Origin: a virus
Length of the DNA stretch: 64,000 nucleotides
Reading direction: 5' to 3' (one strand)
Virus record (IMG/VR): IMGVR_UViG_3300045988_167732
Coordinates: 32,001 to 96,000 of that record
Below the pieces are notes generated by a model that saw only the letters and a list, made by a program, of their open reading frames with translations, made no database searches and had not been told where the DNA came from. Shown here piece by piece: positions 1 through 64,000 of the stretch. Position 1 is the first letter of the stretch, and each line of letters begins with the position of its first letter. Position numbers and translations under genes: made by a program.

Positions 1-2
1 GT

Positions 3-662
3 GAAGATTCAGGTCATATGAGTGGTTCTCGTTGTGAATATATTAAGTTTGAAATTGAAGCAGATAGAGGCACTTTAGAACAGATGATGCGCTCTGAAAT
101 TGGAGTGCGTTATGACAATCAGGACAAGTATGCTTATATGGATTTGATTGAAGCAATTCCTCGTGTAAGTCCTGATGAGATTGTTAAGAATCTTGCTTCA
201 TTTAGATATATTGATAAAAACAATTTTACTTATATTATACCAAGTAATATTGAAAAAAATGAGAAAGCTAAAGCTTTGTATCAAAACCTCATGAGTAATA
301 TTGATACAACTCGTAGGCTTATTCGTGATATCCTTACTGAGAATGGTGTTAAAATTAATGCCGCAGTAGAAGATGCTAATTTTGTTTTGCCAAGAGCAAC
401 TAATACCACTTTAGCGATAGGTTTTACTCCTGAAGCTTTAATTACATTTATGCATAAGCGTTTATGTACTCGTGCTCAAGAACCTATTCGTAAGATTGCT
501 GTTGAAATGAAAAGACAAATTGCAGGAATTAATCCAGTGTTTGCTAAAGAACTTGTCCCTCATTGTCAATATCTTCTTTGGTGTCCAGAGGGCGATAAGT
601 GTTGTGGTAGATATCCTACTCGTGAAGAATTGAGGGATAAATTATGGAAGCAAGAATTATAA
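3..662 (+). CDS. thyX: ThyX-like flavin-dependent thymidylate synthase family protein, 5'-partial (open to window edge)
   Basis: C-terminal segment LPRATNTT..FMHKRLCTRAQEPIRKIA resembles the ThyX core. The N-terminal RHR motif is not clearly seen. Confidence 0.55.
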   Translation, partial: EDSGHMSGSRCEYIKFEIEADRGTLEQMMRSEIGVRYDNQDKYAYMDLIEAIPRVSPDEIVKNLASFRYIDKNNFTYIIPSNIEKNEKAKALYQNLMSNIDTTRRLIRDILTENGVKINAAVEDANFVLPRATNTTLAIGFTPEALITFMHKRLCTRAQEPIRKIAVEMKRQIAGINPVFAKELVPHCQYLLWCPEGDKCCGRYPTREELRDKLWKQEL

Positions 663-1207
663 TAATTAATGGTTCTGGTGGAAGTGGAAAGTCTACCTTT
701 GTAAAACTTTGTCAAGAAATTTTAGAGGACAATATTAGCTGGGAAAATAATTGGGAAGCATTAGAATTGTCTACAGTTGATTGGGTAAAAGCTGTTGCTC
801 AATTTGCTGGTTGGGATGGAAAAAAAGATGAAAAAGATAGGAGATTCCTTTATCAGTTAAAAATGGCTTTGGAAGAATGGGATAATTCTCCTAACCAAAA
901 AGTTTTTGACCAAATTAATTTTGTTATAAATAACGAAATGCTAAACAAAAAAAATTGGTTGTTTTTTGTAAATATTAGAGAACCAAAATGCATTGAAAAT
1001 TTTATTAAACAGAACGAAATAGCGACAGGATTACCTTGCAGTACTATGTTAGTAAAAAATGCAAATGTGGCTCCTATTATTTCCAATCCTGCCGATGGAG
1101 AGGTTCATTATTATCATTACGATACAATAATTAGTAATAGCTCTGATTTAGAAAATCTAAAAAAATGGGCGCATAATTATTTAAAATATGTTCAAAAAAT
1201 AATTTAA
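644..1207 (+). CDS. P-loop NTPase / nucleotide kinase-like protein
   Basis: Walker A motif IIINGSGGSGKSTF near the N-terminus. Overlaps the upstream stop. Confidence 0.7.
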   Translation: MEARIIIINGSGGSGKSTFVKLCQEILEDNISWENNWEALELSTVDWVKAVAQFAGWDGKKDEKDRRFLYQLKMALEEWDNSPNQKVFDQINFVINNEMLNKKNWLFFVNIREPKCIENFIKQNEIATGLPCSTMLVKNANVAPIISNPADGEVHYYHYDTIISNSSDLENLKKWAHNYLKYVQKII

Positions 1208-1213
1208 AAAGTA

Positions 1214-1243
1214 TTGACAATATGGTTCTACTTATGATATACT
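1214..1243 (+). promoter_or_regulatory. sigma70-type promoter with extended -10
   Basis: TTGACA 1214-1219, TGaTATACT about 18 nt downstream. The spacer (1224-1238) is complementary to 1248-1262. Confidence 0.6.
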
Positions 1244-1271
1244 TACTCATAGGTAGAATCATATTTTTAAT

Positions 1272-1544
1272 ATGGAGCATATTATGAAGAGAAAATTAAG
1301 TTTCATTGCTTTACAAAACATGGATGGTCATACAGTATGGGTTCATGATTTAGCAAATGATTGTTATGACCAAGAATGTATTGTAAAAGTTAATGTTGTT
1401 AGGACTATTAATCCTTTTAAGAATCAAAAAAAGAAAATTGTTGAATTTGTAGAATCTATTGAATTAACTAATGAAGAGTTTAGATTCGTGTATGGTCTAA
1501 ATGGAAAATGTTTAGATGGAGAATTTGAGGTGTATGTAAAATGA
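1272..1544 (+). CDS. hypothetical protein
   Basis: ORF in the + strand gene train, TGA stop overlapping the next start. Confidence 0.65.
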   Translation: MEHIMKRKLSFIALQNMDGHTVWVHDLANDCYDQECIVKVNVVRTINPFKNQKKKIVEFVESIELTNEEFRFVYGLNGKCLDGEFEVYVK

Positions 1545-1804
1545 TTTGTCAAGTTAATGCTTACCATTATGAAAAGGGTAATAAAGTTGTTGTTCCTCTT
1601 GGGCGTGTAGAAGAAAAAGGGACTGATATTATTTTTGAAGCTCAATATCCAGAATGTTTTAAGATTATTAAAAAATATATTGACAACAAAGGATTTAAGA
1701 GCTATTATTATAATTGTCATGTTACTCCAGAAGGAGTTTATAATGTAGATTATGGTAGTTACTCGGATTTTTGTGAATTTTATAAGGTGAATGATGATGA
1801 GTAA
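1541..1804 (+). CDS. hypothetical protein
   Basis: ATGA overlap with the upstream gene; packed operon. Confidence 0.65.
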   Translation: MICQVNAYHYEKGNKVVVPLGRVEEKGTDIIFEAQYPECFKIIKKYIDNKGFKSYYYNCHVTPEGVYNVDYGSYSDFCEFYKVNDDE

Positions 1805-2387
1805 AAAGAATTATAGTTGGCTTAATCTGAGCTATTTAAATAAATCTTATAAAGGATTGTCTTTTTTGCATCCAAAAAATTTAAAAGACCTTTATCCTAT
1901 ACATAAGCAGAGAAAAGATAGAGTTTTTAGGGGTTGGTGTAATATGGACATTTGGAGTTTTGATAGTTGGTTTCAACAAGTAGTCCCTGAAATGTTAGAA
2001 GAATTGGCTAAGACTCACGTTGGCTACCCAATGATTGATTTTGATAAAACTCGTCAAACGGGTAAACGAGAATATCGTGATTGGAGAGAGCTTACAAGAG
2101 AAAAGTTTAATTCTGATGAAGAATATAAAACCGCAGAAGAGGCTCAGTGTAAGGCATGGGAAGATTACCTGAAAGAAATTGCAACTCATATTCGTAATTC
2201 TACTGAAGAGACTTGTCCTAAGAAAAACTCTGTCCTTGAAAAGTATGACGGATGGGCAAATAAGATTCCCGAAGAAGAAAAAGAACAGTACTATCAAGAA
2301 GATGCTGAAATTGACAAGTATAGGCAATCTGAAATTGAAAAAGCTTTAGATATGATGAAGCCAATTTTCTTTGATTTGTGGGATTAA
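1791..2387 (+). CDS. hypothetical protein
   Basis: 198-aa ORF overlapping its neighbours. Confidence 0.7.
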   Translation: MMMSKKNYSWLNLSYLNKSYKGLSFLHPKNLKDLYPIHKQRKDRVFRGWCNMDIWSFDSWFQQVVPEMLEELAKTHVGYPMIDFDKTRQTGKREYRDWRELTREKFNSDEEYKTAEEAQCKAWEDYLKEIATHIRNSTEETCPKKNSVLEKYDGWANKIPEEEKEQYYQEDAEIDKYRQSEIEKALDMMKPIFFDLWD

Positions 2388-2388
2388 T

Positions 2389-2568
2389 ATGAGTAAAAAA
2401 AGAGTTAAAATTTTAACATATGATTCATTAATTTTTGAATCTCGTTTAAATATGTGGCTTAGTAGTTCTAAAAAGAATATTATAGATATTCAATTTACTA
2501 CAAGATATGATGAAGTGTTGGGCAGGGAAAGATATACAGCTTTTATTAAATATGAGGTAGATAAATGA
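2389..2568 (+). CDS. hypothetical small protein
   Basis: ATG at 2389, in frame with track ORF 2371..2568. Start choice is uncertain. Confidence 0.5.
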   Translation: MSKKRVKILTYDSLIFESRLNMWLSSSKKNIIDIQFTTRYDEVLGRERYTAFIKYEVDK

Positions 2569-3683
2569 TTTATTTAGACCATGCGGCTACAACTTTTGTA
2601 TCGCCTGAAATCATTGATATTATTAAAGATGATTTAGCTGAATATTGGGGTAATGCAAGCACGACCTATGGTTTAGGGCGCAAGAGTAAAAATTTAATTG
2701 AGGAAAGTCGTGCAAAAATTGCACATGTTATAGGTGCTTTTCCAGAAGAAATTTATTTTACTTCTGGTAGTAGCGAAGGTAATGCGTGGGCTTTAGCTCA
2801 AAAAAGCAAATGTTTATGTAGTCCTTATGAGCATCATAATATCACAGAAAATCCCAAGTCAATAATTATTGATAAGAATTATCTTATTGATGCTGTTAAA
2901 GTTACAGAGAAAAGTGAAGAGTTGGGTTTTCTGTGGGGAGATTATAGTGGATTTCTTTTGTCTTGGATGTATGTAAATAATGAGACAGGAGAAATTTTTA
3001 ATCCTCGTGAACATATGGATTTAGCTCATAGACTTAATATGTATTATCATTGTGATATGACACAGGCTTTAGGTAATGTTCCTATTGATATTAGACACAT
3101 GGCTGACATTGCTACTTTTAGTGGACATAAGGTGCATTCTCCTAAAGGTGTTGGCTTTATTTATTTTTCAAAAGACACTTTTCCTGTTGAGAAGATTAAG
3201 CCTTTAATTTATGGTGGGGACCAAGAAAGTAATCGTAGAGCTGGTACTGAAAATATTCCTTATATTCATGCTTTAGCTTTAACTGTTGATAAAGCTGTTG
3301 CACATCAAAAAGAAAAAGATTTAGCTTGTAAGAAAATGAAGAAAGCTTTCCTTGAAGAGCTTGGTAAATTATTTGAACCAAATGATTATATGATTGTTTC
3401 TCCTGCAAATAGTATTAATTCTACAGTGTGTGTTTGCTTCCACAATGTAGAGGGAGAAATTCTTCAATCTATGTTAGATGAAAAGGAAATTTATGTAGGG
3501 ACAGGAAGTGCATGTAATACAGGAGATATGAAAGCATCTGCTGTGTTAGAAGCTATGAAGATTCCAGAAGATTATATTCGTGGAGAAATTAGAATTTCTA
3601 TGAATGAAACTCAGAATACAGTTGAAGATGTAATTGAGACTGCAAGAGTATTACATGAATGTTATAAAATGGTTAGGAGTTGA
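2565..3683 (+). CDS. cysteine desulfurase (class V aminotransferase, NifS/IscS-like)
   Basis: N-terminal IYLDHAATT, PLP-lysine context SGHKVHSPKGVG, C-terminal GTGSACN active-site Cys loop. Confidence 0.85.
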   Translation: MIYLDHAATTFVSPEIIDIIKDDLAEYWGNASTTYGLGRKSKNLIEESRAKIAHVIGAFPEEIYFTSGSSEGNAWALAQKSKCLCSPYEHHNITENPKSIIIDKNYLIDAVKVTEKSEELGFLWGDYSGFLLSWMYVNNETGEIFNPREHMDLAHRLNMYYHCDMTQALGNVPIDIRHMADIATFSGHKVHSPKGVGFIYFSKDTFPVEKIKPLIYGGDQESNRRAGTENIPYIHALALTVDKAVAHQKEKDLACKKMKKAFLEELGKLFEPNDYMIVSPANSINSTVCVCFHNVEGEILQSMLDEKEIYVGTGSACNTGDMKASAVLEAMKIPEDYIRGEIRISMNETQNTVEDVIETARVLHECYKMVRS

Positions 3684-3688
3684 TTATA

Positions 3689-6388
3689 ATGAACTTTAAG
3701 CCAAGTACATATCAACAAGATATTTTAGATTTTTTTCTTAACAATCCTCAAAGTAACATGCTTGTAAATGCTTTGGCTGGAAGTGGTAAGTCAACAACTG
3801 CTTGTATGCTTTCTGAACATTCAAAAACTTCTGATTTATATATTGCATTTAATGCAAGCGTAGTTGAAGAGTTTAAGAAAAAAATTAAGAATCCTAAGAC
3901 TAAGGTTATGACGATGCATTCTTTAGCATATTCTATTATGCTTTATAATGTAGAACAAGAATCCAAGGATTCAGGAGAAAAGCCAAAAGGTTTTGGTTCT
4001 CAGCGCTCTAAAAGAACTGTGAGTTTAGATAATTTTAAGCCACATAAAATTCTTGATGAAGAAATTACAAAACGTTATGGTAGATATATTGAATTTGCCA
4101 AACGAGTTTTCTTGAAAGATAATTATGTAAATCTTTATAATTTATGCAGATTAACTCTTACAGATATGTCTTCAAATAAAGATGTATCTCGTTTAATTGA
4201 TGACCATGTGTTATTTTTATATTATGGTGATGAAGGTTATTCTGCACCCGATATTAGTGAAATTACTTCCACTTTGAAGATTCTTGATACTAAAAGTAGA
4301 CAGCAATTTGAAACTCAAGGTGTAATTGATTTTACTGACATGCTTTGGATTACTTTTAATAAACTTAAATATGATAATTGGGAAGTTCCTTATTGGGCTT
4401 TGTATACAAATATTTATTGTGATGAATGTCAAGATTTTAGTAATATCCAATTAAATTTCTTAAAGTTTATTAAAAGAGCTAAAGGAAGATATATTTTCAT
4501 TGGAGATTATCATCAATGTCAACCAGCAGGGACTAAAATTAAACTGATTGATGGAAAAGAAAAAAATATTGAAGATATTCAATATGGAGATAGAGTTGTA
4601 GAATATAGTACAAGTAGAGGTAGTTTTCTTTGTACTGAACGAGAGCGAGTGGGTGGCGGATTCGACAACTGTTTTTGTGGAGTAAAAAGTAAAGGTCTAT
4701 CTACCCCTAAATATTATACAGTATTAGACAAACAAGAATTTTTTACGGATTGTTTAATTAAAGTTACTCTTGAAAACGACTTTACGTCTCGTTATACAAC
4801 AAATCATAATTGTTATGTGAGATTTAATAGAGAAGCCACACAAAATGCCACTTGTCTTTATTTAATGGAAAGAAATGATGGTTATTTTAGAATTGGTACT
4901 GTAAAAATGTATGCTTCTCAAGCAACATTGGGAGTTAAGTATCGCGCAAGAGCAGAAAAGTTTGACCGTTGTTGGATTTTAGATGTTTTTGATAATGAAA
5001 CTTCTGCTTGGATGGCAGAGCAAACATATTCATTAAAATATCAAATTCCACAATTAATTTTTCAATTTGATAAAACTAAATATACTGAACAAGACTTAAT
5101 TACTTTATATAATGAGCTTCCTGAAATGAGAAGTAGAGCCATTGCTTTGTTAGAGTATTTTGGAAGAGATATTAATTATCCTTTGTGGTCAAGAGGAGAT
5201 ATTAATAATCATACTGCAAGAGACCATTGTTTTATTACACAATCGTGTAATATTATTCCTAAATATATGGATGCAATGATTTTTGATTCGACAAATACAA
5301 GGAAAAATAAAACAAGTATTGTTGCTACTTATAAAAATATTCAAAAAGTAGAAAAAGAGATTGGGGTTCAAAAAGTATATGGAATTACAACATCTTCTTA
5401 TCATAACTATATAGCTGATGGAATTTTAACTCATAATAGTATCTATAATTTTGCTGGTGCTAATGCTCAAGCTTTTAATCAAATTCCTAAGATGTTTGCT
5501 CCTGTAGAAACTTTTGATTTACCTATTTGTTATCGTTGTGCCAAATCTCATCTTAGTAGAGTAAATAGAGAATACGGAATTCCTATTCTTCCTCGTGATG
5601 GTGCTCCATTAGGATTCGTTAAAACTATTGACAAAAACAAAATTTCAGAGTATGCTAAAGCAGGAGACATGGTAATTTCCAGAAAAAACAAATGGATAGC
5701 TGAAGTAGTACTTGATTTAGCTCGAAATGGAACTCCCATTTTTATTGAAGATAAAGAGATGGTAGGGGCAATTAAAAGACAGATTTTATCATCCAAATGT
5801 ACCTCGGTTGGCGCACTCAAAAAATTTCTCCAGAAAGTAATAAGTAATTATAATAAAAAACTCTTTGAAATCGTTTCAAAAAATGTCCGTGAGGGGGGAC
5901 ACGAGGAAGAGCATTTGGAAGCCGTGACGGAGACAAATTCTAAGATAGATAACACGAGCTTTTTGTTGGAGATTTTGGAGGGTTATCTTGAACATCATGC
6001 TTCTTCTGACAGTGTTTCTAAATTCTCTAATTTTATTGATAAACTGTTAAATACGACTCCTTCTCCTAATTGTGTTAGACTTTGTAGTATCCATAAAGCT
6101 AAAGGTCTTGAAGCTACAAATGTTTTTGTTTTGAATGAAGCTAAAATTAATTACGATTTTAGGAATAGTAAAGAACAAAATATTCAGGAAAAGAATTTAA
6201 GTTATATTGCAACTACTCGTGCAAAAGAAGGTTTGTATCTTGTTAAAGAACCTTCTAAGACAATAACTACTAGAAATACTGATTATCTTCTTTCAGATAA
6301 CTATCTTCTTCCAGATAACGATGTCTTAAAGAAAAGGGAACAGGATTTTAAGAAAGCTATTGTACGAGAAACTATGGGTTGTTTTTAA
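3689..6388 (+). CDS. UvrD/PcrA-like SF1 helicase interrupted by an intein
   Basis: Walker A ALAGSGKST, DECQD, motif III GDYHQ/SIYNFAGA split by a Hint domain, C-terminal HKAKGLEA and TTRAKEGLY motifs. Confidence 0.85.
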   Translation: MNFKPSTYQQDILDFFLNNPQSNMLVNALAGSGKSTTACMLSEHSKTSDLYIAFNASVVEEFKKKIKNPKTKVMTMHSLAYSIMLYNVEQESKDSGEKPKGFGSQRSKRTVSLDNFKPHKILDEEITKRYGRYIEFAKRVFLKDNYVNLYNLCRLTLTDMSSNKDVSRLIDDHVLFLYYGDEGYSAPDISEITSTLKILDTKSRQQFETQGVIDFTDMLWITFNKLKYDNWEVPYWALYTNIYCDECQDFSNIQLNFLKFIKRAKGRYIFIGDYHQCQPAGTKIKLIDGKEKNIEDIQYGDRVVEYSTSRGSFLCTERERVGGGFDNCFCGVKSKGLSTPKYYTVLDKQEFFTDCLIKVTLENDFTSRYTTNHNCYVRFNREATQNATCLYLMERNDGYFRIGTVKMYASQATLGVKYRARAEKFDRCWILDVFDNETSAWMAEQTYSLKYQIPQLIFQFDKTKYTEQDLITLYNELPEMRSRAIALLEYFGRDINYPLWSRGDINNHTARDHCFITQSCNIIPKYMDAMIFDSTNTRKNKTSIVATYKNIQKVEKEIGVQKVYGITTSSYHNYIADGILTHNSIYNFAGANAQAFNQIPKMFAPVETFDLPICYRCAKSHLSRVNREYGIPILPRDGAPLGFVKTIDKNKISEYAKAGDMVISRKNKWIAEVVLDLARNGTPIFIEDKEMVGAIKRQILSSKCTSVGALKKFLQKVISNYNKKLFEIVSKNVREGGHEEEHLEAVTETNSKIDNTSFLLEILEGYLEHHASSDSVSKFSNFIDKLLNTTPSPNCVRLCSIHKAKGLEATNVFVLNEAKINYDFRNSKEQNIQEKNLSYIATTRAKEGLYLVKEPSKTITTRNTDYLLSDNYLLPDNDVLKKREQDFKKAIVRETMGCF
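4517..5437 (+). mobile_element. intein (307 aa) inside helicase motif III
   Basis: Starts with Cys (CQPAGTKIKLIDG). Has block B TTNHNCYV and ends ..GILTHN followed by Ser. Removal rejoins GDYHQ-SIYNFAGA. Confidence 0.8.
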
Positions 6389-6402
6389 GAAAGGATAATT
6401 TG

Positions 6403-6615
6403 ATGGCTAAGATTGAATGTAAAGGTTGTACTCCTAATTGTCCTTATTTTCCATATATGGATGGAACAGTTGATTGGGAATATAATGAGGAAGGATTGAA
6501 AGTCAGAAAGAAGAAAAAGATTTTTGTGTGTTCTTATGACGGTCATCAAATTACAAATTGGACTGATGCGTGTCCAAAAGAATTAGATAGAATACTTAGT
6601 GAAAAAATTAATTAA
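6403..6615 (+). CDS. small Cys-rich protein
   Basis: ATG after AAAGGA; several CxxC-like cysteines. Confidence 0.6.
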   Translation: MAKIECKGCTPNCPYFPYMDGTVDWEYNEEGLKVRKKKKIFVCSYDGHQITNWTDACPKELDRILSEKIN

Positions 6616-6635
6616 TTATAAAAGGAGTATTTAAA

Positions 6636-7355
6636 ATGGCTAATATTTTTAGTCGCAATTACAAGTTTGATGAGCCAAAGGTAACTTCTACTCAGAATAA
6701 GGATTATTTTACTACCGCAGTTGCTTCTACTGATGAAGATGGTAAGATTGTTTCTACTTCTGGTTATGTTTCTGTTTTGAAGCCCAAGGTAATGCATTGT
6801 CCTGACTGTGGTTGTCCTCTTGTGGTGCGTGATGGTAAGCTTGAATTTGCCGATGAAGATGATGAAGTCGATGATAACAGTTATGAAAATCCTGTTGAGT
6901 ACGAAGAAGTAAATAAGGATATGTTCGACCTTCCTCCTTATTACAATATCTGTTATGGTATCCCCGCTGACCTCTCTTTAGGTAGCGATACTGCTCGTAG
7001 ACTTGACAATTATTATCATATTGTTGATAAGATTCCTAATAAGTTTGATGAGCGTTGTGCTGGTGAAGCTATTTGGATTCGGAATTTATTTTTACTTATG
7101 ATTGCTAATAAGAAGTATGAACCAATTACTATGACTAATCTTGAACATTGTGTTGAAGACCTTGCTCAATATTGTATTAATGAAGAGATTTCTTATCTTG
7201 CTATGCCTTTTATTGGGTGTGGTAAGGGTAATCTTGATTGGGAAGATGTTCGTGAAATGATTCTTCGTGTTTTTACTGAAACGATTGAAGATGCTAAAAA
7301 GTTTGACGAGGTAAGCAAGAATTATAAGATTCATCTTACTTTCTGCTACCAGTAA
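6636..7355 (+). CDS. zinc-ribbon protein with possible C-terminal macro-like domain
   Basis: HCPDCGCP ribbon. C-terminal LAMPFIGCGKGNLDWEDV resembles the macro-domain IGcGxgGL loop. AAG/CTT-type codon usage. Confidence 0.5.
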   Translation: MANIFSRNYKFDEPKVTSTQNKDYFTTAVASTDEDGKIVSTSGYVSVLKPKVMHCPDCGCPLVVRDGKLEFADEDDEVDDNSYENPVEYEEVNKDMFDLPPYYNICYGIPADLSLGSDTARRLDNYYHIVDKIPNKFDERCAGEAIWIRNLFLLMIANKKYEPITMTNLEHCVEDLAQYCINEEISYLAMPFIGCGKGNLDWEDVREMILRVFTETIEDAKKFDEVSKNYKIHLTFCYQ

Positions 7356-7395
7356 TTTAACTGATTGGATTAGTAAAAAATAACTGAATAAACCC

Positions 7396-7424
7396 TTGAC
7401 AAAAGTAAATCTCTATGGTAATCT
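7396..7424 (+). promoter_or_regulatory. sigma70-type promoter
   Basis: TTGACA 7396-7401, N17, TAATCT. The spacer (7404-7417) is a 14-bp inverted repeat of 7428-7441. Confidence 0.6.
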
Positions 7425-7462
7425 AATCATAGAGATTTACTTATTAAGAAAGGAAGTGGAAA

Positions 7463-8389
7463 ATGCCCTATAAAAAAAGAAAAGATAATTTGTGGTGTGT
7501 TTATAAGCATACAAGCCCTTCTGGTGGAGTATATATAGGAATAACAAGTGATTATCCTTTAGCAAGGTGGAGAAATGGTCGAGGATATGATTGTTGTGAA
7601 ATTATGAATAAAGCTATAAAAAAATACGGTTGGGAAAATTTTACTCATGAAATATTATTTGATAATTTAACAAAAGAAGAAGCTTGTTAGAAAGAAATAG
7701 AATTAATAGCCTTTTACAAAAATTAGGGACATTGTTATAATTTAGCTGAACGGGGAACTAATGGATTAGCTTCAGAAGAAACTAAAAAGAAAATGTCTTC
7801 AAATAGACAACGGAAAAACGCTCATGGTTGGCGGCATGTTGTTTCTTTAGAAACTAAACAAACGGTAGCTAAAAAAATAAAAGGAATTAAAAGAAATTCA
7901 AAGACAAAAGAAAAATTAAGTAGCACGCATAGCAAAAAAGTTTACTAGTATAATTTAGATGGAGAATTAATTCAGGAATGGGACAGCGTATATCAAGCAT
8001 CTAATATATTAGGATTAGCTCGAAGTCCAATTACACGTTGTAGATTATATTAGCAAAAAACTTATTAGAACTGTTTATGGCTGCTTGATTATATTGATGC
8101 CGTATTAATATAGAAATATTTAAACGATGAAATCATTATTCCTCCGATTAAAAATAAGTCTTTATTACAAAAGAAAGTAAGTTGTTTTTAGGATGAGAAA
8201 AAAATTAAAACTTTTGATTCTATAAAAGAAGCTTCAAAATGGTCAAAAATTACTGAACAGCAAATTCGGTATGCTTGTAAAAATAATAAAATTGCAGGAG
8301 AATATTATTGGAAATATGAAGAAGATTATTTTGGTGACAATTATTTTCTTTATTGGGCCAATAATTAGGACAAAATAAAATAGGAGTAA
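7463..8389 (+). CDS. GIY-YIG homing endonuclease with NUMOD/IENR-like C-terminal repeats; needs read-through of 9 in-frame TAG codons
   Basis: N-terminal GVYIGIT..Y..R motif. Beyond the first TAG the same frame gives typical VYxYNLDGELIQEWDSVYQAS and IKTFDSIKEASKW..GEYYWKY repeats. The first TAA is at 8387. Confidence 0.8.
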
Positions 8390-8390
8390 T

Positions 8391-9650
8391 ATGGAATATT
8401 GTAAATATCTTATTTTAGTAGACCCTAATAATAATGGGGTTGATTCAAACAAATTCTACAAAATGGCTGGAAATGGTGATAATACGTTTACTGTAGAATA
8501 TGGTCGTGTTGGTGCTGCTCCTCAAACTAAAACTTATCCTATGTCTAAATGGAATTCTACTCTTTCTTCTAAGTTGAAGAAGGGATATGTTGACCGTTCT
8601 GATTTAATGCAGGAAGTTATTGCTGATTCTAAAGTTGAAGACAAGTCTAATGGTGTAGATGAATTTGGTTTGGTTCAAAACCTATCTGTCCGAGAGATTA
8701 TCAAGCGTCTTTGGGATTATGCTAATAAGACTATTCAATCTGCTTATTCTGTTCGTGCTGAAGCTGTTACTCAGGCTATGATTGATGCCGCTCAGGAAAA
8801 GATTGACTATATTGCAGCGAATTACAAAAACTGGTCTGTTGAGGAATTTAATAAGAATTTAAATGAGTTGTTCATTATTGTTCCTCGTAAGATGAAGCGT
8901 GTTTCTGATTGTCTTGTTTCTGATTCTTCCGAATATGATAAAAAGCTTTCCGAGGAACAGAGCTTGCTTGATACTATGGCTGGTCAAGTTTATAAACCCA
9001 AGGCAAAAATTGCTGACACTGATTCTGAGATTAAGGCTTCTGAAAGCATTTTGCAGAAGATGGGTATTACCATGGAAGAAGCTACTCAGGAAGATGTTGC
9101 TAAAATTAAAAAGGCAATGGGCGATTCTGCTGGGAAGTTTTACAAGGCTTGGCGTGTCACTAATCTTGAGACAGAAAAGAATTATCAGAAGTTTACAACT
9201 GAAAATAATATCGGTAATGTAAAACTTCTTTGCCATGGTAGTCGCAATCAGAATTGGTTTAACATTCTTAAGATGGGCTTGAAAATTCGTCCTGCTGGTG
9301 CAATTGCAACAGGAAGTATGTTTGGCCTTGGAATCTATTGGTCCAACCCTGAAAAGTACAAAGGAGGAGTAGCTAAGTCTATTGGGTACACTTCTTTGGG
9401 TGGATATTGGACTCGTGATTATCAGAATTGTGGCTTCCTTGCCTTCTTTGATGTAGCTATCGGAGATAGTGTTGATGCCTATTCTTTTGATTCCAAGTAT
9501 TATTCTTATAATCTTGAGAGACTAAAAAAGGACAATCCTAAAGCTTGGAGTTTGTGGGCTCATGGCAATACTTCTATGCTTCGCAACGATGAAATTATCG
9601 TTTACGATGACAGACAGATGACTATTCGATATTTAGTGGAGATTAGATAA
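8391..9650 (+). CDS. PARP-like ADP-ribosyltransferase with N-terminal WGR domain
   Basis: WGR-like FYKM..TVEYGRVG. C-terminal H-Y-E pattern: LLCHGS, GLGIYWS, NDEIIVY. Confidence 0.8.
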   Translation: MEYCKYLILVDPNNNGVDSNKFYKMAGNGDNTFTVEYGRVGAAPQTKTYPMSKWNSTLSSKLKKGYVDRSDLMQEVIADSKVEDKSNGVDEFGLVQNLSVREIIKRLWDYANKTIQSAYSVRAEAVTQAMIDAAQEKIDYIAANYKNWSVEEFNKNLNELFIIVPRKMKRVSDCLVSDSSEYDKKLSEEQSLLDTMAGQVYKPKAKIADTDSEIKASESILQKMGITMEEATQEDVAKIKKAMGDSAGKFYKAWRVTNLETEKNYQKFTTENNIGNVKLLCHGSRNQNWFNILKMGLKIRPAGAIATGSMFGLGIYWSNPEKYKGGVAKSIGYTSLGGYWTRDYQNCGFLAFFDVAIGDSVDAYSFDSKYYSYNLERLKKDNPKAWSLWAHGNTSMLRNDEIIVYDDRQMTIRYLVEIR

Positions 9651-9651
9651 A

Positions 9652-10143
9652 ATGATTGGTGAAATGCAGACTGCTTCTAGTGTAACTTTTGGTATTCCTT
9701 CTGATTTTCCTTCTCTTGTAGACTCTGTTGTGGGTTCTCTTAAAAAGGGATATAGAGATTATTGTTTTACAAATAAGCAACTAAAAGAAATTATTGAGAA
9801 ATGCCATGAGGCAAATGTAAGTTTTGCTTATCGTAAGCAGTTAGATGAAGATTGCAAGATTGAATATATTGAACTTATTCCTTGTACTTTTTATTTTGCA
9901 GAAACAGTTGAGGAAAATAAGGTAGAAAACATTCAAGTAGCAATGGAAAATCTTCCTGTGGCATTGATTTTCTGTCCTAAAAATAATAAGACTGATATTA
10001 CTATTGATGCTGATTATCAGGAAAAGAACGAAAAAAGAGTGAAGAGTTATAAGAAGCTTGCATATTTCGATGATGATGGTTATCCAGTATATATTGAAGA
10101 CCTTACGAGAATGAAAGAAGAAAAAGAAAATGGAACTTTCTAA
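9652..10143 (+). CDS. hypothetical protein
   Basis: 163-aa ORF starting 1 nt after the upstream stop. Confidence 0.7.
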   Translation: MIGEMQTASSVTFGIPSDFPSLVDSVVGSLKKGYRDYCFTNKQLKEIIEKCHEANVSFAYRKQLDEDCKIEYIELIPCTFYFAETVEENKVENIQVAMENLPVALIFCPKNNKTDITIDADYQEKNEKRVKSYKKLAYFDDDGYPVYIEDLTRMKEEKENGTF

Positions 10144-11020
10144 TGAATAGAAAGAAGTTTTATATGGATGCCTTTTGGGGGATGGAAATTTAAATATTCA
10201 CAAAAGCGCTAAAAATGCTACTTTTTCTTATACTTGTATTGATAAAGAAACGGTAGAAAAAGTTGCTTCTTATTTTACCAAAGATTTTTTCGGTAAGGTA
10301 TCTTTTTGTTAGTATTTTGACAAAAGAACCAATAAGGTTTATAGTCGTTATACTTATAGAACTTTATCATCTCCTGTTTTAACTGAAGAATATTATAATT
10401 GGTATCCCGATAAAAAGAAAATCATACCAAAAATAAATTTTACTCCCTTGATATGTTATTGGTGGTATATAGGTGACGGATGTTTAGATAAAAGACGTAT
10501 TTTTTTAGCGACAGATTGTTTTCCTAAAAGTAATCTGGAAGAAATCGTTTTGCCTAAATTAAACGATTTTTCACCAAGATTAATTAAAAATGGGAAAGAA
10601 ACTCATTTTAGGACTTGTTTTTCAGTTGAACGGTCTCAAAAATTTTTAGAGTATATTGGTGAATGTACTTTACCACATTTTTCTTATAAATGGGATTTTG
10701 TTCCTTTTGTAAATAATAAATATAATTTTTCAGAAAAAGAATAGAAAAATATTCTTTATTTAGCCAATCAAAATTTATCTCCTTTTTAGATTTCTAAAAT
10801 CATTTAGAAATATAATGTAGATACAATACGTTATTTTTTAAAGCAAAAAGGATTATATTCTCCTAAAGGCAACAAAGGCGCTCATTTGAAAACATTAATT
10901 AAAGAAAAAATTAATTCTCGGTTATCAGTGGAATTGATTTTAAAAGATTTAAATATTACTTTAGAACAATATTAGTATTTTTAGGATTTTGAAAAATTGA
11001 GGAATAAATATGGAATATAA
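10130..11020 (+). CDS. LAGLIDADG homing endonuclease with C-terminal HTH-like tail; needs read-through of 7 in-frame TAG codons
   Basis: Two LAGLIDADG-type motifs (LLGDGNL, WYIGDGCL) lie in one frame interrupted only by TAG. The frame continues past 10744 into LSPFxISKII..DTIRYFLK and ends at TAA 11018. Confidence 0.8.
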
Positions 11021-11834
11021 GACATTAGGTGACAGGATGAAGGGGGCTTATGAAAACAAATATCGTAATTATCTTCCTGAGAATCTTCCTGTTATCATAA
11101 GAGAAGACGGTGCTCATTTTCACAATTTCTGCCGTGGCATGAAGAAACCTTTCGACCCTATTTTTGTTAAAACCATGCAACAGACTATGCTTAAGCTCTG
11201 TGAACTTATTCCTAATGTTAAGTTTGGTTATGTTGAGTCTGATGAAATTTCTCTTGTCATGATTCAAAGTGAAAGAAATTCTCAGCCTTGGTTTGATAAT
11301 AATATTCAAAAGATTGTTAGTACATCTGCGGCTCTTTGCACTCTTTGGTTTAACAATTATTTTGCTGAGAATACTATTATTGATACAACCTTGGATATCT
11401 TTAATATAGACAAAGATTCTTACGATTGGAAAATGGTTCGTAAAGGACAAGAAATGCCTACTTTTGATAGTAGAGTATTTGTGGTCCCTGCCTTTGAAGT
11501 GCATAATTATTTTGTTTGGAGACAGCAGGATTGTACTCGAAATTCTATTCAGGCAGTTGCTCAATCTTTGTATTCTCAAAAAGAACTTCATGGTATTAAT
11601 ACTACCAAATTACAGGATAAGATGTTTACTGAAAAGGGTGTAAACTGGAACGATTATACGACAGTAGAGAAACGTGGTACTTGTGCTTATCGTATTCCTA
11701 CTACTGTTATTGGTAAAGATGGTCAAGAGACTATTCGTTATAAATGGATTCTTGATTATGAAATGCCAATTTTAACAAGTGAAGAAGGTAAAGACTTTAT
11801 TAGTCAGAAGGTATTTACCAATGAGTCTGTTTAA
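11010..11834 (+). CDS. Thg1-like protein (tRNA-His guanylyltransferase / 3'-5' polymerase family)
   Basis: GDRMKxYE, IREDGAHFHNF and FGYVESDEISLV match the Thg1 N-terminal catalytic motifs. Confidence 0.8.
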   Translation: MEYKTLGDRMKGAYENKYRNYLPENLPVIIREDGAHFHNFCRGMKKPFDPIFVKTMQQTMLKLCELIPNVKFGYVESDEISLVMIQSERNSQPWFDNNIQKIVSTSAALCTLWFNNYFAENTIIDTTLDIFNIDKDSYDWKMVRKGQEMPTFDSRVFVVPAFEVHNYFVWRQQDCTRNSIQAVAQSLYSQKELHGINTTKLQDKMFTEKGVNWNDYTTVEKRGTCAYRIPTTVIGKDGQETIRYKWILDYEMPILTSEEGKDFISQKVFTNESV

Positions 11835-12261
11835 AAATATTGCAAGAGCAAAACAATTAATTGATTTTAGTGGTTTGAATGTAAGAGGCACTAAAATTTA
11901 TCCTACAGATACAGATTACTATATGGAATTATGGGATTAGGGCTGTGCTTTAGGAGAGTTTAAATATAATAATAAGCCCATTGAAAAAGGTCAATATCTT
12001 TGTTTATCAAGACATGTCAAAACTTATACAATGGCAGGAAAATTTGCAATGGGGTTTATAGCCGACCACTATGTAAAAGACCCAGAAGATATGGTTCCTG
12101 CGGCAGAATGTTATGTTAGAGAATATTGTTATACAGGTATGTCTTTAAATGATAAAGGAGAGTATGAATTAATTTCTCCTAAGAAACCAACCACTGTAAA
12201 AGAATTACAGGATTGGTTTGTCAGAGAATGTCGATATAGGCGTAGAGTAAGTTTAGATTAA
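11821..12261 (+). CDS. hypothetical protein (1 in-frame TAG)
   Basis: ATG 11821 is in frame with track ORF 12031..12261; only a TAG near 11938 separates them. Confidence 0.7.
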
Positions 12262-12291
12262 ATTATATAAATAAGAAAGGAGATAAGTCCA

Positions 12292-12819
12292 ATGCAGTTT
12301 CAAGTTATGAGTCGTAGAGATTGTGTTAAGTATAGTTATGGTTCTCATGAAGAATCTTCTATTGTAATTAGCATTAACGATTCTGCCGATATTGGAGTGC
12401 GTCAACTTCCTAATAAATTTAATAACATTAAAGCGCAATTATCTCTCTTTTTTGATGACATTCAGCCATATAGAGGTATGAAATACTGGAAGAAAGATGA
12501 AGGCGTAATTATAGAAAATTATACAAACGCAGAGGGGTTTGTATATGAGTCTCGCATGTATCAGCTTATGACTGAAAAAGATGCTAAGAAAATTATTGAT
12601 TTTGTCAATAAATGGTATAATAAAGTAGACAAAATTATTGTACATTGCAATGCTGGAATTAGTCGTTCTTCTGGTGTTTGCGCTGGTATTATGAAATGTT
12701 TTACAGGTGATGATAGTCAGATTTATGATAATCCATATTATCATCCCAATACCTTGTGTTATAATTTAATTTTAAATGAATATTATAAGGAAGGAGGAAA
12801 AAGTAATGGAGACGCTTAA
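12292..12819 (+). CDS. Cys-based phosphatase (PTP/dual-specificity, CX5R)
   Basis: Active-site signature VHCNAGISRSSG. Confidence 0.75.
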   Translation: MQFQVMSRRDCVKYSYGSHEESSIVISINDSADIGVRQLPNKFNNIKAQLSLFFDDIQPYRGMKYWKKDEGVIIENYTNAEGFVYESRMYQLMTEKDAKKIIDFVNKWYNKVDKIIVHCNAGISRSSGVCAGIMKCFTGDDSQIYDNPYYHPNTLCYNLILNEYYKEGGKSNGDA

Positions 12820-13102
12820 TGCAGGTCGAGGAGTATGCGGTATTTGTTCAGGATGTGAAAACGAATTGATTTGCAAATACACAGATGATGTGTTCGAAGC
12901 AGAGAAGGCTTTTAATGAACTCAAGAAAAGTATTAAAGATTATCCTGAGTGCCTTTCTGTAAAACTTTCTTGCAAATATAAGAAGTATGTTACTACCAAG
13001 GCTGACATCTGGGGGTCAGATTGGGCTGGTTCTACTTATACTCGTACAAGTGCAAATTCTAATTTAGATATTACTCCTACATTGAAAAAGTCAGAATTTT
13101 AG
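12806..13102 (+). CDS. hypothetical Cys-rich protein
   Basis: ATG 12806 follows GGAGG; in frame with track ORF 12776. Confidence 0.65.
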   Translation: METLNAGRGVCGICSGCENELICKYTDDVFEAEKAFNELKKSIKDYPECLSVKLSCKYKKYVTTKADIWGSDWAGSTYTRTSANSNLDITPTLKKSEF

Positions 13103-13112
13103 TATTAAACTA

Positions 13113-13141
13113 TTGACAAAATAGTGTTTGTGTGGTAATAT
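13113..13141 (+). promoter_or_regulatory. sigma70-type promoter
   Basis: TTGACA-N17-TAATAT with an upstream TG. Confidence 0.6.
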
Positions 13142-13361
13142 AAATATACAGTTGGTTAATCGGCAGTTACGAGAAGACAAGATAACTCGTAAAGAAATGT
13201 GGTGCAACAGCTTTCTTGTCAAAGTGCCTAATATGTTGCCAAAAGACACCTTGCATCCAACTATAAAATCAAAAGGTAGCGAGTGTATCATTTTAACGGT
13301 TTTGGGTACACATCTAAATAAAACCTTGAGAAAAAAATAAAAAGAAAGTTTTATTAAAGCC

Positions 13362-13390
13362 TTGACAATTTGATGATTGCATGTTATGAT
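13362..13390 (+). promoter_or_regulatory. sigma70-type promoter upstream of tRNA-Leu/Pro
   Basis: TTGACA 13362-13367, N17, TATGAT. Confidence 0.65.
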
Positions 13391-13430
13391 TATCATGTCG
13401 AAAGGGAAAAAGACAAACAATAAAAAATAT

Positions 13431-13516
13431 GCGGGTATGGTGGAATTGGTAGACACACTTGATTTAAGTTCAAATGTCTTGCAGACGTGAGGGTTCGAGT
13501 CCCTCTACCCGTACCA
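13431..13516 (+). tRNA. tRNA-Leu(TAA), class II, CCA encoded
   Basis: Manual cloverleaf: 7-bp acceptor, anticodon loop TTTAAGT, long variable arm, T-loop TTCGAGT. Confidence 0.85.
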
Positions 13517-13606
13517 TTCGCTTTTGCGGAACAAACTTGAGGCGAGGGAAGTTAGAAAACAGTAGTACCTGTACTATGAATTGATTTATAACTCGCCCAC
13601 ATATTT

Positions 13607-13682
13607 CGGGGATTAGCGCAGTTGATAGCGCGCGTGGTTTGGGACCATGAGGCCGGGGGTTTGAGTCCCACATCTCCGACCA
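13607..13682 (+). tRNA. tRNA-Pro(TGG), CCA encoded
   Basis: Manual cloverleaf: anticodon loop TTTGGGA, T-loop TTTGAGT. Confidence 0.8.
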
Positions 13683-13722
13683 TATTTTTTCGAATTTATC
13701 ATAAAAAGTGAGGAAATTAATC

Positions 13723-14034
13723 ATGCAGAAGAGTTGGAATAAGTTTGTAGCTGGTATTCTTGTCGTTGTAATTTTTGTTGTTACGCTGGCATTGTCTGGT
13801 TGTAATAATAGCAAGAATAGTATCGGGGCTGATGTGGATAATGTTCCTGTTGGTTTTACTGATACTGGTTATATGGTAAAGAATGAACAGAATCGTGTTT
13901 ATCATATTGTTTCTGATATGAATGGCTGGCTTTATTATTGTTCTGATGTTGAAGGTAATCTTACTCCTGTTCTAAATGCCTTTGGTACTCCTACTAAGGA
14001 TACTACTCCTTTTGAGGAACTTAATAATGGTTGA
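13723..14034 (+). CDS. putative lipoprotein
   Basis: Signal peptide ending in the lipobox LALSGC. ATG 13723 follows GAGGAA. Confidence 0.7.
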   Translation: MQKSWNKFVAGILVVVIFVVTLALSGCNNSKNSIGADVDNVPVGFTDTGYMVKNEQNRVYHIVSDMNGWLYYCSDVEGNLTPVLNAFGTPTKDTTPFEELNNG

Positions 14035-14389
14035 AAATTATTCTCCTGATGAAAAGTTCCTTACTCAAGAATTTACTCTAAAGAGAGATGAGTTAGGAGA
14101 CTGGCTTACAGACGCAATGTGGGAAGGTCTAAAAGATTGCTTTAGAACTCCTATTTGTGAAGAAATGATTTGTGAGAAAGATGTTGTCTATGAAAGAGTC
14201 GTTGGGCTTGTAAGAACTCTTTATGTTGACCCTGAAAATAATTTTGTAACATTTGAGGGGCTTTTTTGGCCCAAGTATTCTTCTAAAACTAAGGAAGAGT
14301 GGAATAATATTAAGCTTTCAAATGTTTCTTTTTATGTTATAGAAGAAGAAAATCCTACAAAGATTCCTGTGTCTTGTTTTACAGTGTGA
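14027..14389 (+). CDS. hypothetical protein
   Basis: ATG 14027 is in frame with track ORF 13976. The earlier part looks like out-of-frame overlap with the upstream gene. Confidence 0.65.
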   Translation: MVENYSPDEKFLTQEFTLKRDELGDWLTDAMWEGLKDCFRTPICEEMICEKDVVYERVVGLVRTLYVDPENNFVTFEGLFWPKYSSKTKEEWNNIKLSNVSFYVIEEENPTKIPVSCFTV

Positions 14390-14397
14390 GGTAAATT

Positions 14398-14832
14398 ATG
14401 TCTAAGAAGAGTTTTAGATATCGTAATTAGGTTACTTGTCCTCGTTGTCATCAAAGGTATTCAATTAACTCTAATTATGAATGTCCATATTGTCACACAA
14501 AATTCTATGATTTGAGTTTTGTTGATACAAAAACAGAAAATAGCTTACCTGTTTATGTTAGATATAAATGTAATGGGTATACTGGCTTTGCAGAAAATTC
14601 TAAAGAAGAGTATGATGTATTTATTACAGTAGCAACATTAGGGATTAATGTCGAAAACAGTTTAAGTCATAATTATGAAAATTTTTATGGTTTTCGAGAG
14701 GAACTTTGTGGAAAATATTTAAAAACTGTTTCTTTTAATGTAAAAGCTGAAATGGAAGCATTAGCTACTTTGGGAGAAAATGATGAACCTGTTCTCTTTG
14801 TAGCTGAAGCTGTTCCTAAGAAGAAAAAATAA
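14398..14832 (+). CDS. zinc-ribbon protein (1 in-frame TAG)
   Basis: ATG 14398 follows GAGG. CPRC..CPYC lies upstream of track ORF 14512 in the same frame, separated only by TAG. Confidence 0.7.
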
Positions 14833-14837
14833 GGTAT

Positions 14838-14913
14838 GCGTCTATAGTCTAACTGGATAAAACAAATCTCTCCTAAAGATTAGTTCTGAGTTCGAGTCTC
14901 GGTAGGCGTGCCA
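14838..14913 (+). tRNA. tRNA-Arg(CCT), CCA encoded
   Basis: Manual cloverleaf: anticodon loop CTCCTAA. Backbone is similar to tRNA-Arg(TCT) at 26998. Confidence 0.75.
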
Positions 14914-14926
14914 GAAAGGAAAAGAT

Positions 14927-15163
14927 ATGCCTAAGTGGTTGATTATTGCAATTATTTTAATCCTTAATCATATTTTGTGGATTTTCTTTGCTCGTGTAAT
15001 GAAGTGTATCGCAGAAGAAGATGAAGATTATTGGGACTATTCTGACCTACTTGACTCTTTTGGAGCATTTTTCTTTCCCTTATTCGTATTTATTTTTTCT
15101 GCTGCTAAGTTTGTCAGTAGGAAAGCTATTTATTCTGGCAAATTTGATGATAATAAAAAGTAA
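14927..15163 (+). CDS. small membrane protein
   Basis: Two hydrophobic segments. Confidence 0.65.
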   Translation: MPKWLIIAIILILNHILWIFFARVMKCIAEEDEDYWDYSDLLDSFGAFFFPLFVFIFSAAKFVSRKAIYSGKFDDNKK

Positions 15164-15245
15164 AGAAAATAAAAAATTTCTTTTATTAAACACTTGACAG
15201 ATTTAAATATCTGTGTTACCCTATAAGAGAAGTGAGGAACACAAT

Positions 15246-15533
15246 TTGGAACTTTCTAAGAATCCTTCAATTAGATTCCTAACAGTTGTAAATGGTAAGG
15301 CTTGGTGTGATAATGATACCGAAACTAAAAAGTTTAAGTTGACTAATACACCTCCTGAACCTTTAAAAAAAGCTGTAGATATTATTGCAGAAGATTTGGG
15401 GATTGATTTTCCTGTAAGTTCTGCTAACTATGTTGCTAAAGCATATAAAGATTTTCTTGTAAAACATTTTGATTCGTATCATCAGTATTATAAGAAGCTA
15501 CAGGAAAATTCGCAAGAAACAGATAAAGAATAA
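15246..15533 (+). CDS. hypothetical protein
   Basis: TTG start follows GAGGAA. The track start at 15213 falls inside the predicted promoter, so the start is uncertain. Confidence 0.5.
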   Translation: MELSKNPSIRFLTVVNGKAWCDNDTETKKFKLTNTPPEPLKKAVDIIAEDLGIDFPVSSANYVAKAYKDFLVKHFDSYHQYYKKLQENSQETDKE

Positions 15534-15544
15534 AGGAGAAGGTT

Positions 15545-16018
15545 ATGTCAGTGTCTATTATTCAAGGCGATGTCCTTAAGACTTCGGCAAAGTATATTTG
15601 TCATCAGGTTAATACCTTTGGCGTAATGGGCGCTGGTGTTGCTCTTCAAATTAAGAAGAATTATCCTCATGTTTATTTGGAGTATAATAAATTTTGTAGT
15701 TATCATGCTCCTGAAGAGCTTTATGGCAAAGTTCTTCGAATTGAAGAAAATAAAGATAAAGTTTTTCTTAATATGTTTTCTCAGATTGGTATTGGCGGAC
15801 CAAACGTAAACACCAATTATGAATATTTTCATGAATGTCTTCTTAAGATTCGTGAAATGATTCCTATTGGAGAAGAGATTGCTATGCCTTATATGATTGG
15901 ATGTGGTCTTGCTGGTGGAGATTGGTCTATTATTAGCGCAGATATTTCTGACACTTTAGGACTAAGCCATATTGTACGTTTGTATGATTTTAATGGCGTG
16001 ACTTCGGTGAAAAAGTAA
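15545..16018 (+). CDS. macro domain protein (ADP-ribose binding/hydrolase)
   Basis: IQGDVL..ICHQVNTFGVMGAGVA and IGCGLAGGDW are classic macro-domain motifs. Confidence 0.85.
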   Translation: MSVSIIQGDVLKTSAKYICHQVNTFGVMGAGVALQIKKNYPHVYLEYNKFCSYHAPEELYGKVLRIEENKDKVFLNMFSQIGIGGPNVNTNYEYFHECLLKIREMIPIGEEIAMPYMIGCGLAGGDWSIISADISDTLGLSHIVRLYDFNGVTSVKK

Positions 16019-16020
16019 TT

Positions 16021-16494
16021 ATGAAAGTTTGGCTTAAATATATAGATTGTTGGTATGAAGATTGTTCTCTTGATGCTGTAATGACAGAAGAGGCTATGCT
16101 TAAAGATAAACAGAGCTATTATCTTGAAGCGACTGTTAAACTTTCTGAGGATATTAAATATCTTACAAATAAAGTGGAAATTGCTAAAAAAGAAAGACAG
16201 CCTTATATTGAACAGCATAAAGAATATTGTCAGAGAAAGAATGAATTAATTGAATCTTTAGATTCATTAGCAACTCTTTCTGATGACCAGCAAAAGCATC
16301 TTTATATTTTACTTAAAGATGTAAAAGCAAAGTTGCGCAAATATACAAAAGAGATTGAAAGAAAAAGTTTTTATATCAAAGACTTAGAGCGAAAGATTGA
16401 AAAACTCAGAAACCAAACTGAGGAAGAAATTCTTGATTCTTATTTAAGAGAAAATCATATTACTTACGAGAGTTGGGAAGTTCTTGAGCATTAA
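16021..16494 (+). CDS. hypothetical coiled-coil protein
   Basis: 157-aa ORF, charged and helical in composition. Confidence 0.7.
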   Translation: MKVWLKYIDCWYEDCSLDAVMTEEAMLKDKQSYYLEATVKLSEDIKYLTNKVEIAKKERQPYIEQHKEYCQRKNELIESLDSLATLSDDQQKHLYILLKDVKAKLRKYTKEIERKSFYIKDLERKIEKLRNQTEEEILDSYLRENHITYESWEVLEH

Positions 16495-16559
16495 ATATTA
16501 ATGTAGTCTTTGCGAAATGTAGAGCTTGATACCATTCATGCGTGAGTGGTATCATATAT

Positions 16560-16704
16560 GCAGGATTAGTGTTAGCGGTTAGCACGACGGTCTTCCCCTT
16601 TAATAGTTTAATGTAAAACCAATATGAAAATATTGATGTAAGTTCAAATCTTATTTAAAGGTCCAAAACCGTAAGGGCGAGTTCGAATCTCGTATCTTGC
16701 TCCA
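16560..16704 (+). tRNA. tRNA-Gly(TCC) interrupted in the anticodon loop by a 69-nt tRNA-like element
   Basis: Acceptor GCAGGAT/ATCTTGC, D-stem GTGT/GCAC, anticodon stem ACGGT/ACCGT, T-arm GCGAG-TTCGAAT-CTCGT, discriminator T plus CCA. Removing 16597-16665 leaves the loop CTTCCAA. Confidence 0.75.
16597..16665 (+). ncRNA. nested tRNA-like element (acceptor, D-arm, GAAA hairpin, T-arm, TCCA end)
   Basis: CCTTTAA/TTAAAGG acceptor, GTTT/AAAC D-stem, CAATAT-GAAA-ATATTG hairpin, GTAAG-TTCAAAT-CTTAT T-arm, then T-CCA. Confidence 0.7.
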
Positions 16705-16726
16705 TCAAATTTTATTTAATAAACAC

Positions 16727-16755
16727 TTGACAAAGCGTTTGTTAGATGTTATAAT
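16727..16755 (+). promoter_or_regulatory. sigma70-type promoter
   Basis: TTTAATAAACAC upstream, then TTGACA-N17-TATAAT. Confidence 0.7.
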
Positions 16756-16782
16756 TCAAAATGTAAAAAGGAAGTACGAAAA

Positions 16783-17229
16783 ATGACTGATATTACCCCT
16801 ATCGTAGTTGCTGTAATTGGTTTGTGCTCTTTGATTTTTACAGTTGTCCTTATCCCTTATCTCAAGAAGAAGGGTAAGTTGGACGATGTTAATCATGCTC
16901 TTACTCAAGCAGAACTTATTCGTAAGTATGCTTTAATTGCAGTTAAGGCTGCTGAACAGATGTTCCCTCGGGAAATTGAAAAGCGTTTGCAGGAAGCAAC
17001 AAAGTATTTTAATCAGCAGATGGAAGCTCTTGGTATTACTCTTGATGCAGATGAAGTTCGTAAGGCTATTGAAGCCGCTGTTTATGAGGTGAATCGTGAA
17101 CTTCATGATGAAAAGTTGAAGGAGAGCCAGCTTCAGAATAGCAATCCTGTTCCTTCAAATGACAAGATTGATAACACTGGTAATGTTATCCCTGATGAAG
17201 ATACTGTAACTGAAGAAGCAGTAGGCTAA
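16783..17229 (+). CDS. membrane-anchored protein (possible LL-H-type holin)
   Basis: Single N-terminal TM helix, then a long helical charged region. The family assignment is tentative. Confidence 0.45.
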   Translation: MTDITPIVVAVIGLCSLIFTVVLIPYLKKKGKLDDVNHALTQAELIRKYALIAVKAAEQMFPREIEKRLQEATKYFNQQMEALGITLDADEVRKAIEAAVYEVNRELHDEKLKESQLQNSNPVPSNDKIDNTGNVIPDEDTVTEEAVG

Positions 17230-17365
17230 GATAATTTTCCTTTCTTATCTTAATAAATGTGTTGTTGAGACGCAATTACTCAGCGTCTATAAATAAGTTA
17301 AGTAACGTGAGGTTTGTTGGTAAAATACGAAAGTCCTTTTTGGAATGGAAAAACCAATATTATAT

Positions 17366-17443
17366 GGGAGTATAGTTCAACTGGTTAGAATGCCGCCTTT
17401 ACACGGCGGAGGCTTACAGGTTCGAGTCCTGTTATTCCCACCA
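17366..17443 (+). tRNA. tRNA-Val(TAC), CCA encoded
   Basis: Manual cloverleaf: anticodon loop TTTACAC, T-loop TTCGAGT. Confidence 0.8.
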
Positions 17444-17466
17444 TCAGACTTAAATTTAAACAAAAG

Positions 17467-17589
17467 TTGACACTCACAGCAAATTTATTTTATGTTTTTG
17501 GAATAACGTCGTGTAAGGTTCGACTCCTTATTAACAAATCCCTTGAGCAAGGAATAGTTAACCGTAGATGGCTAGAAAAAAAGTGTTAA
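17467..17589 (+). ncRNA. P1/ACAGCAA structured RNA, copy 1 (contains T-arm-like hairpin)
   Basis: TTGACACT..AGTGTTAA closing stem, CACAGCAA after the 5' arm, internal TAAGG-TTCGACT-CCTTA, A-run before the 3' arm. Confidence 0.65.
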
Positions 17590-17602
17590 GATTGCTCATT
17601 AT

Positions 17603-17688
17603 GCAGATATGGAGTAATGGTATCTCACGGCTCTGCTACAGCCGCTTACCGCAAGGTAATACAGGTTCGAATCCTGTTATCTGCGCCA
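17603..17688 (+). tRNA. tRNA-Ser(GCT), class II, CCA encoded
   Basis: Anticodon loop CTGCTAC, long variable arm, T-loop TTCGAAT. Confidence 0.8.
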
Positions 17689-17809
17689 CAGAATTTATTA
17701 TAGCTGCTCGTAATAAATTCGTAGTATTAGAAGCAGTAAAGGTACGAGTATGGTATCCGGCACGGGAATGGTCGTTAAGGGCGAGATAAAGCTGAGCTCC
17801 CTTTTATAT

Positions 17810-17928
17810 CCTCATTAGTGTAATGGTGCATTCTCGTTAACTGATGTTGAGTAAACACTAAGGTAGCTCCTTAGCGATAACAGCCACATTGGGAGAGGAA
17901 GTTGGTTCGAATCCAATTATGGGGTCCA
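17810..17928 (+). tRNA. tRNA-like gene with a ~45-nt insertion in the anticodon region; isotype unresolved
   Basis: Acceptor CCTCATT/TATGGGG (6 of 7 pairs), T-arm GTTGG-TTCGAAT-CCAAT, T-CCA end, candidate anticodon stem TCTCG/TGGGA flanking a 52-nt segment. Confidence 0.4.
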
Positions 17929-18530
17929 GTAACTACGATACCGTCTTATAAAGATGGAAGTTCGCCTAACAGATGGAGTATCGCTTAATGTTAGGATGTG
18001 TATATGGCGCAACTAAGTTCAGACCGTCCAGAACCTACAACCATATTAGCGGTGACAGCTTGGAGAGACAGCAAATATGCGGAACTGGTGTAGTAATAAA
18101 AATAGCCATGGACAATATTTTTATTATGTTTGGAGTTCGATTCTTCTCTGCCGCTCCAAAAGACAGAATGGTTAGATATTTCTTGATGTCTTTTCAAAAA
18201 ACAAGAAATCCGTAAGATATAGTACGAAACTTATCTTGGAATACAGTTTAGCTGGTTACAATGTATTCGACACTGAACCGCCCTCCAAGTCTGATGGACT
18301 GGTAACAATAGAAAGACCGCTGTTTATTCAATCGGGTGCGTTAAGCCCTTATACAATAACAAGACTGATGATGAAAATGACCAAGATAATTGGGTGCAAG
18401 TTTGCTGAAATATTTCTGTAGACCTCTCCCTAATCGAACCGAGGGCAGATAAGTGGAAAGCTGGTCTGTCAGTAGTCATTAGTTTTTGTTTTGTGTACCT
18501 TTAATAAAATAAAAATAAAAGGGTGTTTTT

Positions 18531-18851
18531 ATGGATTACATTGATAAGCAGTTTGCTAAACGTGGATATAAATTAGTACGTCAAAATGAATATGGCGCTT
18601 ATTATGAAAGAAAAGATAATAAGTTTAATTATACAAGTGAGCTTTGTATTATAGCTAAAGCAAATGGTAAACATCTTATTCAGTGTTATGATGCCCAAGT
18701 AGTTTATGGTCATCCTGAAAAGGATTCTAATAACTATCGTGTTATGAATCAAGTTGATGGAATTGATGCTTCTCTTTCTTTTTGGATTTGGTTAAAGTTT
18801 CATCAGCTTAAACACAAATATAAGTGGGATAAGGTGAAGAAACATGATTAA
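18531..18851 (+). CDS. hypothetical protein
   Basis: ORF after the SD-like AAAGGGTG. Confidence 0.7.
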   Translation: MDYIDKQFAKRGYKLVRQNEYGAYYERKDNKFNYTSELCIIAKANGKHLIQCYDAQVVYGHPEKDSNNYRVMNQVDGIDASLSFWIWLKFHQLKHKYKWDKVKKHD

Positions 18852-19116
18852 GAAATATATTAAGAAGCCAGTTACCATTGAAGCTATTATTTGGGATGGT
18901 GCTAATGAAGCTGAAATTATGGAATTCGTTGGTGCTCATTGCTGTGTTACTACTCAGCATACTATTAATGGTACTGTAACTAATCTTATCATTAATACTC
19001 TTGAGGGAGACCATTATGCTTCTGTTGGCGATTATATCGTTAAGGGAATTAAAGGTGAGTTTTATCCTGTTAAGCCTGATATTATGAAATTGACTTATGA
19101 TGAGGTTACGGAGTAA
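18844..19116 (+). CDS. conserved phage small protein (GDYIV..GE.YP.KPDI..TY motif)
   Basis: Overlapping start. The motif is recalled from other phage proteins of unknown function. Confidence 0.65.
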   Translation: MIKKYIKKPVTIEAIIWDGANEAEIMEFVGAHCCVTTQHTINGTVTNLIINTLEGDHYASVGDYIVKGIKGEFYPVKPDIMKLTYDEVTE

Positions 19117-19553
19117 TGGATACTTCTTTGTTTGAAATTGTAGGTCATTATTATATTTGGACTGGTGAAATTACTAAATTCCGAGTTGATGATATTCTAA
19201 GAGATAAAGAATTTAATTATTGGTATAAGATAGATTCTGAAACTATTGAATATCCTTGGGAAGTTCGCATTTTAGATGCTACTCAAGTTTGGACTAATGC
19301 TGATTGTTATCAAGATAGTACATCGGGTAAATGGATTTATAGATGTATTCCTTATGATGGTTTAATCTTTAGTCTCGAAGCTAATTCTATGACAGAATTA
19401 GTAGACCTTATTAGAGATTTTGTTACTCCTCCTGAAGACAAAGAAGAAGAACTTGTTGCAAGTTCTAATCATAGTTGCTTTACTAATCAGGTTTCGATGT
19501 GCGTAAGAAAAAATTCTGATAAAAATTCTAATAAAGACTTGACAAAGATTTAA
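19116..19553 (+). CDS. hypothetical protein
   Basis: TAATG overlap with the upstream gene. Confidence 0.7.
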   Translation: MDTSLFEIVGHYYIWTGEITKFRVDDILRDKEFNYWYKIDSETIEYPWEVRILDATQVWTNADCYQDSTSGKWIYRCIPYDGLIFSLEANSMTELVDLIRDFVTPPEDKEEELVASSNHSCFTNQVSMCVRKNSDKNSNKDLTKI

Positions 19554-19651
19554 AAGTGTGGTAAGATAAATATATCTTAAGAGAAGAGAAAAATAAAAAC
19601 TTCTCAAAAAGATAAAAAGTAAAAAAGCAAAAAGAAAATTTTAATAAGTGG

Positions 19652-19680
19652 TTGACATCTTAAAGATGATATGCTATAAT
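19652..19680 (+). promoter_or_regulatory. consensus sigma70 promoter driving a P1 element and tRNA-Glu
   Basis: TTGACA-N17-TATAAT, exact consensus. Confidence 0.75.
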
Positions 19681-19716
19681 AAGTGCATAAGTAAAACCTC
19701 CTGATTCATTAAAAAG

Positions 19717-19832
19717 TAGACTCTTACAGCAAATTCCTAAAAAGGTTAACACAATTGTCTGCAAAACAATCATTAGCGAGTTCGATTCTCGTCAGAGGGC
19801 GCTCTGTGGTGAATAATACGCAAAAGAGTCTA
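19717..19832 (+). ncRNA. P1/ACAGCAA structured RNA, copy 2 (T-arm plus closed acceptor-like hairpin)
   Basis: TAGACTCT..AGAGTCTA stem, TACAGCAA, GCGAG-TTCGATT-CTCGT followed by the CAGAG-GGCG-CTCTG hairpin. Confidence 0.7.
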
Positions 19833-19841
19833 GGTTAATAT

Positions 19842-19917
19842 GCTCGGTTAGTCAAGTGGTCTAAGACGGCGGGTTTTCATCCCGTAAACAAGAGTTCGAT
19901 TCTCTTACCGAGTACCA
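19842..19917 (+). tRNA. tRNA-Glu(TTC), CCA encoded
   Basis: Anticodon loop TTTTCAT, T-loop TTCGATT. Confidence 0.8.
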
Positions 19918-20092
19918 TTATTCAAATCAGAAATCCGTTCTTATGATAGTGAGAGTAAGTTTTATCGGATTTAAATGAGGGGAACTTAAATCTATCGAAG
20001 GGTTAAGAAATAATTGTTTGACGAAAAGTTGTTTCTCCTTTCTCTCTATCTGATATGAATAATTTCCTTTCTGTAAGATGATATTTATAAAG

Positions 20093-20224
20093 TAGAGACT
20101 AACAGCAATTTTGAAAATATGTTAAAAAGCCAAGCTCCCATTCTTCGGTTCGAATCCGAACGTCTTCAGTTGAAGTATGTAGCCAAGTGGTTTAAGGCAG
20201 GAGTCCATAACAACAATGTCTCTA
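20093..20224 (+). ncRNA. P1/ACAGCAA structured RNA, copy 3 (circularly permuted tRNA-like fold)
   Basis: TAGAGAC..GTCTCTA stem. Order of parts: GCTCC, T-arm TTCGG-TTCGAAT-CCGAA, short closed acceptor hairpin CTTC-AGTT-GAAG, D-arm-like AGCCAAGTGGTTTAAGGC, then GGAGT pairing back to GCTCC. Confidence 0.7.
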
Positions 20225-20232
20225 GTATTTAT

Positions 20233-20375
20233 GCCCGTGTAGCTCAGTAGGAAGAGCACTTGCCTTGATGGAGTAGTATAAGAAATACATCCTATAAAGG
20301 AAGGTGTGAGTTCAAATCTCATTTTCATCACCGTTAAGCAAGGAGTCGAGAGTTCGAGCCTCTCCACGAGCACCA
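20233..20375 (+). tRNA. tRNA-Lys(TTT) (alternative reading Asn-GTT) interrupted by a 67-nt tRNA-like element
   Basis: Canonical D and T arms, anticodon stem CTTGC/GCAAG, discriminator A plus CCA, one C-A mismatch in the acceptor. Removing 20267-20333 leaves CTTTTAA. Confidence 0.65.
20267..20333 (+). ncRNA. nested tRNA-like element (ACCG end)
   Basis: GATGGAG/TTTCATC acceptor, GTAT-AAGAA-ATAC D-arm, GTGAG-TTCAAAT-CTCAT T-arm. Confidence 0.65.
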
Positions 20376-20411
20376 ATAGCAGAAATGCTAATTTTGTAAT
20401 GACTTCAATAG

Positions 20412-20474
20412 TAGACGCTTGCAGCAATTTTAATTGTACTTATCTGTTAAATAAGAATGCATAAAAAGCGTCTA
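20412..20474 (+). ncRNA. P1/ACAGCAA structured RNA, copy 4 (minimal, 63 nt)
   Basis: TAGACGCT..AGCGTCTA 8-bp stem, TGCAGCAA, A-run before the 3' arm. Confidence 0.6.
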
Positions 20475-20503
20475 GCCCCTTTCTAAAAGGAGAAATTAAA
20501 AAT

Positions 20504-20588
20504 GGGTGAGTAGTGAATCGGCAAACACGGGAGTCTGTAAAACTCTTTCTTAACGGAGTAGAAGGGTCGGCACCTTCCTCACCCACCA
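20504..20588 (+). tRNA. tRNA-Tyr(GTA), class II, CCA encoded
   Basis: Anticodon loop CTGTAAA, long variable arm, unusual T-loop GTCGGCA. Confidence 0.8.
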
Positions 20589-20607
20589 CTTTAAAGGAGA
20601 AAATATT

Positions 20608-20778
20608 ATGGGTTTCATGGGAGAAATTTCAGAAGATATTGGTTGGAATGATTGTATTAATTATCTTCTAAAGAATGTTGATAAATTTCAAGAGACTTTA
20701 GATGGTGGAGCTTATGATTATTTTCCCGACGAAGAAATCAAAGAAGCTTTAAAGAAGCTAATTAGACCAGAAATCTAA
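20608..20778 (+). CDS. hypothetical small protein (56 aa)
   Basis: AAAGGAG SD 7 nt upstream of the ATG, TAA stop. Below the ORF-track size cutoff. Confidence 0.55.
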   Translation: MGFMGEISEDIGWNDCINYLLKNVDKFQETLDGGAYDYFPDEEIKEALKKLIRPEI

Positions 20779-20800
20779 TAAAATTTTTGTTTTAAAACTC

Positions 20801-20829
20801 TTGACAAAATGAAAATTTTGCGCTATAGT
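20801..20829 (+). promoter_or_regulatory. sigma70-type promoter
   Basis: TTGACA-N17-TATAGT. Confidence 0.7.
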
Positions 20830-20907
20830 AAAAATATGATAAAGATACAAATTTATTTGTAAGCTAATTGTTCATTTTTTATTGTTCATAAAAGCATTCC
20901 TTTCAGG

Positions 20908-21036
20908 TAGACTCTAACAGCAACTTTACAATCACAAATGCTATGGGCCTGTTTGTTGGAGGTTCGAATCCTTCACTCCCGACCATCGGGAGTTAGCTCA
21001 ACGGATAGAGCAACAGATTTTGTAAAAATGAGTCTA
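20908..21036 (+). ncRNA. P1/ACAGCAA structured RNA, copy 5: circularly permuted tRNA (3' half-ACCA-T-5' half)
   Basis: TAGACTC..GAGTCTA stem. GGAGG-TTCGAAT-CCTTC T-arm, ACTCCCG-A-CCA, one T, then CGGGAGT-TA-GCTC..GAGC D-arm and a U-rich anticodon-like segment. The acceptor is a perfect 7 bp. Confidence 0.7.
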
Positions 21037-21099
21037 GTCAATAAATTAATAAATTGACGCTCCTATTTTTCTAATAGGCAAATATAAATTCCTTTCAAG

Positions 21100-21215
21100 T
21101 AGACACGTACAGCAAAATTACTTGATGCTTTAATATGGAAAATTAACGATAAGGTTCGACTCCTTAATCTTCTTTTGAAGATGCGTGGTTGCTGGAAATC
21201 AAAAAAACGTGTCTA
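21100..21215 (+). ncRNA. P1/ACAGCAA structured RNA, copy 6 (T-arm plus closed acceptor-like hairpin)
   Basis: TAGACACG..CGTGTCTA stem, CAGCAA pairs with TTGCTG, TAAGG-TTCGACT-CCTTA followed by ATCTTC-TTTT-GAAGAT. Confidence 0.7.
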
Positions 21216-21225
21216 GGTTAAGTAT

Positions 21226-21310
21226 GGCTGAGTGGCGAAATTGGCAGACGCAGTTGCTTCAAGTACAACCCTCGAAAGAGATGTGGGTTCAAGTCCCACC
21301 TCAGCTACCA
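21226..21310 (+). tRNA. tRNA-Leu(CAA), class II, CCA encoded
   Basis: Anticodon loop TTCAAGT, long variable arm, T-loop TTCAAGT. Confidence 0.75.
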
Positions 21311-21852
21311 AAGTTACAGTTCAATTGGCAGATAGCGAATGTAACTTATATTAAACTGCCCGATTCAGCAAGGATGGCTAAAGCCTTGTCGGTGTTCCAT
21401 ATATTTGAACTCATCTTTAGTCCGTTAAGCTAAAGCCCCAACGCCCGTCCGAAGTCTTGGAGTAGAGAACAAGTGAATGGTTCTCGAACGCAAAGTAAGC
21501 TGTCACAAGCTGAAAAAGGCTATAAGCCGCACATGGGTAGAACACAGATATATGGTGAGAGATGTTAGGGTGCGAATGTAACATCAAAAACCTACAGCGA
21601 AAAGCTATACGGAGAAGTCTGTGCCGTGTTTACGGGAATAGGTAGTTGCGTACCTATTCAAACAAAAACTCTGATTACTGCAACTAAATCGGGGTAGGTA
21701 TTGAGGTTATGGGTCATGTAACCTTAAAACACAATAAGCCGAGCATACTGCTTATTGCTCCTAACAGGTGGTGCTGAGGATGAACAACAAAAGCCAAGTT
21801 ATAGAGTTCTTGTAAAAAACTCTGTTGCTATTTGAAAGAATAGCTCAATTAT

Positions 21853-21928
21853 GGGCCTGTAACTCAGTTGGGAGAGTGTCTGCTTTGCACGCAGGAAGTC
21901 GCAAGTTCAAGTCTTGTCAGGTCCACCA
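21853..21928 (+). tRNA. tRNA-Ala(TGC), CCA encoded
   Basis: G3-U70 pair present, anticodon loop TTTGCAC. Confidence 0.85.
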
Positions 21929-22384
21929 TAAGAGTTAGTTGCTCTCTTAGGATAAAAAAAGCACCGTATTAACACGAGTTTACGATAATTAACTGGCCCT
22001 CGTCTGCGGGTAAACAGCAGTTTTAGGCTACTATAAGCCGAAGTTTTAAGGGCAGTTTCTTTAAAAAACATGCATATGGTTTTTCTTGTTATCTCTTTTT
22101 TATCCTAAAAATAGACGTAGCAGCATGACTTGAGGCTATACATCAAGCTCCTGAGACCGAAGAAAAAAAGCTCCCTGTATCGTCAATGGGAAAATAATCT
22201 ATCTGTTCCGTAATAACAGGTGGGAGGGAGTATTTTAGGTCGGCAAGACCACGAGAGGATAGCGCTGTTCTCTCAACCCTTTGCAAAGGTTGCTGATGGG
22301 TTTTCCAAACGGATGTGGAAATTAAATGAATGGAAGGGTATAATTCAGCCCAAAATCAGCTCTAAAATTCAAGAAAATATATTT

Positions 22385-22462
22385 GGGTGTGTAGTTCAGT
22401 CTGGTCAGAACACTTGACCGTTAATCAAGGAGTCGAAGGTTCAAATCCTTCCATACCCGCCA
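22385..22462 (+). tRNA. tRNA-Asn(GTT), CCA encoded
   Basis: Anticodon loop CCGTTAA, discriminator G. Confidence 0.8.
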
Positions 22463-22815
22463 AAAGTGGAGAGTGTAGGTTCGAGTCCTGCCCCGCTCGT
22501 GGGAAACCCTTGCAGGAAGCTGTTAGGTACAGCGCCACTTAGAATTTCTTTCACCTTATTACGCGAAATATGGGATTGAGATGTTGCTTTAGTCGGGTTC
22601 TTTTACAGCAGAAAATAAGAACGCACCTGTTTAATTGGGTTTTTCAGCACAGTAAAAACAAGAAAAACCTCGGTTGTTTAGAAATTTTCTTCTGATATTG
22701 AACGAAAACAAATAGAGAATTCTCTCATTGCAATGCCGAAAGGTAGTAAGTTACGAATTTACCCATGATAAATTACGAACTTGCTACCGAGTAGGGATAA
22801 GAGAGAATTAAACAT

Positions 22816-22891
22816 GCTTTGGTAGCTCAATTGGTAGAGCAGTGGACTGAAAATCCACGTGTAGCTAGTTCGATTCTGGCCTAAAGCACCA
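22816..22891 (+). tRNA. tRNA-Phe(GAA), CCA encoded
   Basis: Anticodon loop CTGAAAA. Confidence 0.85.
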
Positions 22892-22892
22892 T

Positions 22893-22976
22893 TGCTGGCG
22901 AGTGAAACGGATATATAAATCACGCTTGGCTCATACCCAAGTAATAGTGGGTTCGACTCCCATGCTTCAGCAACCA
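22893..22976 (+). tRNA. tRNA(CAT) (Met or Ile2 type) with extended acceptor stem and large D-loop
   Basis: Anticodon arm CTTGG-CTCATAC-CCAAG, T-arm GTGGG-TTCGACT-CCCAT. Two extra nucleotides between the T-stem and acceptor imply an 8-9 bp acceptor. Confidence 0.55.
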
Positions 22977-23000
22977 AAAAACAAAAGGAAGTAAATTCTA

Positions 23001-23306
23001 ATGACTGATTTTAAGACTTACATTTATTAGACAGCAAGTAATAAAAAGTTTGTTTATAGATGTCCTCATTGTAATAAAGGGATAATGCAAGTAGTAGAAA
23101 CAAAAATTGCTAAAAATGAAACTAATATTTTATCTTGGAATTATACTTGCCCAGTTTGTAAGAAAACGATTGTCTCTATTGAAAAAGATGGTTGTTCTTG
23201 CTTTAAGAGTGTGTTCCCTCCAATGACTCAAATTAGTGATAAAGAATTTGCTGATATTAAAAAGAATGTAGGAGAGAAAGATATTTATCTGTTCTCTGAA
23301 ACATAA
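23001..23306 (+). CDS. zinc-ribbon protein (1 in-frame TAG)
   Basis: ATG 23001 follows AAAGGAAG. In frame with track ORF 23085 across a single TAG. CPHC..CPVC. Confidence 0.7.
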
Positions 23307-23313
23307 AATAAAT

Positions 23314-23408
23314 GCTAGCGTACAGAAGTGGTCATAACTGCCATCACTTGAAATGATGTGTGACGGCTTGTATCCGTCTCGTGAGTTCGAATCTTACCGC
23401 TAGTGCCA
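23314..23408 (+). tRNA. tRNA-Ser(TGA), class II, CCA encoded
   Basis: Anticodon loop CTTGAAA, long variable arm. Confidence 0.8.
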
Positions 23409-23427
23409 TGGAAAAAGGAGATTAAAA

Positions 23428-23943
23428 ATGAGCAATAATAATTCAATCGAAATCGAACGTAAGTTTTTAATCTCTGGTTTTCCTAAAGTCGATTTTGATG
23501 AAGTCGGAATTGTTAAAACTATCTATATTAATATCAAATATAATTCTGATGGAAAAATTTTACAGGAAATTCGTATAAGACGTTGGTTTGAAAGTGGCAA
23601 AGGTTATCGTCCAGATGCTCTTACTTTTAAATCTGGTGGTACTTTAATTCGTACCGAAATTGAAACAAATCTTACAGATAATTCTTTGTTTGACTGTTTT
23701 AATGAACTTGGTTATAATCCTATTGTAAAAGATTATAGAGGTCTTTACAATAATGGTTGTTTAATTGAATTTAATCTTGTAGATGGCGGAACTGATACTG
23801 CTTTCTACTATGCCGAAGTTGAATTCAATTCTGAGGAAGAAGCTAATAGTTTTGTTTGGCCTTTTCCTGAAGTATTTATTGAGGAAGTTACTAATAAGCT
23901 TGAATATAAGATGGCAAATTATTGGAAACGTACTCGTGGATAA
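23428..23943 (+). CDS. CYTH-domain protein (triphosphate tunnel metalloenzyme)
   Basis: N-terminal IEIERKF carries the ExExK signature. Confidence 0.75.
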   Translation: MSNNNSIEIERKFLISGFPKVDFDEVGIVKTIYINIKYNSDGKILQEIRIRRWFESGKGYRPDALTFKSGGTLIRTEIETNLTDNSLFDCFNELGYNPIVKDYRGLYNNGCLIEFNLVDGGTDTAFYYAEVEFNSEEEANSFVWPFPEVFIEEVTNKLEYKMANYWKRTRG

Positions 23944-23966
23944 GGACTTTTATTAGTCCTTTATTT

Positions 23967-24098
23967 GCTTTCGTGGCTCAATCGGTAGAGCGCCTGATTT
24001 GATAGAGTGACAGAATGTATTGTCTTAGTTTGCAAGTTCAAGTCTTGCCTTTATCACCAGTAATCAGGATGTTGCAGGTTCGAGTCCTGTCGGAAGCT
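23967..24098 (+). tRNA. tRNA-Thr(TGT) interrupted by a 59-nt tRNA-like element; host CCA not encoded
   Basis: Acceptor GCTTTCG/CGGAAGC, anticodon stem CCTGA/TCAGG. Removing 24001-24059 leaves TTTGTAA. Confidence 0.75.
24001..24059 (+). ncRNA. nested tRNA-like element (ACCA end)
   Basis: GATAGAG/CTTTATC acceptor, GACA/TGTC D-stem, 7-nt linker, GCAAG-TTCAAGT-CTTGC T-arm, A-CCA. Confidence 0.7.
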
Positions 24099-24161
24099 GG
24101 GAACAAGGTCAAGCCTTCACGTTGGCGTTCCTGTTTAAACTAATTGACTAAAAGAGGTTTT

Positions 24162-25037
24162 ATGAAATATTGTCTCAATTGTGGTAAAGAATTAAATAAA
24201 CAAGTAAAAAAATTTTGTGATAATAAATGTTTTGTTGAATATTAGTATCACAAATATATTAAAAACTGGAAGCTTGGTAAAATTACAGGGGTCGTTGGTT
24301 TTGGGGTTAGTAAATATATAAGAAGATATTTATTAGAAAAGTATAATTATTCTTGCCAAGAATGTGGTTGGAATAAAATTAATCCTTATACTAATAAAAC
24401 ACCTTTGGAAATTCACCATAAAGATGGAAATTATTTAAATTGTTCAGAAGAGAATTTAGCTTTGCTTTGCCCCAACTGTCATTCTTTAACAGATACTTAT
24501 AAATCTTTGAATAGACCAGAAATGAGAAGAGATAGAACAAGATACAATCAAAGACCCAATCCTTTTTTTGATGAATTAAATTGTGATAAGAAAGAAAAGA
24601 AAAAATATTTTTGTCCGGTTTGTGGCAATGAAATAACCCGCAAGGCAAAATTATGTCTTAATTGCAGAAAAAAGGAAAATTTGAAAAACTCTAATAAACC
24701 CTCTAAAGAAATTTTAATGGAAGAATCTAAAAATTTTGTCTCTTATGTAAAATTAGGGGAAAAATATGGGGTATCTGACAATACTATTAGGAAGTGGTTC
24801 TCAAGTTACGATTTGCCTCTTCCTAAAAGGGAAAAAGCAGAATATAAACCAAAAGTCTACCATCCAGAATATTAGGTTTATACAACAAGAAAAACAGCTA
24901 CAGGATGGGAAAAATACTTAAAATTGGGTCAGCATAAAATTGCTCGATATGTTCCCAACCATACTGTTTCTCAAATAGAAGATTACATAAAAATTTTTTA
25001 TGATGAAGCTGTGAAAAAAGGAATTATTAATAAATAA
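24162..25037 (+). CDS. HNH homing endonuclease (2 in-frame TAG)
   Basis: N-terminal CLNCG..C..C ribbon, HHKDGN..N..NL..LCPNCH HNH core. The frame continues through TAG at 24873 to TAA 25035. Confidence 0.8.
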
Positions 25038-25068
25038 TAACAAACAAAAAAGAAATTTTAAAAAGTAC

Positions 25069-25097
25069 TTGACAAGATGAAAAGTATATGTTATACT
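25069..25097 (+). promoter_or_regulatory. sigma70-type promoter
   Basis: TTGACA-N17-TATACT. Confidence 0.7.
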
Positions 25098-25129
25098 TAA
25101 GATGTGGTTGAGAGATACAACCTAAAAAT

Positions 25130-25205
25130 GCGGCAGTGTGGAAGCGCTATCCAGCCTACGCACCGAACGTGGGAGTCGCCAGTTGGAATCTGGTCTGCCG
25201 CTCCA
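25130..25205 (+). tRNA. tRNA-Arg(CCG)-like, non-canonical (A33, 6-bp anticodon stem)
   Basis: Acceptor GCGGCAG/CTGCCGC, D-arm TGGA/TCCA, CCTACG-CACCGAA-CGTGGG, T-loop TTGGAAT, T-CCA. Confidence 0.5.
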
Positions 25206-25341
25206 ATTCCTTAGTAGTTTAAAAGACGATAAACAAATTAAAATACCCTTCAGTCGGAAAGCCTCTAATGAGTATAGAATGGCACTCAAGTAGGGAGTTC
25301 TGGATGGGCGAATCGGAACCACCAGCTAAGGAAAAATATAT

Positions 25342-25416
25342 AGGGGTATAGCCAAATGGTGAAGGCAGCGGTCTTTGACGCCGCCATTAAAGGTTCGAAT
25401 CCTTTTATCCCTGCCA
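25342..25416 (+). tRNA. tRNA-Gln(TTG), CCA encoded
   Basis: Anticodon loop CTTTGAC, T-loop TTCGAAT. Confidence 0.8.
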
Positions 25417-25445
25417 TAAGCAACAATTCAAATTATCGTTTAACG

Positions 25446-25564
25446 TAGACGCTTACAGCAAACAATAATAAAATCAAATTCTATAAAAAAGATTTATGGT
25501 ATTGTTCCTTGCTAATTAGTTTATGATGCTTTCATGATTCTCCTTTGTTAGTATTATGCGTCTA
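25446..25564 (+). ncRNA. P1/ACAGCAA structured RNA, copy 7
   Basis: TAGACGC..GCGTCTA stem, TTACAGCAA. AGCAAACAATA can pair with TATTGTTCCTTGCT. Confidence 0.6.
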
Positions 25565-25572
25565 GTTTATAA

Positions 25573-25639
25573 GTGCCGTACCAAGGTTGGAGCTACTCGA
25601 CGGAGAACTTAAGAAGGGGTTCGAATCCCCCACGGTGCA
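25573..25639 (+). ncRNA. tRNA-like minihelix RNA (acceptor plus T-arm, no clear anticodon arm)
   Basis: GTGCCGT/ACGGTGC acceptor, T-loop TTCGAAT. The central 35 nt does not fold as D and anticodon arms. Confidence 0.45.
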
Positions 25640-25696
25640 AGATTGAATTGTTTGGAGTACTACAAACAAGATGGTAAGTTATTGATGATTTAAAAG

Positions 25697-25759
25697 TAAA
25701 CCCTTACAGCAATTTAATTATTTAATTTTTGCTTGAAAAAAGATTAAGGATAGGGTTTA
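25697..25759 (+). ncRNA. P1/ACAGCAA structured RNA, copy 8 (minimal)
   Basis: TAAACCCT..AGGGTTTA stem, TACAGCAA. Confidence 0.6.
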
Positions 25760-25779
25760 GTCCTGTAATGTTGAAAAAG

Positions 25780-25865
25780 TAGACACATACAGCAATTAAA
25801 ATAAAAATACTGGGAAATATATTTAATTGGAATAAATACTTTTTTTAGATTTTTTATTGTGTCTA
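25780..25865 (+). ncRNA. P1/ACAGCAA structured RNA, copy 9
   Basis: TAGACACA..TGTGTCTA stem, TACAGCAA. Confidence 0.6.
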
Positions 25866-25876
25866 GGATTTTATAT

Positions 25877-26010
25877 GCTGATATAGCTCAATAGGTTAGA
25901 GCTTCCGACCACGAAATAGCTTAAGAAAAGCAAAGGATGTAAGTTCAAATCTTACTTTCGTGACCATTATAATCGGAGGGTTGAGTGTTCGAGCCACTCT
26001 ATCAGCACCA
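25877..26010 (+). tRNA. tRNA-Ile(TAT) interrupted by a 57-nt tRNA-like element
   Basis: Canonical arms, anticodon stem TCCGA/TCGGA, A-CCA end. Removing 25910-25966 leaves CTTATAA. Confidence 0.75.
25910..25966 (+). ncRNA. nested tRNA-like element (ACCA end, no anticodon arm)
   Basis: CACGAAA/TTTCGTG acceptor, GCTT-AAGAA-AAGC D-arm, 7-nt linker, GTAAG-TTCAAAT-CTTAC T-arm, A-CCA. Confidence 0.75.
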
Positions 26011-26107
26011 TTTAAATACAGGTAGCATTGGAGTAATTAACCAATGAGAAAATAATGCCCAAACATTAAGCTGTATTTTTTAAAAATTCTTTTGGGAGGA
26101 TTAAAAA

Positions 26108-26905
26108 ATGATTGAGTTAACTGAAGAACAGAAAAAATTAGAATTGTCAAATGATAATTGGAAAATTGTTCCAAATTGGTCAAGATATGAAGTAAATTAG
26201 TATCGGATTCTACGAAACAAAAAAACCAAACATATTTTAACATCAAAAGATAATAAGAGAGGATATTTAATTTATCTTGTTCTTAGAGATGATGATAACA
26301 GAATTCACATTTTGTCAAAACATAAAGCTGTAGCTTTGGCATGGGTTCCCAACCCCTAGAATTTACCTATTATAAATCACAAAGACGAAGACAAATTAAA
26401 TTGCTTTTATTAGAATTTAGAATGGTGTACAAGCAGTTATAATAACAGTTACAACGGGACAGGTAAAAAGAGAAGTGAAAAATTTAAAAAGACTTTTTTT
26501 GTTTATGATTCTGAGCGGAATTTAATAGAAAAAAGAAAAGGCATAAATGAATTTTGCGCAGAAAATAATTTATCTTCTCGGTGTGCTAGTTCTATTTTAA
26601 AAAAGAATAGTGAAGAAGAAAAATGTTATAGTATAAAAGGATTTTATCTTTTTTACGAACAAATAACAAAAGAAGATTTTTTATAGAGAAAGCAAAAAGT
26701 TTTTAATATAGGGAATTTAGGCAAAAAGAAATTTTCTAAAAAAGTTTATCAATATGATTTACAAAACAATCTTCTTCAAATTTATTCTAGTGTACATGAA
26801 GTTAAAGAGAAAAATGATTTAGCTACAACGTCAGTAATAAGTGCTTGTTGTAGAAATAAAATAAAAACTGCTTATGGATATAAATGGAGTTATGTTCCAT
26901 TATAA
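26108..26905 (+). CDS. HNH/NUMOD-type homing endonuclease (4 in-frame TAG)
   Basis: W..VPNWSRYEV, GY..YL, VHR-like KHKAVALAWVPNP, NHKDEDKLN..NLEW, C-terminal AYGYKWSY. All lie in one frame broken only by TAG. Confidence 0.8.
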
Positions 26906-26919
26906 ACAAAAAAATAAAG

Positions 26920-26987
26920 TAGACTCTTACAGCAATTACTTAGAGACTTGTGATTTGGGATTACATATGTTTTGAAAAATGAGTCTA
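26920..26987 (+). ncRNA. P1/ACAGCAA structured RNA, copy 10 (minimal)
   Basis: TAGACTC..GAGTCTA stem, TTACAGCAA, A-run before the 3' arm. Confidence 0.6.
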
Positions 26988-26997
26988 GCTTTATTAA

Positions 26998-27078
26998 GCG
27001 CCTGTAGTCTAATTGGATAAAACAGCACTCTTCTAAAGTGTATTTTTTATACGAGTTCGAATCTCGTCAGGCGTACCA
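26998..27078 (+). tRNA. tRNA-Arg(TCT), CCA encoded
   Basis: Anticodon loop CTTCTAA, T-loop TTCGAAT. Confidence 0.8.
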
Positions 27079-27153
27079 TGAGGAGTAGCATAGCGGCAAA
27101 TGCACTAGTCTCTAAAACTAGGTAAACAGGGTCGGCACCTGTCTCCTCTGCCA
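27079..27153 (+). tRNA. suppressor tRNA, anticodon CTA (reads UAG)
   Basis: Anticodon arm CTAGT-CTCTAAA-ACTAG, T-arm ACAGG-GTCGGCA-CCTGT, G-CCA end. D-loop, anticodon arm and T-loop closely resemble the phage tRNA-Tyr, but the long variable arm is missing. Positions 1:72 form a T-T mismatch. Confidence 0.75.
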
Positions 27154-27159
27154 GATATT

Positions 27160-27196
27160 GAGGGAATTAAATAAAAAATCTTAATTCCCTCTTTTA
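27160..27196 (+). terminator. intrinsic terminator closing the tRNA array
   Basis: GAGGGAATTAA..TTAATTCCCTC 11-bp stem followed by TTTT. Confidence 0.8.
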
Positions 27197-27278
27197 TATA
27201 AAAACAAAAACAAAGCAAACAAAAAACTAAAGTAAAACAAACAAAGTAAAACAAAGAAATTAAAGGAGACAAAAAATT

Positions 27279-27734
27279 ATGTGTGACAACTGCAAGAATG
27301 ACATTTCCCGACCGTCTAACTCTTCCATTGCTTATGGTGTTTATGAGAGTGGTGGCGTAGTCAAGGCTGAGGTAACTGATACTGCATTTGATGCAATGCA
27401 TGTTATTACTCGTCTTTGTGAAAAGGCTGATATGAAGACTATTTCTCTTGAAGGTATTTGGGAGAACACTCTTCTTGAAAACAGCTATCGTGGTAAGGCT
27501 AAGGTAAACCATGCTGATGGTGATAAGTTCGTTGAGGACATTGGTAAGGAGTTTGCTCGTGGCAAGGCTCTTGAAAAGTATCATCGAGCATTTGACCGTA
27601 AGATTCTTGCAATGCTTCTTGATGCACGAGTTTTGGTTGCAACCATTGAACACTATTGTGCTAAGAAGAGCATCAACACTGAAAAGATTCCTTCGATTGA
27701 AGCGATTTCTAAGAAGCGCTTTGGTTGTAAGTAA
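27279..27734 (+). CDS. hypothetical protein
   Basis: AAAGGAG SD; AAG/CTT-type codon usage. Confidence 0.75.
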   Translation: MCDNCKNDISRPSNSSIAYGVYESGGVVKAEVTDTAFDAMHVITRLCEKADMKTISLEGIWENTLLENSYRGKAKVNHADGDKFVEDIGKEFARGKALEKYHRAFDRKILAMLLDARVLVATIEHYCAKKSINTEKIPSIEAISKKRFGCK

Positions 27735-27905
27735 TTAAAAACAAAAGTAATTTATCCAAAATTTTCATAAATTCACTCCAAAAAGAGGAAGAGGTCGAAT
27801 GGCTTCTTCCTTTTTTTACACATTTTTTTGTAGAATTCTTTAATAAATGCTTGACAAGAAAAGATATCTATGGTAATATCTAAACAAATAGAAAGGAGAG
27901 TTGTT

Positions 27906-28319
27906 ATGGCAATTAACAATGCAATTACATACGGAGAAGTCGAGGAATTTTTCTCTACTCTTATGTCTTCTGAGACTCCTAAGATTCGTAAGTATCATGT
28001 TTATGGAATGTATCAGCGCGAACAAGAGAATGAAAAGAAAGTTGCTGAGTTTGAAAAAGCCGCAGGAGCAACTAAGGGTCCTTGGCGTTATTTTGGCACG
28101 ATGATTGGAGAGGACATGTGTGTTCTTACCCTTACTCAGCGTGAAGATACAGAATATTATTTTCCTGCTTATAAAGACAAAGACGGGAAAATTCATGTTG
28201 GTCTTGAAGGCTACAAAGAATTTGATTTTGCAGTTCTTGCTTGTGTAGCTTATAAGTATACAAATTCTACAAATTCAATTCCTTGGATTTGCAAATTAAT
28301 TGATAAAGAGGTAAAATAA
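27906..28319 (+). CDS. hypothetical protein
   Basis: ATG 27906 follows AAAGGAGAG. The track start at 27870 lies inside the promoter. Confidence 0.7.
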   Translation: MAINNAITYGEVEEFFSTLMSSETPKIRKYHVYGMYQREQENEKKVAEFEKAAGATKGPWRYFGTMIGEDMCVLTLTQREDTEYYFPAYKDKDGKIHVGLEGYKEFDFAVLACVAYKYTNSTNSIPWICKLIDKEVK

Positions 28320-28320
28320 A

Positions 28321-28686
28321 ATGCGTAAGCTTAATACGATTCAGAAGAGAAACAACCTTAATACTGTGTACGCAGTTGATGAAAAGGGCATTGGTAATGC
28401 CAACCATGTTTACAATGTTATTGTAACTGATGGTCAGGGTAATGAGACTCCATACTCTATTGCTTTCCAGAATGGTCCTCGCAAGGAAATGAATTCAATT
28501 CATGGACTTCTTGACACAGACCTTCTTGAGATTGTTCGTGACCGTATTCAGGGTTTCCAGTCTGGCGAGTTTGCTTGCCGTGAGAATGCGATTGCACTTA
28601 CTCATCTCGAAGAGTGTTTGCTCTGGATGAATCTTCGTGTTGAAAATCGTGCAGAACGTGGAGTACTTGGTACTTCTAATAAGTAA
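28321..28686 (+). CDS. conserved phage protein of unknown function
   Basis: The QNGPRKE..NG..D..LL.IV.DR..GFQSG.F.CREN..AL.HLEE..LW...R pattern is recalled from many phage genomes. Confidence 0.7.
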   Translation: MRKLNTIQKRNNLNTVYAVDEKGIGNANHVYNVIVTDGQGNETPYSIAFQNGPRKEMNSIHGLLDTDLLEIVRDRIQGFQSGEFACRENAIALTHLEECLLWMNLRVENRAERGVLGTSNK

Positions 28687-28691
28687 TTAAG

Positions 28692-29132
28692 ATGGATAGA
28701 AATAATCTTACTGTAATTAAAGGGGGGAAGGATGAAAATTCTTCTCCTTCTTTAGAAAATAGACCAATTCCAAAGTGCAAATTCTGTTCTCAGCCAATGA
28801 TTGCTGGAGAGAAAGATACCTATTATTGCACTTGTAAGAATTATTTGTCTTATTTACGTTTATTAGAGCAAATGCAAAAGTTAGAAGAGACTTATAAAAC
28901 CAATATGGCTACTTATCAATCTATTGCTCAAAAGCTTTTGCAGGATTCTGATTACTACAAAAAGGTAATTGCTCTTACAAGAAAGAGACAGGAAGAAGAA
29001 AAAGAAGAAAAAAGCAATCCTAAGAAGCCAGTAAAGGTAATTGATTTTACAGAAATAAACAATAATAAAAACAAGACAAAAGCTGAGAACGATGATATTT
29101 TAGGATATTATTGGTTCCCTCCAATTAACTAA
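28692..29132 (+). CDS. hypothetical protein
   Basis: 146-aa ORF with a CxxC..CxC ribbon and a coiled coil. Confidence 0.7.
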   Translation: MDRNNLTVIKGGKDENSSPSLENRPIPKCKFCSQPMIAGEKDTYYCTCKNYLSYLRLLEQMQKLEETYKTNMATYQSIAQKLLQDSDYYKKVIALTRKRQEEEKEEKSNPKKPVKVIDFTEINNNKNKTKAENDDILGYYWFPPIN

Positions 29133-29174
29133 ATTATTAATAAAATAAAACAAAAAGAAAGGAGACAAAGAAAT

Positions 29175-29456
29175 ATGCCACAGTGGGAAAGATGGCAAGG
29201 AGAATTACTTCACAGTCTCCAAGATATTATAACATATAGTCATTTAGGACTTGTATTTACTTTAATTCCAAACGATGAAATTTCTATAGACCAAGAAGAA
29301 AAAGAATTGCATTTGTCAATCAAAGCAATGGTTTATAAGAAATATTATAATTCTATTTCGCCCCCAAGATGGACTTGGAATGATTCTTTAGCATCTGCCA
29401 AAAATAATTTGATGGTATTTATTAATGAATGGTTAAAGAGAAAGGGGTTGTTATAA
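29175..29456 (+). CDS. hypothetical protein
   Basis: AAAGGAGA SD. Confidence 0.7.
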   Translation: MPQWERWQGELLHSLQDIITYSHLGLVFTLIPNDEISIDQEEKELHLSIKAMVYKKYYNSISPPRWTWNDSLASAKNNLMVFINEWLKRKGLL

Positions 29457-29464
29457 TATAAACG

Positions 29465-29827
29465 ATGGAAAATAATAATAAAAAGTTGCATGGTATTTTA
29501 GGATTAATTCTTAATGCTTTTTACTTTTTTATTGGAGCACATTATTTAACTACTTGTCATACGACAAGTATATTATCGTATATTGTTTTAGTAGTAGCCT
29601 TCTCTGTTTATATTGGATATTGTTATACTTTTGGTGTTAAATGGGAGATTAAGCATATTCAATACGATAAAGAAAAAATTGAAAACATAGAAAAGAAGAT
29701 TGAAAGCATGGAGAAAAGTATTAATTATCTCATGGAACACTCTCCTTTAGATGAGGAAAAATATAATAGATATTTAGATATTTCTGAACAAGAGGGTTTT
29801 GACCCAATTACACATCAGAGACTTTAA
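29465..29827 (+). CDS. membrane protein
   Basis: Two TM segments, then a coiled coil. Confidence 0.7.
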   Translation: MENNNKKLHGILGLILNAFYFFIGAHYLTTCHTTSILSYIVLVVAFSVYIGYCYTFGVKWEIKHIQYDKEKIENIEKKIESMEKSINYLMEHSPLDEEKYNRYLDISEQEGFDPITHQRL

Positions 29828-29892
29828 AAAAAATTTTTAAAAAGTATGTAATAAGTACTTGACAAAATAAAAGTTAAGTGCTATTATATAAC

Positions 29893-30168
29893 CAAGCTAA
29901 AGGTAACACTTTAGCGAACTAGAAAAGGCTTAAGACAAGATGTAGCAAGCATTATTTAATTGATTTGGTTGTAAAGCGTTTCACCAACGCAGATTGCTAC
30001 GACGAACTAAACTTGCTTAAAGGTAGTGGGAGCAATCCTCTAAAAGATTTCCGATGGTGGCTTGGAACTTCTCTATTTGACGTAAGAAGGTAAATGGATA
30101 AGGCAACATTCGTGTTAGCGTTTATCGTGTAGGAAATTTTAGAGCAGATAAAAAGAAAGGGAAATACA
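29893..30168 (+). ncRNA. long structured 5' leader or ncRNA downstream of a consensus promoter
   Basis: Promoter TTGACA-N17-TATTAT at about 29858-29886. The following 275 nt have no ORF and contain several nested helices (GCTAAAG/CTTTAGC, GTAGCAA/TTGCTAC, GGTTG/CCAAC). Confidence 0.5.
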
Positions 30169-30531
30169 ATGTCTACTAAAATTTACGAAATTATTCCTTA
30201 TGAAGTAGAAGCTTTAAAGTGGGAAAAAGACAATTGGAACGAAGTGGTAGAATTTTTTAAAGTCCATAATACTGAAATTAAGAATATTGTTAAATATTCT
30301 GAAAAGGAACTTGAAAGTTTTAAGAAGCTTAATAAGACTTGGTTTGAAAAGAAATTTGATAATGAGGGTAGAAATTCTTTTATTGCTTATAGACCAGAAA
30401 ATGATTCTTATGATGAATATGAAGAATTTGTTTTACTTGGAGATTATTTTGTAATTGGAAAAGATGGTTTAGTTTATGTAAAACACGGGCTCAATTTTGA
30501 GAGTATGTTTAGGGAGAAAGAAAATGTTTGA
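30169..30531 (+). CDS. hypothetical protein
   Basis: AAAGGGAAA SD-like motif. Confidence 0.7.
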   Translation: MSTKIYEIIPYEVEALKWEKDNWNEVVEFFKVHNTEIKNIVKYSEKELESFKKLNKTWFEKKFDNEGRNSFIAYRPENDSYDEYEEFVLLGDYFVIGKDGLVYVKHGLNFESMFREKENV

Positions 30532-30901
30532 AGTTAAGTTTCTTCGTCATAATAAAGCAAAATACAGAAGTAATGTTTCTCAAGAGTATTCTTTCAAGAA
30601 AACTTTTAATACTGTAACAGAACTTATGCAGTATTTGGATAAAGCTCCCAGACTTTCTATTTCAGTAGTTAATTATAGTGGTCTTAGCCATTCTGAATGG
30701 TATGCTTTTTGTCAAAAGAGGCATCAGAAAATTTGGAATGAGAGACTTAAATATAAAAAAGACCATCCTGAAATTTCTTGGATTGACCAATATCTTACGC
30801 CTGAACACAAGAAAAGAGAATTCCATAATTTGTTAAAAGGTGGCAAGTTTGAGCCCTCTCATAATCTTCCAAAAAATTATTATAAGAAGCATGATTTGTA
30901 A
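30524..30901 (+). CDS. hypothetical protein
   Basis: ATG 30524 follows GGGAGAAAG. Confidence 0.65.
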   Translation: MFEVKFLRHNKAKYRSNVSQEYSFKKTFNTVTELMQYLDKAPRLSISVVNYSGLSHSEWYAFCQKRHQKIWNERLKYKKDHPEISWIDQYLTPEHKKREFHNLLKGGKFEPSHNLPKNYYKKHDL

Positions 30902-30919
30902 CTTAAATTGATTTAATAT

Positions 30920-30969
30920 AAAGTTGTCAAGAAAAAGTTTTTAGAACTTCTTGACAACTTTATTTTTTT
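30920..30969 (+). terminator. intrinsic terminator whose 3' arm contains the next promoter's -35
   Basis: AAAGTTGTCAAGAA..TTCTTGACAACTTT 14-bp stem plus a T-tract. Confidence 0.7.
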
Positions 30970-30979
30970 GTGGTATACT
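30951..30979 (+). promoter_or_regulatory. sigma70-type promoter embedded in the terminator arm
   Basis: TTGACA-N17-TATACT with a TG extension. Confidence 0.65.
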
Positions 30980-31011
30980 TTATTTACAAAAATATTCAAG
31001 GAGTTTTTGAA

Positions 31012-31257
31012 ATGGAAAAAACTTTTAATATTAAGTGTACGATGGAAGAAAGATGGATTGATTCTTTTCTTTCTATGTTACGTTATATGGAAGCCTGTGG
31101 AAAGATTGGACATTCTACTTTAATTGGTTTCTATAGTGATGGTGATGGAGATTTTAGACCTCTGTTTGAACCTGATGTACAATTTAATAGAGATGACGGC
31201 TATGTTCCTGAAAAGGATAGTGGCAAAATCCCTTCGAGGATTTATGATGCTGGCTAA
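31012..31257 (+). CDS. hypothetical protein
   Basis: ATG 31012 follows AAGGAG. Confidence 0.65.
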   Translation: MEKTFNIKCTMEERWIDSFLSMLRYMEACGKIGHSTLIGFYSDGDGDFRPLFEPDVQFNRDDGYVPEKDSGKIPSRIYDAG

Positions 31258-31286
31258 AAGTTAGCCAAGATTGGAGACTTTGATGA

Positions 31287-31502
31287 TTGGAAGTATTGGA
31301 AAGTAAAACAGTTGTTCCTTTTACGCCAGAAGAATTTGCTGAAAGAGCACAAGAGATTGTAGATTTATGTCAAGGTGATGCAACTCTTTTAAATGGATGG
31401 GGACATAGAGCAATGGATAGTTTAATGGAAGATGTGTTATGGTCTTTAGGTTTTGATAAACGGATTGAAATTTTTGACCAGTTACGTCGGGTAAGGTATT
31501 AA
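31287..31502 (+). CDS. hypothetical protein
   Basis: TTG start follows GGAGA. Start is uncertain. Confidence 0.5.
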   Translation: MEVLESKTVVPFTPEEFAERAQEIVDLCQGDATLLNGWGHRAMDSLMEDVLWSLGFDKRIEIFDQLRRVRY

Positions 31503-31503
31503 T

Positions 31504-32052
31504 ATGAAACAAATTAGAAAAAATGTTTTTGAGACTAATTCTTCAAGTGTTCATTCATTGAGTATTAGTAGTAAAGATAATTATGATTATACTCAATTAG
31601 ATGATTATATTGAAGAAGATTATGGTCACAATGGTTACGGCAAGTATCTAAAATTAAATTTTGAAGCCTTTGGATGGGGTTGGGATTCTGATTTAGATGA
31701 CAATAGCGCAATAGCTAAACTTGAATATATTTTAACTGCTATAACTTGTTTCCAAGGTTATAATGTTAATTGGAGCAGCAAAGAAGATAAAGAAGAAGCT
31801 ATTAAAGAAGTTATGGAATCTGATGATTTCCAAAAGTTTGAAGATGATGTAAAGTACGCTCTTTCTAAACATGATATTCACATTACAGGAATTGAAATTA
31901 GTCCTGATGAAGATGGTTATGTAGACCATCAAAGTCTTGATTATTATGTTTCTGATGGAATGTATTATATTTTTGCAAGAGATGGAATTACATTAGAAGA
32001 TTATATTTTTAATAAATGTTATAGTTTGATTATCGACAATGACAATCACTAA
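31504..32052 (+). CDS. FETNSSS-family protein, paralog 1
   Basis: N-terminus MKQIRKNVFETNSSSVHS is shared with 33301, 34340 and 37840. The C-terminus is acidic. Confidence 0.75.
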   Translation: MKQIRKNVFETNSSSVHSLSISSKDNYDYTQLDDYIEEDYGHNGYGKYLKLNFEAFGWGWDSDLDDNSAIAKLEYILTAITCFQGYNVNWSSKEDKEEAIKEVMESDDFQKFEDDVKYALSKHDIHITGIEISPDEDGYVDHQSLDYYVSDGMYYIFARDGITLEDYIFNKCYSLIIDNDNH

Positions 32053-32192
32053 CGCAAAAATAAAAGAAAACAAGATAGAATAAAAGTGAAATTTTATCGT
32101 ATTAATTTTTATTAAAAAATTAACAATTTTCCTTGTTTTTTACTAAAAAAGTTGCAAAAACAGGGTGAAAAAGCAATTAAGGAGTAATTAAA

Positions 32193-32399
32193 ATGTCTAA
32201 TAATAATAGTTGTATGTTTAAGTGTAAGAAGAAGAACTCAATTGATGGAAAGATTTATCGTGTATATCAGATTATGCCTCTTCCTAATCAGTTTGGTGCT
32301 CTTGGCCTTGTGGGTATTATGTATTGTGAGCAGGATAAGAAGTTTGACGCTAATGATTTGAGCCAGTTTGAAATTATTGAAGAGATTTCCCTTCAGTAA
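32193..32399 (+). CDS. hypothetical small protein
   Basis: AAGGAG SD. Confidence 0.65.
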   Translation: MSNNNSCMFKCKKKNSIDGKIYRVYQIMPLPNQFGALGLVGIMYCEQDKKFDANDLSQFEIIEEISLQ

Positions 32400-32436
32400 T
32401 TAAATCAAAAAACTAACGAAATAATTTAATAAACAC

Positions 32437-32465
32437 TTGACATTTACCTCTCCTTATGATATTCT
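32437..32465 (+). promoter_or_regulatory. sigma70-type promoter with the spacer complementary to the downstream RBS
   Basis: TTGACA-N17-TATTCT (TG extended). ACCTCTCCTTA (32446-32456) is complementary to TAAGGAGAGGT (32480-32490). Confidence 0.65.
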
Positions 32466-32496
32466 TTTATTAGAAAAAATAAGGAGAGGTGTTTTT

Positions 32497-33291
32497 ATGA
32501 ACCTTTGCAATCAGTATAATCGTTTCGTTCGTTTTGTTGGTGATATTCTCATTACTGACCCTTGTTATATTATCCGTGAAGACCGTAAGATGAATTACAA
32601 TACTTATCCTAAGATGGAAGATTATTATTCCAAATACAAGATTATTGGGAATGGACATAAAGGTTATCCTACTCCTGATATGTACGAAGATGTTATTTAT
32701 ATTGAAATGAAGAAACCTCTTCGTATCTACGACCTTCCTGAAAGTCATCGTACTCCTGAGAGAGAAGCGAAGCTTGTTGATGCTTATGAAACGTGGATTA
32801 GAGGGACAAGAACAAAAGACCCTAATATTCACGTGATTCCTCTTTCTCCCACTTACGAAACTGAAAATGAAGCTTACAACAAAGCTGTAGCAAAGTGGGA
32901 TTCTGAACAGGAAGATGACTGGGGAAAGTGCTGCTGCGGAGAAGCCATGGAAAAGCTTGGCCTTAATACTTTTATCGTCTGCGACACTATTTATGGTGAT
33001 TGGTCTTGCACTACTTATAATAGTTTGACTAAAGAAAAGCTTGGAGAGTTCTGTGCTGATTCTGGTCAGGTTGGTATCTTCCTTATGGATGAAGTACTTA
33101 AGTATAATCCTGACCTTGACCTTCCTAAGCATTGTGCTACTATTATTAAAAACTTTGATGGACATGTTCGTGTCAATAAAAAGAATAATGGCAAGTACAC
33201 TTATGATAGCAAAGAATATGATGATATTGTTGCAGAGGTTGAAGGTGTCAGCAATACCTTGAATTTTAAAAGTGCTCAAACTGGATTTTAA
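32497..33291 (+). CDS. hypothetical protein
   Basis: ATG 32497 follows AAGGAGAGG. The track start at 32437 is the promoter -35. Confidence 0.75.
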   Translation: MNLCNQYNRFVRFVGDILITDPCYIIREDRKMNYNTYPKMEDYYSKYKIIGNGHKGYPTPDMYEDVIYIEMKKPLRIYDLPESHRTPEREAKLVDAYETWIRGTRTKDPNIHVIPLSPTYETENEAYNKAVAKWDSEQEDDWGKCCCGEAMEKLGLNTFIVCDTIYGDWSCTTYNSLTKEKLGEFCADSGQVGIFLMDEVLKYNPDLDLPKHCATIIKNFDGHVRVNKKNNGKYTYDSKEYDDIVAEVEGVSNTLNFKSAQTGF

Positions 33292-33300
33292 GGAGATAAT

Positions 33301-41926: not shown

Positions 41927-42867
41927 TGAGAGTTTTATCTTTGTTTGATGGTATTTGTTGCGGTCATCTTGCACTTGAAAGAGCTGGAATTAAGATTGAT
42001 TCTTATGATGCTTATGAAATTGAAAAGAACGCCATTAAAGCTACAGAAACAAATTTCCCTGATGTAGTTCATCATGGAGATGTAACTAAAGAAGATTTTA
42101 CAAAATATAAAGGGAAACTTGATTTAATTATCGGAGGTTCGCCCTGCCAAGGCTTTTCTTCTTCGGGTAAACAACTTAATTTCAATGACCCTCGAAGCAA
42201 ACTCTTCTTTGAATATGTGAGAGCAATTAAGGAATGTCAACCTAAATACTTTCTCCTTGAAAATGTTGTAATGAAAAAGGAATGGCAAGATATTATTTCT
42301 TCTTATCTTGGAGTAGAACCTATTGAGATTAATTCTTCTCTTGTTTCAGCACAAAATAGACGTAGACTTTATTGGACTAATATCCCTAATGTAACACTTC
42401 CCGAAGATAAAAACATTACTCTGGAAGATATTCTTGAAGATATTGAATTTCCTAATCCTGCGGCGATTAGAGGACGTAGATTAAACAAAGCTACTATTGT
42501 TGGTCGCAGATTAGATGAAAATGGCCATAGAAAAGATACTGATAAAACAATTCCTATTACACAATGTCTTGAAGTCCGCGCTACAAATACAGACAAATCA
42601 AATTGTCTCACTACTGTAGACAAGGATAATGTTCTTACACCACTTCCTATTGGTAGACATCCAGATGCTTTTAAAAATAATTTGCCTTTTAGATATTACA
42701 CTACAAAAGAAATGTGTCGTTTACAGACTGTTCCTGATGATTTTCTTAACATGATTCCAGATAGTGCAGCAAGAAAAGCTTTAGGTAACGGATGGACTGT
42801 AGATGTAATTGCTCATATTTTTAGTTTTCTTCCAGATGAATATAAAGAGGACAAAATAAATGATTAA
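41926..42867 (+). CDS. DNA (cytosine-5)-methyltransferase
   Basis: Motif I LSLFDGI, motif IV GGSPCQGFS, ENV, QTVPDDF, GNGWTVDV. Confidence 0.9.
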   Translation: MRVLSLFDGICCGHLALERAGIKIDSYDAYEIEKNAIKATETNFPDVVHHGDVTKEDFTKYKGKLDLIIGGSPCQGFSSSGKQLNFNDPRSKLFFEYVRAIKECQPKYFLLENVVMKKEWQDIISSYLGVEPIEINSSLVSAQNRRRLYWTNIPNVTLPEDKNITLEDILEDIEFPNPAAIRGRRLNKATIVGRRLDENGHRKDTDKTIPITQCLEVRATNTDKSNCLTTVDKDNVLTPLPIGRHPDAFKNNLPFRYYTTKEMCRLQTVPDDFLNMIPDSAARKALGNGWTVDVIAHIFSFLPDEYKEDKIND

Positions 42868-43045
42868 GATTGGTGAAAAAGAATTTGTTAATGGAGATAT
42901 CTATTACAATCCTTTTTTTGGGGATTTGTGGATAATTCAAAATAACACCGAGATACGCAAAATCAATGACACTTATACTACTGATGTTAACGATGTTGTT
43001 GGTTTTATATATGTCGGACATGTTGATTTGGAGGTAATACAATGA
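42860..43045 (+). CDS. hypothetical small protein
   Basis: 61-aa ORF overlapping its neighbours. Confidence 0.55.
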   Translation: MIKIGEKEFVNGDIYYNPFFGDLWIIQNNTEIRKINDTYTTDVNDVVGFIYVGHVDLEVIQ

Positions 43046-43407
43046 GTTATGATATTAGTTATAGAGTTCAATGTAAAGATGACCCTAAACTTTGGGCTGA
43101 TGTTGGAAACTGTGAAGCAAATATTACTTACAATTTGCGTGAAATGATTTAGAAATCTACAGGCTTAGAATGGAAAAATGAAGAAGATAATGGTCTTGTA
43201 AAAGATGTTATTCCTTTTATCATTCATGGTTTAGAAGAGCTTGAAAGATTTCCAAATAAATATAAACAATATGAATCTCCTAATGGATGGGGAACAATTA
43301 GTGGATGCAAGAGTTTTTTTACTCGATGTATTTTAGATTGGACTAATTTTACAGAAGATAGTTGGACTTCTCCTTATAAAGACATTGTTCATTTTTGGAT
43401 TGTATGA
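43042..43407 (+). CDS. hypothetical protein (1 in-frame TAG)
   Basis: ATG 43042 follows GGAGGT. Open to TGA 43405 with one TAG. Confidence 0.7.
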
Positions 43408-43604
43408 AATCAAATCAACATTTAATAAATCTAAATTTGGCAAATTGTTTGTTTTATTTATATTATTTTATTTTAATTGGAATAGCAGGATTAGATAATT
43501 CAACTGGAGAAATATTAACTCCTTTTTGTTTATTTATAAGTGGTTGTTTATTTATGATTGCTGTTCATTTTTTCAAACTTTATTTAAAGGACAAAGAAAA
43601 ATGA
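43404..43604 (+). CDS. small membrane protein
   Basis: Two hydrophobic helices. Confidence 0.6.
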   Translation: MKSNQHLINLNLANCLFYLYYFILIGIAGLDNSTGEILTPFCLFISGCLFMIAVHFFKLYLKDKEK

Positions 43605-43828
43605 CGATTGAAAGACTAAGAGATATTCTCAATGATGTAGCAAACGGTGCAAATTGGGAACTATACAAAAACTCATTAGTAGTAATTAGCGTAGAAGATT
43701 CTAGAAACACTGTGGGAAGTAGACCTTACACAAAAGTTCGCTCAGTAGGCATGGGCTTTGATTGGGAAGCAGGTCAATTTAGAATTGAACCTGAAAATAA
43801 ATTAATGGAGGTTAGTAAAAGAAAATGA
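43601..43828 (+). CDS. hypothetical protein
   Basis: ATG 43601 (ATGA overlap). Confidence 0.65.
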   Translation: MTIERLRDILNDVANGANWELYKNSLVVISVEDSRNTVGSRPYTKVRSVGMGFDWEAGQFRIEPENKLMEVSKRK

Positions 43829-44097
43829 ACACTACTCAAGTTGCTTTGTGCATCATCCTTGCTATCGGAGTTTTAACAATTTTCTTTTTAGCAGGAACTA
43901 TTATTGGTGGTATCCATGCTTATTCAAAAGCTTTTGCAGAAGCCGAAGAAACCCATAAAAATTTAGATGAGGCTAAAGAAAGTCTTATTAAATCTTTAGA
44001 AGGGAAAGCAGAAGCACAAAAAGAACTTATTGAATCCTATGAAGAGCTGGTAAAAACTCTTCAAGAAAAAAATAATAAACCCTTGACAGAAAATTAA
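43825..44097 (+). CDS. membrane-anchored coiled-coil protein
   Basis: N-terminal TM helix. Confidence 0.7.
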   Translation: MNTTQVALCIILAIGVLTIFFLAGTIIGGIHAYSKAFAEAEETHKNLDEAKESLIKSLEGKAEAQKELIESYEELVKTLQEKNNKPLTEN

Positions 44098-44111
44098 TCT
44101 TATGGTATATT
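44083..44111 (+). promoter_or_regulatory. sigma70-type promoter of a large ncRNA
   Basis: TTGACA-N17-TATATT with a TG extension. Confidence 0.7.
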
Positions 44112-44117
44112 AAGATT

Positions 44118-44746
44118 GTCCCAAGGGAAAGGGCGAAAAAAGTGCGGAAGAGATTCCCATTGGTTTGCACTACTCGGGCCTGATAGACAAATCACGTTCT
44201 TACCTGTAAGACATACAATTGAATATTCAATAATAGCTGAGATGCAATGACTTCGAAAGAAGCACCCTTCATAGGAATAGGAACTATGAAGATACTAAGA
44301 GCGTCAAGCTCTCCACCTGAAAGTTAATGGTGGAAATTCTTGCAAGAATCACGAAATCCTACCTTCCGAATTCTTGCTCGGTAGTGTAGGTTGATTGCCA
44401 ACTGAAGGATGTTGGACGAAGAGCGTCGCATTTCTTTAAATGCTAGGACCAGTGGCTCATAGTGAGGTGAACGTCGTCTATTCCTCACCTTTAATAAGAA
44501 TCCGATGGGGGTCGGAGCGCTTGTTATCGTATTTGAATAACCTACGGGTAGGTTGTTCGCAGTTTTACAGAAGACTTGTAAGCACTTGTCCGTCAAAATG
44601 GATAGCCGCAAACGGGAAAGTTTCAATGAGTGTAGGAAGTAATGTAACGGGGAATAACTTCTAAGTCTTTACAATTTATTGAATTAGCTAATTTAATAAA
44701 AGGTCTCATAATTAATTTAATATTGATTATGAGACTATTATTTTTA
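44118..44746 (+). ncRNA. large (~0.6 kb) structured ncRNA candidate, class unknown
   Basis: Own promoter, no credible ORF in any frame, visibly higher GC than the flanks, many local helices. Ends at the terminator hairpin GGTCTCATAAT..ATTATGAGACT plus a T-tract. Confidence 0.6.
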
Positions 44747-44761
44747 TAATAGAGGTGTAAC

Positions 44762-45247
44762 ATGGATAATTTCTGGAAGACATCATTGGAAAACAAGAAG
44801 AAAGAACTTTCTGAAATTAATAAAGATTTAAACAAACTTACAAAAAAATCTTATGATGAATATATTATGAAAGAACTCGCTCCAAAGCTGATTGGAAAAT
44901 GTTACATTCATCGGGGACATTATATTATGATTGTTCAACCTCCCAAATTGTTAGAAGGAAGATGTGAGGTTAACTATTCTTCTTCATGGGGTTGTATTGA
45001 GATTAACAATTTTGAAAATGAAACACCTTATGGTTGCTATACAGATTCAGAAATTGATTTAGCTCCTTATTATAATGAGGACATTGATTTGTTTTTCCTT
45101 TTAAATTATCCGAAAAATTTTACCCGTTTTCAGCCTATTTCTTGTGACGAGTTTTACGCCAAAATGGATGAAGCGATTTGCGAGTCTAAAAAGAGGATTG
45201 AAAATATGCTGAAAAAGGTAAATCCACGCAAATTTTACAGGTTTTAA
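44762..45247 (+). CDS. hypothetical protein
   Basis: AGAGGTG SD. Confidence 0.7.
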   Translation: MDNFWKTSLENKKKELSEINKDLNKLTKKSYDEYIMKELAPKLIGKCYIHRGHYIMIVQPPKLLEGRCEVNYSSSWGCIEINNFENETPYGCYTDSEIDLAPYYNEDIDLFFLLNYPKNFTRFQPISCDEFYAKMDEAICESKKRIENMLKKVNPRKFYRF

Positions 45248-45290
45248 TGTCAAAAATAGGTCAAAACGAGTAAAAAGAGGTAAATAAAAT

Positions 45291-46310
45291 ATGTTTTTTA
45301 AGAAGCCCGAAAAAAAGGTTGTTCTCGAATATGAATCTTACCCTGCATCTGGTGTAGATTTTGAAGAATCTTCCAGCGAATCTTACACGAATAATCTTCC
45401 TAATCACACAGTTCTCAGCAGAAATACTTGGGAATATGAAAAAATGGAAGATGTACCTTTTCCTATCGGAGAAGATTGGGAATGGATTGATTGTTACAAA
45501 GCTCTTTATAAGGTCTATTACCTTACTAATAAAGAAGTAAAATATATAGGTCCTAGTCGAAACTTTGCATACGAACTGAACAAAATCTATTCTTTACCAG
45601 AAGGAGAAGAAGAATTTAGCAAAGTGGATTACTGTGGCAATGGTTTTCATGCTTGTTTAACTGTAAAAGATGCTTTAACTTGGTATAATTACATTTCTTA
45701 TGATGCATTCATTGCTGATTATAATTATAGTTATAGTGTTGCTATTAAACTAACTGTTGTTGCTAAAGCAAAACTTTTGGTTAACAAAAAAGATTTGGCA
45801 AATTGCTATGGTAATACTAAACTTGACAACGGTAAAGTTGTAGGGAAAGCTATTATCTTAACTGGTTTTGTTAATCCAAAAGAAGTTTATGATAACCGAA
45901 AAGAAGACGTATATTGGAGAATTGACGTTCTTAATGATTACGGTTGTGATTATTTAAAAGCCATCTGCAAAAAAGAAGGCATTAATCTCAATGTTTTAAA
46001 TAAGTTAATCAAAAAGCTTGAAATTACTTTTCCCTACTATGAGAAAATACTTGACTTTATTGATGATAAAAATATCTCTACAACGGCTTATATCAACGCT
46101 ATGTTAGATGCATACCGTATTAATAGTAAAGAAATTTATCAATGCTTAAACATGAGTTATGGTCAAGTATTGACGGAAGAAATCGTAAACAACCTTGACT
46201 ATCAATTTGCAATGCGTTTAGCTGACAATGATGATGCTTATAACAGAAGCTTATCTGTAGCTGAAAAAATGCAGATTCTTTATTCTCATCAGATGATTTC
46301 TAAAAAGTAA
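45291..46310 (+). CDS. hypothetical protein
   Basis: 339-aa ORF, AAGAGGT SD. Confidence 0.75.
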   Translation: MFFKKPEKKVVLEYESYPASGVDFEESSSESYTNNLPNHTVLSRNTWEYEKMEDVPFPIGEDWEWIDCYKALYKVYYLTNKEVKYIGPSRNFAYELNKIYSLPEGEEEFSKVDYCGNGFHACLTVKDALTWYNYISYDAFIADYNYSYSVAIKLTVVAKAKLLVNKKDLANCYGNTKLDNGKVVGKAIILTGFVNPKEVYDNRKEDVYWRIDVLNDYGCDYLKAICKKEGINLNVLNKLIKKLEITFPYYEKILDFIDDKNISTTAYINAMLDAYRINSKEIYQCLNMSYGQVLTEEIVNNLDYQFAMRLADNDDAYNRSLSVAEKMQILYSHQMISKK

Positions 46311-46322
46311 ATTAATAAGTGG

Positions 46323-46351
46323 TTGACAAACTCGAAAGAGTATGTTAATAT
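46323..46351 (+). promoter_or_regulatory. sigma70-type promoter
   Basis: TTGACA-N17-TAATAT. Confidence 0.65.
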
Positions 46352-46357
46352 AATAAT

Positions 46358-46485
46358 AAGAACTGTGGTACAATTTACCTCCTTATAATAGACTGGATTT
46401 GCTAATAAGGCCACCTCCTTTTTCGTATTTTGTTCATGTTTGTTTCCTCCAAAAACAAATTTTGTACCACAGTTCTTTTTTATTC
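46358..46485 (+). ncRNA. sRNA or leader candidate with three CCUCC motifs, closed by a 16-bp stem and U-tract
   Basis: AAGAACTGTGGTACAA (46358-46373) pairs with TTGTACCACAGTTCTT (46462-46477), followed by TTTTTATT. ACCTCC, CACCTCC and TTCCTCC lie in the enclosed region. Confidence 0.5.
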
Positions 46486-46505
46486 CTTTGCAAAGGAGTT
46501 TACTA

Positions 46506-46730
46506 ATGAGATTGAATGATGTATCTCTAATAGGTTTTGCTCTTTATCTCTTATGCGGGTTTGCCGTAACATATAATGTTTATAATTGTCCTGCTAATAA
46601 AAATGATAAAGAAGTAACCTTGTTGCATTATTTAACTTTGATTTTTTGCTGGCCTATTGCTCTTGTTATGGCAGCAATTTATTGGTTTAAGATTCAAAGT
46701 GAAATAAGAAAACAAAAGAAAATTAAATAA
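46506..46730 (+). CDS. small membrane protein
   Basis: ATG 46506 follows AAAGGAG; two TM helices. Confidence 0.65.
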   Translation: MRLNDVSLIGFALYLLCGFAVTYNVYNCPANKNDKEVTLLHYLTLIFCWPIALVMAAIYWFKIQSEIRKQKKIK

Positions 46731-46801
46731 AACTCTTGACAACAGACTCTTTTTGGTTTATACTATTGATAGTAAATTAGACTGAAAGGAGTCTTTTCTA
46801 T

Positions 46802-47623
46802 ATGTGCAAATGGTGTGAGAATTATAGATTCACTATTAACGCTACAAGTAAAAAGAATCTTATTGACCATGGGGATTTTTATGTTCCTGCTAATTATTGT
46901 CCTGTATGTGGTACTTTACTAAATGAAAATCTCAAAAAGGATAATGATTTAAACAAACGCTATATTATTCGTGTTAAGCCTAATGTAACAGGATTGGGGG
47001 TCCCTGTAAATGGACAAAACTATTATTATACTGCGGAAGGTATGACCCGTGAAGAGGTCATTTTTGAAACAAAAAATGAAGCTTGTCCTTTTAAGACTTA
47101 CTTCGAAGCAAAATGCACGGCTGATTGGTTTTTCAATGAAGAAGATTATGAAATTGAAGAAATTGTAAGCCCTAATACGCCAAAAGAATCCTCAACAAAA
47201 AAAAGCAAAGAGCGAGTTTGTTTTGCTAAAATTAAAGTTCCTATTGGAAGCAAAGAAGACCAAGAAAGAAAAGTTTTTTATAAGGGGGCTACTCCTTTTG
47301 GTGATAAACCTATCCTTACAGATGAAGATGGAGCAAAATATTTTAGCTCTACTAAAGCTCTTAAAGAAGAATTGGACTGGTTTTATAAACCAGAAGATTA
47401 TATTGTTATTTTCAAAGATATTGTCAAAATGGCATTGCCTGACCATAAAGATGAAAAGAAAGAAAAACTTCCTCATTTTACGAAGGAAGATTTTTACTAT
47501 AAGTCTGATTCTGGTAGTGTAATTAGTACAATTTATGATAGAAATACGAACAAAAAATACGAATTTTCTTCTAAGACAATTGATAAATTTAATCAAATCA
47601 TAGATAAACTTAACAGTTTATAA
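46802..47623 (+). CDS. hypothetical protein with N-terminal zinc ribbon
   Basis: CKWC..CPVC; AAAGGAG SD. Confidence 0.75.
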   Translation: MCKWCENYRFTINATSKKNLIDHGDFYVPANYCPVCGTLLNENLKKDNDLNKRYIIRVKPNVTGLGVPVNGQNYYYTAEGMTREEVIFETKNEACPFKTYFEAKCTADWFFNEEDYEIEEIVSPNTPKESSTKKSKERVCFAKIKVPIGSKEDQERKVFYKGATPFGDKPILTDEDGAKYFSSTKALKEELDWFYKPEDYIVIFKDIVKMALPDHKDEKKEKLPHFTKEDFYYKSDSGSVISTIYDRNTNKKYEFSSKTIDKFNQIIDKLNSL

Positions 47624-47649
47624 TTAAAACAAAGTAAAGGAATGATAAT

Positions 47650-48144
47650 ATGATTAGTCCGACATATGGACGAGTAAATATGAAACAAATAGCCAAAATT
47701 ATTTTTGACTATATTAGAGAACGTACAGATGTAGCAGAACATAATCATATTGTCATTGGTACTGATAGTCAAAATCACAAAGATGAAACAAAAGCCGTCA
47801 TTGTCATTGCTGTCTATACCGATGGCAAAGGTGGTAAGTTCTTCTATGAGATTCAAAAACTACCCATTATCTTAAATTTGAAAGTTAAAATTCACAAAGA
47901 AACTGAATTAAGCATTGCTTATGCTGACCAGTTAATTGATGAATTAACAACTTTGTCTATTCAAGAAAATTTTGACTATGAAAAGTATACTAGCATTGGG
48001 ATTCATGTAGATGCTGGATATGCTGGACCAAGTGGTCAAGTAATTCCAGAAATTGTTGGATGGTTGAAAGGTGCTGGTTACGAACCAACTGTTAAACCAG
48101 ATAGTTTTGTAGCAAGTACGATTGCAGACAGGATTAGTAAATGA
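47650..48144 (+). CDS. DUF458/YkuK-like RNase H-fold protein
   Basis: The IVIGTDSQN...KAVIVIAVYTDGKGGKFFY pattern is typical of the YkuK family. Confidence 0.65.
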   Translation: MISPTYGRVNMKQIAKIIFDYIRERTDVAEHNHIVIGTDSQNHKDETKAVIVIAVYTDGKGGKFFYEIQKLPIILNLKVKIHKETELSIAYADQLIDELTTLSIQENFDYEKYTSIGIHVDAGYAGPSGQVIPEIVGWLKGAGYEPTVKPDSFVASTIADRISK

Positions 48145-48443
48145 AAAGTTCAAAAGATTTTTATTCTAATTGTTTACTTGAAGCTATTAAAGCTAAAATA
48201 AAAAATCCTAAAATTAAAATAATGTATCTTCCTGCTTTCTTGAATGAAGTTCCTTGCCCACATTGGATGTGGCTTGATGAGGAAGGAGAACATGATTTTC
48301 ATTACAAGGGATGCTTACCTTGGTATAAATGGGTTTGGCATAAAGGTCATATAAGAACAGTTCATCGAGGTTGTTATAAAGGCTGTATTGACCAGATGAT
48401 TGAAAAGAAATACTACAAAGGAGAAAAACAAAATGGCAACTAA
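48141..48443 (+). CDS. hypothetical protein
   Basis: ATGA overlap. Confidence 0.65.
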   Translation: MKSSKDFYSNCLLEAIKAKIKNPKIKIMYLPAFLNEVPCPHWMWLDEEGEHDFHYKGCLPWYKWVWHKGHIRTVHRGCYKGCIDQMIEKKYYKGEKQNGN

Positions 48444-48663
48444 ATGTTTTTGTGATAGATGCGGAATGCCTATTTCAAATCTTTTCAATATGAAGGTTTT
48501 GAAAATTAAAAGACATTTTGAACGTGGCGGCGAAATTTGGGATGATTATCAATCTTATGATTTATGTAGTAATTGTTTAAAGAATGTGGAAGAATTTCTT
48601 CAAAAAAAACAATTCTTAAAAATACTTTCAAATAATGGGAAAAGAAGCCATGAAAAATTTTAA
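48433..48663 (+). CDS. zinc-ribbon protein
   Basis: ATG 48433 follows AAAGGAG. CDRCG..CSNC. Confidence 0.65.
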   Translation: MATKCFCDRCGMPISNLFNMKVLKIKRHFERGGEIWDDYQSYDLCSNCLKNVEEFLQKKQFLKILSNNGKRSHEKF

Positions 48664-48952
48664 AAATAAACTTCTTGGTTTTTGGTATTATATTAAATTC
48701 TATTATATTCATCCTAATAAACCTTATATGGATAAATTAAAACGAGCAAGTGAAGTAATGAAAGCAAGTCCTTATTCATATAAGCAGTGGGCTGAAATTT
48801 TAAATAGGTCAGAAAAAGATGTAAGAAAGATTTTTCATAAGAGATTTTTCTTAACATGGAGAGATTACCAAATTATTGCAAATAAAACTAATACTACAGT
48901 AGCATATTTAATGCAAGGGACTACTGATAGTATATATATTAAAAGGAGTTAA
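48635..48952 (+). CDS. hypothetical protein
   Basis: 105-aa ORF. Start is uncertain (alternative ATG at 48650). Confidence 0.6.
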   Translation: MGKEAMKNFKNKLLGFWYYIKFYYIHPNKPYMDKLKRASEVMKASPYSYKQWAEILNRSEKDVRKIFHKRFFLTWRDYQIIANKTNTTVAYLMQGTTDSIYIKRS

Positions 48953-48958
48953 TTTAAA

Positions 48959-49339
48959 GTGAATTTGAAGAAAAGCTATACTTATTATATTGTATATATG
49001 GGCTTGAAACCTGAAGCAACTATTACAACTTATGGTAATGAAGAACGCACTCTTGATAAAGAGATTGACAGCATGGATGATATTGTTGCAATTCAAACAA
49101 AGCTCAATGAAGAATACGGCTTTGCTGATTGCGTAATTATGTTTTATAAACTCCTTAGAACTTCTTATAATACCGTTCAGAATAATCCTAGTGGTATGGC
49201 TGATATGATGAGCGCTATGGCAGGAATGATGGGTAGTGGACTTCCTCAGACTACTACAGAAGTTTCTGCTGATGAAGTAAAGGATGAAAAAAATGTCGAA
49301 GAAGCAAAGGAAGAAGATACGACAAGCAAAATTCAGTGA
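48959..49339 (+). CDS. hypothetical protein
   Basis: GTG start follows AAGGAG. Confidence 0.6.
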   Translation: MNLKKSYTYYIVYMGLKPEATITTYGNEERTLDKEIDSMDDIVAIQTKLNEEYGFADCVIMFYKLLRTSYNTVQNNPSGMADMMSAMAGMMGSGLPQTTTEVSADEVKDEKNVEEAKEEDTTSKIQ

Positions 49340-49682
49340 TTATCAATATAATGATAATGACCCTCGTTTTAAAGTTCTATTCCGTAATGGAGACTGGCTT
49401 GTAATTAAATTTATCAATGATGGAGCTTTTTATTCTTACTGCTTAAATTGTAGAGAATATCTTCATGCTACCTCCACTTTGTCTAATCCAGAATTTATTA
49501 CAAGATACTCTCTTGAAAGAGAATTTACTTATTGCCCTTATTGCGGAAGTAAAAATCTTAAAGATAAAAAATCAGCAAAAAAGAAAAATTATTCTTATCT
49601 AATTGAAGAAAAAGCTATCCAATACAAAGACTTACCAGAAGAATTAAAATTATATCCTTATAAAATTGGTAAGAAAACTTAA
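49293..49682 (+). CDS. zinc-ribbon protein
   Basis: CLNC..CPYCG. Start is uncertain (49284 or 49293). Confidence 0.6.
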   Translation: MSKKQRKKIRQAKFSDYQYNDNDPRFKVLFRNGDWLVIKFINDGAFYSYCLNCREYLHATSTLSNPEFITRYSLEREFTYCPYCGSKNLKDKKSAKKKNYSYLIEEKAIQYKDLPEELKLYPYKIGKKT

Positions 49683-49689
49683 TAACCAC

Positions 49690-49718
49690 TTGACAACTCT
49701 CTTTGCTTGTAGTATTAT
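49690..49718 (+). promoter_or_regulatory. sigma70-type promoter with the spacer complementary to the downstream RBS
   Basis: TTGACA-N17-TATTAT. CAACTCTC (49694-49701) is complementary to GAGAGTTG (49743-49750). Confidence 0.65.
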
Positions 49719-49757
49719 ATAAATACAAATCGAAAAAGTAAGGAGAGTTGTTAAATT

Positions 49758-50294
49758 ATGTTTACTAAACAGGAATATCTTGAAGAATATAAGAACTATA
49801 ATAAAAACGCTAACATTACTAAGCTTCTTGGTTATATTGAGGAACGTCTTGACCACAATGCCAATTTAGGATGTAGTGTTGCTCATTTTGAAAATTTTCA
49901 GCTCAGGCCGACTTTGTGGAAAATTTTAACCAATGATAAGCGATTTAAAGAAATTTGTAAATGTAGAGGATACGACATTACTTTTCAGAAGAATGAAGAT
50001 GGTTCTTGGGTTGATATTACCAGCGCCAAAGCAAAAGAAGATGCAGAAGATTGGAATCAGTTTTTTAAAGATAATGATGTAAGTTTTTTCTTTAATATTA
50101 TTATGGGGCGTCTTTTCGCTCTTGGCCTTGAAAAGAATATTAAGCATCCTTATTATACTATTCATAAAGATTGCTGTAGTTCTATTGTTTGGGAATTGGC
50201 AAACAATAAAACTTTTCTTGAAAAGATTGTTGAAAATGGATGGGACTTTGATTGTGGTCCTGACTCTATCCCTTATATTCAAATTAAGGGATAA
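49758..50294 (+). CDS. hypothetical protein
   Basis: AAGGAGAG SD. Confidence 0.75.
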   Translation: MFTKQEYLEEYKNYNKNANITKLLGYIEERLDHNANLGCSVAHFENFQLRPTLWKILTNDKRFKEICKCRGYDITFQKNEDGSWVDITSAKAKEDAEDWNQFFKDNDVSFFFNIIMGRLFALGLEKNIKHPYYTIHKDCCSSIVWELANNKTFLEKIVENGWDFDCGPDSIPYIQIKG

Positions 50295-50320
50295 TTAAAT
50301 AATATGTGTAGGAGAGAAAA

Positions 50321-50536
50321 ATGTATATTCCAAAAGATGACAGATAGGTATCTTTACTTTCTTTTACTGGCTGTGATGAAAAGAAATGTCCATGGAAGGA
50401 TTGTGTAAGGCATCCCGAAAGTGGATTTACCTATAATTCTATAGGGCATTTATCTTATCTTTGTAAAAAATTTAAAGAAGTCCCGAAAGAAGTTGAAGAA
50501 ACGAAGGAGAAAGAAACAAAGACAAATGATTCTTAA
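50321..50536 (+). CDS. hypothetical small protein (1 in-frame TAG)
   Basis: ATG 50321 follows AGGAGAG. Open to TAA 50534 with one TAG. Confidence 0.6.
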
Positions 50537-50882
50537 AATTATTATTAACCTTTGGCGATTTGTTTTTATTCTGGATGTTTTAGTTTTCTTTTATCTTGTC
50601 AGAGAAGTTACAAAATATGTAAACGATTTCTTTGACGCGAGAAATGTTAAGATTAAAGTATCCAGTACTGGTTCTGCAATTCCAATCATTCAAATTCTTA
50701 TTCTAAGTGCTCTTCCAATCATTAATATTATTTTAGGTTGGACATGGATATTTAATTACCAAAAATTTATGAAATTAACTTGCATTAAGCTAAATAAATA
50801 TCTTTATAAGATGGGCATCATTTCTGATGAATTAAAAGATGAATTTTATCATAAAGTCATTAAAGATTTTGAAGGGGTTTAA
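50526..50882 (+). CDS. membrane protein
   Basis: ATG 50526; TM helices. Confidence 0.65.
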   Translation: MILKIIINLWRFVFILDVLVFFYLVREVTKYVNDFFDARNVKIKVSSTGSAIPIIQILILSALPIINIILGWTWIFNYQKFMKLTCIKLNKYLYKMGIISDELKDEFYHKVIKDFEGV

Positions 50883-50887
50883 TTGAT

Positions 50888-51376
50888 ATGAAAATTGAAA
50901 AAGAAGTAATTCCTGCTCAAGAAAAAACATATTGGGTTGCAGATGATGGTCGTAGATTTTCTACCGAAGAAGAATGTTTCGCTTATGAAAAAAGAGCAAG
51001 TATTCGTGATGTGATGAATAAGCGTGCCTTTTGTGTTCCCAATCTTTATGAAGATAAAACAGAGTTTTGGTTCATTTTAGGTGAAGAAGCTACTCCTACT
51101 TATCTTATTAGTTATATTGAATATTTTTTAAGAGTTTATATTAGCTCTTGGCAAAAAAAGACTTTGACTTTAGCTTGTTCAGAACAGAAAAAAGACCAGA
51201 AGTATTATCTTATTGGATTAAGAATTGACAATAGTGGAGATAATGCTACTTTTGAAGTTCTTAATATTGATTCCGCAGAAGAAGAAACAAAAGAAGCTAT
51301 CACTGATTATAAAAAAATCTTGAAAGAATACTCGGCTCTTAGAAAAAGACTGTCTATTTTTCCCGAAACAAATTAA
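50888..51376 (+). CDS. hypothetical protein
   Basis: 162-aa ORF. Confidence 0.7.
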   Translation: MKIEKEVIPAQEKTYWVADDGRRFSTEEECFAYEKRASIRDVMNKRAFCVPNLYEDKTEFWFILGEEATPTYLISYIEYFLRVYISSWQKKTLTLACSEQKKDQKYYLIGLRIDNSGDNATFEVLNIDSAEEETKEAITDYKKILKEYSALRKRLSIFPETN

Positions 51377-51451
51377 TAAATACTTGACAACTCTTTTTAG
51401 GTCTGGTATACTTTGAATATAAAGTAAATCATTCCTGAAAGGGGTTGTTTA

Positions 51452-51790
51452 ATGTATAATCGTAATTTTCATAATAAAATTGGTTCGGACAAAATCAAGC
51501 TCACTTTCCATTCTCGTGACCGTGGTTTGGAAAGATTGGGTATTAAGAATGAAAGAGAGCTTCGTCAATTAGCTTGCAATGCTCGTAACAAAGGTATCAA
51601 TCTTGATGCTGTAACTATTTACAACTACGAAAAGATTGGACTAACCAATGAAGAAATGTACGCTTTTAAGCGTCGTTTCCGTACCAAGTCCAACAGCGAG
51701 CGTATTTATTACCACAAAGGTTTTGTTTTTGTATTTGCTGGTAAAAATGCTTGTACACTTAAAACTGTAATCGAACTAAAAAATATTTGA
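51452..51790 (+). CDS. hypothetical protein
   Basis: Promoter TTGACA at about 51386, SD AAAGGGG. Confidence 0.7.
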   Translation: MYNRNFHNKIGSDKIKLTFHSRDRGLERLGIKNERELRQLACNARNKGINLDAVTIYNYEKIGLTNEEMYAFKRRFRTKSNSERIYYHKGFVFVFAGKNACTLKTVIELKNI

Positions 51791-51799
51791 GGTGAAATT

Positions 51800-52204
51800 A
51801 TGAATTATAAAACTGGAAATAATGTAGTAGAAAATAAAATTGTTACTTATTATCCTGTTCTTGTGGTTAAGTTTAATGAATACAAATGTGCTTATTATAT
51901 TAAACGTGACCTTTTGTATTCTGTTCCTAATTATTTTTTCACTCAAGACATAGAAGAAGATAACATTCTTTGCGCAAATTCTGAGGGAGAGGCTTTAGCA
52001 TTGGTTGGAGAATTTAAATCTGACCCAAACAGCGAAAGTTTAATTAACACTTTCGTTAAAGCAGTTAAATCTTATAATAATCCCATCCATCTCCCAGAGG
52101 CTCCTCAATATATTGAACATTACTTTTCTGTTATTTGCAAAAAGCACGTTTTTACTACTTCTCTAATGGACAATAAATATCACACTTCCCCTGAAAACTT
52201 TTAA
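51800..52204 (+). CDS. hypothetical protein
   Basis: GAGGTG SD. Confidence 0.7.
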   Translation: MNYKTGNNVVENKIVTYYPVLVVKFNEYKCAYYIKRDLLYSVPNYFFTQDIEEDNILCANSEGEALALVGEFKSDPNSESLINTFVKAVKSYNNPIHLPEAPQYIEHYFSVICKKHVFTTSLMDNKYHTSPENF

Positions 52205-52215
52205 GGAGGTTTTAT

Positions 52216-52725
52216 ATGGATAACTATGAAGCTATGAAGCCTTGGGAGCACGGAAAGATTGTTGAAATTCATCATGATATTAAGTCTATTTCTGTGTATC
52301 CTGTCGTTTATGAAAACAAAGATTTTTATGTCTGTCGAGTATCAGGTTCTACAGAAATAATTACAATTAGAAAAAATTCTTGTCAAAATTACGTCTTTGA
52401 ATCTTACGAAAAGTATATGAGTTGGAGACGAAACAACCCTCTTGCTAGTCTTAATAGCAGACATTTCTTTGTATATATCCCCAAGGATGGGAAAATTTCT
52501 TTCGCTGACAATTTTCCTGTTAGAGATTCTCTTGATGAAGCATTGGCTAAAGCTGAACACGCTTATGATGAAGAGGAGAAATCTTTTAAGCGTTTGCAAA
52601 CCAGCTTTGAATATTATGCCAATAGAATTGAAGACACAAAAGAAACTTTAAGACAGAAAATGTCACGTATTGAAAATATTAAGGCTCAAATTGCGGAAAG
52701 GGACAAGAATAAAAATGGTATTTAA
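52216..52725 (+). CDS. hypothetical protein
   Basis: AAGGAGG SD. Confidence 0.75.
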   Translation: MDNYEAMKPWEHGKIVEIHHDIKSISVYPVVYENKDFYVCRVSGSTEIITIRKNSCQNYVFESYEKYMSWRRNNPLASLNSRHFFVYIPKDGKISFADNFPVRDSLDEALAKAEHAYDEEEKSFKRLQTSFEYYANRIEDTKETLRQKMSRIENIKAQIAERDKNKNGI

Positions 52726-53047
52726 TCTTACAGATAACGGTCTTACTCATTCTAATATGGAGACTTATTATTGTATTGGTATTCCCCGAAAGAAACTTCC
52801 TCTTAACTATGGTGAATCACCTTCTTATGGTTTTGCTAATAGAGGTTGGTCTAATATACCGTATCTCATTGCAGAGAATTTCACTCTTTCCTGTTTTTCT
52901 TTTGACAATGAAAAGTGTGCTAAAGAATGGTGGAGTAAGAATAAGAAGTTTTTCCTTGAAAACAAAACTTATACCAAGGAATATGACTTTAATTATGCAA
53001 AGATTATCAAGGTAGAAATTGGTAGTAAGTATACTATTATGCGTTAA
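52715..53047 (+). CDS. hypothetical protein
   Basis: ATG 52715, in frame with track ORF 52670. Confidence 0.65.
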   Translation: MVFNLTDNGLTHSNMETYYCIGIPRKKLPLNYGESPSYGFANRGWSNIPYLIAENFTLSCFSFDNEKCAKEWWSKNKKFFLENKTYTKEYDFNYAKIIKVEIGSKYTIMR

Positions 53048-53058
53048 AGGAGAATACT

Positions 53059-53451
53059 ATGGTTAACCTTAAAAATCAGCCTGTGTATTATATTACCATT
53101 AAAGCAAACCGAGACTCTGAAATTAAGACTCTTTATGCTGGTGAACACTTTGGTGAAGGTGGTTTTTTCATCAATTTCGATTCAGCAAAGCGTTTTAGTT
53201 GTCCTCTTTCTGCTGAAAAGTGGTTTAAGTTTAATTTCGATGAAACTAATCTTCCTCCTGAATATTATGACTGGACAAGCATTACCATTGAAGAGCTTAA
53301 GCTTGTTCCTGTTATGAATATCTATCTTTCTAAGGAAGAGACGATTTCAAATTCTAAAACTCTTGAAACCACCACAAGGCAAGAAAAGCCTAAGCGTACT
53401 TACAAAAAGAAAAAGGTAGAAGACAAAATCGACACCATTCCAGATACTTAA
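53059..53451 (+). CDS. hypothetical protein
   Basis: AAAGGAGA SD. Confidence 0.7.
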   Translation: MVNLKNQPVYYITIKANRDSEIKTLYAGEHFGEGGFFINFDSAKRFSCPLSAEKWFKFNFDETNLPPEYYDWTSITIEELKLVPVMNIYLSKEETISNSKTLETTTRQEKPKRTYKKKKVEDKIDTIPDT

Positions 53452-53582
53452 TTCATAAAAATTTAACAGTTTATCTATTGACAGATATTCTTTTTTATGC
53501 TAAACTAGTTATAGAAAAGGATATCTGTCCTTTATTTTAATTTAAATAAATCTGTTGAAATACACAGAAGAATGGAGATAAT

Positions 53583-54614
53583 ATGGCAACTGTTTAGTAT
53601 CATTATGGTAAAAATAATTCTTTGCTTCGTTGGTATCATCCTATTGTAAGAGGCGTGACTTATAATAATGTGGTGGTAATTGATTGGCCTAAGAGTGAAC
53701 TAAAGAGCGCAAGTATAGATATGTGTACGCAACCAAAGCTTAGTCCTGAAAAAATGTATAACCTTTATGGTTATAAACCTGATGTTGTAACAAACGCTTT
53801 CTTCTTTGATACTGCAAGCGGAACTTCTATCTGGAATTTGAAAAGTAATAATACTGTTTATGCCAAAGATGGTAATTTCTCTAATGGCTGGGGTATTACA
53901 AATTCTGGAAAGATTATGAATGGCGTATTTAACAATGGTGTTGGTTGGAGAGACTTTGGCACAGAATATCCTGCTTTATTTAAAAATAAACAGCCTCAAT
54001 CTGTAAAAAACTATGCTGACATTGATTATGAAGCCAAAAGACAGATGTTCGGTTGGACAAAGACAGATGGTAATCCTAAAAACGAAAAGTATTTTATTGT
54101 TTCTGTTGTATCTGGTGGTATGAAACTTTCCACTGCTCAGAATCTTATTAAATCTCTTTTTCCTGATGTAGATTATTGTTGCAATCAAGATGGCGGAAAT
54201 TCTACTTATACAAACTTTGAAGGAAAGCGTCTTTCTGCGTCTGGTTGGTTAAGACCTGTTGATTCTATTCTTGCTTTCTGGCTTCGTTCTAATGCTGAAA
54301 GAGAAAAAGCAGAAACAGAAGAAAAGAAACAAGACAAGGCTAACAAAAAAGAAGAAAACCGTCCTAAGAAAACTGGCTACCGTTGTCAGTTAGGAGCTTT
54401 TAGCAATTCTACTCGTGCAATTACTTACAGAAATGAAATTAGAACTCTTACTGGTGTAATTGATTATTCAACGGCTTTCTGTGTTCAAGACCCCAAAACA
54501 AAGCTCTATAAGGTCCAAGTAGGTTTTTTTGCTAAAAAGTCTGGTGCTGAAAAGGTTAAGGCAGATTTGGCTGAAAAGGGATATAATTGTTATATTTGCT
54601 ATGTGGAGGAATAA
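53583..54614 (+). CDS. cell-wall hydrolase-like protein: phosphodiester glycosidase-like domain plus C-terminal SPOR domain (1 in-frame TAG)
   Basis: NQDGGNST motif. C-terminal YRCQLGAFSN..YKVQVGFFAKK..A is SPOR-like. ATG 53583 follows GGAGA; a TAG is the fifth codon. Confidence 0.65.
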
Positions 54615-54979
54615 TGAAAATTTTTGATACTTGTCTTAAAATTGAAGAAATTTTAAAAGGTTATCTTATAGCTTCTAATAAAACAAGCGACAAAAAGAAA
54701 TCTGAATATTATAAGCATGAAGCTTACAGATTAAATTTTGCTACGAGAGAACTTGATTTATTTTATAACTGGGGCTTTTCTAATCTTGTTTATGTACCCA
54801 ATCTAAATCATTGGGCTTGTGTAATGCCTAAAGACTATGAATATCTTAATTCTACTTCTTATCCCTATTCCAAAGAAGACCCTCCTATTATCTTTGTAAG
54901 TGGTAATGTTGATAGTGTATTAGATGAATATTTAAGCGAATTAGATGAATATTTAAATGAGGAAAAAGGTAATGAATGA
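54614..54979 (+). CDS. hypothetical protein
   Basis: ATG 54614 follows GGAGGA. Confidence 0.65.
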   Translation: MKIFDTCLKIEEILKGYLIASNKTSDKKKSEYYKHEAYRLNFATRELDLFYNWGFSNLVYVPNLNHWACVMPKDYEYLNSTSYPYSKEDPPIIFVSGNVDSVLDEYLSELDEYLNEEKGNE

Positions 54980-55277
54980 GAAGAAGTATGAAGTGATTTC
55001 TGATATTACCTCTCCTATTGATTAGGAAATTGCAGATTTTGTTCAGCGTATTATTGACCAAGACGAAACTCTGGCTTCTTTGACTGATACTTTTTTTATC
55101 AGTTATGATTATGAGTATGAAAATGTTTATATTTGCACTACCTATCCACAGTATTTAATTGTAATTAATCACCAACTTTTTAAAGATTTGTGTGATATAA
55201 TTAATGAGTATTATGGATTTTCTGTCTTTGTTAGAAAAGTTGATTCAATTATTAGCATTAAATCCAAGGAAAGCTAA
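54972..55277 (+). CDS. hypothetical protein (1 in-frame TAG)
   Basis: ATG 54972 is in frame with track ORF 55080 across one TAG. Confidence 0.65.
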
Positions 55278-55297
55278 CAATTTAATTTAATAAATAG

Positions 55298-55326
55298 TTG
55301 ACAACACCTCTCCTTTATGGTATATT
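55298..55326 (+). promoter_or_regulatory. sigma70-type promoter with the spacer complementary to the downstream RBS
   Basis: TTGACA-N17-TATATT. ACACCTCTC (55304-55312) is complementary to GAGAGGTGT (55341-55349), followed by TTTTT and the ATG. Confidence 0.7.
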
Positions 55327-55353
55327 AAATGTACTAAAAAGAGAGGTGTTTTT

Positions 55354-55914
55354 ATGCTTGGAATTTTATGTGCTATTGGTGGATTTTTCGTTGTTGTATT
55401 TATTATATTTGTTTGTTGTTTTGCGTATATCATTTATAAAGATGGAGATGATGGATATAAAAACACAATAATTGATTGGATTAAAGAATATCGCAAAGAT
55501 TGGCGTAATTGGGCGCGTTTAAAGTTTAACGAATGGAAAAAATATTATATTTTAGCTCCTGATGAATGGAGACTGGCATGGTTTGCTCCTATGCGATTTA
55601 TTACAGATAAACACGGAACTAGGGATACAGTTCATATTAATTTTGGCTTTATTGGAAATATTAGATATATCCTTTTTAAGCATAACATGGATAACAAGTA
55701 TGAAAAGAATAAATCTGCTCAACGCTCTCAAGATAATTTAAGATATGTTCTCGAAGCTGTTCAAGGAGATATTGATAAAATCCAAAAGAAAACCGAAGAG
55801 GAAATCAATAAAGCCAAAGAAGAGACAGATAAGATTCGAAAGTCTTATTTAAACGAAGAATCTTATTTAAATAAAGAAATTGAATTAAAATCTACTGATA
55901 AATGGGAGAATTGA
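55354..55914 (+). CDS. membrane-anchored protein, tandem paralog A
   Basis: N-terminal TM helix. INFGFIGNIRY.. and a C-terminal coiled coil are shared with the 55916 gene. Confidence 0.75.
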   Translation: MLGILCAIGGFFVVVFIIFVCCFAYIIYKDGDDGYKNTIIDWIKEYRKDWRNWARLKFNEWKKYYILAPDEWRLAWFAPMRFITDKHGTRDTVHINFGFIGNIRYILFKHNMDNKYEKNKSAQRSQDNLRYVLEAVQGDIDKIQKKTEEEINKAKEETDKIRKSYLNEESYLNKEIELKSTDKWEN

Positions 55915-55915
55915 T

Positions 55916-56545
55916 ATGCTGACATTAAAAATTTTTATGATTTTTCTTCTTGTTGCTTTGGCAGGATTTTGTTTTTGGCTTTCTTGGTCTCTTTTTCTTG
56001 GTCCACTTATTTTAAAAGGAATCTTTGATGCTGATTTAGATAATATCAATGAAAAGCGCAAAGGCGAAGAATGTACCAAGATGGATTTTGATAAGTGGTA
56101 CGACATTTTTTGTTTAAACAATGAGAAATGGAATTTGGGTTGTCTTCCGTATTGTCGTGTTGATACAACAAGACAAAGATTTGGAGAAATTATTCTTACT
56201 TCAAATTATTGGAATTATAATTATGGTGTTAAAAATATTTATGTGGATTTTGGTTTTATTGGCAATCTAAAATATTCTCGTTGGCGTCATAAATATCTTA
56301 AAAATAAAAAGACCAAAGAAATTCAAGAAAGAGAAGTAAAAAATCTTAAATTTATTCTTGAAAGCGCTCAGGAAGATATTGAAATTCTCAAAAAGCAATC
56401 CAAAGAAGAAATTAACAAAGCAGCAGAAACCACTAAAAAAGTCAAAGAGAATCTTGACAAACAAAAGTTACGAAAGATGAAAACAGGGTATGATAATGAC
56501 CCTCCAATGTACTCCATCTTTAGATATGATGACGTAGAGTTTTAA
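55916..56545 (+). CDS. membrane-anchored protein, tandem paralog B
   Basis: VDFGFIGNLKY.., LKFILESAQEDIEILKKQSKEEINKA parallels paralog A. Confidence 0.75.
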   Translation: MLTLKIFMIFLLVALAGFCFWLSWSLFLGPLILKGIFDADLDNINEKRKGEECTKMDFDKWYDIFCLNNEKWNLGCLPYCRVDTTRQRFGEIILTSNYWNYNYGVKNIYVDFGFIGNLKYSRWRHKYLKNKKTKEIQEREVKNLKFILESAQEDIEILKKQSKEEINKAAETTKKVKENLDKQKLRKMKTGYDNDPPMYSIFRYDDVEF

Positions 56546-56591
56546 ATAAAAGATTTCTTTTATTTGATTAAAATGCTAAGGAGAATATTTA

Positions 56592-56813
56592 ATGTTTATT
56601 TGTTATGATAATTGTTTATTTAATTCCGATAATATTAATTTTATGAGAGTTAATGAAAGAGATGTCATAATTGGCTTGATGGGTGAAAATCATATTTTGA
56701 AGTATGAAAATAAAGACCTTGTAAAAAAGGCTTACTCTAAAATTCGTGTTGCTATTACAAAGAATTCTTCTATTGTAGATATCTCTGAAAGCAAACTTAA
56801 GGAGACAACTTAA
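56592..56813 (+). CDS. hypothetical small protein, paralog pair member
   Basis: MFICYDNCLFN, compared with MIICYDNQIIN in the next gene. Confidence 0.65.
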   Translation: MFICYDNCLFNSDNINFMRVNERDVIIGLMGENHILKYENKDLVKKAYSKIRVAITKNSSIVDISESKLKETT

Positions 56814-57119
56814 ATGATTATTTGTTATGATAATCAAATTATTAATTTAGATATGGGATGGAGAGCTATTCACATTACTGCCTGTAGAGATTTTGGCTGG
56901 GAAATTTCTCCCCCTGTTTATTCTCTTACTATTGAGCTTAATGATAAATCTTCTTGTAGTTTAGGAGTTTTTAGCGAAGATGAGTATTGTTTGGCAAAAA
57001 TAATGATGGACAAAATTAAAGAAGGGTTAGCGAACAATATTTCTTTCCTTGACCTTGATGATTACTTGAAAATGTGGAAGAAGAAATTAGAAAAAGAAAA
57101 GGAAACTAAGAATGGATAA
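56814..57119 (+). CDS. hypothetical small protein, paralog pair member
   Basis: Shares its N-terminus with the 56592 gene. Confidence 0.65.
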   Translation: MIICYDNQIINLDMGWRAIHITACRDFGWEISPPVYSLTIELNDKSSCSLGVFSEDEYCLAKIMMDKIKEGLANNISFLDLDDYLKMWKKKLEKEKETKNG

Positions 57120-57801
57120 TGGATTTAATTTAAAAGAGGATAGAATTACTTTTGACTGTATGCCAGAAGATATGCAAATGAGTGATGCAGGATTTAATGC
57201 CCTCATGGGATGTACTATTCTTTGGGGATTGATTTGTAATTTCTTCATCTGCATGTTCCTTGAAACACAGGTTTTTAACTTTGTATCGTCTCATCCTCTT
57301 CTCTTTATTCTAGGCTATTTTGCTCTGGCTTTTCTTGGAGCTATTATTATTAGTGGTACAGAAAACGCTGTAGTTGCTTTCCTTGGATTTAATCTTATTT
57401 GTTTGCCTATTGGAGCGCTTCTAAGCGTTTATGTAAGCCAGTATACAACATTGAGTATTAGCTATGTATGTCTTCTTACTGCTATTATTGTAGTAATTAT
57501 GATTGTTGTTAGCACAGTATTTCCAGAGTATTTTTGTTCTCTTGGACATATTCTTTTAGTATCTTTAATTAGTATTATTTTTATTGAGGGGACTTTGATT
57601 TTCTTCCTTGGATATACTGGTCATGTAATTGACTATGCAGTTGTAGCGTTGTTCTCTCTTTACATTGGGTACGATTGGTATTGTTCTCAGAGATATGCTG
57701 CAACACCTTATAATGCCATTAGTTGTGCAACAGACCTTTATCTTGATATTATTAATATCTTTGTTCGTTTACTTGCAATTCTTGGTAAGAAAAAAGATTA
57801 A
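57112..57801 (+). CDS. Bax inhibitor-1/YccA family membrane protein
   Basis: About 7 TM helices and the C-terminal DLYLDIINIFVRLLAILG motif. Confidence 0.75.
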   Translation: MDNGFNLKEDRITFDCMPEDMQMSDAGFNALMGCTILWGLICNFFICMFLETQVFNFVSSHPLLFILGYFALAFLGAIIISGTENAVVAFLGFNLICLPIGALLSVYVSQYTTLSISYVCLLTAIIVVIMIVVSTVFPEYFCSLGHILLVSLISIIFIEGTLIFFLGYTGHVIDYAVVALFSLYIGYDWYCSQRYAATPYNAISCATDLYLDIINIFVRLLAILGKKKD

Positions 57802-57805
57802 ATAC

Positions 57806-57834
57806 TTGACAACTCCTTATTTTTTTGGTATTAT
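57806..57834 (+). promoter_or_regulatory. sigma70-type promoter with the spacer complementary to the downstream RBS
   Basis: TTGACA-N17-TATTAT. CAACTCCTTA (57810-57819) is complementary to TAAGGAGTTG (57849-57858). Confidence 0.7.
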
Positions 57835-57864
57835 TTAAGTATCAAAGATAAGGAGTTGAATTTT

Positions 57865-58134
57865 ATGGAAAAGAAAAAGTACACTTATGATTTAACTTTT
57901 GCGGAAGTTCTGGAAGAGATTTGGTATAAAAATTGTTGGTATCAGGGTAACAATTTTGCTGATGGTTCTGTTCTCGAAGTTACGCCTGATAAGGACATTT
58001 ATATAAAGACCTTTGTACGTACCGTTTCTCATTCTACTCGTGTATATAGCTCCCCTCTCATTCTTACTGAGGGAGTTTATGAACAAATGTATCGTCGTGT
58101 ATATACACAGCCTGACGCTGAAAGGAGAGTTTGA
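57865..58134 (+). CDS. hypothetical protein
   Basis: ATG 57865 follows AAGGAG. Confidence 0.7.
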
Positions 58135-58529
58135 TGTTATATCATCTTTCTCGTAATCCTAATCTTACCACTTTAACTCCACAAATTCCAGAGACAGCAA
58201 TTCCTTATAATGAGGATGTATCTATTCCAAGAGTTTGCTTTGCTCCTACTATTGAAGGTTGTCTTTCAGCTTTAGGAGATATTAGTATGGAGTATTATGT
58301 TTATACTCCTGTTAATCAAAAACTCAAAGGATACTCTTGCAGAAGCCATGTTTGTGACGCTCCCGCTACAGGAGAAAGATGGATTAGAAAACCTGTTGCG
58401 GTTAAAAAGATTGGGAAAATCAAATCTTGTAACACAGGTACTTCTAAACCTATGACGATTAAATACAAAGGTCGTACAGAACAGATTTGGTATCTTAAAT
58501 ATACCTATAAATGGAAGGAGCGCTATTGA
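58134..58529 (+). CDS. hypothetical protein
   Basis: ATG 58134 follows AAAGGAGAG. Confidence 0.7.
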
Positions 58530-58843
58530 TGGAGCGTATTAAAAAGGGACGTAAACCCCCTACTCGTGATAAGAGAGAGAACTGTGGTATTGTAACTTCT
58601 CTTCTTGATGCCAATGGTAATAATATTATCACTGGTAATCTTTATGAGTTTAAAAGTCAGAAGTATCATTATATGGGAAAGGTTTTTTATAATAGATATC
58701 AGAAGGCTTTTGGTATTTTTATGGGGTGTTGGTATGGAGATAGGAATCCTAACAATCCCGAAAACTATGGCAAGTTTATTGCTATCCCTAAAGATAACGG
58801 TATGAAGAATCAAATTTTCCCTATTGAAGAAATGGAGCTTTGA
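58529..58843 (+). CDS. hypothetical protein
   Basis: ATG 58529 follows AAGGAG. Confidence 0.65.
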   Translation: MERIKKGRKPPTRDKRENCGIVTSLLDANGNNIITGNLYEFKSQKYHYMGKVFYNRYQKAFGIFMGCWYGDRNPNNPENYGKFIAIPKDNGMKNQIFPIEEMEL

Positions 58844-58844
58844 T

Positions 58845-59051
58845 ATGAAAATTAAATATATTAAATCTAAAGTTGTCTTACCAGAAGAAAATTACTGGTA
58901 TGACATTAATTATAATACAGAAATTGCAACTTGTTCTCGTTGTAAACGTAGAGGAAAAATTAGAACCACAATTACTAAATGGGGTGGTTACGCAATCAGT
59001 AATCCTTATTGTCCCGCTTGTGGTGCTTTTATGAAAAACGGCTGTAATTGA
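58845..59051 (+). CDS. zinc-ribbon protein
   Basis: CSRC..CPAC; ATG 58845. Confidence 0.65.
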   Translation: MKIKYIKSKVVLPEENYWYDINYNTEIATCSRCKRRGKIRTTITKWGGYAISNPYCPACGAFMKNGCN

Positions 59052-59059
59052 GGTATAAT

Positions 59060-59362
59060 ATGTCAAAAATTGTTTGTGCTGCTATTAAATTTACAAGCAA
59101 AGCAGATGAAGATAACATTATTGTTCTTCCTTGTATTCGTCATGGTGATGGATACAAGCAGTTTGCCTATCTTAACTTTGTATTAGCTGGAAATTATTCT
59201 CGCTCTGATTGGAATATAGAAGAAGGTTTTGTTGATAGCTATGGAAAATTTCATTCCAGAGAAAAGGCTTTCGACATTATGAAAGGTTCTTTTCCTGCTT
59301 CTCTTATTTATTTTAAAGACCAGCGTAATGAAACAGAGTTATATTCGGAGGACTTGTACTAA
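59060..59362 (+). CDS. hypothetical protein
   Basis: ATG 59060 follows GAGGT. Confidence 0.65.
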   Translation: MSKIVCAAIKFTSKADEDNIIVLPCIRHGDGYKQFAYLNFVLAGNYSRSDWNIEEGFVDSYGKFHSREKAFDIMKGSFPASLIYFKDQRNETELYSEDLY

Positions 59363-59631
59363 TGAATAATAAAGAACATCCTGATACTGTATCTTATGGT
59401 GTTTATGAACAAGTTGCATGGGAGAGAGACCTTGTAGAAGACCAATTGAATACACTTGGCTTTGGAGTGGGTAGTAAAGTAACATGCAGGAAGAAACTTG
59501 TAACTACATATCAAAAAGATGGACGCTATAATATTGCTCGAACCTTTGAAGTTTGTTCTGAATGTGGAGAACAGTTACATTCAGATATGAATTTCTGTCC
59601 TTATTGCGGAAGGAAAATTTTAGATGAATAA
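59362..59631 (+). CDS. zinc-ribbon protein
   Basis: CSECG..CPYCG; TAATG overlap. Confidence 0.7.
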   Translation: MNNKEHPDTVSYGVYEQVAWERDLVEDQLNTLGFGVGSKVTCRKKLVTTYQKDGRYNIARTFEVCSECGEQLHSDMNFCPYCGRKILDE

Positions 59632-60004
59632 TATTTTTGCTATACCTATTGGTCTTAGAGGGACAAGTACTGTTTGGCATAACGATACTAAAATTGGTAT
59701 TTGTCTAACTTCTAGTAATTCTCCTTTGCTTGGAAACTTTGTTCCTTTGAATGAAATTTCTGTTATGGATAATAAAGGTGATAATCCTTTGTCTGAAAAT
59801 GAACTCAAAACCATTACAGAAATTAGAACAGATATTTACGAAATTAAACCAGAATACGAAAACTTTATGTTACTTTGTACAGATGAAGAAGAAGTAACAT
59901 ATCTTGGAGAAAGAATAATTCATTTGTTTTATCTTTCTCATCGTGATGAATTCCTTGTAACTGGAATTAATTATTCTATTGCTGACCCCGAAAAAATTTC
60001 TTAA
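59624..60004 (+). CDS. hypothetical protein
   Basis: 126-aa ORF. Confidence 0.65.
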   Translation: MNNIFAIPIGLRGTSTVWHNDTKIGICLTSSNSPLLGNFVPLNEISVMDNKGDNPLSENELKTITEIRTDIYEIKPEYENFMLLCTDEEEVTYLGERIIHLFYLSHRDEFLVTGINYSIADPEKIS

Positions 60005-60074
60005 TAAACCCTTGAAATAATCCTTTTATTTTGTTATAATTACTGTATCAAAATTGAAAGGAGATAAAGCTGAT

Positions 60075-60899
60075 ATGAGCTTTTATCTGAAAGAAACCAC
60101 AACTAACTCTTATGTTCAGTTTGTTGGTAATCAGTACAGCTATATTTCAAATCCTGACAAGAAACATTTGTTTAAGGATGTTGACAAAGCTGCCAACATT
60201 GTTCTCAATCATTCTCTTGTTGACAAGTTTTTGTCAAATCGCGTATTTTCCATCTATCACGCCGAAACTGGCAATCTGGTATATGATAAACTTGTCTCTA
60301 ATGTGGCAAATAAAGGATTGATTCTCTCAAGTGTTTCTAAAGCGGTTCTTAACTTGCAAGAAAGTTTAGGTGAAGCACCTGTCACAAATGGGAATACTAT
60401 CGAAATGAAATTTAAAGATTCGGTTTTGCCCGTTGTTTCTCATTCCAATTGCGCAAAAGCAATGATTGATGGTGATGAACTTCCTGTCAAAGATTCAACC
60501 AAAAGATATCAAGCAAGCGAATATTCCAGAAACAAGACTCTTCCTCCTTTGGAAGCTATGTCAAAAACTTTTGAAAATATCACTTCTGCTATTAATTCCC
60601 TTCCATCTAATGAAGATTTAGCAACACAACTGGGTGATTACAATGCTCAGGTAGTTGATATTCTTCATTATATCGAGTTCTCTCACCTTGATGCTTGCAA
60701 TGGTTATCTTATCTTTAAAAAGCTTCAAGATGTCCTTATTGCAAGACGTACTGTTAAGGAACAGATGGAAATTATCAATAAGCTTGAAAATTGCGGTTTG
60801 ATTGTTGAAAAAATTAATGCCGCTAACAATCGAGCTAAGAAAACACTTGAAGAATCTCGTTCCTATTGTCCTCGTAGTGACATTGATATTTTTGATTAA
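60075..60899 (+). CDS. hypothetical protein
   Basis: ATG 60075 follows AAAGGAGA, downstream of a TTGAAA..TATAAT promoter. Confidence 0.7.
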   Translation: MSFYLKETTTNSYVQFVGNQYSYISNPDKKHLFKDVDKAANIVLNHSLVDKFLSNRVFSIYHAETGNLVYDKLVSNVANKGLILSSVSKAVLNLQESLGEAPVTNGNTIEMKFKDSVLPVVSHSNCAKAMIDGDELPVKDSTKRYQASEYSRNKTLPPLEAMSKTFENITSAINSLPSNEDLATQLGDYNAQVVDILHYIEFSHLDACNGYLIFKKLQDVLIARRTVKEQMEIINKLENCGLIVEKINAANNRAKKTLEESRSYCPRSDIDIFD

Positions 60900-60926
60900 A
60901 GTTTTTGACTAAAATTTAATAAACAC

Positions 60927-60955
60927 TTGACAGCTTCTTTCTTACTTGTTATAAT
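60927..60955 (+). promoter_or_regulatory. sigma70-type promoter with the spacer complementary to the downstream RBS
   Basis: TTGACA-N17-TATAAT. CAGCTTCTTTCTTA (60931-60944) is complementary to TAAAGAAAGGAGCTG (60966-60980). Confidence 0.7.
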
Positions 60956-60987
60956 GTAACTACAGTAAAGAAAGGAGCTGTTATTTT

Positions 60988-61212
60988 ATGAAAAAGGTTG
61001 ATAAAGTTCTGTGGTATCATCAGGAAGATTTAAGAAAAGATATCATTAAGGCTCTCTTTGGTGAGTATGCCATTCTCCACGAGGATTATATCGACTTCCA
61101 TTATGATGATGATAATCGCGCTGGACTTTTTGTTAAGGTGCAAGATAAAGACCAGCCTAATCTTACTAAGACTTTTTGTATTATGATTGATGAAGTTAAG
61201 GATGCGTTCTAA
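60988..61212 (+). CDS. hypothetical small protein, tandem paralog A
   Basis: QEDLRKDIIKALFGEYAIL..DYIDFHY is shared with the next gene. Confidence 0.7.
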   Translation: MKKVDKVLWYHQEDLRKDIIKALFGEYAILHEDYIDFHYDDDNRAGLFVKVQDKDQPNLTKTFCIMIDEVKDAF

Positions 61213-61233
61213 AAAGAAAGGAACTGTTATTTT

Positions 61234-61476
61234 ATGAAACGAATTGAAAATATTACCGCATACACTCAGGAAGATTTGAGAAAAGATATTGTCAAAGCTC
61301 TCTTTGGTGAGAATGCAATTCTTGGCGGAGACTATGTTGATTTTCATTACAAACCTGAAAATGATGCTGGTCTTGTTGTTAAATTTTATGATAAAGACTC
61401 GCCTTTTATATCTAAGACCTTTATTATTAGACTTGAAGATGCCGACAACAAGGAAGTTACAAAGGAGGAAATCTAA
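61234..61476 (+). CDS. hypothetical small protein, tandem paralog B
   Basis: QEDLRKDIVKALFGENAIL..DYVDFHY. Confidence 0.7.
   Translation: MKRIENITAYTQEDLRKDIVKALFGENAILGGDYVDFHYKPENDAGLVVKFYDKDSPFISKTFIIRLEDADNKEVTKEEI

Positions 61477-64000: not shown

What the first reader, a model, noticed from the sequence alone, without database searches (positions are those of the whole stretch)
20233..20375. Second interrupted tRNA: Lys(UUU) (or Asn) with a 67-nt nested tRNA-like element
The host has canonical D and T arms, anticodon stem CTTGC/GCAAG and an A-CCA end. The insert at 20267-20333 has acceptor GATGGAG/TTTCATC, D-arm GTAT-AAGAA-ATAC, a small CCT-ATAA-AGG hairpin and T-arm GTGAG-TTCAAAT-CTCAT. 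It ends ACCG rather than ACCA. Removing it leaves CTTTTAA (UUU, Lys), and discriminator A fits Lys. An alternative register gives CTGTTAA (Asn), but an intact Asn-GTT gene already exists at 22385. The host acceptor carries one C-A mismatch.
Basis: seen in the sequence. Interest (0 to 1): 0.85.

Follow-up and report, generated by a model that had tools for sequence, protein, structure and literature searches.

The report
tRNA-shaped intron inside phage tRNA-Lys
A lysine tRNA gene of a large human-gut phage is split in its anticodon loop by a 67-base miniature tRNA look-alike, one member of a widespread and apparently undescribed class of inserts that are probably cut out by ordinary tRNA-trimming enzymes, after which a phage RNA ligase rejoins the halves.

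Summary
Window 20233-20375 is a tRNA-Lys(UUU) gene carrying a 67-nt tRNA-like insert (20267-20333) between nt 34 and 35. ARAGORN in intron mode calls the host, and Rfam's tRNA model scores the insert at 41 bits against a threshold of 29.

It is not a one-off. The window holds four such genes (Gly, Lys, Thr, Ile). In the 2.8 Mb of related and unrelated phage DNA that I fetched there are 131 instances: 52 distinct inserts, about 22 families and 10 host anticodons.

In closely related phages the same array slot holds either an intact or an interrupted gene. Deleting the insert from its +1 to its CCA end reproduces the intact allele exactly (Gly 76/76). The tRNA-Ile(UAU) exons, interrupted in every close relative examined, keep a perfect cloverleaf through 12 compensatory pairs.

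Insert boundaries track the insert's own tRNA ends, not a fixed position in the host loop. The nucleotide at -1 is always a pyrimidine.

The phage clade encodes a T4 Rnl1-family RNA ligase next to a polynucleotide kinase.

The best reading is a tRNA-shaped intron cut by RNase P at its 5' end and by an RNase Z-like activity at its 3' end, with the exons sealed by Rnl1. No RNA data exist and no published description was found.

The parts
20233..20266 (+). 5' exon of tRNA-Lys(UUU), host nt 1-34: acceptor 5' strand, D arm, anticodon stem 5' strand, C32 U33 U34
   Evidence: ARAGORN -i. Spliced sequence aligns with intact Lys alleles in the same array slot.
20267..20333 (+). 67-nt tRNA-like intervening sequence. 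Acceptor 20267-20273 / 20323-20329. D arm 20276-20288. Mini hairpin 20290-20301, replacing the anticodon arm. T arm 20306-20322. A73 at 20330. CCG tail 20331-20333.
   Evidence: Rfam tRNA 41 bits. MFE fold is a cloverleaf. 100% pairing and 3 compensatory pairs across 6 variants.
20334..20375 (+). 3' exon of tRNA-Lys(UUU), host nt 35-76: U35 U36 A37 A38, anticodon stem 3' strand, variable loop, T arm, acceptor 3' strand, A73, CCA
16560..16704 (+). Sister case: tRNA-Gly(UCC) with a 69-nt tRNA-like insert (16597-16665, tail TCCA) between nt 36 and 37
   Evidence: In-silico spliced sequence is 76/76 identical to the intact Gly genes of L008 and L012. Flanks are 97-98% identical.
23967..24098 (+). 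Sister case: tRNA-Thr(UGU) with a 59-nt insert (24001-24059, tail ACCA) between nt 34 and 35. The insert has no anticodon arm. An HNH endonuclease ORF starts 64 nt downstream.
25877..26010 (+). Sister case: tRNA-Ile(UAU) with a 57-nt insert (25910-25966, tail ACCA) between nt 32 and 33. An HNH/NUMOD endonuclease ORF starts 98 nt downstream.
   Evidence: Rfam 43.2 bits on the insert.. Exon covariation.

Best explanation
Window 20233-20375 is a functional tRNA-Lys(UUU) gene of a roughly 220-kb human-gut phage. Its anticodon loop is interrupted, between U34 and U35, by a tRNA-shaped intron: a 67-nt mini-tRNA with acceptor stem, D arm, T arm and an N73-CCN tail, but only a 4-bp stub where the anticodon arm would be.

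Proposed pathway:
1. The precursor folds as one cloverleaf nested in another.
2. Host RNase P cuts at the intron's +1. This leaves the 5' exon with a 3'-OH.
3. An RNase Z-type 3' tRNA endonuclease, or another endonuclease that makes mature CCA ends, cuts directly after the intron's position 76. This leaves the 3' exon with a 5'-phosphate.
4. The two exons stay together through the host acceptor and anticodon stems. The nick in the anticodon loop is sealed by the phage's T4 Rnl1-family RNA ligase, giving a 76-nt tRNA with loop CUUUUAA.
5. The mini-tRNA is released as a by-product.

The intron behaves as an optional, probably mobile element. It is sometimes accompanied by a free-standing HNH endonuclease gene.

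Shown: the anatomy; the exact boundaries; presence/absence polymorphism; selection on the joined exons; the ligase and kinase genes in the clade.

Inferred: that cutting and joining occur at the RNA level; which nucleases cut; that Rnl1 is the joining enzyme.

My estimates: interrupted functional gene 0.95; removed at the RNA level 0.8; RNase P at the 5' site 0.6; RNase Z-like at the 3' site 0.45; Rnl1 sealing 0.6.
For: 1. Boundaries are set by the insert, not by the host.
- Across about 22 insert families the junction lies at 32|33, 34|35, 35|36 or 36|37.
- The excised segment always runs from +1 of a 7-bp acceptor stem to 3 nt past the discriminator, and always leaves a 7-nt loop.

2. Exactness.
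- Spliced Gly equals the intact L008/L012 gene, 76/76, with 97-98% identical flanks.
- Spliced Gln (L007) equals intact L008/L013. Spliced Thr (L011) equals intact L008.

3. The exons are selected as one molecule. tRNA-Ile(UAU) is interrupted in the window and in every one of L001-L015. Its exon alleles are nevertheless 100% paired, with 12/21 compensatory pairs and 0/500 shuffles reaching that value.

4. The tail follows tRNA 3'-end logic.
- 42/52 distinct inserts end CCA. C74 and C75 are nearly invariant, while position 76 varies (CCA, CCT, CCG).
- The one family without a CCA tail (L076/L318) lies in a phage whose own tRNA genes lack encoded CCA. There the boundary falls right after the discriminator, the canonical RNase Z site.
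- RNase Z of T. maritima cuts just downstream of encoded CCA, and RNase E can generate CCA ends directly (PMC7479834).

5. RNase P-like 5' site. The nucleotide at -1 is a pyrimidine in 22/22 families (product of chance expectations 7e-4). The insert's +1 is always G or C. A bacterial RNase P preference for U(-1) and its pairing to C74/C75 are my own knowledge of the enzyme, not tested here.

6. Joining enzyme.
- A 452-aa protein hits Pfam RNA_lig_T4_1 at 47.5 bits (cut-off 28.3) and the NCBIfam T4 RnlA family, and carries the motif KLDG.
- It lies next to a 321-aa polynucleotide kinase (CthPnkp kinase domain, 2e-12) in L144. L144 is the same contig as L010, which carries four interrupted tRNAs.
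- The ligase is 94-100% conserved in 15 contigs, 13 of which are the contigs of L001, L002, L004-L012, L014 and L015 that carry interrupted tRNAs.
- RNase P and RNase Z products (3'-OH, 5'-P) are the ends an ATP-dependent ligase needs. T4 Rnl1's natural substrate is a broken tRNA-Lys anticodon loop (established knowledge; reviewed in PMC7824862).

7. Adjacent tRNAs in this array already share one cut. Arg(tct) ends at 27078 and the suppressor tRNA starts at 27079.
Against: - There are no RNA data of any kind. Splicing is inferred from conservation.
- The ligase was found in 94-100% relatives. It is placed in the window's own contig only by synteny, about 12-13 kb upstream of the window. It was not read there.
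- T4-type Pnkp/Rnl1 cassettes are common in large phages as anti-defence repair systems, so the presence of one is not specific evidence for splicing.
- Many RNase Z enzymes are inhibited by CCA, and the bacterial host is unknown.
- The Lys insert tails CCG (window) and CAA (L015) are not CCA. L084 keeps ACCA although that phage's own tRNA genes lack CCA. A simple 'same rule as the local tRNAs' is therefore not perfect.
- Whole-precursor folding gives only z = -2.25, and predicts an alternative helix across the two junctions for this particular insert.
- The adjacent kinase (plus a weak HD domain) would equally support a pathway through 2',3'-cyclic phosphate and 5'-OH ends made by an unknown nuclease.
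Confidence: 0.5

Rival explanations
1. Same intron, different chemistry. A dedicated, possibly phage-encoded, metal-independent endonuclease recognises the tRNA-like insert and leaves 2',3'-cyclic phosphate and 5'-OH ends. The phage polynucleotide kinase (with its possible HD phosphoesterase domain) heals these ends and Rnl1 seals them. This is the route by which T4 repairs PrrC-cut tRNA-Lys and by which yeast and plants splice tRNA.
For: A Pnkp-type kinase with a weak HDIG domain lies directly next to the Rnl1-family ligase. A metallophosphoesterase (L025:8629-9240) and a dual-specificity phosphatase-like protein (12292-12819) lie nearby. The 3' cut after CCG, CAA or CCT tails is not an obvious RNase Z site.
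Against: No candidate endonuclease was identified in about 94 kb of annotated sequence. The insert's tRNA shape, the pyrimidine at -1, G/C at +1, conserved C74/C75 and the +1/76 (or 73) boundaries are exactly the determinants of RNase P and tRNA 3' processing. Healing enzymes are independently explained as defence against host anticodon nucleases.
Confidence: 0.2
2. The inserts are selfish DNA insertions (or products of recombination between tRNA genes) that inactivate the tRNA. The interrupted genes would then be pseudogenes, or sources of tRNA halves and a free mini-tRNA (for example decoys for host tRNA-targeting defences), and no mature tRNA-Lys is made.
For: The presence/absence mosaic among 95-98% identical phages. 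The association with HNH endonuclease genes. Free-standing mini-tRNAs of similar shape exist in other phage tRNA arrays (L038, L051, L142).
Against: Exons show no decay. A 7-nt loop with U33 is restored in all 131 instances, with an unpaired purine at position 37 in nearly all families (the Asp host has U37). The always-interrupted Ile(UAU) exons covary perfectly. The interrupted genes are the only copies of Lys(UUU), Gly(UCC), Thr(UGU) and Ile(UAU) in the window's array. An insertion that lands only in anticodon loops and always restores the frame of the loop is not expected for a gene-killing element.
Confidence: 0.12
3. It is a conventional intron type: a degenerate self-splicing group I intron, or an archaeal/eukaryal-type bulge-helix-bulge intron cut by a splicing endonuclease.
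For: Group I introns are the known introns of bacterial and phage tRNA anticodon loops. BHB introns occur at varied positions in archaea.
Against: At 49-121 nt the inserts are too small for a group I core. No intron family of Rfam matches in 126 kb at gathering thresholds, nor in the 17-kb tRNA region at E up to 1. The junctions lie in an asymmetric internal loop between two helices (3 nt against 8 nt for Lys) with no 4-bp central helix, so no BHB can form (by inspection). None of the junctions is at the canonical 37|38 site. No splicing-endonuclease domain was seen among the proteins scanned.
Confidence: 0.03
4. The chimeric RNA is not processed at all. It acts as a Y-RNA-like or scaffold RNA: a tRNA-like module displayed on a helical stem that binds the phage TROVE/Ro-like protein.
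For: The window encodes a TROVE-like DUF2828 protein (39375-41144) and two permuted tRNA-like, Y-RNA-like modules (20931-21029, Rfam YrlA 41 bits, below its threshold of 69; and about 20130-20220, directly upstream of the Lys gene). In L076 the TROVE gene follows the interrupted Lys gene.
Against: The interrupted RNAs do not match the YrlA model. The selection pattern is that of ordinary decoding tRNAs: anticodon loops, identity elements, the same slot as intact alleles. Intact and interrupted alleles are interchangeable.
Confidence: 0.05

Closest known systems
Group I introns in bacterial and phage tRNA anticodon loops
   Same: They interrupt the anticodon loop of bacterial-type tRNA genes at variable positions, are optional between strains, and are often associated with homing endonucleases.
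   Different: Group I introns are self-splicing ribozymes of more than 200 nt with a conserved core. These inserts are 49-121 nt, tRNA-shaped, and match no intron model.
Archaeal and eukaryal tRNA introns (bulge-helix-bulge, EndA plus RtcB or Trl1)
   Same: Protein-dependent excision from the anticodon region followed by enzymatic exon ligation. The exons are held together by the tRNA body.
   Different: There is no BHB motif. No junction is at 37|38. The system is a bacteriophage. Boundaries are defined by the intron's own tRNA-like ends. The expected ends are 3'-OH/5'-P rather than cyclic phosphate/5'-OH.
Phage T4 Pnkp + Rnl1 repair of PrrC-cleaved tRNA-Lys
   Same: The same tRNA species (Lys UUU) and the same lesion, a single break in the anticodon loop. 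An Rnl1-family ligase with an adjacent polynucleotide kinase is encoded by the phage clade.
   Different: In T4 the break is inflicted by a host defence nuclease on a mature tRNA. Here the break would be programmed by an element encoded in the phage's own tRNA gene.
tRNA-like elements released from longer transcripts by RNase P and RNase Z (MALAT1 mascRNA, mitochondrial tRNA punctuation)
   Same: A tRNA-shaped module inside a larger RNA serves as the cutting signal for the tRNA end-processing enzymes. The anticodon arm is dispensable.
   Different: In those cases the flanks are not rejoined. Here the flanks are two halves of another tRNA and must be ligated.
Bacterial Y RNAs (YrlA) with a tRNA-like domain, and engineered 'tRNA scaffold' chimeras
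   Same: A tRNA-like module, or a cargo RNA, is nested at the end of a helix. The window itself carries YrlA-like modules and a TROVE-like protein.
   Different: YrlA modules are permuted and are not excised. Scaffold chimeras keep their cargo. The elements here are unpermuted mini-tRNAs with free-end-type CCA tails inside decoding tRNAs.
Split and permuted tRNA genes (Nanoarchaeum, Cyanidioschyzon)
   Same: The tRNA body is assembled from separately encoded halves that pair before processing.
   Different: Those use BHB processing of separate or circularised transcripts. Here the halves are colinear and separated by a tRNA-like spacer.

Membership tests
tRNA (Rfam RF00005), applied to the host gene 20233-20375 after removal of the insert | Cloverleaf with 7-bp acceptor stem, D and T arms, 5-bp anticodon stem, 7-nt loop with U33 and purine 37, and a discriminator plus CCA | tested here: met
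   ARAGORN calls tRNA-Lys(ttt), 76 nt, on the spliced sequence and on the gene with introns allowed. There is one C3-A70 mismatch, which the intact alleles share.
tRNA (Rfam RF00005), applied to the host gene 20233-20375 after removal of the insert | Orthology with an uninterrupted tRNA of the same anticodon | tested here: met
   The slot between Glu(ttc) and Tyr(gta) holds an intact Lys(ttt) in L001, L002, L005, L006, L008 and L009. Upstream flanks are 97-98% identical.
Canonical decoding tRNA, applied to the insert 20267-20333 | Score at or above the Rfam gathering threshold | tested here: met
   41 bits against 29.
Canonical decoding tRNA, applied to the insert 20267-20333 | Anticodon arm with 5-bp stem and 7-nt loop, and G18 G19 in the D loop | tested here: not met
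   The arm is replaced by a 4-bp, 4-nt-loop hairpin (TCCT-ATAA-AGGA). The D loop is AAGAA. Other insert families lack the arm altogether. Default ARAGORN finds no tRNA in the insert. The insert is therefore tRNA-like, not a tRNA.
Group I intron | Conserved catalytic core (P3-P9) detectable by the Rfam model; length above about 200 nt | tested here: not met
   The insert is 67 nt. There is no intron hit at E up to 1 in 12000-29000, nor at gathering score in 126 kb.
Bulge-helix-bulge (EndA-type) tRNA intron | Two 3-nt bulges separated by a 4-bp helix carrying both splice sites | tested here: not met
   By inspection of the nested fold, the junctions lie in a 3-nt/8-nt internal loop between the host anticodon stem and the insert acceptor stem. 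Junction positions are 32|33 to 36|37, never 37|38.
T4-type RNA repair cassette (Pnkp + Rnl1) | Rnl1-family ligase with the nucleotidyl-transferase motif KxDG | tested here: met
   L144:5784-7142 scores 47.5 bits on PF09511 (cut-off 28.3) and matches TIGR02308 (below its equivalog cut-off), with motif KLDG. It is conserved in 15 contigs of the clade. It was found in relatives and is placed in the window's contig by synteny only.
T4-type RNA repair cassette (Pnkp + Rnl1) | Adjacent 5'-OH polynucleotide kinase with a 3' end-healing phosphoesterase | tested here: inconclusive
   The kinase domain is clear (AAA_33; CthPnkp kinase 4GP6 at 2e-12). The phosphoesterase is only a weak HDIG hit, 22.6 bits against a cut-off of 27.6.
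RNase P / RNase Z substrate | Coaxial acceptor plus T-arm helix of 12 bp with a T loop (U54...A58), a 3' N73-CC, and a single-stranded or pyrimidine -1 | tested here: met
   7/7 acceptor and 5/5 T-stem pairs, with T loops TTCAAAT or TGCAAGA, in every family. The -1 nucleotide is a pyrimidine in 22/22 families. C74 and C75 are nearly invariant.
RNase P / RNase Z substrate | Actual cleavage at +1 and after nt 76 | not testable with these tools
   This needs enzyme assays or RNA end mapping.
YrlA / Y RNA | Match to RF02553 and a Ro-binding stem | tested here: not met
   The only YrlA-like hit is a separate locus, 20931-21029 (41.4 bits, gathering score 69). Nothing on 20233-20375.

The most novel reading that the evidence does not exclude
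This would be a third mechanistic class of tRNA intron. These are tRNA-shaped intervening sequences, widespread in phages of gut, rumen and other environments. They would hijack the universal tRNA end-maturation enzymes (RNase P at the 5' side, RNase Z or a CCA-end endonuclease at the 3' side) as their splicing endonucleases, and a phage Rnl1-type ligase as their exon ligase. They would spread between tRNA alleles as mobile elements, in part together with free-standing HNH homing endonucleases. A corollary is that the long-known T4-type Pnkp/Rnl1 'tRNA repair' enzymes would have a housekeeping role in phage tRNA biogenesis, not only an anti-defence role.
Probability: 0.45. Interest if true: 0.93.

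Novelty: categorically new. Interest (0 to 1): 0.88.

Why it matters
If these inserts are spliced as proposed, several things follow.

- They show that an intron can be defined purely by mimicry of a tRNA. It would use enzymes present in every cell for cutting, and a ligase so far known only for damage repair.
- That would give the Rnl1/Pnkp family a housekeeping function in tRNA biogenesis.
- It would be a natural example of RNase P/Z-programmed RNA excision with re-ligation, of interest for RNA engineering.
- It would be a new type of mobile element.

There is also a practical consequence. Standard annotation misses these genes: default ARAGORN missed 4 of the 20 tRNAs in this window. Phage tRNA repertoires, codon-usage arguments and recoding analyses are therefore biased. 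The missed set here includes the only Lys(UUU), Gly(UCC), Thr(UGU) and Ile(UAU) genes of the array.

Tried and rejected
- **Asn(GTT) register.** Rejected by slot synteny and by relatives whose boundaries are unambiguous.
- **Trp(CCA) and SeC(TCA) readings.** ARAGORN proposes these for the Gly host by shifting the intron 3 nt. Rejected: the discriminator is U73 and the spliced sequence is identical to intact Gly(tcc) genes.
- **RNase III-type excision.** This used the junction-spanning helix predicted for the Lys precursor. The two sites are staggered with 5' overhangs, not 3' overhangs, and the helix does not exist in other families.
- **Close or distant DNA relatives among 50,697 isolated or deposited phages.** None beyond ordinary tRNAs. 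The nearest protein relatives are only about 37% identical.
- **RNA ligase inside the window and within 10 kb either side.** Not found. It was found one step further upstream in a relative.
- **RNase P RNA encoded by the phage.** No Rfam RNase P RNA hit in 126 kb. No RNase Z-type protein was noted among the proteins scanned, but most of the genome was not read.
- **Thg1-like protein (11010-11834) as the joining enzyme.** It uses 5'-adenylylation chemistry. This is pure speculation. It was not seen near nested tRNAs in other lineages within the limited flanks available.
- **One viral-contig scan was wasted** on a pattern that was off by one base.
- **Seven literature searches** with many phrasings found no description of tRNA-like introns in tRNA genes. 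One search was badly formed and uninformative.
- **Window 17810-17928.** ARAGORN calls it an intron-containing Val(cac). It is a different, unexplained object: a conserved tRNA-like RNA with a 46-nt insertion that is not tRNA-like.
Full report
**1. The observation**

The sequence at 20233-20375 reads as the first-stage reader described. The host is a tRNA with acceptor GCCCGTG/CACGAGC (one C3-A70 mismatch), D and T arms, anticodon stem CTTGC/GCAAG and an encoded ACCA end. It is interrupted after CTT of its anticodon loop by 67 nt (20267-20333).

- Default ARAGORN does not see the gene.
- With introns allowed, ARAGORN calls tRNA-Lys(ttt) with a 67-nt intron. It calls the same tRNA on the in-silico spliced 76-mer.
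- The insert has a 7-bp acceptor stem (GATGGAG/TTTCATC), a D arm, a 4-bp/4-nt hairpin in place of the anticodon arm, a T arm with loop TTCAAAT, A73 and CCG.
- Rfam's tRNA model scores the insert at 41 bits (gathering score 29).
- The insert's minimum-free-energy fold is that cloverleaf.
- The full 143-nt precursor is predicted to keep the host cloverleaf.

**2. It is one of many**

The window lies in a tRNA array (13.4-27.2 kb) of a 33% G+C phage. The array contains four such genes:

| Host | Host coordinates | Insert coordinates |
|---|---|---|
| Gly(UCC) | 16560-16704 | 16597-16665 |
| Lys(UUU) | 20233-20375 | 20267-20333 |
| Thr(UGU) | 23967-24098 | 24001-24059 |
| Ile(UAU) | 25877-26010 | 25910-25966 |

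The window comes from a 220,795-bp scaffold of a human faecal metagenome (ENA ERZ28659889). It has no close relative among deposited phages.

IMG/VR holds a clade of 100-216-kb contigs with 87-98% identical proteins (L001-L015) and a more distant clade (L016-L023). I ran a scan that looks for a 7-bp acceptor stem plus a T arm, deletes the candidate, and asks ARAGORN whether a normal tRNA remains. It found interrupted Gly, Lys, Thr, Ile, Gln and Glu genes in L001-L015, and an interrupted Gln in L017, L018, L020, L021 and L023 of the distant clade.

Scans of viral, genome and metagenome collections with a sequence-only pattern found further, independent lineages:

- Asp(GUC): L084 and L165.
- Leu(UAA): L093, found incidentally.
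- Asn(GUU): L266 and L230.
- Pro(UGG): L147.
- Additional Lys, Glu, Gly and Ile families.

Over the 2.79 Mb fetched there are 131 instances, 52 distinct inserts of 49-121 nt, about 22 families and 10 host anticodons.

The genome-collection scan doubles as a negative control. Its 26 chance matches had at most 4/7 acceptor pairs and none was nested. The only two matches with full pairing were both nested in anticodon loops.

**3. Identity of the host and exactness of the boundaries**

The arrays are syntenic, and the same slot holds an intact gene in some phages and an interrupted one in others.

- The slot between Glu(ttc) and Tyr(gta) is an intact Lys(ttt) in six relatives.
- It carries the 67-nt insert in the window, L007 and L015.
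- It carries an unrelated 50-nt insert, one position further along the loop, in five others.
- The window's spliced Lys sequence is about 90% identical to the intact L002 allele and shares its C3-A70 mismatch.

The same insert family also sits in two other Lys exon alleles, with tails CAA (L015) and CCA (L148-L152). There the boundaries are unambiguous and only the UUU reading gives a sensible loop. The Asn alternative is therefore rejected.

For Gly the evidence is exact. Removing 16597-16665 gives a sequence 76/76 identical to the intact genes of L008 and L012, with 97-98% identical flanks. The same holds for Gln (L007 against L008/L013) and Thr (L011 against L008). So the unit that comes and goes is precisely '+1 of the insert's acceptor stem to the third nucleotide after its discriminator'.

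**4. Both RNAs are under structural selection**

Six variants of the Lys insert keep 100% of 20 base pairs. Three pairs of the small hairpin changed on both sides (TCCT/AGGA to TTTC/GAAA), and four pairs changed only to or from G-U. Sliding the partners drops pairing to 38-59%. Effectively there are only two lineages, so this is modest evidence. It is reinforced by compensatory changes within other families and by the recurrence of the same architecture in about 22 families.

The stronger result concerns the exons. tRNA-Ile(UAU) is interrupted in the window and in all of L001-L015, at 32|33 or 36|37 by unrelated inserts. Its seven exon alleles still form a perfect cloverleaf, with 12 of 21 pairs compensated and 0 of 500 shuffles as good. 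The two halves are therefore selected as one tRNA. That is hard to explain unless they are joined.

**5. What defines the cut sites**

Junctions occur at 32|33 (2 distinct inserts), 34|35 (12), 35|36 (17) and 36|37 (21). They never occur at the 37|38 site of archaeal and eukaryal introns. A ruler on the host cannot explain this spread. The insert's own ends explain every case.

- The nucleotide before the insert is a pyrimidine in 22/22 families. For example, it follows U34 rather than G35 in Thr(UGU), and U34 rather than A35 or A36 in Leu(UAA). The product of chance expectations is 7e-4.
- The insert's +1 is always G or C.
- The tail is CCA in 42/52 distinct inserts. The exceptions (CCT, CCG, CAA, TCA) mostly keep C74 and C75.

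From my own knowledge of bacterial RNase P, a pyrimidine (U) at -1, a G/C +1 pair, a 12-bp acceptor/T-arm stack and pairing of C74/C75 to the P15 loop are its substrate determinants. I did not test this here.

The 3' boundary follows tRNA 3'-end logic. The one family without a CCA tail (L076/L318) is in a phage whose own tRNA genes lack encoded CCA, and there the boundary is immediately after the discriminator, the canonical RNase Z site. In the CCA-encoding phages the boundary is after position 76. That is where T. maritima RNase Z cuts CCA-containing precursors, and where RNase E can generate mature ends (PMC7479834). L084 is an imperfect case: its tail is ACCA although the local tRNA genes lack CCA.

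No bulge-helix-bulge can be drawn. No intron family of Rfam matches.

**6. The joining enzyme**

RNase P and RNase Z leave a 3'-OH and a 5'-phosphate. That is a nick an ATP-dependent RNA ligase can seal without end healing (established enzymology).

No ligase is encoded in the window or within 10 kb either side. One step further upstream, in contig IMGVR_UViG_3300045988_165223, there are two adjacent genes. This is the same contig as L010, which carries four interrupted tRNAs, and its anchor gene is 99% identical.

- A 321-aa polynucleotide kinase (AAA_33; Clostridium thermocellum Pnkp kinase domain at 2e-12; a weak HD domain).
- A 452-aa T4 Rnl1-family RNA ligase (PF09511 at 47.5 bits against a cut-off of 28.3; TIGR02308; motif KLDG).

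The ligase is 94-100% conserved in 15 contigs. Thirteen of them are the contigs of L001, L002, L004-L012, L014 and L015, which carry interrupted tRNAs. By synteny it lies about 12-13 kb upstream of the window's start.

T4 Rnl1 with Pnkp is the classical system that reseals tRNA-Lys broken in the anticodon loop (established knowledge; reviewed for jumbo phages in PMC7824862). Such cassettes are common in large phages. This shows capacity, not proof.

**7. Mobility**

The mosaic of intact and interrupted alleles among near-identical genomes points to gain and loss as a discrete unit. So does the same insert occurring in three Lys exon alleles, and so do different inserts occurring in one allele series.

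HNH endonuclease ORFs lie within 700 nt downstream of 7/43 interrupted tRNAs and of 2/222 intact tRNAs in the window and L001-L015 (Fisher 5e-5). This reflects only about four independent events and is not phylogenetically corrected. The window's Thr and Ile cases are among them. The Lys gene has none. This resembles 'collaborative homing' of an intron with a free-standing endonuclease, but it is only a lead.

**8. Verdict**

- The most likely mechanism is a tRNA-shaped intron excised by tRNA end-processing nucleases and spliced by the phage Rnl1-type ligase (overall about 0.5).
- The main rival keeps the intron but uses an unknown nuclease plus healing and sealing (about 0.2).
- Pseudogene or decoy readings are disfavoured by exon conservation.
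- Seven full-text searches found no description of such elements. The library lacks most subscription journals, so prior description cannot be excluded.
- Everything about RNA processing is inferred from DNA. The decisive experiments are listed separately.

Noticed in passing
window 17810-17928 (also L001:4298-4416, L008:5307-5425): A conserved tRNA-like RNA (acceptor CCTCAT./.ATGGGG, T arm GTTGG-TTCGAAT-CCAAT, TCCA end). Its anticodon region carries a 46-nt insertion that is not tRNA-like and contains the hairpin CTAAGG-TAGCT-CCTTAG. ARAGORN calls it Val(cac), Ala(agc) or Ile(aat) with an intron in different relatives. Its nature is unexplained.
   Followed up: partly
window 20931-21029 and about 20130-20220: Two circularly permuted tRNA-like modules (T arm, then an acceptor hairpin closed by a CCA or GT loop, then a D arm). 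The first matches Rfam YrlA (Y RNA-like) at 41.4 bits, below its gathering score of 69. The second lies immediately upstream of the Lys gene. A TROVE/Ro-like DUF2828+DUF7788 protein is encoded at 39375-41144, so the phage probably has its own Ro/Y-RNA system.
   Followed up: partly
window 7448-8389, 10115-11020, 24144-25037, 26105-26905 (also 38821-39303): ORFs that are open only if TAG is read as sense (9, 7, 2, 4 and 5 in-frame TAGs). The first four are homing endonucleases (GIY-YIG, LAGLIDADG, HNH, HNH/NUMOD-like). Most other genes do not contain TAG. A suppressor tRNA(CUA) is encoded at 27079-27153. This suggests TAG-gated expression of the selfish endonucleases.
   Followed up: partly
window 26998-27153: tRNA-Arg(UCU) ends with CCA at 27078 and the suppressor tRNA(CUA) starts at 27079, with no spacer. 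A single RNase P cut would make both the 3' end of one tRNA and the 5' end of the next.
   Followed up: no
window 11010-11834 and 12292-12819: A Thg1-like 3'-5' nucleotidyltransferase (PF04446, 93.5 bits) and a dual-specificity-phosphatase-like protein lie just upstream of the tRNA array. Nearby are a PARP-like protein (8391-9650) and macro-domain proteins (6636-7355, 15545-16018). This looks like a cluster of RNA/ADP-ribose conflict genes.
   Followed up: partly
window 3680-6388: A UvrD-like helicase whose sequence is interrupted by an intein-like segment (Intein_splicing domain between the helicase N- and C-terminal domains).
   Followed up: no
window 22901-22963: A sub-threshold partial tRNA hit (27.6 bits) directly after tRNA-Phe. 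Relative L006 has a tRNA-Met(cat) in this position, so this is probably a decayed tRNA gene.
   Followed up: no
L038:3992-4056, L051:4161-4226 (minus strand), L142:683-748, and metagenome loci L209, L216, L223, L314: Free-standing 65-66-nt mini-tRNA genes (GTCATAA...TTATGGC-T-ACY) with a truncated anticodon arm. They sit between ordinary tRNAs in other phage arrays, are not nested in any tRNA, and have no CCA tail. They could be a source of the nested elements, or have a function of their own.
   Followed up: partly
L093:792-910: A second interrupted tRNA-like gene in an unrelated phage contig (Rfam tRNA 40.6 bits over 119 nt). Its roughly 45-nt insertion is not tRNA-like, so it is a different kind of interruption.
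   Followed up: no
window 62183-63502: A TnpB/Cas12f-like (OrfB_IS605) gene, indicating an IS200/IS605-type element in the phage genome.
   Followed up: no
L025:4356-7233 (upstream of the window in the same scaffold): A Pol-beta-like nucleotidyltransferase (phrog_388) lies directly upstream of an NAD-dependent DNA ligase, which is followed by a NADAR protein. This may be a further nucleic-acid repair module.
   Followed up: no

What the first reader, a model, noticed from the sequence alone, without database searches (positions are those of the whole stretch)
20908..21036. Circularly permuted tRNA gene inside a P1/ACAGCAA element
Within the TAGACTC/GAGTCTA stem the order of parts is: anticodon-stem 3' strand (CTGTT), variable region, T-arm GGAGG-TTCGAAT-CCTTC, acceptor 3' strand ACTCCCG, discriminator A, CCA, a single T, acceptor 5' strand CGGGAGT, TA, D-arm GCTC-AACGGATA-GAGC, anticodon-stem 5' strand, and a U-rich anticodon-like stretch (TTTTG). 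The acceptor is a perfect 7 bp. The 3' half lying directly upstream of the 5' half is the arrangement known from permuted tRNA genes of the red alga Cyanidioschyzon merolae, where a circular intermediate is formed. I am not aware of it in phages. RNase P cleavage after the single T would give a two-piece tRNA held together by the acceptor, anticodon and P1 helices.
Basis: partly seen in the sequence, partly recalled or inferred. Interest (0 to 1): 0.85.

Follow-up and report, generated by a model that had tools for sequence, protein, structure and literature searches.

The report
Phage Y-RNA-like tRNA mimic
The "inside-out tRNA" is really in the sequence, but it is most likely a phage Y-RNA-type tRNA mimic: a small structured RNA that probably docks a Ro60-like protein encoded in the same genome, not a gene for a working tRNA.

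Summary
Observation confirmed. Window 20908-21036 holds, inside a 7-bp outer stem (P1), a T-arm, a perfect 7-bp acceptor helix closed by an ACCAU loop, a D-arm and a short anticodon-like stem, in 3'-half-before-5'-half order.

Interpretation not supported as stated. This order is the defining architecture of YrlA, the tRNA-mimicking bacterial and phage Y RNA. Rfam's YrlA model matches end to end (41.4 bits, E 2.5e-6, below the curated 69 bits). No anticodon loop or circularisation motif exists.

The element is one of 11 "P1 + ACAGCAA" elements in the window. One lies directly before a DUF2828/vWA gene whose predicted fold matches Ro60. In 80 viral loci such elements pile up within 450 nt upstream of that gene (122 seen, about 2.4 expected). 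In 8 of 9 cultured phages sampled they flank it, including Felix O1, P100 and LeBron. Several of these copies carry the same closed-acceptor tRNA mimic.

Best reading: a Y-RNA-like partner of a phage Ro-like protein. RNase P cleavage into two paired halves has a precedent in M. smegmatis YrlA but is untested here. It is a new variant of a known kind. The ACAGCAA scaffold is absent from Rfam 15 and from the papers I could search.

The parts
20801..20829 (+). sigma-70-like promoter (TTGACA-17-TATAGT) about 78 nt upstream of P1
   Evidence: Consensus scan, 11 of 12 matches. It is a pattern match only.
20897..20907 (+). conserved box TTCCTTTCAGG just before P1. The same 14-mer, CCTTTCARGTAGAC, precedes the next element at 21091.
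   Evidence: Exact matches only at 20899 and 21091. Function unknown; it may be a processing site.
20908..20914 (+). P1 5' strand, TAGACTC
   Evidence: Pairs with 21030-21036. Invariant in 7 close copies. The equivalent helix covaries among sibling elements.
20917..20923 (+). ACAGCAA signature, single-stranded, next to P1. Proposed docking motif for the Ro-like protein.
   Evidence: 21 copies in the window against 9.6 expected. It is the fixed motif of elements that flank DUF2828 genes.
20931..20942 (+). AUCACAAAUGCU, the stretch that the Rfam YrlA model aligns to its 5' Ro-motif region (acggCgaAUGCu)
   Evidence: cmscan alignment. Only C-AA-UGCU is shared. The GNCGAA motif itself is not kept.
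20934..20939 (+). lower stem, 5' strand ACAAAT. Pairs with 21017-21023 with one bulged U. Predicted only.
   Evidence: Read from the sequence. The MFE fold offers an alternative pairing.
20949..20953 (+). anticodon-like stem, 3' strand CTGTT
   Evidence: Pairs with 21012-21016. L014 carries a C-to-U change that gives G-U. L055 breaks the last pair, so 4 bp are firm.
20958..20974 (+). T-arm GGAGG-TTCGAAT-CCTTC
   Evidence: G53, T54, T55, C56, A58 and C61 are invariant across 20 independent modules.
20975..20993 (+). closed acceptor hairpin ACTCCCG-ACCAT-CGGGAGT (7 bp, loop = discriminator A + CCA + U). The candidate RNase P site lies between 20986 and 20987.
   Evidence: All 7 pairs show double-sided changes across 20 modules. 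Cleavage is inferred from M. smegmatis YrlA.
20994..21011 (+). U8-A9 and D-arm GCTC-AACGGATA-GAGC
   Evidence: U8, A14 and a D-loop G are invariant in alignment A2.
21012..21016 (+). anticodon-like stem, 5' strand AACAG
21017..21029 (+). lower stem 3' strand ATTTTGT, followed by the A-rich joiner AAAAAT
   Evidence: An A-rich run before the P1 3' strand is a family feature.
21030..21037 (+). P1 3' strand GAGTCTA plus the conserved following G
   Evidence: G follows P1 in 80% of 102 family members.
17467..17589 (+). sibling P1/ACAGCAA element (T-arm plus hairpin insert), 13 nt before tRNA-Ser
19717..19832 (+). sibling element (T-arm plus 5-bp hairpin), 9 nt before tRNA-Glu. A perfect sigma-70-like promoter lies at 19652-19680.
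20093..20224 (+). sibling element with T-arm, 5-bp closed hairpin and a Leu/Ser-type D-arm. A weaker tRNA mimic.
   Evidence: R1 model scores 22.8 bits at 20136-20203.
20412..20474 (+). minimal sibling element (motif variant GCAGCAA)
21100..21215 (+). sibling element (T-arm plus closed hairpin), 10 nt before tRNA-Leu
25446..25564 (+). sibling element
25697..25759 (+). minimal sibling element (P1 TAAACCCT)
25780..25865 (+). sibling element, 11 nt before an interrupted tRNA
26920..26987 (+). minimal sibling element, 10 nt before tRNA-Arg
39340..39399 (+). minimal P1/ACAGCAA element in the 5' leader of the Ro-like gene. It ends 23 nt before the ATG.
   Evidence: The same placement occurs in orthologous loci down to about 45% protein identity.
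39423..41144 (+). DUF2828 + DUF7788 (vWA) protein, 573 aa. A Ro60-like ring protein and the proposed partner of the elements.
   Evidence: Pfam. AF2 model with pLDDT 67.8. The Foldseek top 8 hits are TROVE/Ro60 structures, E 8e-7 to 2e-4, over the full length. GenBank homologues are annotated 'Ro-like RNA binding protein'.

Best explanation
The 129-nt element is a Y-RNA-like non-coding RNA of the YrlA type.

Transcription (inferred): it is transcribed with the tRNA array, with a promoter-like site at 20801-20829.

Fold: its 5' and 3' ends pair (P1) beside a single-stranded ACAGCAA. This stem plus motif is the conserved scaffold of a family of 11 elements in the window. I propose it is the docking site of the phage's Ro60-like protein (DUF2828/vWA, 39423-41144). 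The distal part folds as an L-shaped tRNA mimic. It has a T-arm, a D-arm with the universal tertiary-contact bases, a 7-bp acceptor helix closed by an ACCAU loop, and a short anticodon-like stem. That stem leads into the scaffold rather than ending in an anticodon loop.

Function (inferred): as in known Ro-Y RNA particles, the scaffold would hold the protein and the tRNA-like module would present a tRNA shape to tRNA-recognising factors. Candidates are RNase P, the CCA-adding enzyme, modification or repair enzymes, or an exonuclease.

Processing (inferred): because the acceptor has 7 bp and the loop encodes A-CCA-U, RNase P may cut between 20986 and 20987. That would give two halves that stay paired and expose a CCA end, as shown for M. 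smegmatis YrlA.

Shown here: the anatomy, the sub-threshold homology to YrlA, the family, the Ro-like fold of the protein, and the genomic linkage.

Inferred only: binding, processing and the effector.
For: 1. YrlA homology. Rfam YrlA (RF02553) aligns over model positions 1-114 at 20931-21029, with 41.4 bits and E 2.5e-6. The T-arm, closed hairpin, D-arm and enclosing stem are in register.

2. Independent copies of the same module.
- They occur in unrelated viral contigs and cultured phages and also score as YrlA: L250 47.8 bits, L008 42.7, L227 40.6, LeBron 39.8, L134 37.2, L233 31.5.
- Across 20 such modules the T and acceptor stems are 99.6% paired.
- 11 of 12 pairs change on both sides.
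- The covariation score is 1.12 against 0.25 in shuffles and 0.15-0.25 in slid controls.
- The invariant bases are U8, A14, a D-loop G, G53, T54, T55, C56, A58 and C61.

3. Published YrlA has this same order and a closed acceptor, and its crystal structure is a close tRNA mimic (PMC4201824; 10.1101/312249).

4. The partner protein is Ro-like. The AF2 model of the DUF2828 protein matches Ro60/TROVE structures best (9KOP, 1YVR, 1YVP, 9NEN; probability 1.00; 530-630 aligned columns).

5. The scaffold tracks that gene.
- In 80 DUF2828 loci there are 329 P1+CAGCAA elements on the gene strand and 109 on the other strand.
- Of the 329, 122 end within 450 nt upstream of the gene, against about 2.4 expected. 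This holds in 59 of 80 loci.
- Elements flank the gene in Felix O1, P100, LeBron, NCTC12673, Tsamsa, EF1, S-CoN_Ph7 and phiM7.
- In LeBron the only tandem set in 73 kb lies directly after Ro-like gp53, and there is none in its tRNA cluster.

6. Closed-acceptor tRNA mimics sit beside the Ro-like gene elsewhere. They lie inside this scaffold, 0.1-1.3 kb from the gene on the same strand, in L134, L347, LeBron, Felix O1 and phiM7; Tsamsa's copy lies about 1.6 kb upstream. All 27 strong R1-model hits in the 80 loci are on the gene strand.

7. Local conservation. In the close clade the stems, the motif and the ACCAT loop are invariant, while loops vary.
Against: - The Rfam score is below the curated YrlA threshold (41.4 against 69 bits).
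- The YrlA/Ro motif GNCGAAN0-1G is not present. The aligned stretch reads CACAAAUG, and the family signature is ACAGCAA instead.
- In this window the element is 18.4 kb from the Ro-like gene, beyond the 4 kb typical for YrlA.
- The protein is DUF2828, not Pfam TROVE. Its Ro-likeness rests on a medium-confidence model (pLDDT 67.8, TM 0.35-0.51).
- No binding, expression or processing data exist.
- Most window siblings sit 9-13 nt upstream of tRNA genes, which would also fit a purely cis role in tRNA precursor processing.
- Part of the covariation set was chosen for having a paired acceptor.
- The apparent excess of NCCA loops is biased, because two of the collection scans required CCA.
Confidence: 0.72

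Rival explanations
1. This is a true circularly permuted tRNA gene. The precursor's ends are cut and ligated to form a circle, closing an anticodon loop. RNase P and 3' trimming then open the circle at the acceptor to give a normal, decoding tRNA.
For: The 3' half lies directly upstream of the 5' half, with a perfect 7-bp acceptor, an encoded ACCA and a 1-nt linker. The halves re-joined in silico are called a tRNA by ARAGORN. All 16 tRNA genes of the window encode CCA. The phage also carries tRNA genes interrupted by tRNA-like inserts, so unusual tRNA processing and ligation may exist in it.
Against: - There is no 7-nt anticodon loop or defined junction. The anticodon-like stem continues into a second helix, a 9-nt internal loop and P1.
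- No bulge-helix-bulge motif is present.
- No splicing endonuclease or RNA ligase was found among the window's large ORFs.
- The same P1/ACAGCAA frame encloses simple hairpins, or T-arm-only inserts, in 10 sibling elements.
- Relatives have non-CCA loops (UCUUU, CCUAU, CUA, AGGU) and 5-bp acceptors, which a real tRNA could not tolerate.
- The arrangement is fully explained by YrlA.
Confidence: 0.03
2. This is a two-piece tRNA-like RNA that, after RNase P cleavage, is aminoacylated and acts in translation or in another aminoacyl-transfer reaction, independently of any Ro-like protein.
For: It has a 7-bp acceptor, a discriminator A73, an encoded CCA and a C1:G72 pair like the phage's own tRNA-Pro (CGGGGAT...ATCTCCGACCA). 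M. smegmatis YrlA halves carry CCA in vivo.
Against: There is no anticodon. [quoted passage not shown] CCA is not conserved among relatives found without requiring it (2 of about 11). The linkage to the Ro-like gene would be left unexplained.
Confidence: 0.05
3. This is a cis-acting spacer or leader of the tRNA array. P1 and the tRNA-like fold only guide RNase P, RNase E or RNase III processing, or the folding of neighbouring pre-tRNAs. The excised piece has no function of its own.
For: Seven window siblings end 9-13 nt before a tRNA gene. In Felix O1 the elements are interleaved with tRNAs. No terminator follows the element.
Against: - This particular copy is not followed by a tRNA. The next feature is another element.
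- In LeBron, S-CoN_Ph7 and phiM7 the elements flank the Ro-like gene with no tRNA gene adjacent. LeBron's tRNA cluster has none.
- Minimal elements sit in the 5' leader of the Ro-like gene in many lineages.
Confidence: 0.12
4. This is a decaying remnant of a tandem duplication of one tRNA gene (the 3' half of copy 1 plus the 5' half of copy 2), or a chance tRNA-tRNA junction, with no function.
For: Dimeric tRNAs can score as YrlA false positives (Chen et al.). My own model R1 also hits ordinary tRNA-tRNA junctions at 20-50 bits.
Against: - The neighbouring halves that such a remnant would need are absent.
- The acceptor strands of the two 'halves' pair 7 of 7 and covary in 19 independent lineages.
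- Stems and the loop are invariant in 7 close copies while loops drift.
- The element has its own promoter-like site and P1 frame.
- R1 scores it 73 bits, far above junction hits.
Confidence: 0.03
5. This is the acceptor piece of a two-piece (permuted) tmRNA.
For: Permuted ssrA genes also place the CCA-bearing 3' piece upstream of the 5' piece (from my own knowledge).
Against: ARAGORN, which detects permuted tmRNA, finds none here. The element is only 129 nt, with no tag reading frame, resume codon or pseudoknots. It has a full D-arm, which tmRNA lacks.
Confidence: 0.01

Closest known systems
YrlA (Y RNA-like A; Rfam RF02553), the tRNA-mimicking Y RNA bound by bacterial Ro60/Rsr (Chen et al. 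2014, PMC4201824; Wang et al. 2018, 10.1101/312249)
   Same: The order is the same: enclosing stem, V region, T-arm, closed acceptor-like hairpin, D-arm, return strand. The conserved tRNA tertiary-contact bases are the same. Both are encoded on the same strand as a Ro60-like gene. The full-length Rfam match is significant by E-value.
   Different: The score is below Rfam's curated threshold. The GNCGAAN0-1G motif is replaced by a P1 + ACAGCAA signature. The protein partner candidate is DUF2828-type rather than Pfam TROVE. Here it is one of 11 elements spread through a tRNA array, 18 kb from the gene.
Mycobacterium smegmatis YrlA specifically
   Same: [quoted passage not shown] It is cut by RNase P in vitro and in vivo at the tRNA 5'-end position, the 5' half ends in CCA, and both halves stay bound to Rsr. 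The window element has the same 7 bp, with ACCA already encoded in the loop.
   Different: In M. smegmatis the CA is added after cleavage; here CCA is genomic. Cleavage is untested here.
Phage Ro60 with Y-RNA-like RNAs: Thermus phage phiLo phiRo60 with Yrl1/Yrl2 (PMC12135203; PDB 9KOP), and the 22 phages of Chen et al. 2014
   Same: A phage-encoded Ro60-like ring protein has small stem-bulge-stem RNAs encoded in tandem next to its gene. 9KOP is the best structural match of the window's protein.
   Different: phiLo Yrls carry a CGAA motif and are not described as tRNA mimics. The protein here belongs to the DUF2828 branch.
Deinococcus radiodurans Yrn1
   Same: It is a Y RNA with a T-arm-containing tRNA-like module that tethers Ro to an effector (PNPase).
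   Different: Yrn1 has the other topology, with an anticodon-like arm between the D and T regions. That topology is seen in some sibling elements of other phages (for example L350) but not in this element.
Circularly permuted tRNA genes of Cyanidioschyzon merolae
   Same: The 3' half is encoded directly upstream of the 5' half of one cloverleaf.
   Different: Those mature through a circular RNA made at a bulge-helix-bulge junction by the eukaryal/archaeal splicing machinery, and they yield a tRNA with a normal anticodon loop (from my own knowledge). Here there is no such junction, no anticodon loop and no such enzymes.
Two-piece (permuted) tmRNA
   Same: It is a permuted tRNA-like domain whose pieces stay paired.
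   Different: There is no mRNA-like part here, and ARAGORN is negative.

Membership tests
YrlA (Rfam RF02553) | Score at or above Rfam's gathering threshold (69 bits) | tested here: not met
   41.4 bits, E 2.5e-6, model positions 1-114 of 114.
YrlA (Rfam RF02553) | tRNA-like domain in the order T-arm, closed acceptor-like stem-loop, D-arm, with conserved tRNA tertiary-contact nucleotides | tested here: met
   U8, A14, a D-loop G, G53, T54, T55, C56, A58 and C61 are invariant in 20 modules. Stems covary.
YrlA (Rfam RF02553) | GNCGAAN0-1G motif near the 5' end (presumed Ro60 contact) | tested here: not met
   The aligned stretch is CACAAAUG. The family signature is ACAGCAA next to P1.
YrlA (Rfam RF02553) | Encoded within about 4 kb of, and on the same strand as, a Ro60 orthologue | tested here: inconclusive
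   The strand is the same, but the element is 18.4 kb from the Ro-like gene in the window. A sibling element abuts the gene (39340-39399). Equivalent tRNA mimics lie 0.1-1.6 kb from the gene in L134, L347, LeBron, Felix O1, phiM7 and Tsamsa.
YrlA (Rfam RF02553) | Bound by Ro60/Rsr; carries tRNA-type modifications | not testable with these tools
   Needs immunoprecipitation and modification mapping.
Y RNA (general) | 5' and 3' ends pair into a stem that carries a conserved protein-binding motif, with a variable distal module | tested here: met
   P1 with compensatory changes among siblings, an adjacent invariant motif and highly variable inserts. That the motif binds the protein is an inference.
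Ro60 / TROVE protein (the partner) | Pfam TROVE domain by sequence | tested here: not met
   Only DUF2828 and DUF7788 hit. phmmer against PDB sequences found nothing.
Ro60 / TROVE protein (the partner) | HEAT-repeat ring plus C-terminal vWA fold | tested here: met
   The Foldseek top 8 hits are TROVE/Ro60 structures over the full length, and the next hits are vWA/MIDAS domains. The model has medium confidence.
Circularly permuted tRNA gene (C. merolae type) | 3' half upstream of 5' half of one cloverleaf in one transcript | tested here: met
Circularly permuted tRNA gene (C. merolae type) | Termini form a bulge-helix-bulge (or other defined) junction whose cutting and ligation closes a 7-nt anticodon loop | tested here: not met
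   The termini form a plain 7-bp P1 with ACAGCAA. Between P1 and the anticodon-like stem lie a second helix and a 9-nt internal loop. Family members enclose non-tRNA inserts.
Circularly permuted tRNA gene (C. merolae type) | Circular RNA intermediate and a mature linear tRNA | not testable with these tools
   Needs RNA data.
Two-piece tmRNA | Permuted tRNA-like domain plus tag-encoding piece | tested here: not met
   ARAGORN finds no tmRNA in the window or in the excised region. There is no reading frame within the 129 nt.

The most novel reading that the evidence does not exclude
P1 + ACAGCAA elements are a so far undescribed class of Y-type RNAs. They would be the dedicated partners of the DUF2828 branch of Ro60-like proteins, which is found in at least 695 GenBank phage records, including Felix O1, P100/A511-like phages, LeBron and Campylobacter and Enterococcus phages.

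The member in this window would be cut by RNase P to expose a genome-encoded CCA end. It would then be a two-piece tRNA mimic carried on a Ro-like ring. That mimic could engage, or decoy, tRNA repair, CCA-adding or even charging enzymes during infection.
Probability: 0.3. Interest if true: 0.8.

Novelty: new variant of a known kind. Interest (0 to 1): 0.6.

Why it matters
Ro60-Y RNA particles are conserved from bacteria to humans. Their bacterial and phage roles are still poorly understood, and their RNA partners are hard to find by homology.

If the reading here is right, a simple sequence and structure signature (an outer stem plus ACAGCAA) marks the RNA partners of a large phage branch of Ro-like proteins. 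That branch is currently annotated only as "DUF2828", "RNA-binding protein" or "vWFA protein". The signature occurs in model phages with tractable hosts (Salmonella, Listeria, M. smegmatis), so the question becomes directly testable.

It also shows that tRNA-derived modules of several topologies have been built into one scaffold. The present copy is the most tRNA-like of these, with a 7-bp acceptor and an encoded CCA.

For annotation, it warns that "permuted tRNA" patterns in phage tRNA arrays are likely Y-RNA-type mimics and not decoding tRNAs.

Tried and rejected
- Megablast of 4 kb around the element, and blastn of the element itself, against GenBank phages found no relatives. The only hit was one weak T-arm match.
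- phmmer of the DUF2828 protein against PDB sequences found nothing. A fold comparison was needed.
- Literature search for DUF2828 found only plant or tardigrade mentions. Two reviews on bacterial Y RNAs and the Burroughs and Aravind RNA-repair paper are not held. Prior description there cannot be excluded.
- The supplementary phage list of Chen et al. 2014 is not held.
- The first version of my P1 detector rejected true elements because of a G-U counting rule, and I fixed it.
- Rfam E-value scans of minimal elements (window 39250-39450 and L356 9600-10050) gave only noise.
- Covariance model R1 (T-arm + closed acceptor + D-arm) also hits ordinary tRNA-tRNA junctions at 20-50 bits. I used it only for top hits and strand bias, not as a classifier.
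- The excess of NCCA at the start of the acceptor loop looked striking, but it is biased because two scans required CCA. I set it aside as evidence.
- The cow-rumen-4 hit in L008 is an unrelated hairpin.
- The two-piece tmRNA idea was rejected.
- Descent from the phage's tRNA-Pro was considered: both share C1:G72 and A73, but there is only 46-position identity overall. It is unresolved.
Full report
**1. The observation.**

Window 20908-21036 reads TAGACTC-ta-ACAGCAA-...-CTGTT-tgtt-GGAGG-TTCGAAT-CCTTC-ACTCCCG-ACCAT-CGGGAGT-TA-GCTC-AACGGATA-GAGC-AACAG-attttgtaaaaat-GAGTCTA.

ARAGORN finds 16 ordinary tRNA genes in the window but nothing at this element. Rfam at curated thresholds finds only tRNAs.

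The fold is more stable than shuffles: -36.8 against -25.6 +/- 3.3 kcal/mol, z = -3.36, 0 of 200 shuffles as good. If the two halves are re-joined in silico with a 7-nt loop, ARAGORN calls a tRNA. The native order gives neither a tRNA nor a tmRNA.

**2. What the arrangement is.**

A permissive Rfam scan gives one non-tRNA match in the 17-kb tRNA region. It is YrlA ("Y RNA-like", RF02553) at 20931-21029, over model positions 1-114 of 114, with 41.4 bits and E 2.5e-6. The local-search E-value is 5.5e-8. The curated threshold is 69 bits. The alignment puts the T-arm, the closed hairpin, the D-arm and the enclosing stem in register with the YrlA consensus.

YrlA is the Ro60-bound bacterial Y RNA whose effector module mimics tRNA. 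[quoted passage not shown] Its crystal structure is a close tRNA mimic without a free CCA end (10.1101/312249).

So the "3' half before 5' half" order is the normal YrlA architecture. Chen et al. found such RNAs in 254 bacterial species and 22 phages.

**3. Relatives of the module.**

Pattern scans of viral contigs, followed by a test for acceptor complementarity, gave two groups.
- Six further distinct, near-identical copies came from large uncultivated phages (L014, L016, L055, L068, L072, L083).
- Many unrelated copies have different stems: L227, L250, L233, L134, L008 (two), L194, L136 (two) and L347 (three).

Rfam scores these as sub-threshold YrlA too, at 31-48 bits.

An alignment of 20 independent modules (A2) shows these invariant bases: U8, A14, a D-loop G, G53, T54, T55, C56, A58 and C61. 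These are the bases that build the tRNA elbow and core.

The T and acceptor stems are 99.6% paired, and 11 of 12 pairs change on both sides. The covariation score is 1.12, against 0.25 +/- 0.04 in shuffles (0 of 500 as high) and 0.15-0.25 when partners are slid. A caveat applies: several members were picked because their acceptor pairs, so this overstates independence. Members found by another route (L134, L347, Felix O1, LeBron) show the same hairpin.

Within the close clade, no position varies in P1 (0 of 14), ACAGCAA (0 of 7), the T-stem (0 of 10), the acceptor stem (0 of 14), the ACCAT loop (0 of 5) or the D-stem (0 of 8). The T-loop (2 of 7), the D-loop (4 of 8) and the linkers do vary.

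**4. The frame around the module.**

ACAGCAA is over-represented in the window (21 copies against 9.6 expected). On the + strand of the tRNA region it is almost always preceded by a 7-9-nt arm whose complement lies 40-120 nt downstream.

There are 11 such elements: 17467-17589, 19717-19832, 20093-20224, 20412-20474, 20908-21036, 21100-21215, 25446-25564, 25697-25759, 25780-25865, 26920-26987 and 39340-39399.

The inner three positions of P1 differ from copy to copy and are always compensated. Examples are TAGACTCTT/AAGAGTCTA, TAGACACGT/ACGTGTCTA, TAGACGC/GCGTCTA and TAAACCCT/AGGGTTTA.

The inserts range from a plain hairpin, through a T-arm plus hairpin, to the full tRNA mimic of the finding. 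Most copies end 9-13 nt before a tRNA gene. The finding's copy is followed by another element, not by a tRNA. Promoter-like sites lie upstream at 20801-20829 (11 of 12 matches) and 19652-19680 (12 of 12), and no terminator follows.

**5. The protein.**

The eleventh element ends 23 nt before the ATG (39423) of a 573-aa protein with Pfam DUF2828 + DUF7788. No Pfam TROVE protein is encoded among the window's large ORFs.

An AlphaFold2 model built from 30 homologues (pLDDT 67.8, pTM 0.53) matches these structures best in the PDB: the TROVE protein of Thermus phage phiLo (9KOP, E 8e-7), Xenopus Ro60 and human Ro60. The matches run over 530-630 columns with probability 1.00, and TM scores are 0.35-0.51. 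The next hits are vWA/MIDAS domains.

Homologues occur in 695 GenBank phage records, and many are annotated "Ro-like RNA binding protein". So the phage encodes a Ro60-like protein of a divergent branch.

**6. Linkage of the frame to that gene.**

- *Viral contigs.* I examined 80 viral-contig loci centred on DUF2828 genes with 44-96% identity to the window's. A simple detector (CAGCAA plus an adjacent arm of at least 7 bp closing within 230 nt) finds 329 elements on the gene strand and 109 on the other strand. Of the 329, 122 end within 450 nt upstream of the gene, in 59 of 80 loci. The opposite-strand density predicts about 2.4. They stand in tandem sets of one to four, and the last often abuts the ribosome-binding site.
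- *Consensus.* The family consensus is 5'-AAGACAC-(n)-ACAGCAA-UUU ... AAA-GUGUCUU-G, with covarying P1 positions.
- *Cultured phages.* In 8 of 9 cultured phages sampled, elements flank the gene on its strand:
  - Felix O1/FO1a: four elements downstream of gp42.
  - Listeria P100: three upstream of gp165.
  - Mycobacteriophage LeBron: three downstream of gp53, followed by a terminator-like hairpin and T-run.
  - Campylobacter NCTC12673: two.
  - Bacillus Tsamsa: three.
  - Enterococcus EF1: one.
  - Staphylococcus S-CoN_Ph7: three.
  - Sinorhizobium phiM7: one, plus a tRNA mimic 1.3 kb upstream.
  - Vibrio nt-1: none seen.
- *LeBron genome-wide.* In the whole 73-kb LeBron genome the only tandem set lies right after gp53. 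Its tRNA cluster, 20 kb away, has none, and the minus strand has none. So the elements follow the Ro-like gene and not tRNA arrays as such.
- *tRNA mimics in the same frame.* Closed-acceptor tRNA mimics occur next to the gene in L134, L347, LeBron (Rfam YrlA 39.8 bits), Felix O1, Tsamsa and phiM7. All 27 top hits of my model R1 in the 80 loci are on the gene strand, and many are 100-600 nt upstream and preceded by ACAGCAA.
- *Comparison with known loci.* This is the genomic signature by which Y RNAs were originally assigned to Ro60: tandem, same strand, adjacent.

**7. How it most likely works.**

The following are shown here:
- the tRNA-like anatomy;
- its sub-threshold homology to YrlA;
- the scaffold family;
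- the Ro-like fold of the protein;
- the linkage of the elements to the Ro-like gene.

The rest is inferred. The P1/ACAGCAA stem would be the protein's docking site, by analogy with the conserved stem and 5'-strand motif of Y RNAs. The copy in the gene's own leader suggests feedback or co-processing.

The tRNA-like module would be the effector end. It would present a tRNA shape to tRNA-binding enzymes or tether an exonuclease, as in Ro-Y RNA-PNPase complexes. The window also encodes a Thg1-like 3'-5' polymerase, PARP/WGR, Macro and DSP-phosphatase proteins just upstream of the tRNA array. This would fit an RNA-repair or conflict setting, but it is circumstantial.

With 7 bp and an encoded A-CCA-U loop, RNase P cleavage between 20986 and 20987 is plausible. 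It would leave two halves held by the acceptor, anticodon-like and P1 helices. That is what was found for M. smegmatis YrlA. It is untested here, and CCA is not general among relatives.

**8. Why it is not a permuted tRNA gene.**

- There is no anticodon loop and no defined junction.
- Between the anticodon-like stem and P1 lie a second helix and a 9-nt internal loop.
- The frame is shared with non-tRNA inserts.
- Relatives tolerate 5-bp acceptors and non-CCA loops.
- No circularisation machinery is evident.
- A two-piece tmRNA is excluded.
- A dead tandem-tRNA remnant is contradicted by the covariation, the conservation pattern and the 73-bit R1 score against 20-50 bits for tRNA junctions.
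- A purely cis spacer role remains the main rival. It does not explain LeBron-type loci.

**9. Novelty.**

Phage Ro60 with Y-RNA-like partners is known, and YrlA-type tRNA mimicry is known. Three things appear new:
- the P1 + ACAGCAA scaffold, which matches no Rfam 15 family;
- its tie to the DUF2828 branch of Ro-like proteins;
- its multiplication inside tRNA arrays.

[quoted passage not shown] Key reviews and the 2016 RNA-repair survey were not readable here, so earlier mention cannot be ruled out. I rate the finding a new variant of a known kind, with interest 0.6.

Noticed in passing
window 16560-16704, 20233-20375, 25877-25991: Three tRNA genes are interrupted in the anticodon loop by inserts of 54-69 nt that are themselves small tRNA-like RNAs. 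Each insert has its own acceptor stem, a T-arm and a 3' ACC or NCCA end. The Rfam tRNA hits are 16597-16662, 20267-20330 and 25910-25963, at 41-43 bits. The third would read UAU (Ile). The inserts are too small for group I introns. Maturation would need excision and ligation.
   Followed up: partly
window 27079-27153: A tRNA with anticodon CTA (an amber suppressor; ARAGORN labels it Pyl) directly abuts tRNA-Arg(tct) with no spacer. This hints at TAG recoding in this phage lineage.
   Followed up: no
window 6636-12819: A cluster of conflict or RNA-repair-type genes lies just upstream of the tRNA array. It comprises a Macro-domain protein (6636-7355), PARP catalytic + WGR (8391-9650), a Thg1-like tRNA-His guanylyltransferase family protein (11010-11834) and a DSP/Rit1-like phosphatase (12292-12819).
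   Followed up: no
window 3680-6388: A UvrD-type helicase has a weak intein-splicing-domain match in the middle (residues 294-586, below Pfam's cut-off).
   Followed up: no
window 62183-63502: An IS605 OrfB/TnpB (Cas12f-like TNB domain) gene. Its omega-RNA was not looked for.
   Followed up: no
window 20899-20912 and 21091-21104: An identical 14-mer, CCTTTCA(G/A)GTAGAC, spans the 5' edge of two adjacent elements. The TTCCTTTCA part lies outside P1 and is conserved in all close copies. It may be a processing or start site.
   Followed up: no
L406 (Listeria phage P100) 2420-2971: A ROOL RNA match (86 bits; curated threshold 99.1; E 3e-16) lies about 1 kb upstream of the Ro-like gene gp165 and its three P1/ACAGCAA elements. 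So a large ornate RNA and the Y-like RNAs are neighbours.
   Followed up: no
L350 6240-6361; L387 9762-9844; L377 9892-9955: Some P1/ACAGCAA elements of other phages enclose tRNA pieces in the normal order (D-arm, anticodon arm, T-arm, with P1 in place of the acceptor), or only an anticodon-arm-like hairpin (AGACUUUUAAUCU). So both tRNA-mimic topologies known from Yrn1 and YrlA occur in one scaffold family.
   Followed up: partly
L008 189-254: A cow-rumen-4 RNA (RF02948, 67.7 bits, above threshold) lies in the 5' leader of a gene of an unrelated viral contig. It has no relation to the finding.
   Followed up: yes
window 20475-20510: After element 20412-20474 comes a ribosome-binding-site-like AAAGGAG and an ATG whose 3-codon frame (ATG GGT GAG TAG) runs into the 5' end of tRNA-Tyr (20504). 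It is probably fortuitous.
   Followed up: no

What the first reader, a model, noticed from the sequence alone, without database searches (positions are those of the whole stretch)
23967..24098. Third interrupted tRNA: Thr(UGU) with a 59-nt nested tRNA-like element ending ACCA
Host anticodon stem CCTGA/TCAGG encloses TTT, the insert, then GTAA. The insert at 24001-24059 has acceptor GATAGAG/CTTTATC, D-stem GACA/TGTC, a 7-nt linker in place of the anticodon arm, T-arm GCAAG-TTCAAGT-CTTGC and an A-CCA end. Removing it leaves TTTGTAA. Here the insert encodes CCA while the host tRNA does not (its end reads ..CGGAAGC-T-GGG).
Basis: seen in the sequence. Interest (0 to 1): 0.85.

Follow-up and report, generated by a model that had tools for sequence, protein, structure and literature searches.

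The report
tRNA-shaped intron inside phage tRNA-Thr
A gut jumbo-phage threonine tRNA gene is split in its anticodon loop by a 59-base miniature tRNA look-alike, one of a family of such inserts in sister phages whose ends look made for the cell's ordinary tRNA-trimming enzymes, hinting at an undescribed way of splicing tRNAs in bacteria.

Summary
Window 23967-24098 is a tRNA-Thr(UGU) gene whose anticodon loop (UUU|GUAA) holds a 59-nt element at 24001-24059. The element has an acceptor stem, D arm, T arm and A-CCA tail but no anticodon arm, and on its own it passes Rfam's tRNA threshold.

It is not a one-off. The window has four such genes (Gly-UCC, Lys-UUU, Thr-UGU, Ile-UAU). The window and 20 of 23 related IMG/VR loci hold 48 nested elements in six isoacceptors. 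Every insert runs from acceptor base +1 to 4 nt past the acceptor helix, usually NCCA. The position in the loop varies (32/33, 34/35, 35/36, 36/37). Removal always restores a canonical 7-nt loop. Thirteen sister phages carry the intact tRNA-Thr at the same site. Across 16 genomes each isoacceptor is present exactly once, either intact or interrupted.

Best reading: an intron removed at the RNA level. I infer, without direct evidence, that RNase P defines its 5' end, a tRNA 3'-end endonuclease defines its 3' end, and an RNA ligase joins the exons. No ligase was found in the window.

Closest precedent: the unexplained "enigmatic" tRNA introns of Lak megaphages (Devoto 2019), which have a different layout. 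I class this as a new variant of a known kind.

The parts
23967..24000 (+). 5' exon of tRNA-Thr(UGU): acceptor strand GCTTTCG, D arm, anticodon-stem strand CCTGA, loop nucleotides U32 U33 U34
   Evidence: the spliced sequence is called tRNA-Thr tgt by ARAGORN
24001..24059 (+). 59-nt tRNA-like insert (putative intron): acceptor, D arm and T arm, no anticodon arm, A-CCA tail
   Evidence: (Rfam tRNA 32.7 bits, gathering score 29); identical copies in L049 and L050
24001..24007 (+). Insert acceptor 5' strand GATAGAG. Its first base is the 5' exon/insert junction, the predicted RNase P site.
24009..24024 (+). Insert D arm: GACA-GAATGTAT-TGTC. This arm is shared with the 87/88-nt inserts of L011 and L013.
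24032..24048 (+). Insert T arm GCAAG-TTCAAGT-CTTGC, directly abutting the acceptor 3' strand to give a 12-bp minihelix
24049..24059 (+). Insert acceptor 3' strand CTTTATC, discriminator A and CCA. The 3' junction lies directly after CCA.
24060..24098 (+). 3' exon of tRNA-Thr(UGU): loop G35 U36 A37 A38, stem strand TCAGG, variable loop, T arm, acceptor strand CGGAAGC, discriminator T. No encoded CCA.
24144..25037 (+). HNH homing-endonuclease ORF with 2 in-frame TAG codons. An ortholog follows this host-type-plus-insert allele in every assembly examined.
   Evidence: Pfam HNH; TAG count; orthologs after the interrupted allele in L013/L058, L049 and L050
16560..16704 (+). Sister case: tRNA-Gly(UCC), loop CUUCC|AA, interrupted at 36/37 by a 69-nt tRNA-like insert (16597-16665, tail T-CCA)
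   Evidence: the insert is an Rfam tRNA hit at 41 bits
20233..20375 (+). Sister case: tRNA-Lys(UUU), loop CUU|UUAA, interrupted at 34/35 by a 67-nt tRNA-like insert (20267-20333, tail A-CCG)
   Evidence: 41 bits
25877..26010 (+). Sister case: tRNA-Ile(UAU), loop C|UUAUAA, interrupted at 32/33 by a 57-nt tRNA-like insert (25910-25966, tail A-CCA)
   Evidence: 43.2 bits
26108..26905 (+). Second HNH endonuclease ORF (4 in-frame TAG codons), directly downstream of the interrupted tRNA-Ile
   Evidence: (among the IMG/VR loci, an ortholog only in L011, again after its interrupted tRNA-Ile; one search finds it also in L072, a second copy of the same contig)

Best explanation
**What it is.** The 59-nt element is an intron of a tRNA-shaped kind sitting in the anticodon loop of a functional phage tRNA-Thr(UGU) gene. 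It belongs to a family of related, gain-and-loss-polymorphic inserts of 50-121 nt. In this clade of roughly 105-220-kb gut phages they occupy the anticodon loops of six U34 tRNAs: Gly-UCC, Glu-UUC, Gln-UUG, Lys-UUU, Thr-UGU and Ile-UAU.

**Shown by sequence comparison.**
- The intron is defined by its own fold, not by the host. Its first base is base +1 of a 7-bp acceptor-like helix stacked on a T arm.
- Its last base is always 4 nt past that helix, usually NCCA.
- This holds wherever in the loop it sits.
- Deleting exactly this unit always restores a canonical loop.

**Proposed mechanism (inferred, not shown).**
1. The precursor folds as a tRNA within a tRNA.
2. RNase P cuts at the intron's +1, leaving a 3'-OH on the 5' exon.
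3. A tRNA 3'-end endonuclease cuts after the CCA, leaving a 5'-phosphate on the 3' exon. I propose the RNase Z/BN type, which from my own recollection cuts after CCA in some bacteria.
4. The two exons stay held together by the host tRNA's acceptor and anticodon stems.
5. An ATP-dependent, Rnl1-type RNA ligase seals the nick. Its source, phage or host, is unidentified.
6. A free CCA-ended mini-tRNA is released.

**Likely reason it persists (inferred).** It behaves as a selfish or mobile element. In the Thr and Ile cases it travels with an adjacent HNH homing endonuclease, whose target the insertion would disrupt.
For: **Anatomy.**

**Family and boundary rule.**
- An unbiased scan found 48 nested elements. 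Every residual loop is one of CTTATAA, CTTCCAA, CTTTCAC, CTTTGAC, CTTTTAA or TTTGTAA, all with U33 and A37.
- All 48 in-silico spliced hosts are called canonical tRNAs by ARAGORN.
- Insert positions are 32/33, 34/35, 35/36 and 36/37.

**Empty sites.**
- Thirteen loci carry an intact tRNA-Thr(UGU) at the same place. L011 and L013 carry an 87/88-nt homolog at the identical TTT|GTAA site.
- The joined exons recreate a block (about 30 nt) of the anticodon arm and adjoining D stem that matches uninterrupted tRNA-Thr genes in 39 stretches of unrelated viral contigs: the 25-nt search pattern matched exactly in all 39, and most extend to 29-30 identical bases.

**Evidence that the interrupted genes function.**
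- In 16 genomes x 6 isoacceptors (90 covered cells), each tRNA is present exactly once, intact or interrupted. Forty-four are interrupted.
- Ile-UAU is interrupted in all 16 genomes. L010 and L011 have 5 of 6 interrupted.
- Host types differ by compensatory changes.

**Evidence for RNA-level constraint on the insert.**
- 11 of 12 acceptor/T-stem pairs show changes on both sides. Slid controls pair at only 38-52%.
- Compensatory and G-U-preserving changes are seen between homologous inserts.
- Elements are found on the + strand only.

**Link to tRNA end processing.**
- 19 of 20 tRNA genes in this window encode CCA, and so do the inserts.
- Lak phage tRNA genes and their introns both lack CCA, on my reading of Table S6.
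- A CCA-less host gene implies that RNase Z and CCA-adding activities are present in the infected cell.
- The zero-spacer Arg/suppressor tRNA pair shows that CCA|+1 junctions are used in this array.

**No known ribozyme.** No known ribozyme or group I intron was detected.

**Ligase plausibility.** Jumbo phages commonly encode ligases that act on 5'-phosphate/3'-OH ends (PMC7824862).
Against: - **No ligase found.** No RNA ligase, RtcB or polynucleotide kinase was found by Pfam or PHROGs in any window ORF of 70 aa or more, or in the 10 kb upstream and 8 kb downstream. About 140 kb of the genome was not examined.
- **CCA and RNase Z.** In some bacteria CCA blocks RNase Z (my own knowledge). The phage's host is unknown.
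- **Tail variants.** Some family members have tails CCG, CAA, TCA or CCT at the same 4-nt distance. This suggests a ruler-like cut rather than recognition of CCA, or that those copies are decaying.
- **Lak introns do not fit the simple model.** They have a roughly 30-nt 5' hairpin leader that RNase P alone could not remove.
- **Weak thermodynamics.** The insert's fold is not unusually stable taken alone (z = -1.5).
- **No expression evidence.** No RNA-level data of any kind were examined.
Confidence: 0.5

Rival explanations
1. Dead genes. The inserts are scars of a DNA-level mobile element. The interrupted tRNAs are pseudogenes that are never repaired, and the phage relies on host tRNAs.
For: - Phage tRNAs are often dispensable (my own knowledge).
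- The inserts show presence/absence polymorphism like any mobile DNA.
- Some tails are degenerate: CCG, CAA, TCA.
- No ligase was found.
Against: - Exons stay intact and cloverleaf-competent in all 48 cases, with compensatory changes between host types.
- Ile-UAU is interrupted in all 16 genomes by two different inserts, yet it is conserved.
- No second intact copy of any interrupted isoacceptor is seen in any array. Some genomes would then have lost 5 of 6 of their A/U-rich-codon tRNAs.
- Insert boundaries are always in register with a tRNA-like fold. A DNA transposon has no reason to respect that.
Confidence: 0.1
2. The small RNA is the product. The host tRNA is only a processing scaffold. 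RNase P and a 3' nuclease release a CCA-ended mini-tRNA, for example a decoy for defence toxins that attack tRNA acceptor or CCA ends. The tRNA halves are by-products and are not rejoined.
For: - The inserts are under RNA-structure constraint and keep NCCA.
- The same array carries other tRNA mimics, the YrlA-like RNAs.
- No ligase was found.
Against: - This does not explain why excision always restores a perfect 7-nt anticodon loop with U33 and A37.
- It does not explain why the interrupted gene is the only copy of its isoacceptor.
- It does not explain why exon sequences remain tRNA-competent.
- A mini-tRNA gene could simply stand alone, as the zero-spacer tandem tRNAs do.
Confidence: 0.15
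3. Real intron, different chemistry. A dedicated phage endonuclease, or an unrecognised self-cleaving activity of the tRNA-like fold, measures from the 12-bp minihelix and cuts both junctions. This leaves 2',3'-cyclic phosphate and 5'-OH ends, which an RtcB-type ligase joins.
For: - The 3' cut is at a fixed 4-nt distance even when the tail is CCG, CAA, TCA or CCT. This fits a ruler better than recognition of CCA.
- Lak introns need a cut that RNase P cannot make.
- RtcB is common in bacteria and occurs in some jumbo phages (PMC7824862).
Against: - No splicing-endonuclease, RtcB or known ribozyme signature was found in the window or the arrays.
- There is no bulge-helix-bulge geometry at the junctions.
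- The parallel between encoded CCA in tRNA genes and in introns points to ordinary tRNA end processing.
Confidence: 0.2

Closest known systems
Lak megaphage tRNA introns (Devoto et al. 2019, Nat Microbiol, PMC6784885)
   Same: - Phage tRNA genes (Thr-TGT, Gly-TCC, Phe-GAA, Tyr-GTA) are interrupted in the anticodon loop.
- Sister genomes carry intron-less alleles.
- The Thr(TGT) intron 'itself may encode a tRNA'.
- The authors call them 'enigmatic' and propose no mechanism.
   Different: - Lak introns are 79-141 nt.
- They start with a roughly 26-31-nt hairpin leader plus an A/U-rich linker before the tRNA-like part.
- They end 1-2 nt after the acceptor helix, with no CCA (my reading of Table S6).
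- Here the tRNA-like unit is flush with both exons and ends in NCCA. It occurs at four different loop positions and in a different phage clade (33% GC, roughly 105-220 kb, versus 26% GC and 540 kb).
Group I introns in bacterial and phage tRNA anticodon loops
   Same: They are inserted at various positions of the anticodon loop, are polymorphic, and are often associated with homing endonucleases.
   Different: They are self-splicing ribozymes of about 200 nt or more with a P1-P9 core. Here the insert is 59 nt, there is no Rfam group I hit, and the fold is tRNA-like.
Archaeal and eukaryal tRNA introns (bulge-helix-bulge, splicing endonuclease plus RtcB or Trl1)
   Same: They are protein-spliced introns in or near the anticodon loop, and some occupy non-canonical positions.
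   Different: They are defined by a bulge-helix-bulge motif formed with the exons. Here the junctions are 0 and 4 nt from the intron's own terminal helix, there is no such motif, and no endonuclease homolog was found.
mascRNA/MALAT1-type tRNA-like elements and mitochondrial 'tRNA punctuation'
   Same: A tRNA-like fold embedded in a longer transcript is cut out by RNase P at the 5' end and RNase Z at the 3' end. Small armless tRNA-like RNAs of about 55-60 nt are produced (my own knowledge).
   Different: Those flanks are not rejoined. Here the flanks are the two halves of another tRNA and would have to be ligated.
Split and permuted tRNA genes (Nanoarchaeum, Cyanidioschyzon)
   Same: tRNA halves are joined in the anticodon-loop region after processing.
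   Different: Those systems use bulge-helix-bulge processing, and the halves lie on separate or permuted genes. No nested tRNA mimic is involved.
HDV-like theta ribozymes next to phage tRNAs (Kienbeck et al. 2024, PMC10879173)
   Same: They are small structured RNAs that abut tRNAs in gut phages with TAG recoding and are thought to process tRNA ends.
   Different: They lie 3' of tRNAs, not inside them, and have a double-pseudoknot fold. No HDV-like hit is found here.

Membership tests
Phage tRNA introns with an embedded tRNA-like element (Lak type, Devoto 2019) | Insertion within the anticodon loop of a phage-encoded tRNA gene whose removal restores a normal tRNA | tested here: met
Phage tRNA introns with an embedded tRNA-like element (Lak type, Devoto 2019) | Closely related genomes carry the same tRNA without the insert (empty site) | tested here: met
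   (13 empty-site loci)
Phage tRNA introns with an embedded tRNA-like element (Lak type, Devoto 2019) | The intron contains a tRNA-like fold | tested here: met
   (32.7 bits, gathering score 29)
Phage tRNA introns with an embedded tRNA-like element (Lak type, Devoto 2019) | Lak layout: a 5' hairpin leader of about 30 nt plus an A/U linker before the tRNA-like part, and no 3' CCA | tested here: not met
   Sequences compared. Here there is no leader and there is an NCCA tail.
Group I intron (Rfam RF00028) | Conserved P3-P9 catalytic core, length of about 200 nt or more | tested here: not met
   The insert is 59 nt. No hit at E<=1 in 12000-29000, none at E<=0.1 in the L011 array, and none at gathering score in the L010, L018 and L023 loci.
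Archaeal/eukaryal bulge-helix-bulge tRNA intron | Two 3-nt bulges separated by a 4-bp helix at the splice sites | tested here: not met
   The junctions lie 0 nt 5' and 4 nt 3' of a 7-bp intron helix. The 5' side has 1-5 unpaired nt, varying by case.
Archaeal/eukaryal bulge-helix-bulge tRNA intron | A cognate splicing endonuclease (EndA/Sen) is present | tested here: inconclusive
   None was found in the window or in 18 kb of flanks. The rest of the genome and the host were not examined.
tRNA (Rfam RF00005), applied to the insert itself | Score at or above the gathering threshold | tested here: met
   (32.7 bits against 29). Sister inserts score 41-43 bits.
tRNA (Rfam RF00005), applied to the insert itself | An anticodon arm, so that it can decode | tested here: not met
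   Eighteen model positions are replaced by 3 nt, and a 7-nt linker takes the place of the arm. It is a tRNA mimic, not a decoding tRNA.
RNase P / RNase Z substrates (tRNA-like excision, mascRNA type) | A 12-bp acceptor/T minihelix with a T loop and a single-stranded 3' tail | tested here: met
   The T stem is flush with the acceptor 3' strand in all 48 elements. Covariation supports this.
RNase P / RNase Z substrates (tRNA-like excision, mascRNA type) | Actual cleavage at +1 and at the 3' end by these enzymes | not testable with these tools
   This needs in vitro cleavage assays or end mapping.
Self-cleaving ribozymes near phage tRNAs (HDV-like/theta, hammerhead, twister and others) | A match to a known ribozyme covariance model | tested here: not met

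The most novel reading that the evidence does not exclude
Phages of bacteria have a protein-dependent tRNA splicing pathway in which the intron is itself a tRNA mimic. The cell's own tRNA end-processing enzymes, RNase P and a 3' endonuclease, act as the 'splicing endonuclease'. A 5'-phosphate/3'-OH RNA ligase of the tRNA-repair type then seals the anticodon loop. The released CCA-ended mini-tRNAs may in addition serve as decoys against tRNA-targeting defences. This would be a third mechanistic class of tRNA intron, beside group I and bulge-helix-bulge introns, and it would explain the 'enigmatic' Lak introns.
Probability: 0.4. Interest if true: 0.85.

Novelty: new variant of a known kind. Interest (0 to 1): 0.72.

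Why it matters
Bacterial-domain tRNA introns are thought to be self-splicing group I ribozymes. Protein-spliced tRNA introns are considered an archaeal and eukaryal trait.

A family of 50-121-nt introns is too small to self-splice by any known mechanism. If their ends coincide with the RNase P site and the mature 3' end of a nested tRNA mimic, a simple prediction follows: RNase P, a 3' endonuclease and a repair ligase together amount to splicing. That could be tested with three purified enzymes and a T7 transcript.

The finding would:
- give a mechanism for the unexplained Lak megaphage introns
- give phage RNA-repair ligases a housekeeping role
- affect phage tRNA annotation, because standard tRNA finders miss these genes: 4 of the 20 tRNA genes catalogued here
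- possibly explain how selfish elements and homing endonucleases colonise tRNA arrays

Tried and rejected
**Alternative identities tested and rejected.**
- Group I intron, HDV-like/theta or other known ribozyme. Rfam E-value and gathering scans of the window array and four loci gave only tRNA hits and sub-threshold YrlA hits.
- Bulge-helix-bulge intron. The junction geometry does not fit.
- Assembly artefact. Rejected, because the identical 59-nt allele occurs in two other assemblies and the family occurs in dozens of contigs.
- Chance. Rejected by the minus-strand and shuffle controls.

**Searches that led nowhere.**
- Hunt for an RNA ligase, RtcB or polynucleotide kinase. I ran Pfam on all ORFs of 70 aa or more, reading TAG as sense. 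I ran PHROGs on the smaller window ORFs between 644 and 52204 (roughly 8,000 aa). I also took precomputed Pfam hits for 10 kb upstream and 8 kb downstream. Nothing was found. The only candidates with related chemistry are a Thg1-like protein (11010-11834) and an NAD-dependent DNA ligase upstream. Neither is known to seal RNA loops.
- GenBank phage megablast of the array gave no match.
- An exact search for the 59-nt insert in IMG/VR gave none. A degenerate search of metagenomes then found it.
- A strict link between insert and homing endonuclease was only partly borne out. The HNH always accompanies the 'type-2' Thr host plus insert, but not the L011 allele, and not the Gly or Lys cases.
- The DUF2828/VWA protein (39375-41144) has no sequence match in the PDB.
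- Literature searches for a mechanistic follow-up to the Lak introns found none in the held library.

**A tool caveat.** ARAGORN's intron mode finds these genes but places the boundaries wrongly. It calls this gene Ile-GAT and the Gly gene Trp-CCA. I did not rely on those calls.
Full report
**1. The observation**

- Positions 23967-24000 are the 5' part of a tRNA: acceptor GCTTTCG, D arm, anticodon-stem strand CCTGA, then TTT.
- Positions 24001-24059 are a 59-nt element:
  - acceptor GATAGAG/CTTTATC
  - D stem GACA/TGTC
  - 7-nt linker
  - T arm GCAAG-TTCAAGT-CTTGC, flush with the acceptor 3' strand
  - tail A-CCA
- Positions 24060-24098 continue with GTAA, TCAGG, the variable loop, the T arm, CGGAAGC and T. 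GGG follows, so the host has no encoded CCA.

Three tests agree with this reading.
- The element's minimum-free-energy fold is precisely this three-helix shape. Its energy alone is not remarkable (z = -1.5).
- Scanned by itself, the element scores 32.7 bits against Rfam's tRNA model (gathering score 29), with the anticodon arm deleted.
- Standard ARAGORN misses the host gene. After in-silico removal of the insert, ARAGORN calls it tRNA-Thr(UGU).

**2. It is one of a family**

The window is a phage-like, single-strand tRNA array (13.4-27.2 kb) with 16 ordinary tRNAs, including a CUA suppressor. Rfam also reported three short 'tRNAs' of 54-66 nt. Each of these lies inside another interrupted tRNA:
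- Gly-UCC, 16560-16704, insert 16597-16665
- Lys-UUU, 20233-20375, insert 20267-20333
- Ile-UAU, 25877-26010, insert 25910-25966

Using the ORF immediately upstream of the Thr gene, I fetched 23 related IMG/VR loci from contigs of 105-216 kb. I then scanned all sequences without reference to tRNA identity. The scan required:
- a 7/7 acceptor helix
- a 5/5 T stem flush with it
- a tail of one base plus three
- a flanking 5-bp stem leaving 7 loop bases

This returned 48 nested elements. Their residual loops are only CTTATAA, CTTCCAA, CTTTCAC, CTTTGAC, CTTTTAA and TTTGTAA. All have U33 and A37 and a U34 anticodon. All 48 spliced hosts are called canonical tRNAs by ARAGORN: Ile-UAU 16, Gly-UCC 10, Gln-UUG 10, Lys-UUU 7, Thr-UGU 3, Glu-UUC 2.

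The controls are clean.

| Sequence scanned | Nested hits |
|---|---|
| Window, + strand | 4 true + 1 chance |
| Window, - strand | 0 |
| All sequences, + strand | 57 |
| All sequences, - strand | 0 |
| 100 dinucleotide shuffles | 0.04 per window |

**3. Boundaries**

The insert always runs from acceptor base +1 to the fourth base past the acceptor helix. That tail is NCCA in most cases. The position within the host loop differs by class:

| Position | Host tRNA(s) |
|---|---|
| 32/33 | Ile type A |
| 34/35 | Thr, Lys type A |
| 35/36 | Lys type B, Gln |
| 36/37 | Gly, Glu, Ile type B |

The splice sites are therefore set by the insert's own fold, not by the host.

Independent confirmation comes from empty sites.
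- Thirteen sister loci have an intact tRNA-Thr(UGU), with loop TTTGTAA or CTTGTAA, directly after the same ORF.
- L011 and L013 carry an 87/88-nt homolog with the same D arm at the identical TTT|GTAA site.
- The joined exons of the window's gene recreate a block (about 30 nt) of the anticodon arm and adjoining D stem that matches uninterrupted tRNA-Thr genes in 39 stretches of unrelated viral contigs: the 25-nt search pattern matched exactly in all 39, and most extend to 29-30 identical bases.
- The identical 59-nt allele occurs in two further assemblies. A new 87-nt variant with tail T-CCG and compensatory changes occurs in three more.

**4. Functional or dead?**

Across 16 genomes and six isoacceptors (90 covered cells), each tRNA is present exactly once at its syntenic place. 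It is either intact or interrupted, never both and never absent.
- 44 cells are interrupted.
- Ile-UAU is interrupted in all 16 genomes, by two unrelated inserts at two positions, in four host-sequence types.
- L010 and L011 carry 5 of 6 interrupted.

Host types differ by compensatory changes and stay cloverleaf-competent.

The inserts are also under RNA-level constraint.
- In 18 distinct acceptor/T cores, 11 of 12 pairs show changes on both sides. Slid controls pair at 38-52%. The caveat is that the scan demanded pairing.
- Homologous inserts differ by compensatory or G-U-preserving changes. Ile type A has CACGAAA/TTTCGTG against CTCAGAA/TTCTGGG, and Thr has GATAGAG/CTTTATC against GGTAGAA/TTCTATC.
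- Inserts in different tRNAs share T-arm and D-arm sequence. They are therefore related and have moved between tRNA genes.

Together this argues that the interrupted genes are the working copies and that the insert is removed at the RNA level.

**5. Mechanism (inferred)**

The unit excised is exactly what tRNA end-processing enzymes recognise: a 12-bp acceptor/T minihelix with a T loop and a 3' NCCA.

I propose four steps.
1. RNase P cuts at +1.
2. A tRNA 3' endonuclease cuts after the CCA.
3. An ATP-dependent ligase seals the resulting 3'-OH/5'-phosphate nick in the anticodon loop.
4. The host tRNA's own stems hold the exons in place throughout.

Support:
- 19 of 20 tRNA genes in the window encode CCA, and the inserts do too.
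- In Lak megaphages neither the tRNA genes nor the introns carry CCA, on my reading of Table S6.
- The CCA-less host gene implies RNase Z and CCA-adding activity in the infected cell.
- A zero-spacer Arg/suppressor pair shows that CCA|+1 junctions are processed in this array.
- Jumbo phages commonly encode Rnl1/Rnl2 ligases that need just these ends (PMC7824862).

Weaknesses:
- No RNA ligase, RtcB or kinase was found in the window or in 18 kb of flanks. About 140 kb of the 220,795-bp scaffold was not examined.
- CCA inhibits RNase Z in some bacteria (my own knowledge).
- Tails CCG, CAA, TCA and CCT occur at the same 4-nt distance. This hints at a measuring enzyme, or at decaying copies.
- Lak introns have a 5' hairpin leader that RNase P alone cannot remove.

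**6. Why it might persist (inferred)**

The array is rich in homing-endonuclease ORFs that carry in-frame TAG codons.

An HNH ORF follows the interrupted Thr gene in every assembly that has this host type plus insert: the window, L013/L058, L049 and L050. A second HNH follows the interrupted Ile gene in the window and in L011. The link is not universal. An insert in the anticodon-loop DNA could protect the allele from its neighbouring endonuclease, as in 'collaborative homing' of group I introns (my own knowledge).

**7. What is known**

The closest precedent is Devoto et al. 2019 (PMC6784885).
- Lak megaphages have tRNAs with 'enigmatic introns'.
- The Thr(TGT) intron 'itself may encode a tRNA'.
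- Empty-site alleles exist.
- No mechanism was offered.

I found no later mechanistic work in the held library.

The present family differs from the Lak introns in these respects:
- there is no 5' leader
- the tRNA mimic is flush with both exons
- the 3' tail is NCCA
- it occupies four loop positions
- it occurs in a different phage clade, a human-gut scaffold with 33% GC

It is not a group I intron, a bulge-helix-bulge intron or a known ribozyme.

**8. Verdict**

- The finding is a new variant of a known but unexplained kind.
- Confidence that it is a genuine RNA-level intron of a working tRNA is about 0.8.
- Confidence in the RNase P / 3' endonuclease / ligase route is about 0.5.

Noticed in passing
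window 20931-21029 and about 20129-20215; also L011 7412-7510: There are two tRNA mimics of the YrlA (bacterial Y RNA) type. Each has a T arm, an acceptor helix closed by a loop (ACTCCCG-ACCAT-CGGGAGT) and a D arm, with the flanks pairing. Rfam YrlA scores 41.4 and 38.6 bits, below the gathering score of 69. The second window copy was seen by eye only. They could also be read as permuted tRNA halves.
   Followed up: partly
window 39375-41144: A 589-aa protein has DUF2828 plus a DUF7788/VWA domain. It may be a Ro60/TROVE-like partner for the Y-RNA-like elements, but it has no sequence match in the PDB, so this is unproven.
   Followed up: partly
window 17810-17928 (conserved in L002-L015): An odd tRNA-like gene has acceptor, D and T arms and a T-CCA tail. 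Its anticodon region is replaced by about 45-57 nt containing a hairpin CTAAGG-TAGCT-CCTTAG. The GGTAGCTCC motif recurs in the 87/88-nt Thr inserts of L011 and L013. ARAGORN gives inconsistent anticodons for it.
   Followed up: partly
window 22892-22975: A tRNA-Met/Ile(CAU)-like gene directly abuts tRNA-Phe. It has an oversized D loop (GTGA-AACGGATATATAAA-TCAC). Rfam scores it 27.6 bits, just under threshold. The same element occurs in L011 at 9288-9350.
   Followed up: no
window 26998-27153: tRNA-Arg(UCU) and the amber suppressor tRNA(CUA) are fused head to tail with no spacer (...ACCA|TGAGGAG...). One RNase P cut would therefore make both the CCA end of one and the 5' end of the other.
   Followed up: no
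window 7463-8389, 10130-11020, 24144-25037, 26108-26905, 38833-39303: In-frame TAG codons (9, 7, 2, 4 and 5 respectively) are concentrated in homing-endonuclease ORFs (GIY-YIG/NUMOD, LAGLIDADG, HNH x2) and one unknown ORF. Most other genes have none. TAG read-through by the phage suppressor tRNA seems to be confined largely to selfish genes.
   Followed up: partly
window 11010-11834, 2565-3683, 12292-12819, 23428-23943: Several genes bordering the tRNA array have possible RNA-related roles:
- a Thg1-like 3'-5' nucleotidyltransferase
- a NifS/IscS-like cysteine desulfurase
- a dual-specificity-phosphatase-like protein
- an ORF with an EIERKF motif that looks CYTH-like (by eye only)

None is a known ligase.
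   Followed up: partly
window 3680-6388; 8391-9650; 6636-7355; 15545-16018: A UvrD-like helicase is interrupted by an intein. There is also a WGR+PARP protein, one Pfam-supported macro-domain protein (6636-7355) and a second ORF (15545-16018) that looks macro-like by eye and matches a PHROGs 'phosphatase' family but no Pfam family, pointing to an NAD/ADP-ribose system. NADAR and LigA lie just upstream of the window (L024).
   Followed up: no
window 31504-32052, 33301-33933, 34340-34777, 37825-38424: Four paralogous ORFs share the N-terminus MKQIR(K/R)NVFETNSSS-H-L. They have no Pfam family; one of them (37825-38424) matches a PHROGs family of unknown function (phrog_28997) and 33301-33933 was not run against PHROGs.
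   Followed up: no
window 62183-63514: A TnpB/Cas12f-like (OrfB_IS605) ORF with one in-frame TAG lies in the phage genome.
   Followed up: no
L033 (IMGVR_UViG_3300035517_000267), minus strand 2835-2940: A further family member occurs in another contig. It is a 106-nt tRNA-like insert (tail T-CCA) at 36/37 of a tRNA-Glu(UUC). It shares the T arm GATGTAAGTTCAAATCTTA with the Gly and Ile inserts.
   Followed up: partly
window about 20060-20125, 20895-20935, 21085-21100: A repeated motif, TTCCTTTC..GTAGA(C)..AACAGCAA.TTT, precedes the Y-RNA-like elements and follows hairpin terminators. It may be a phage promoter.
   Followed up: no
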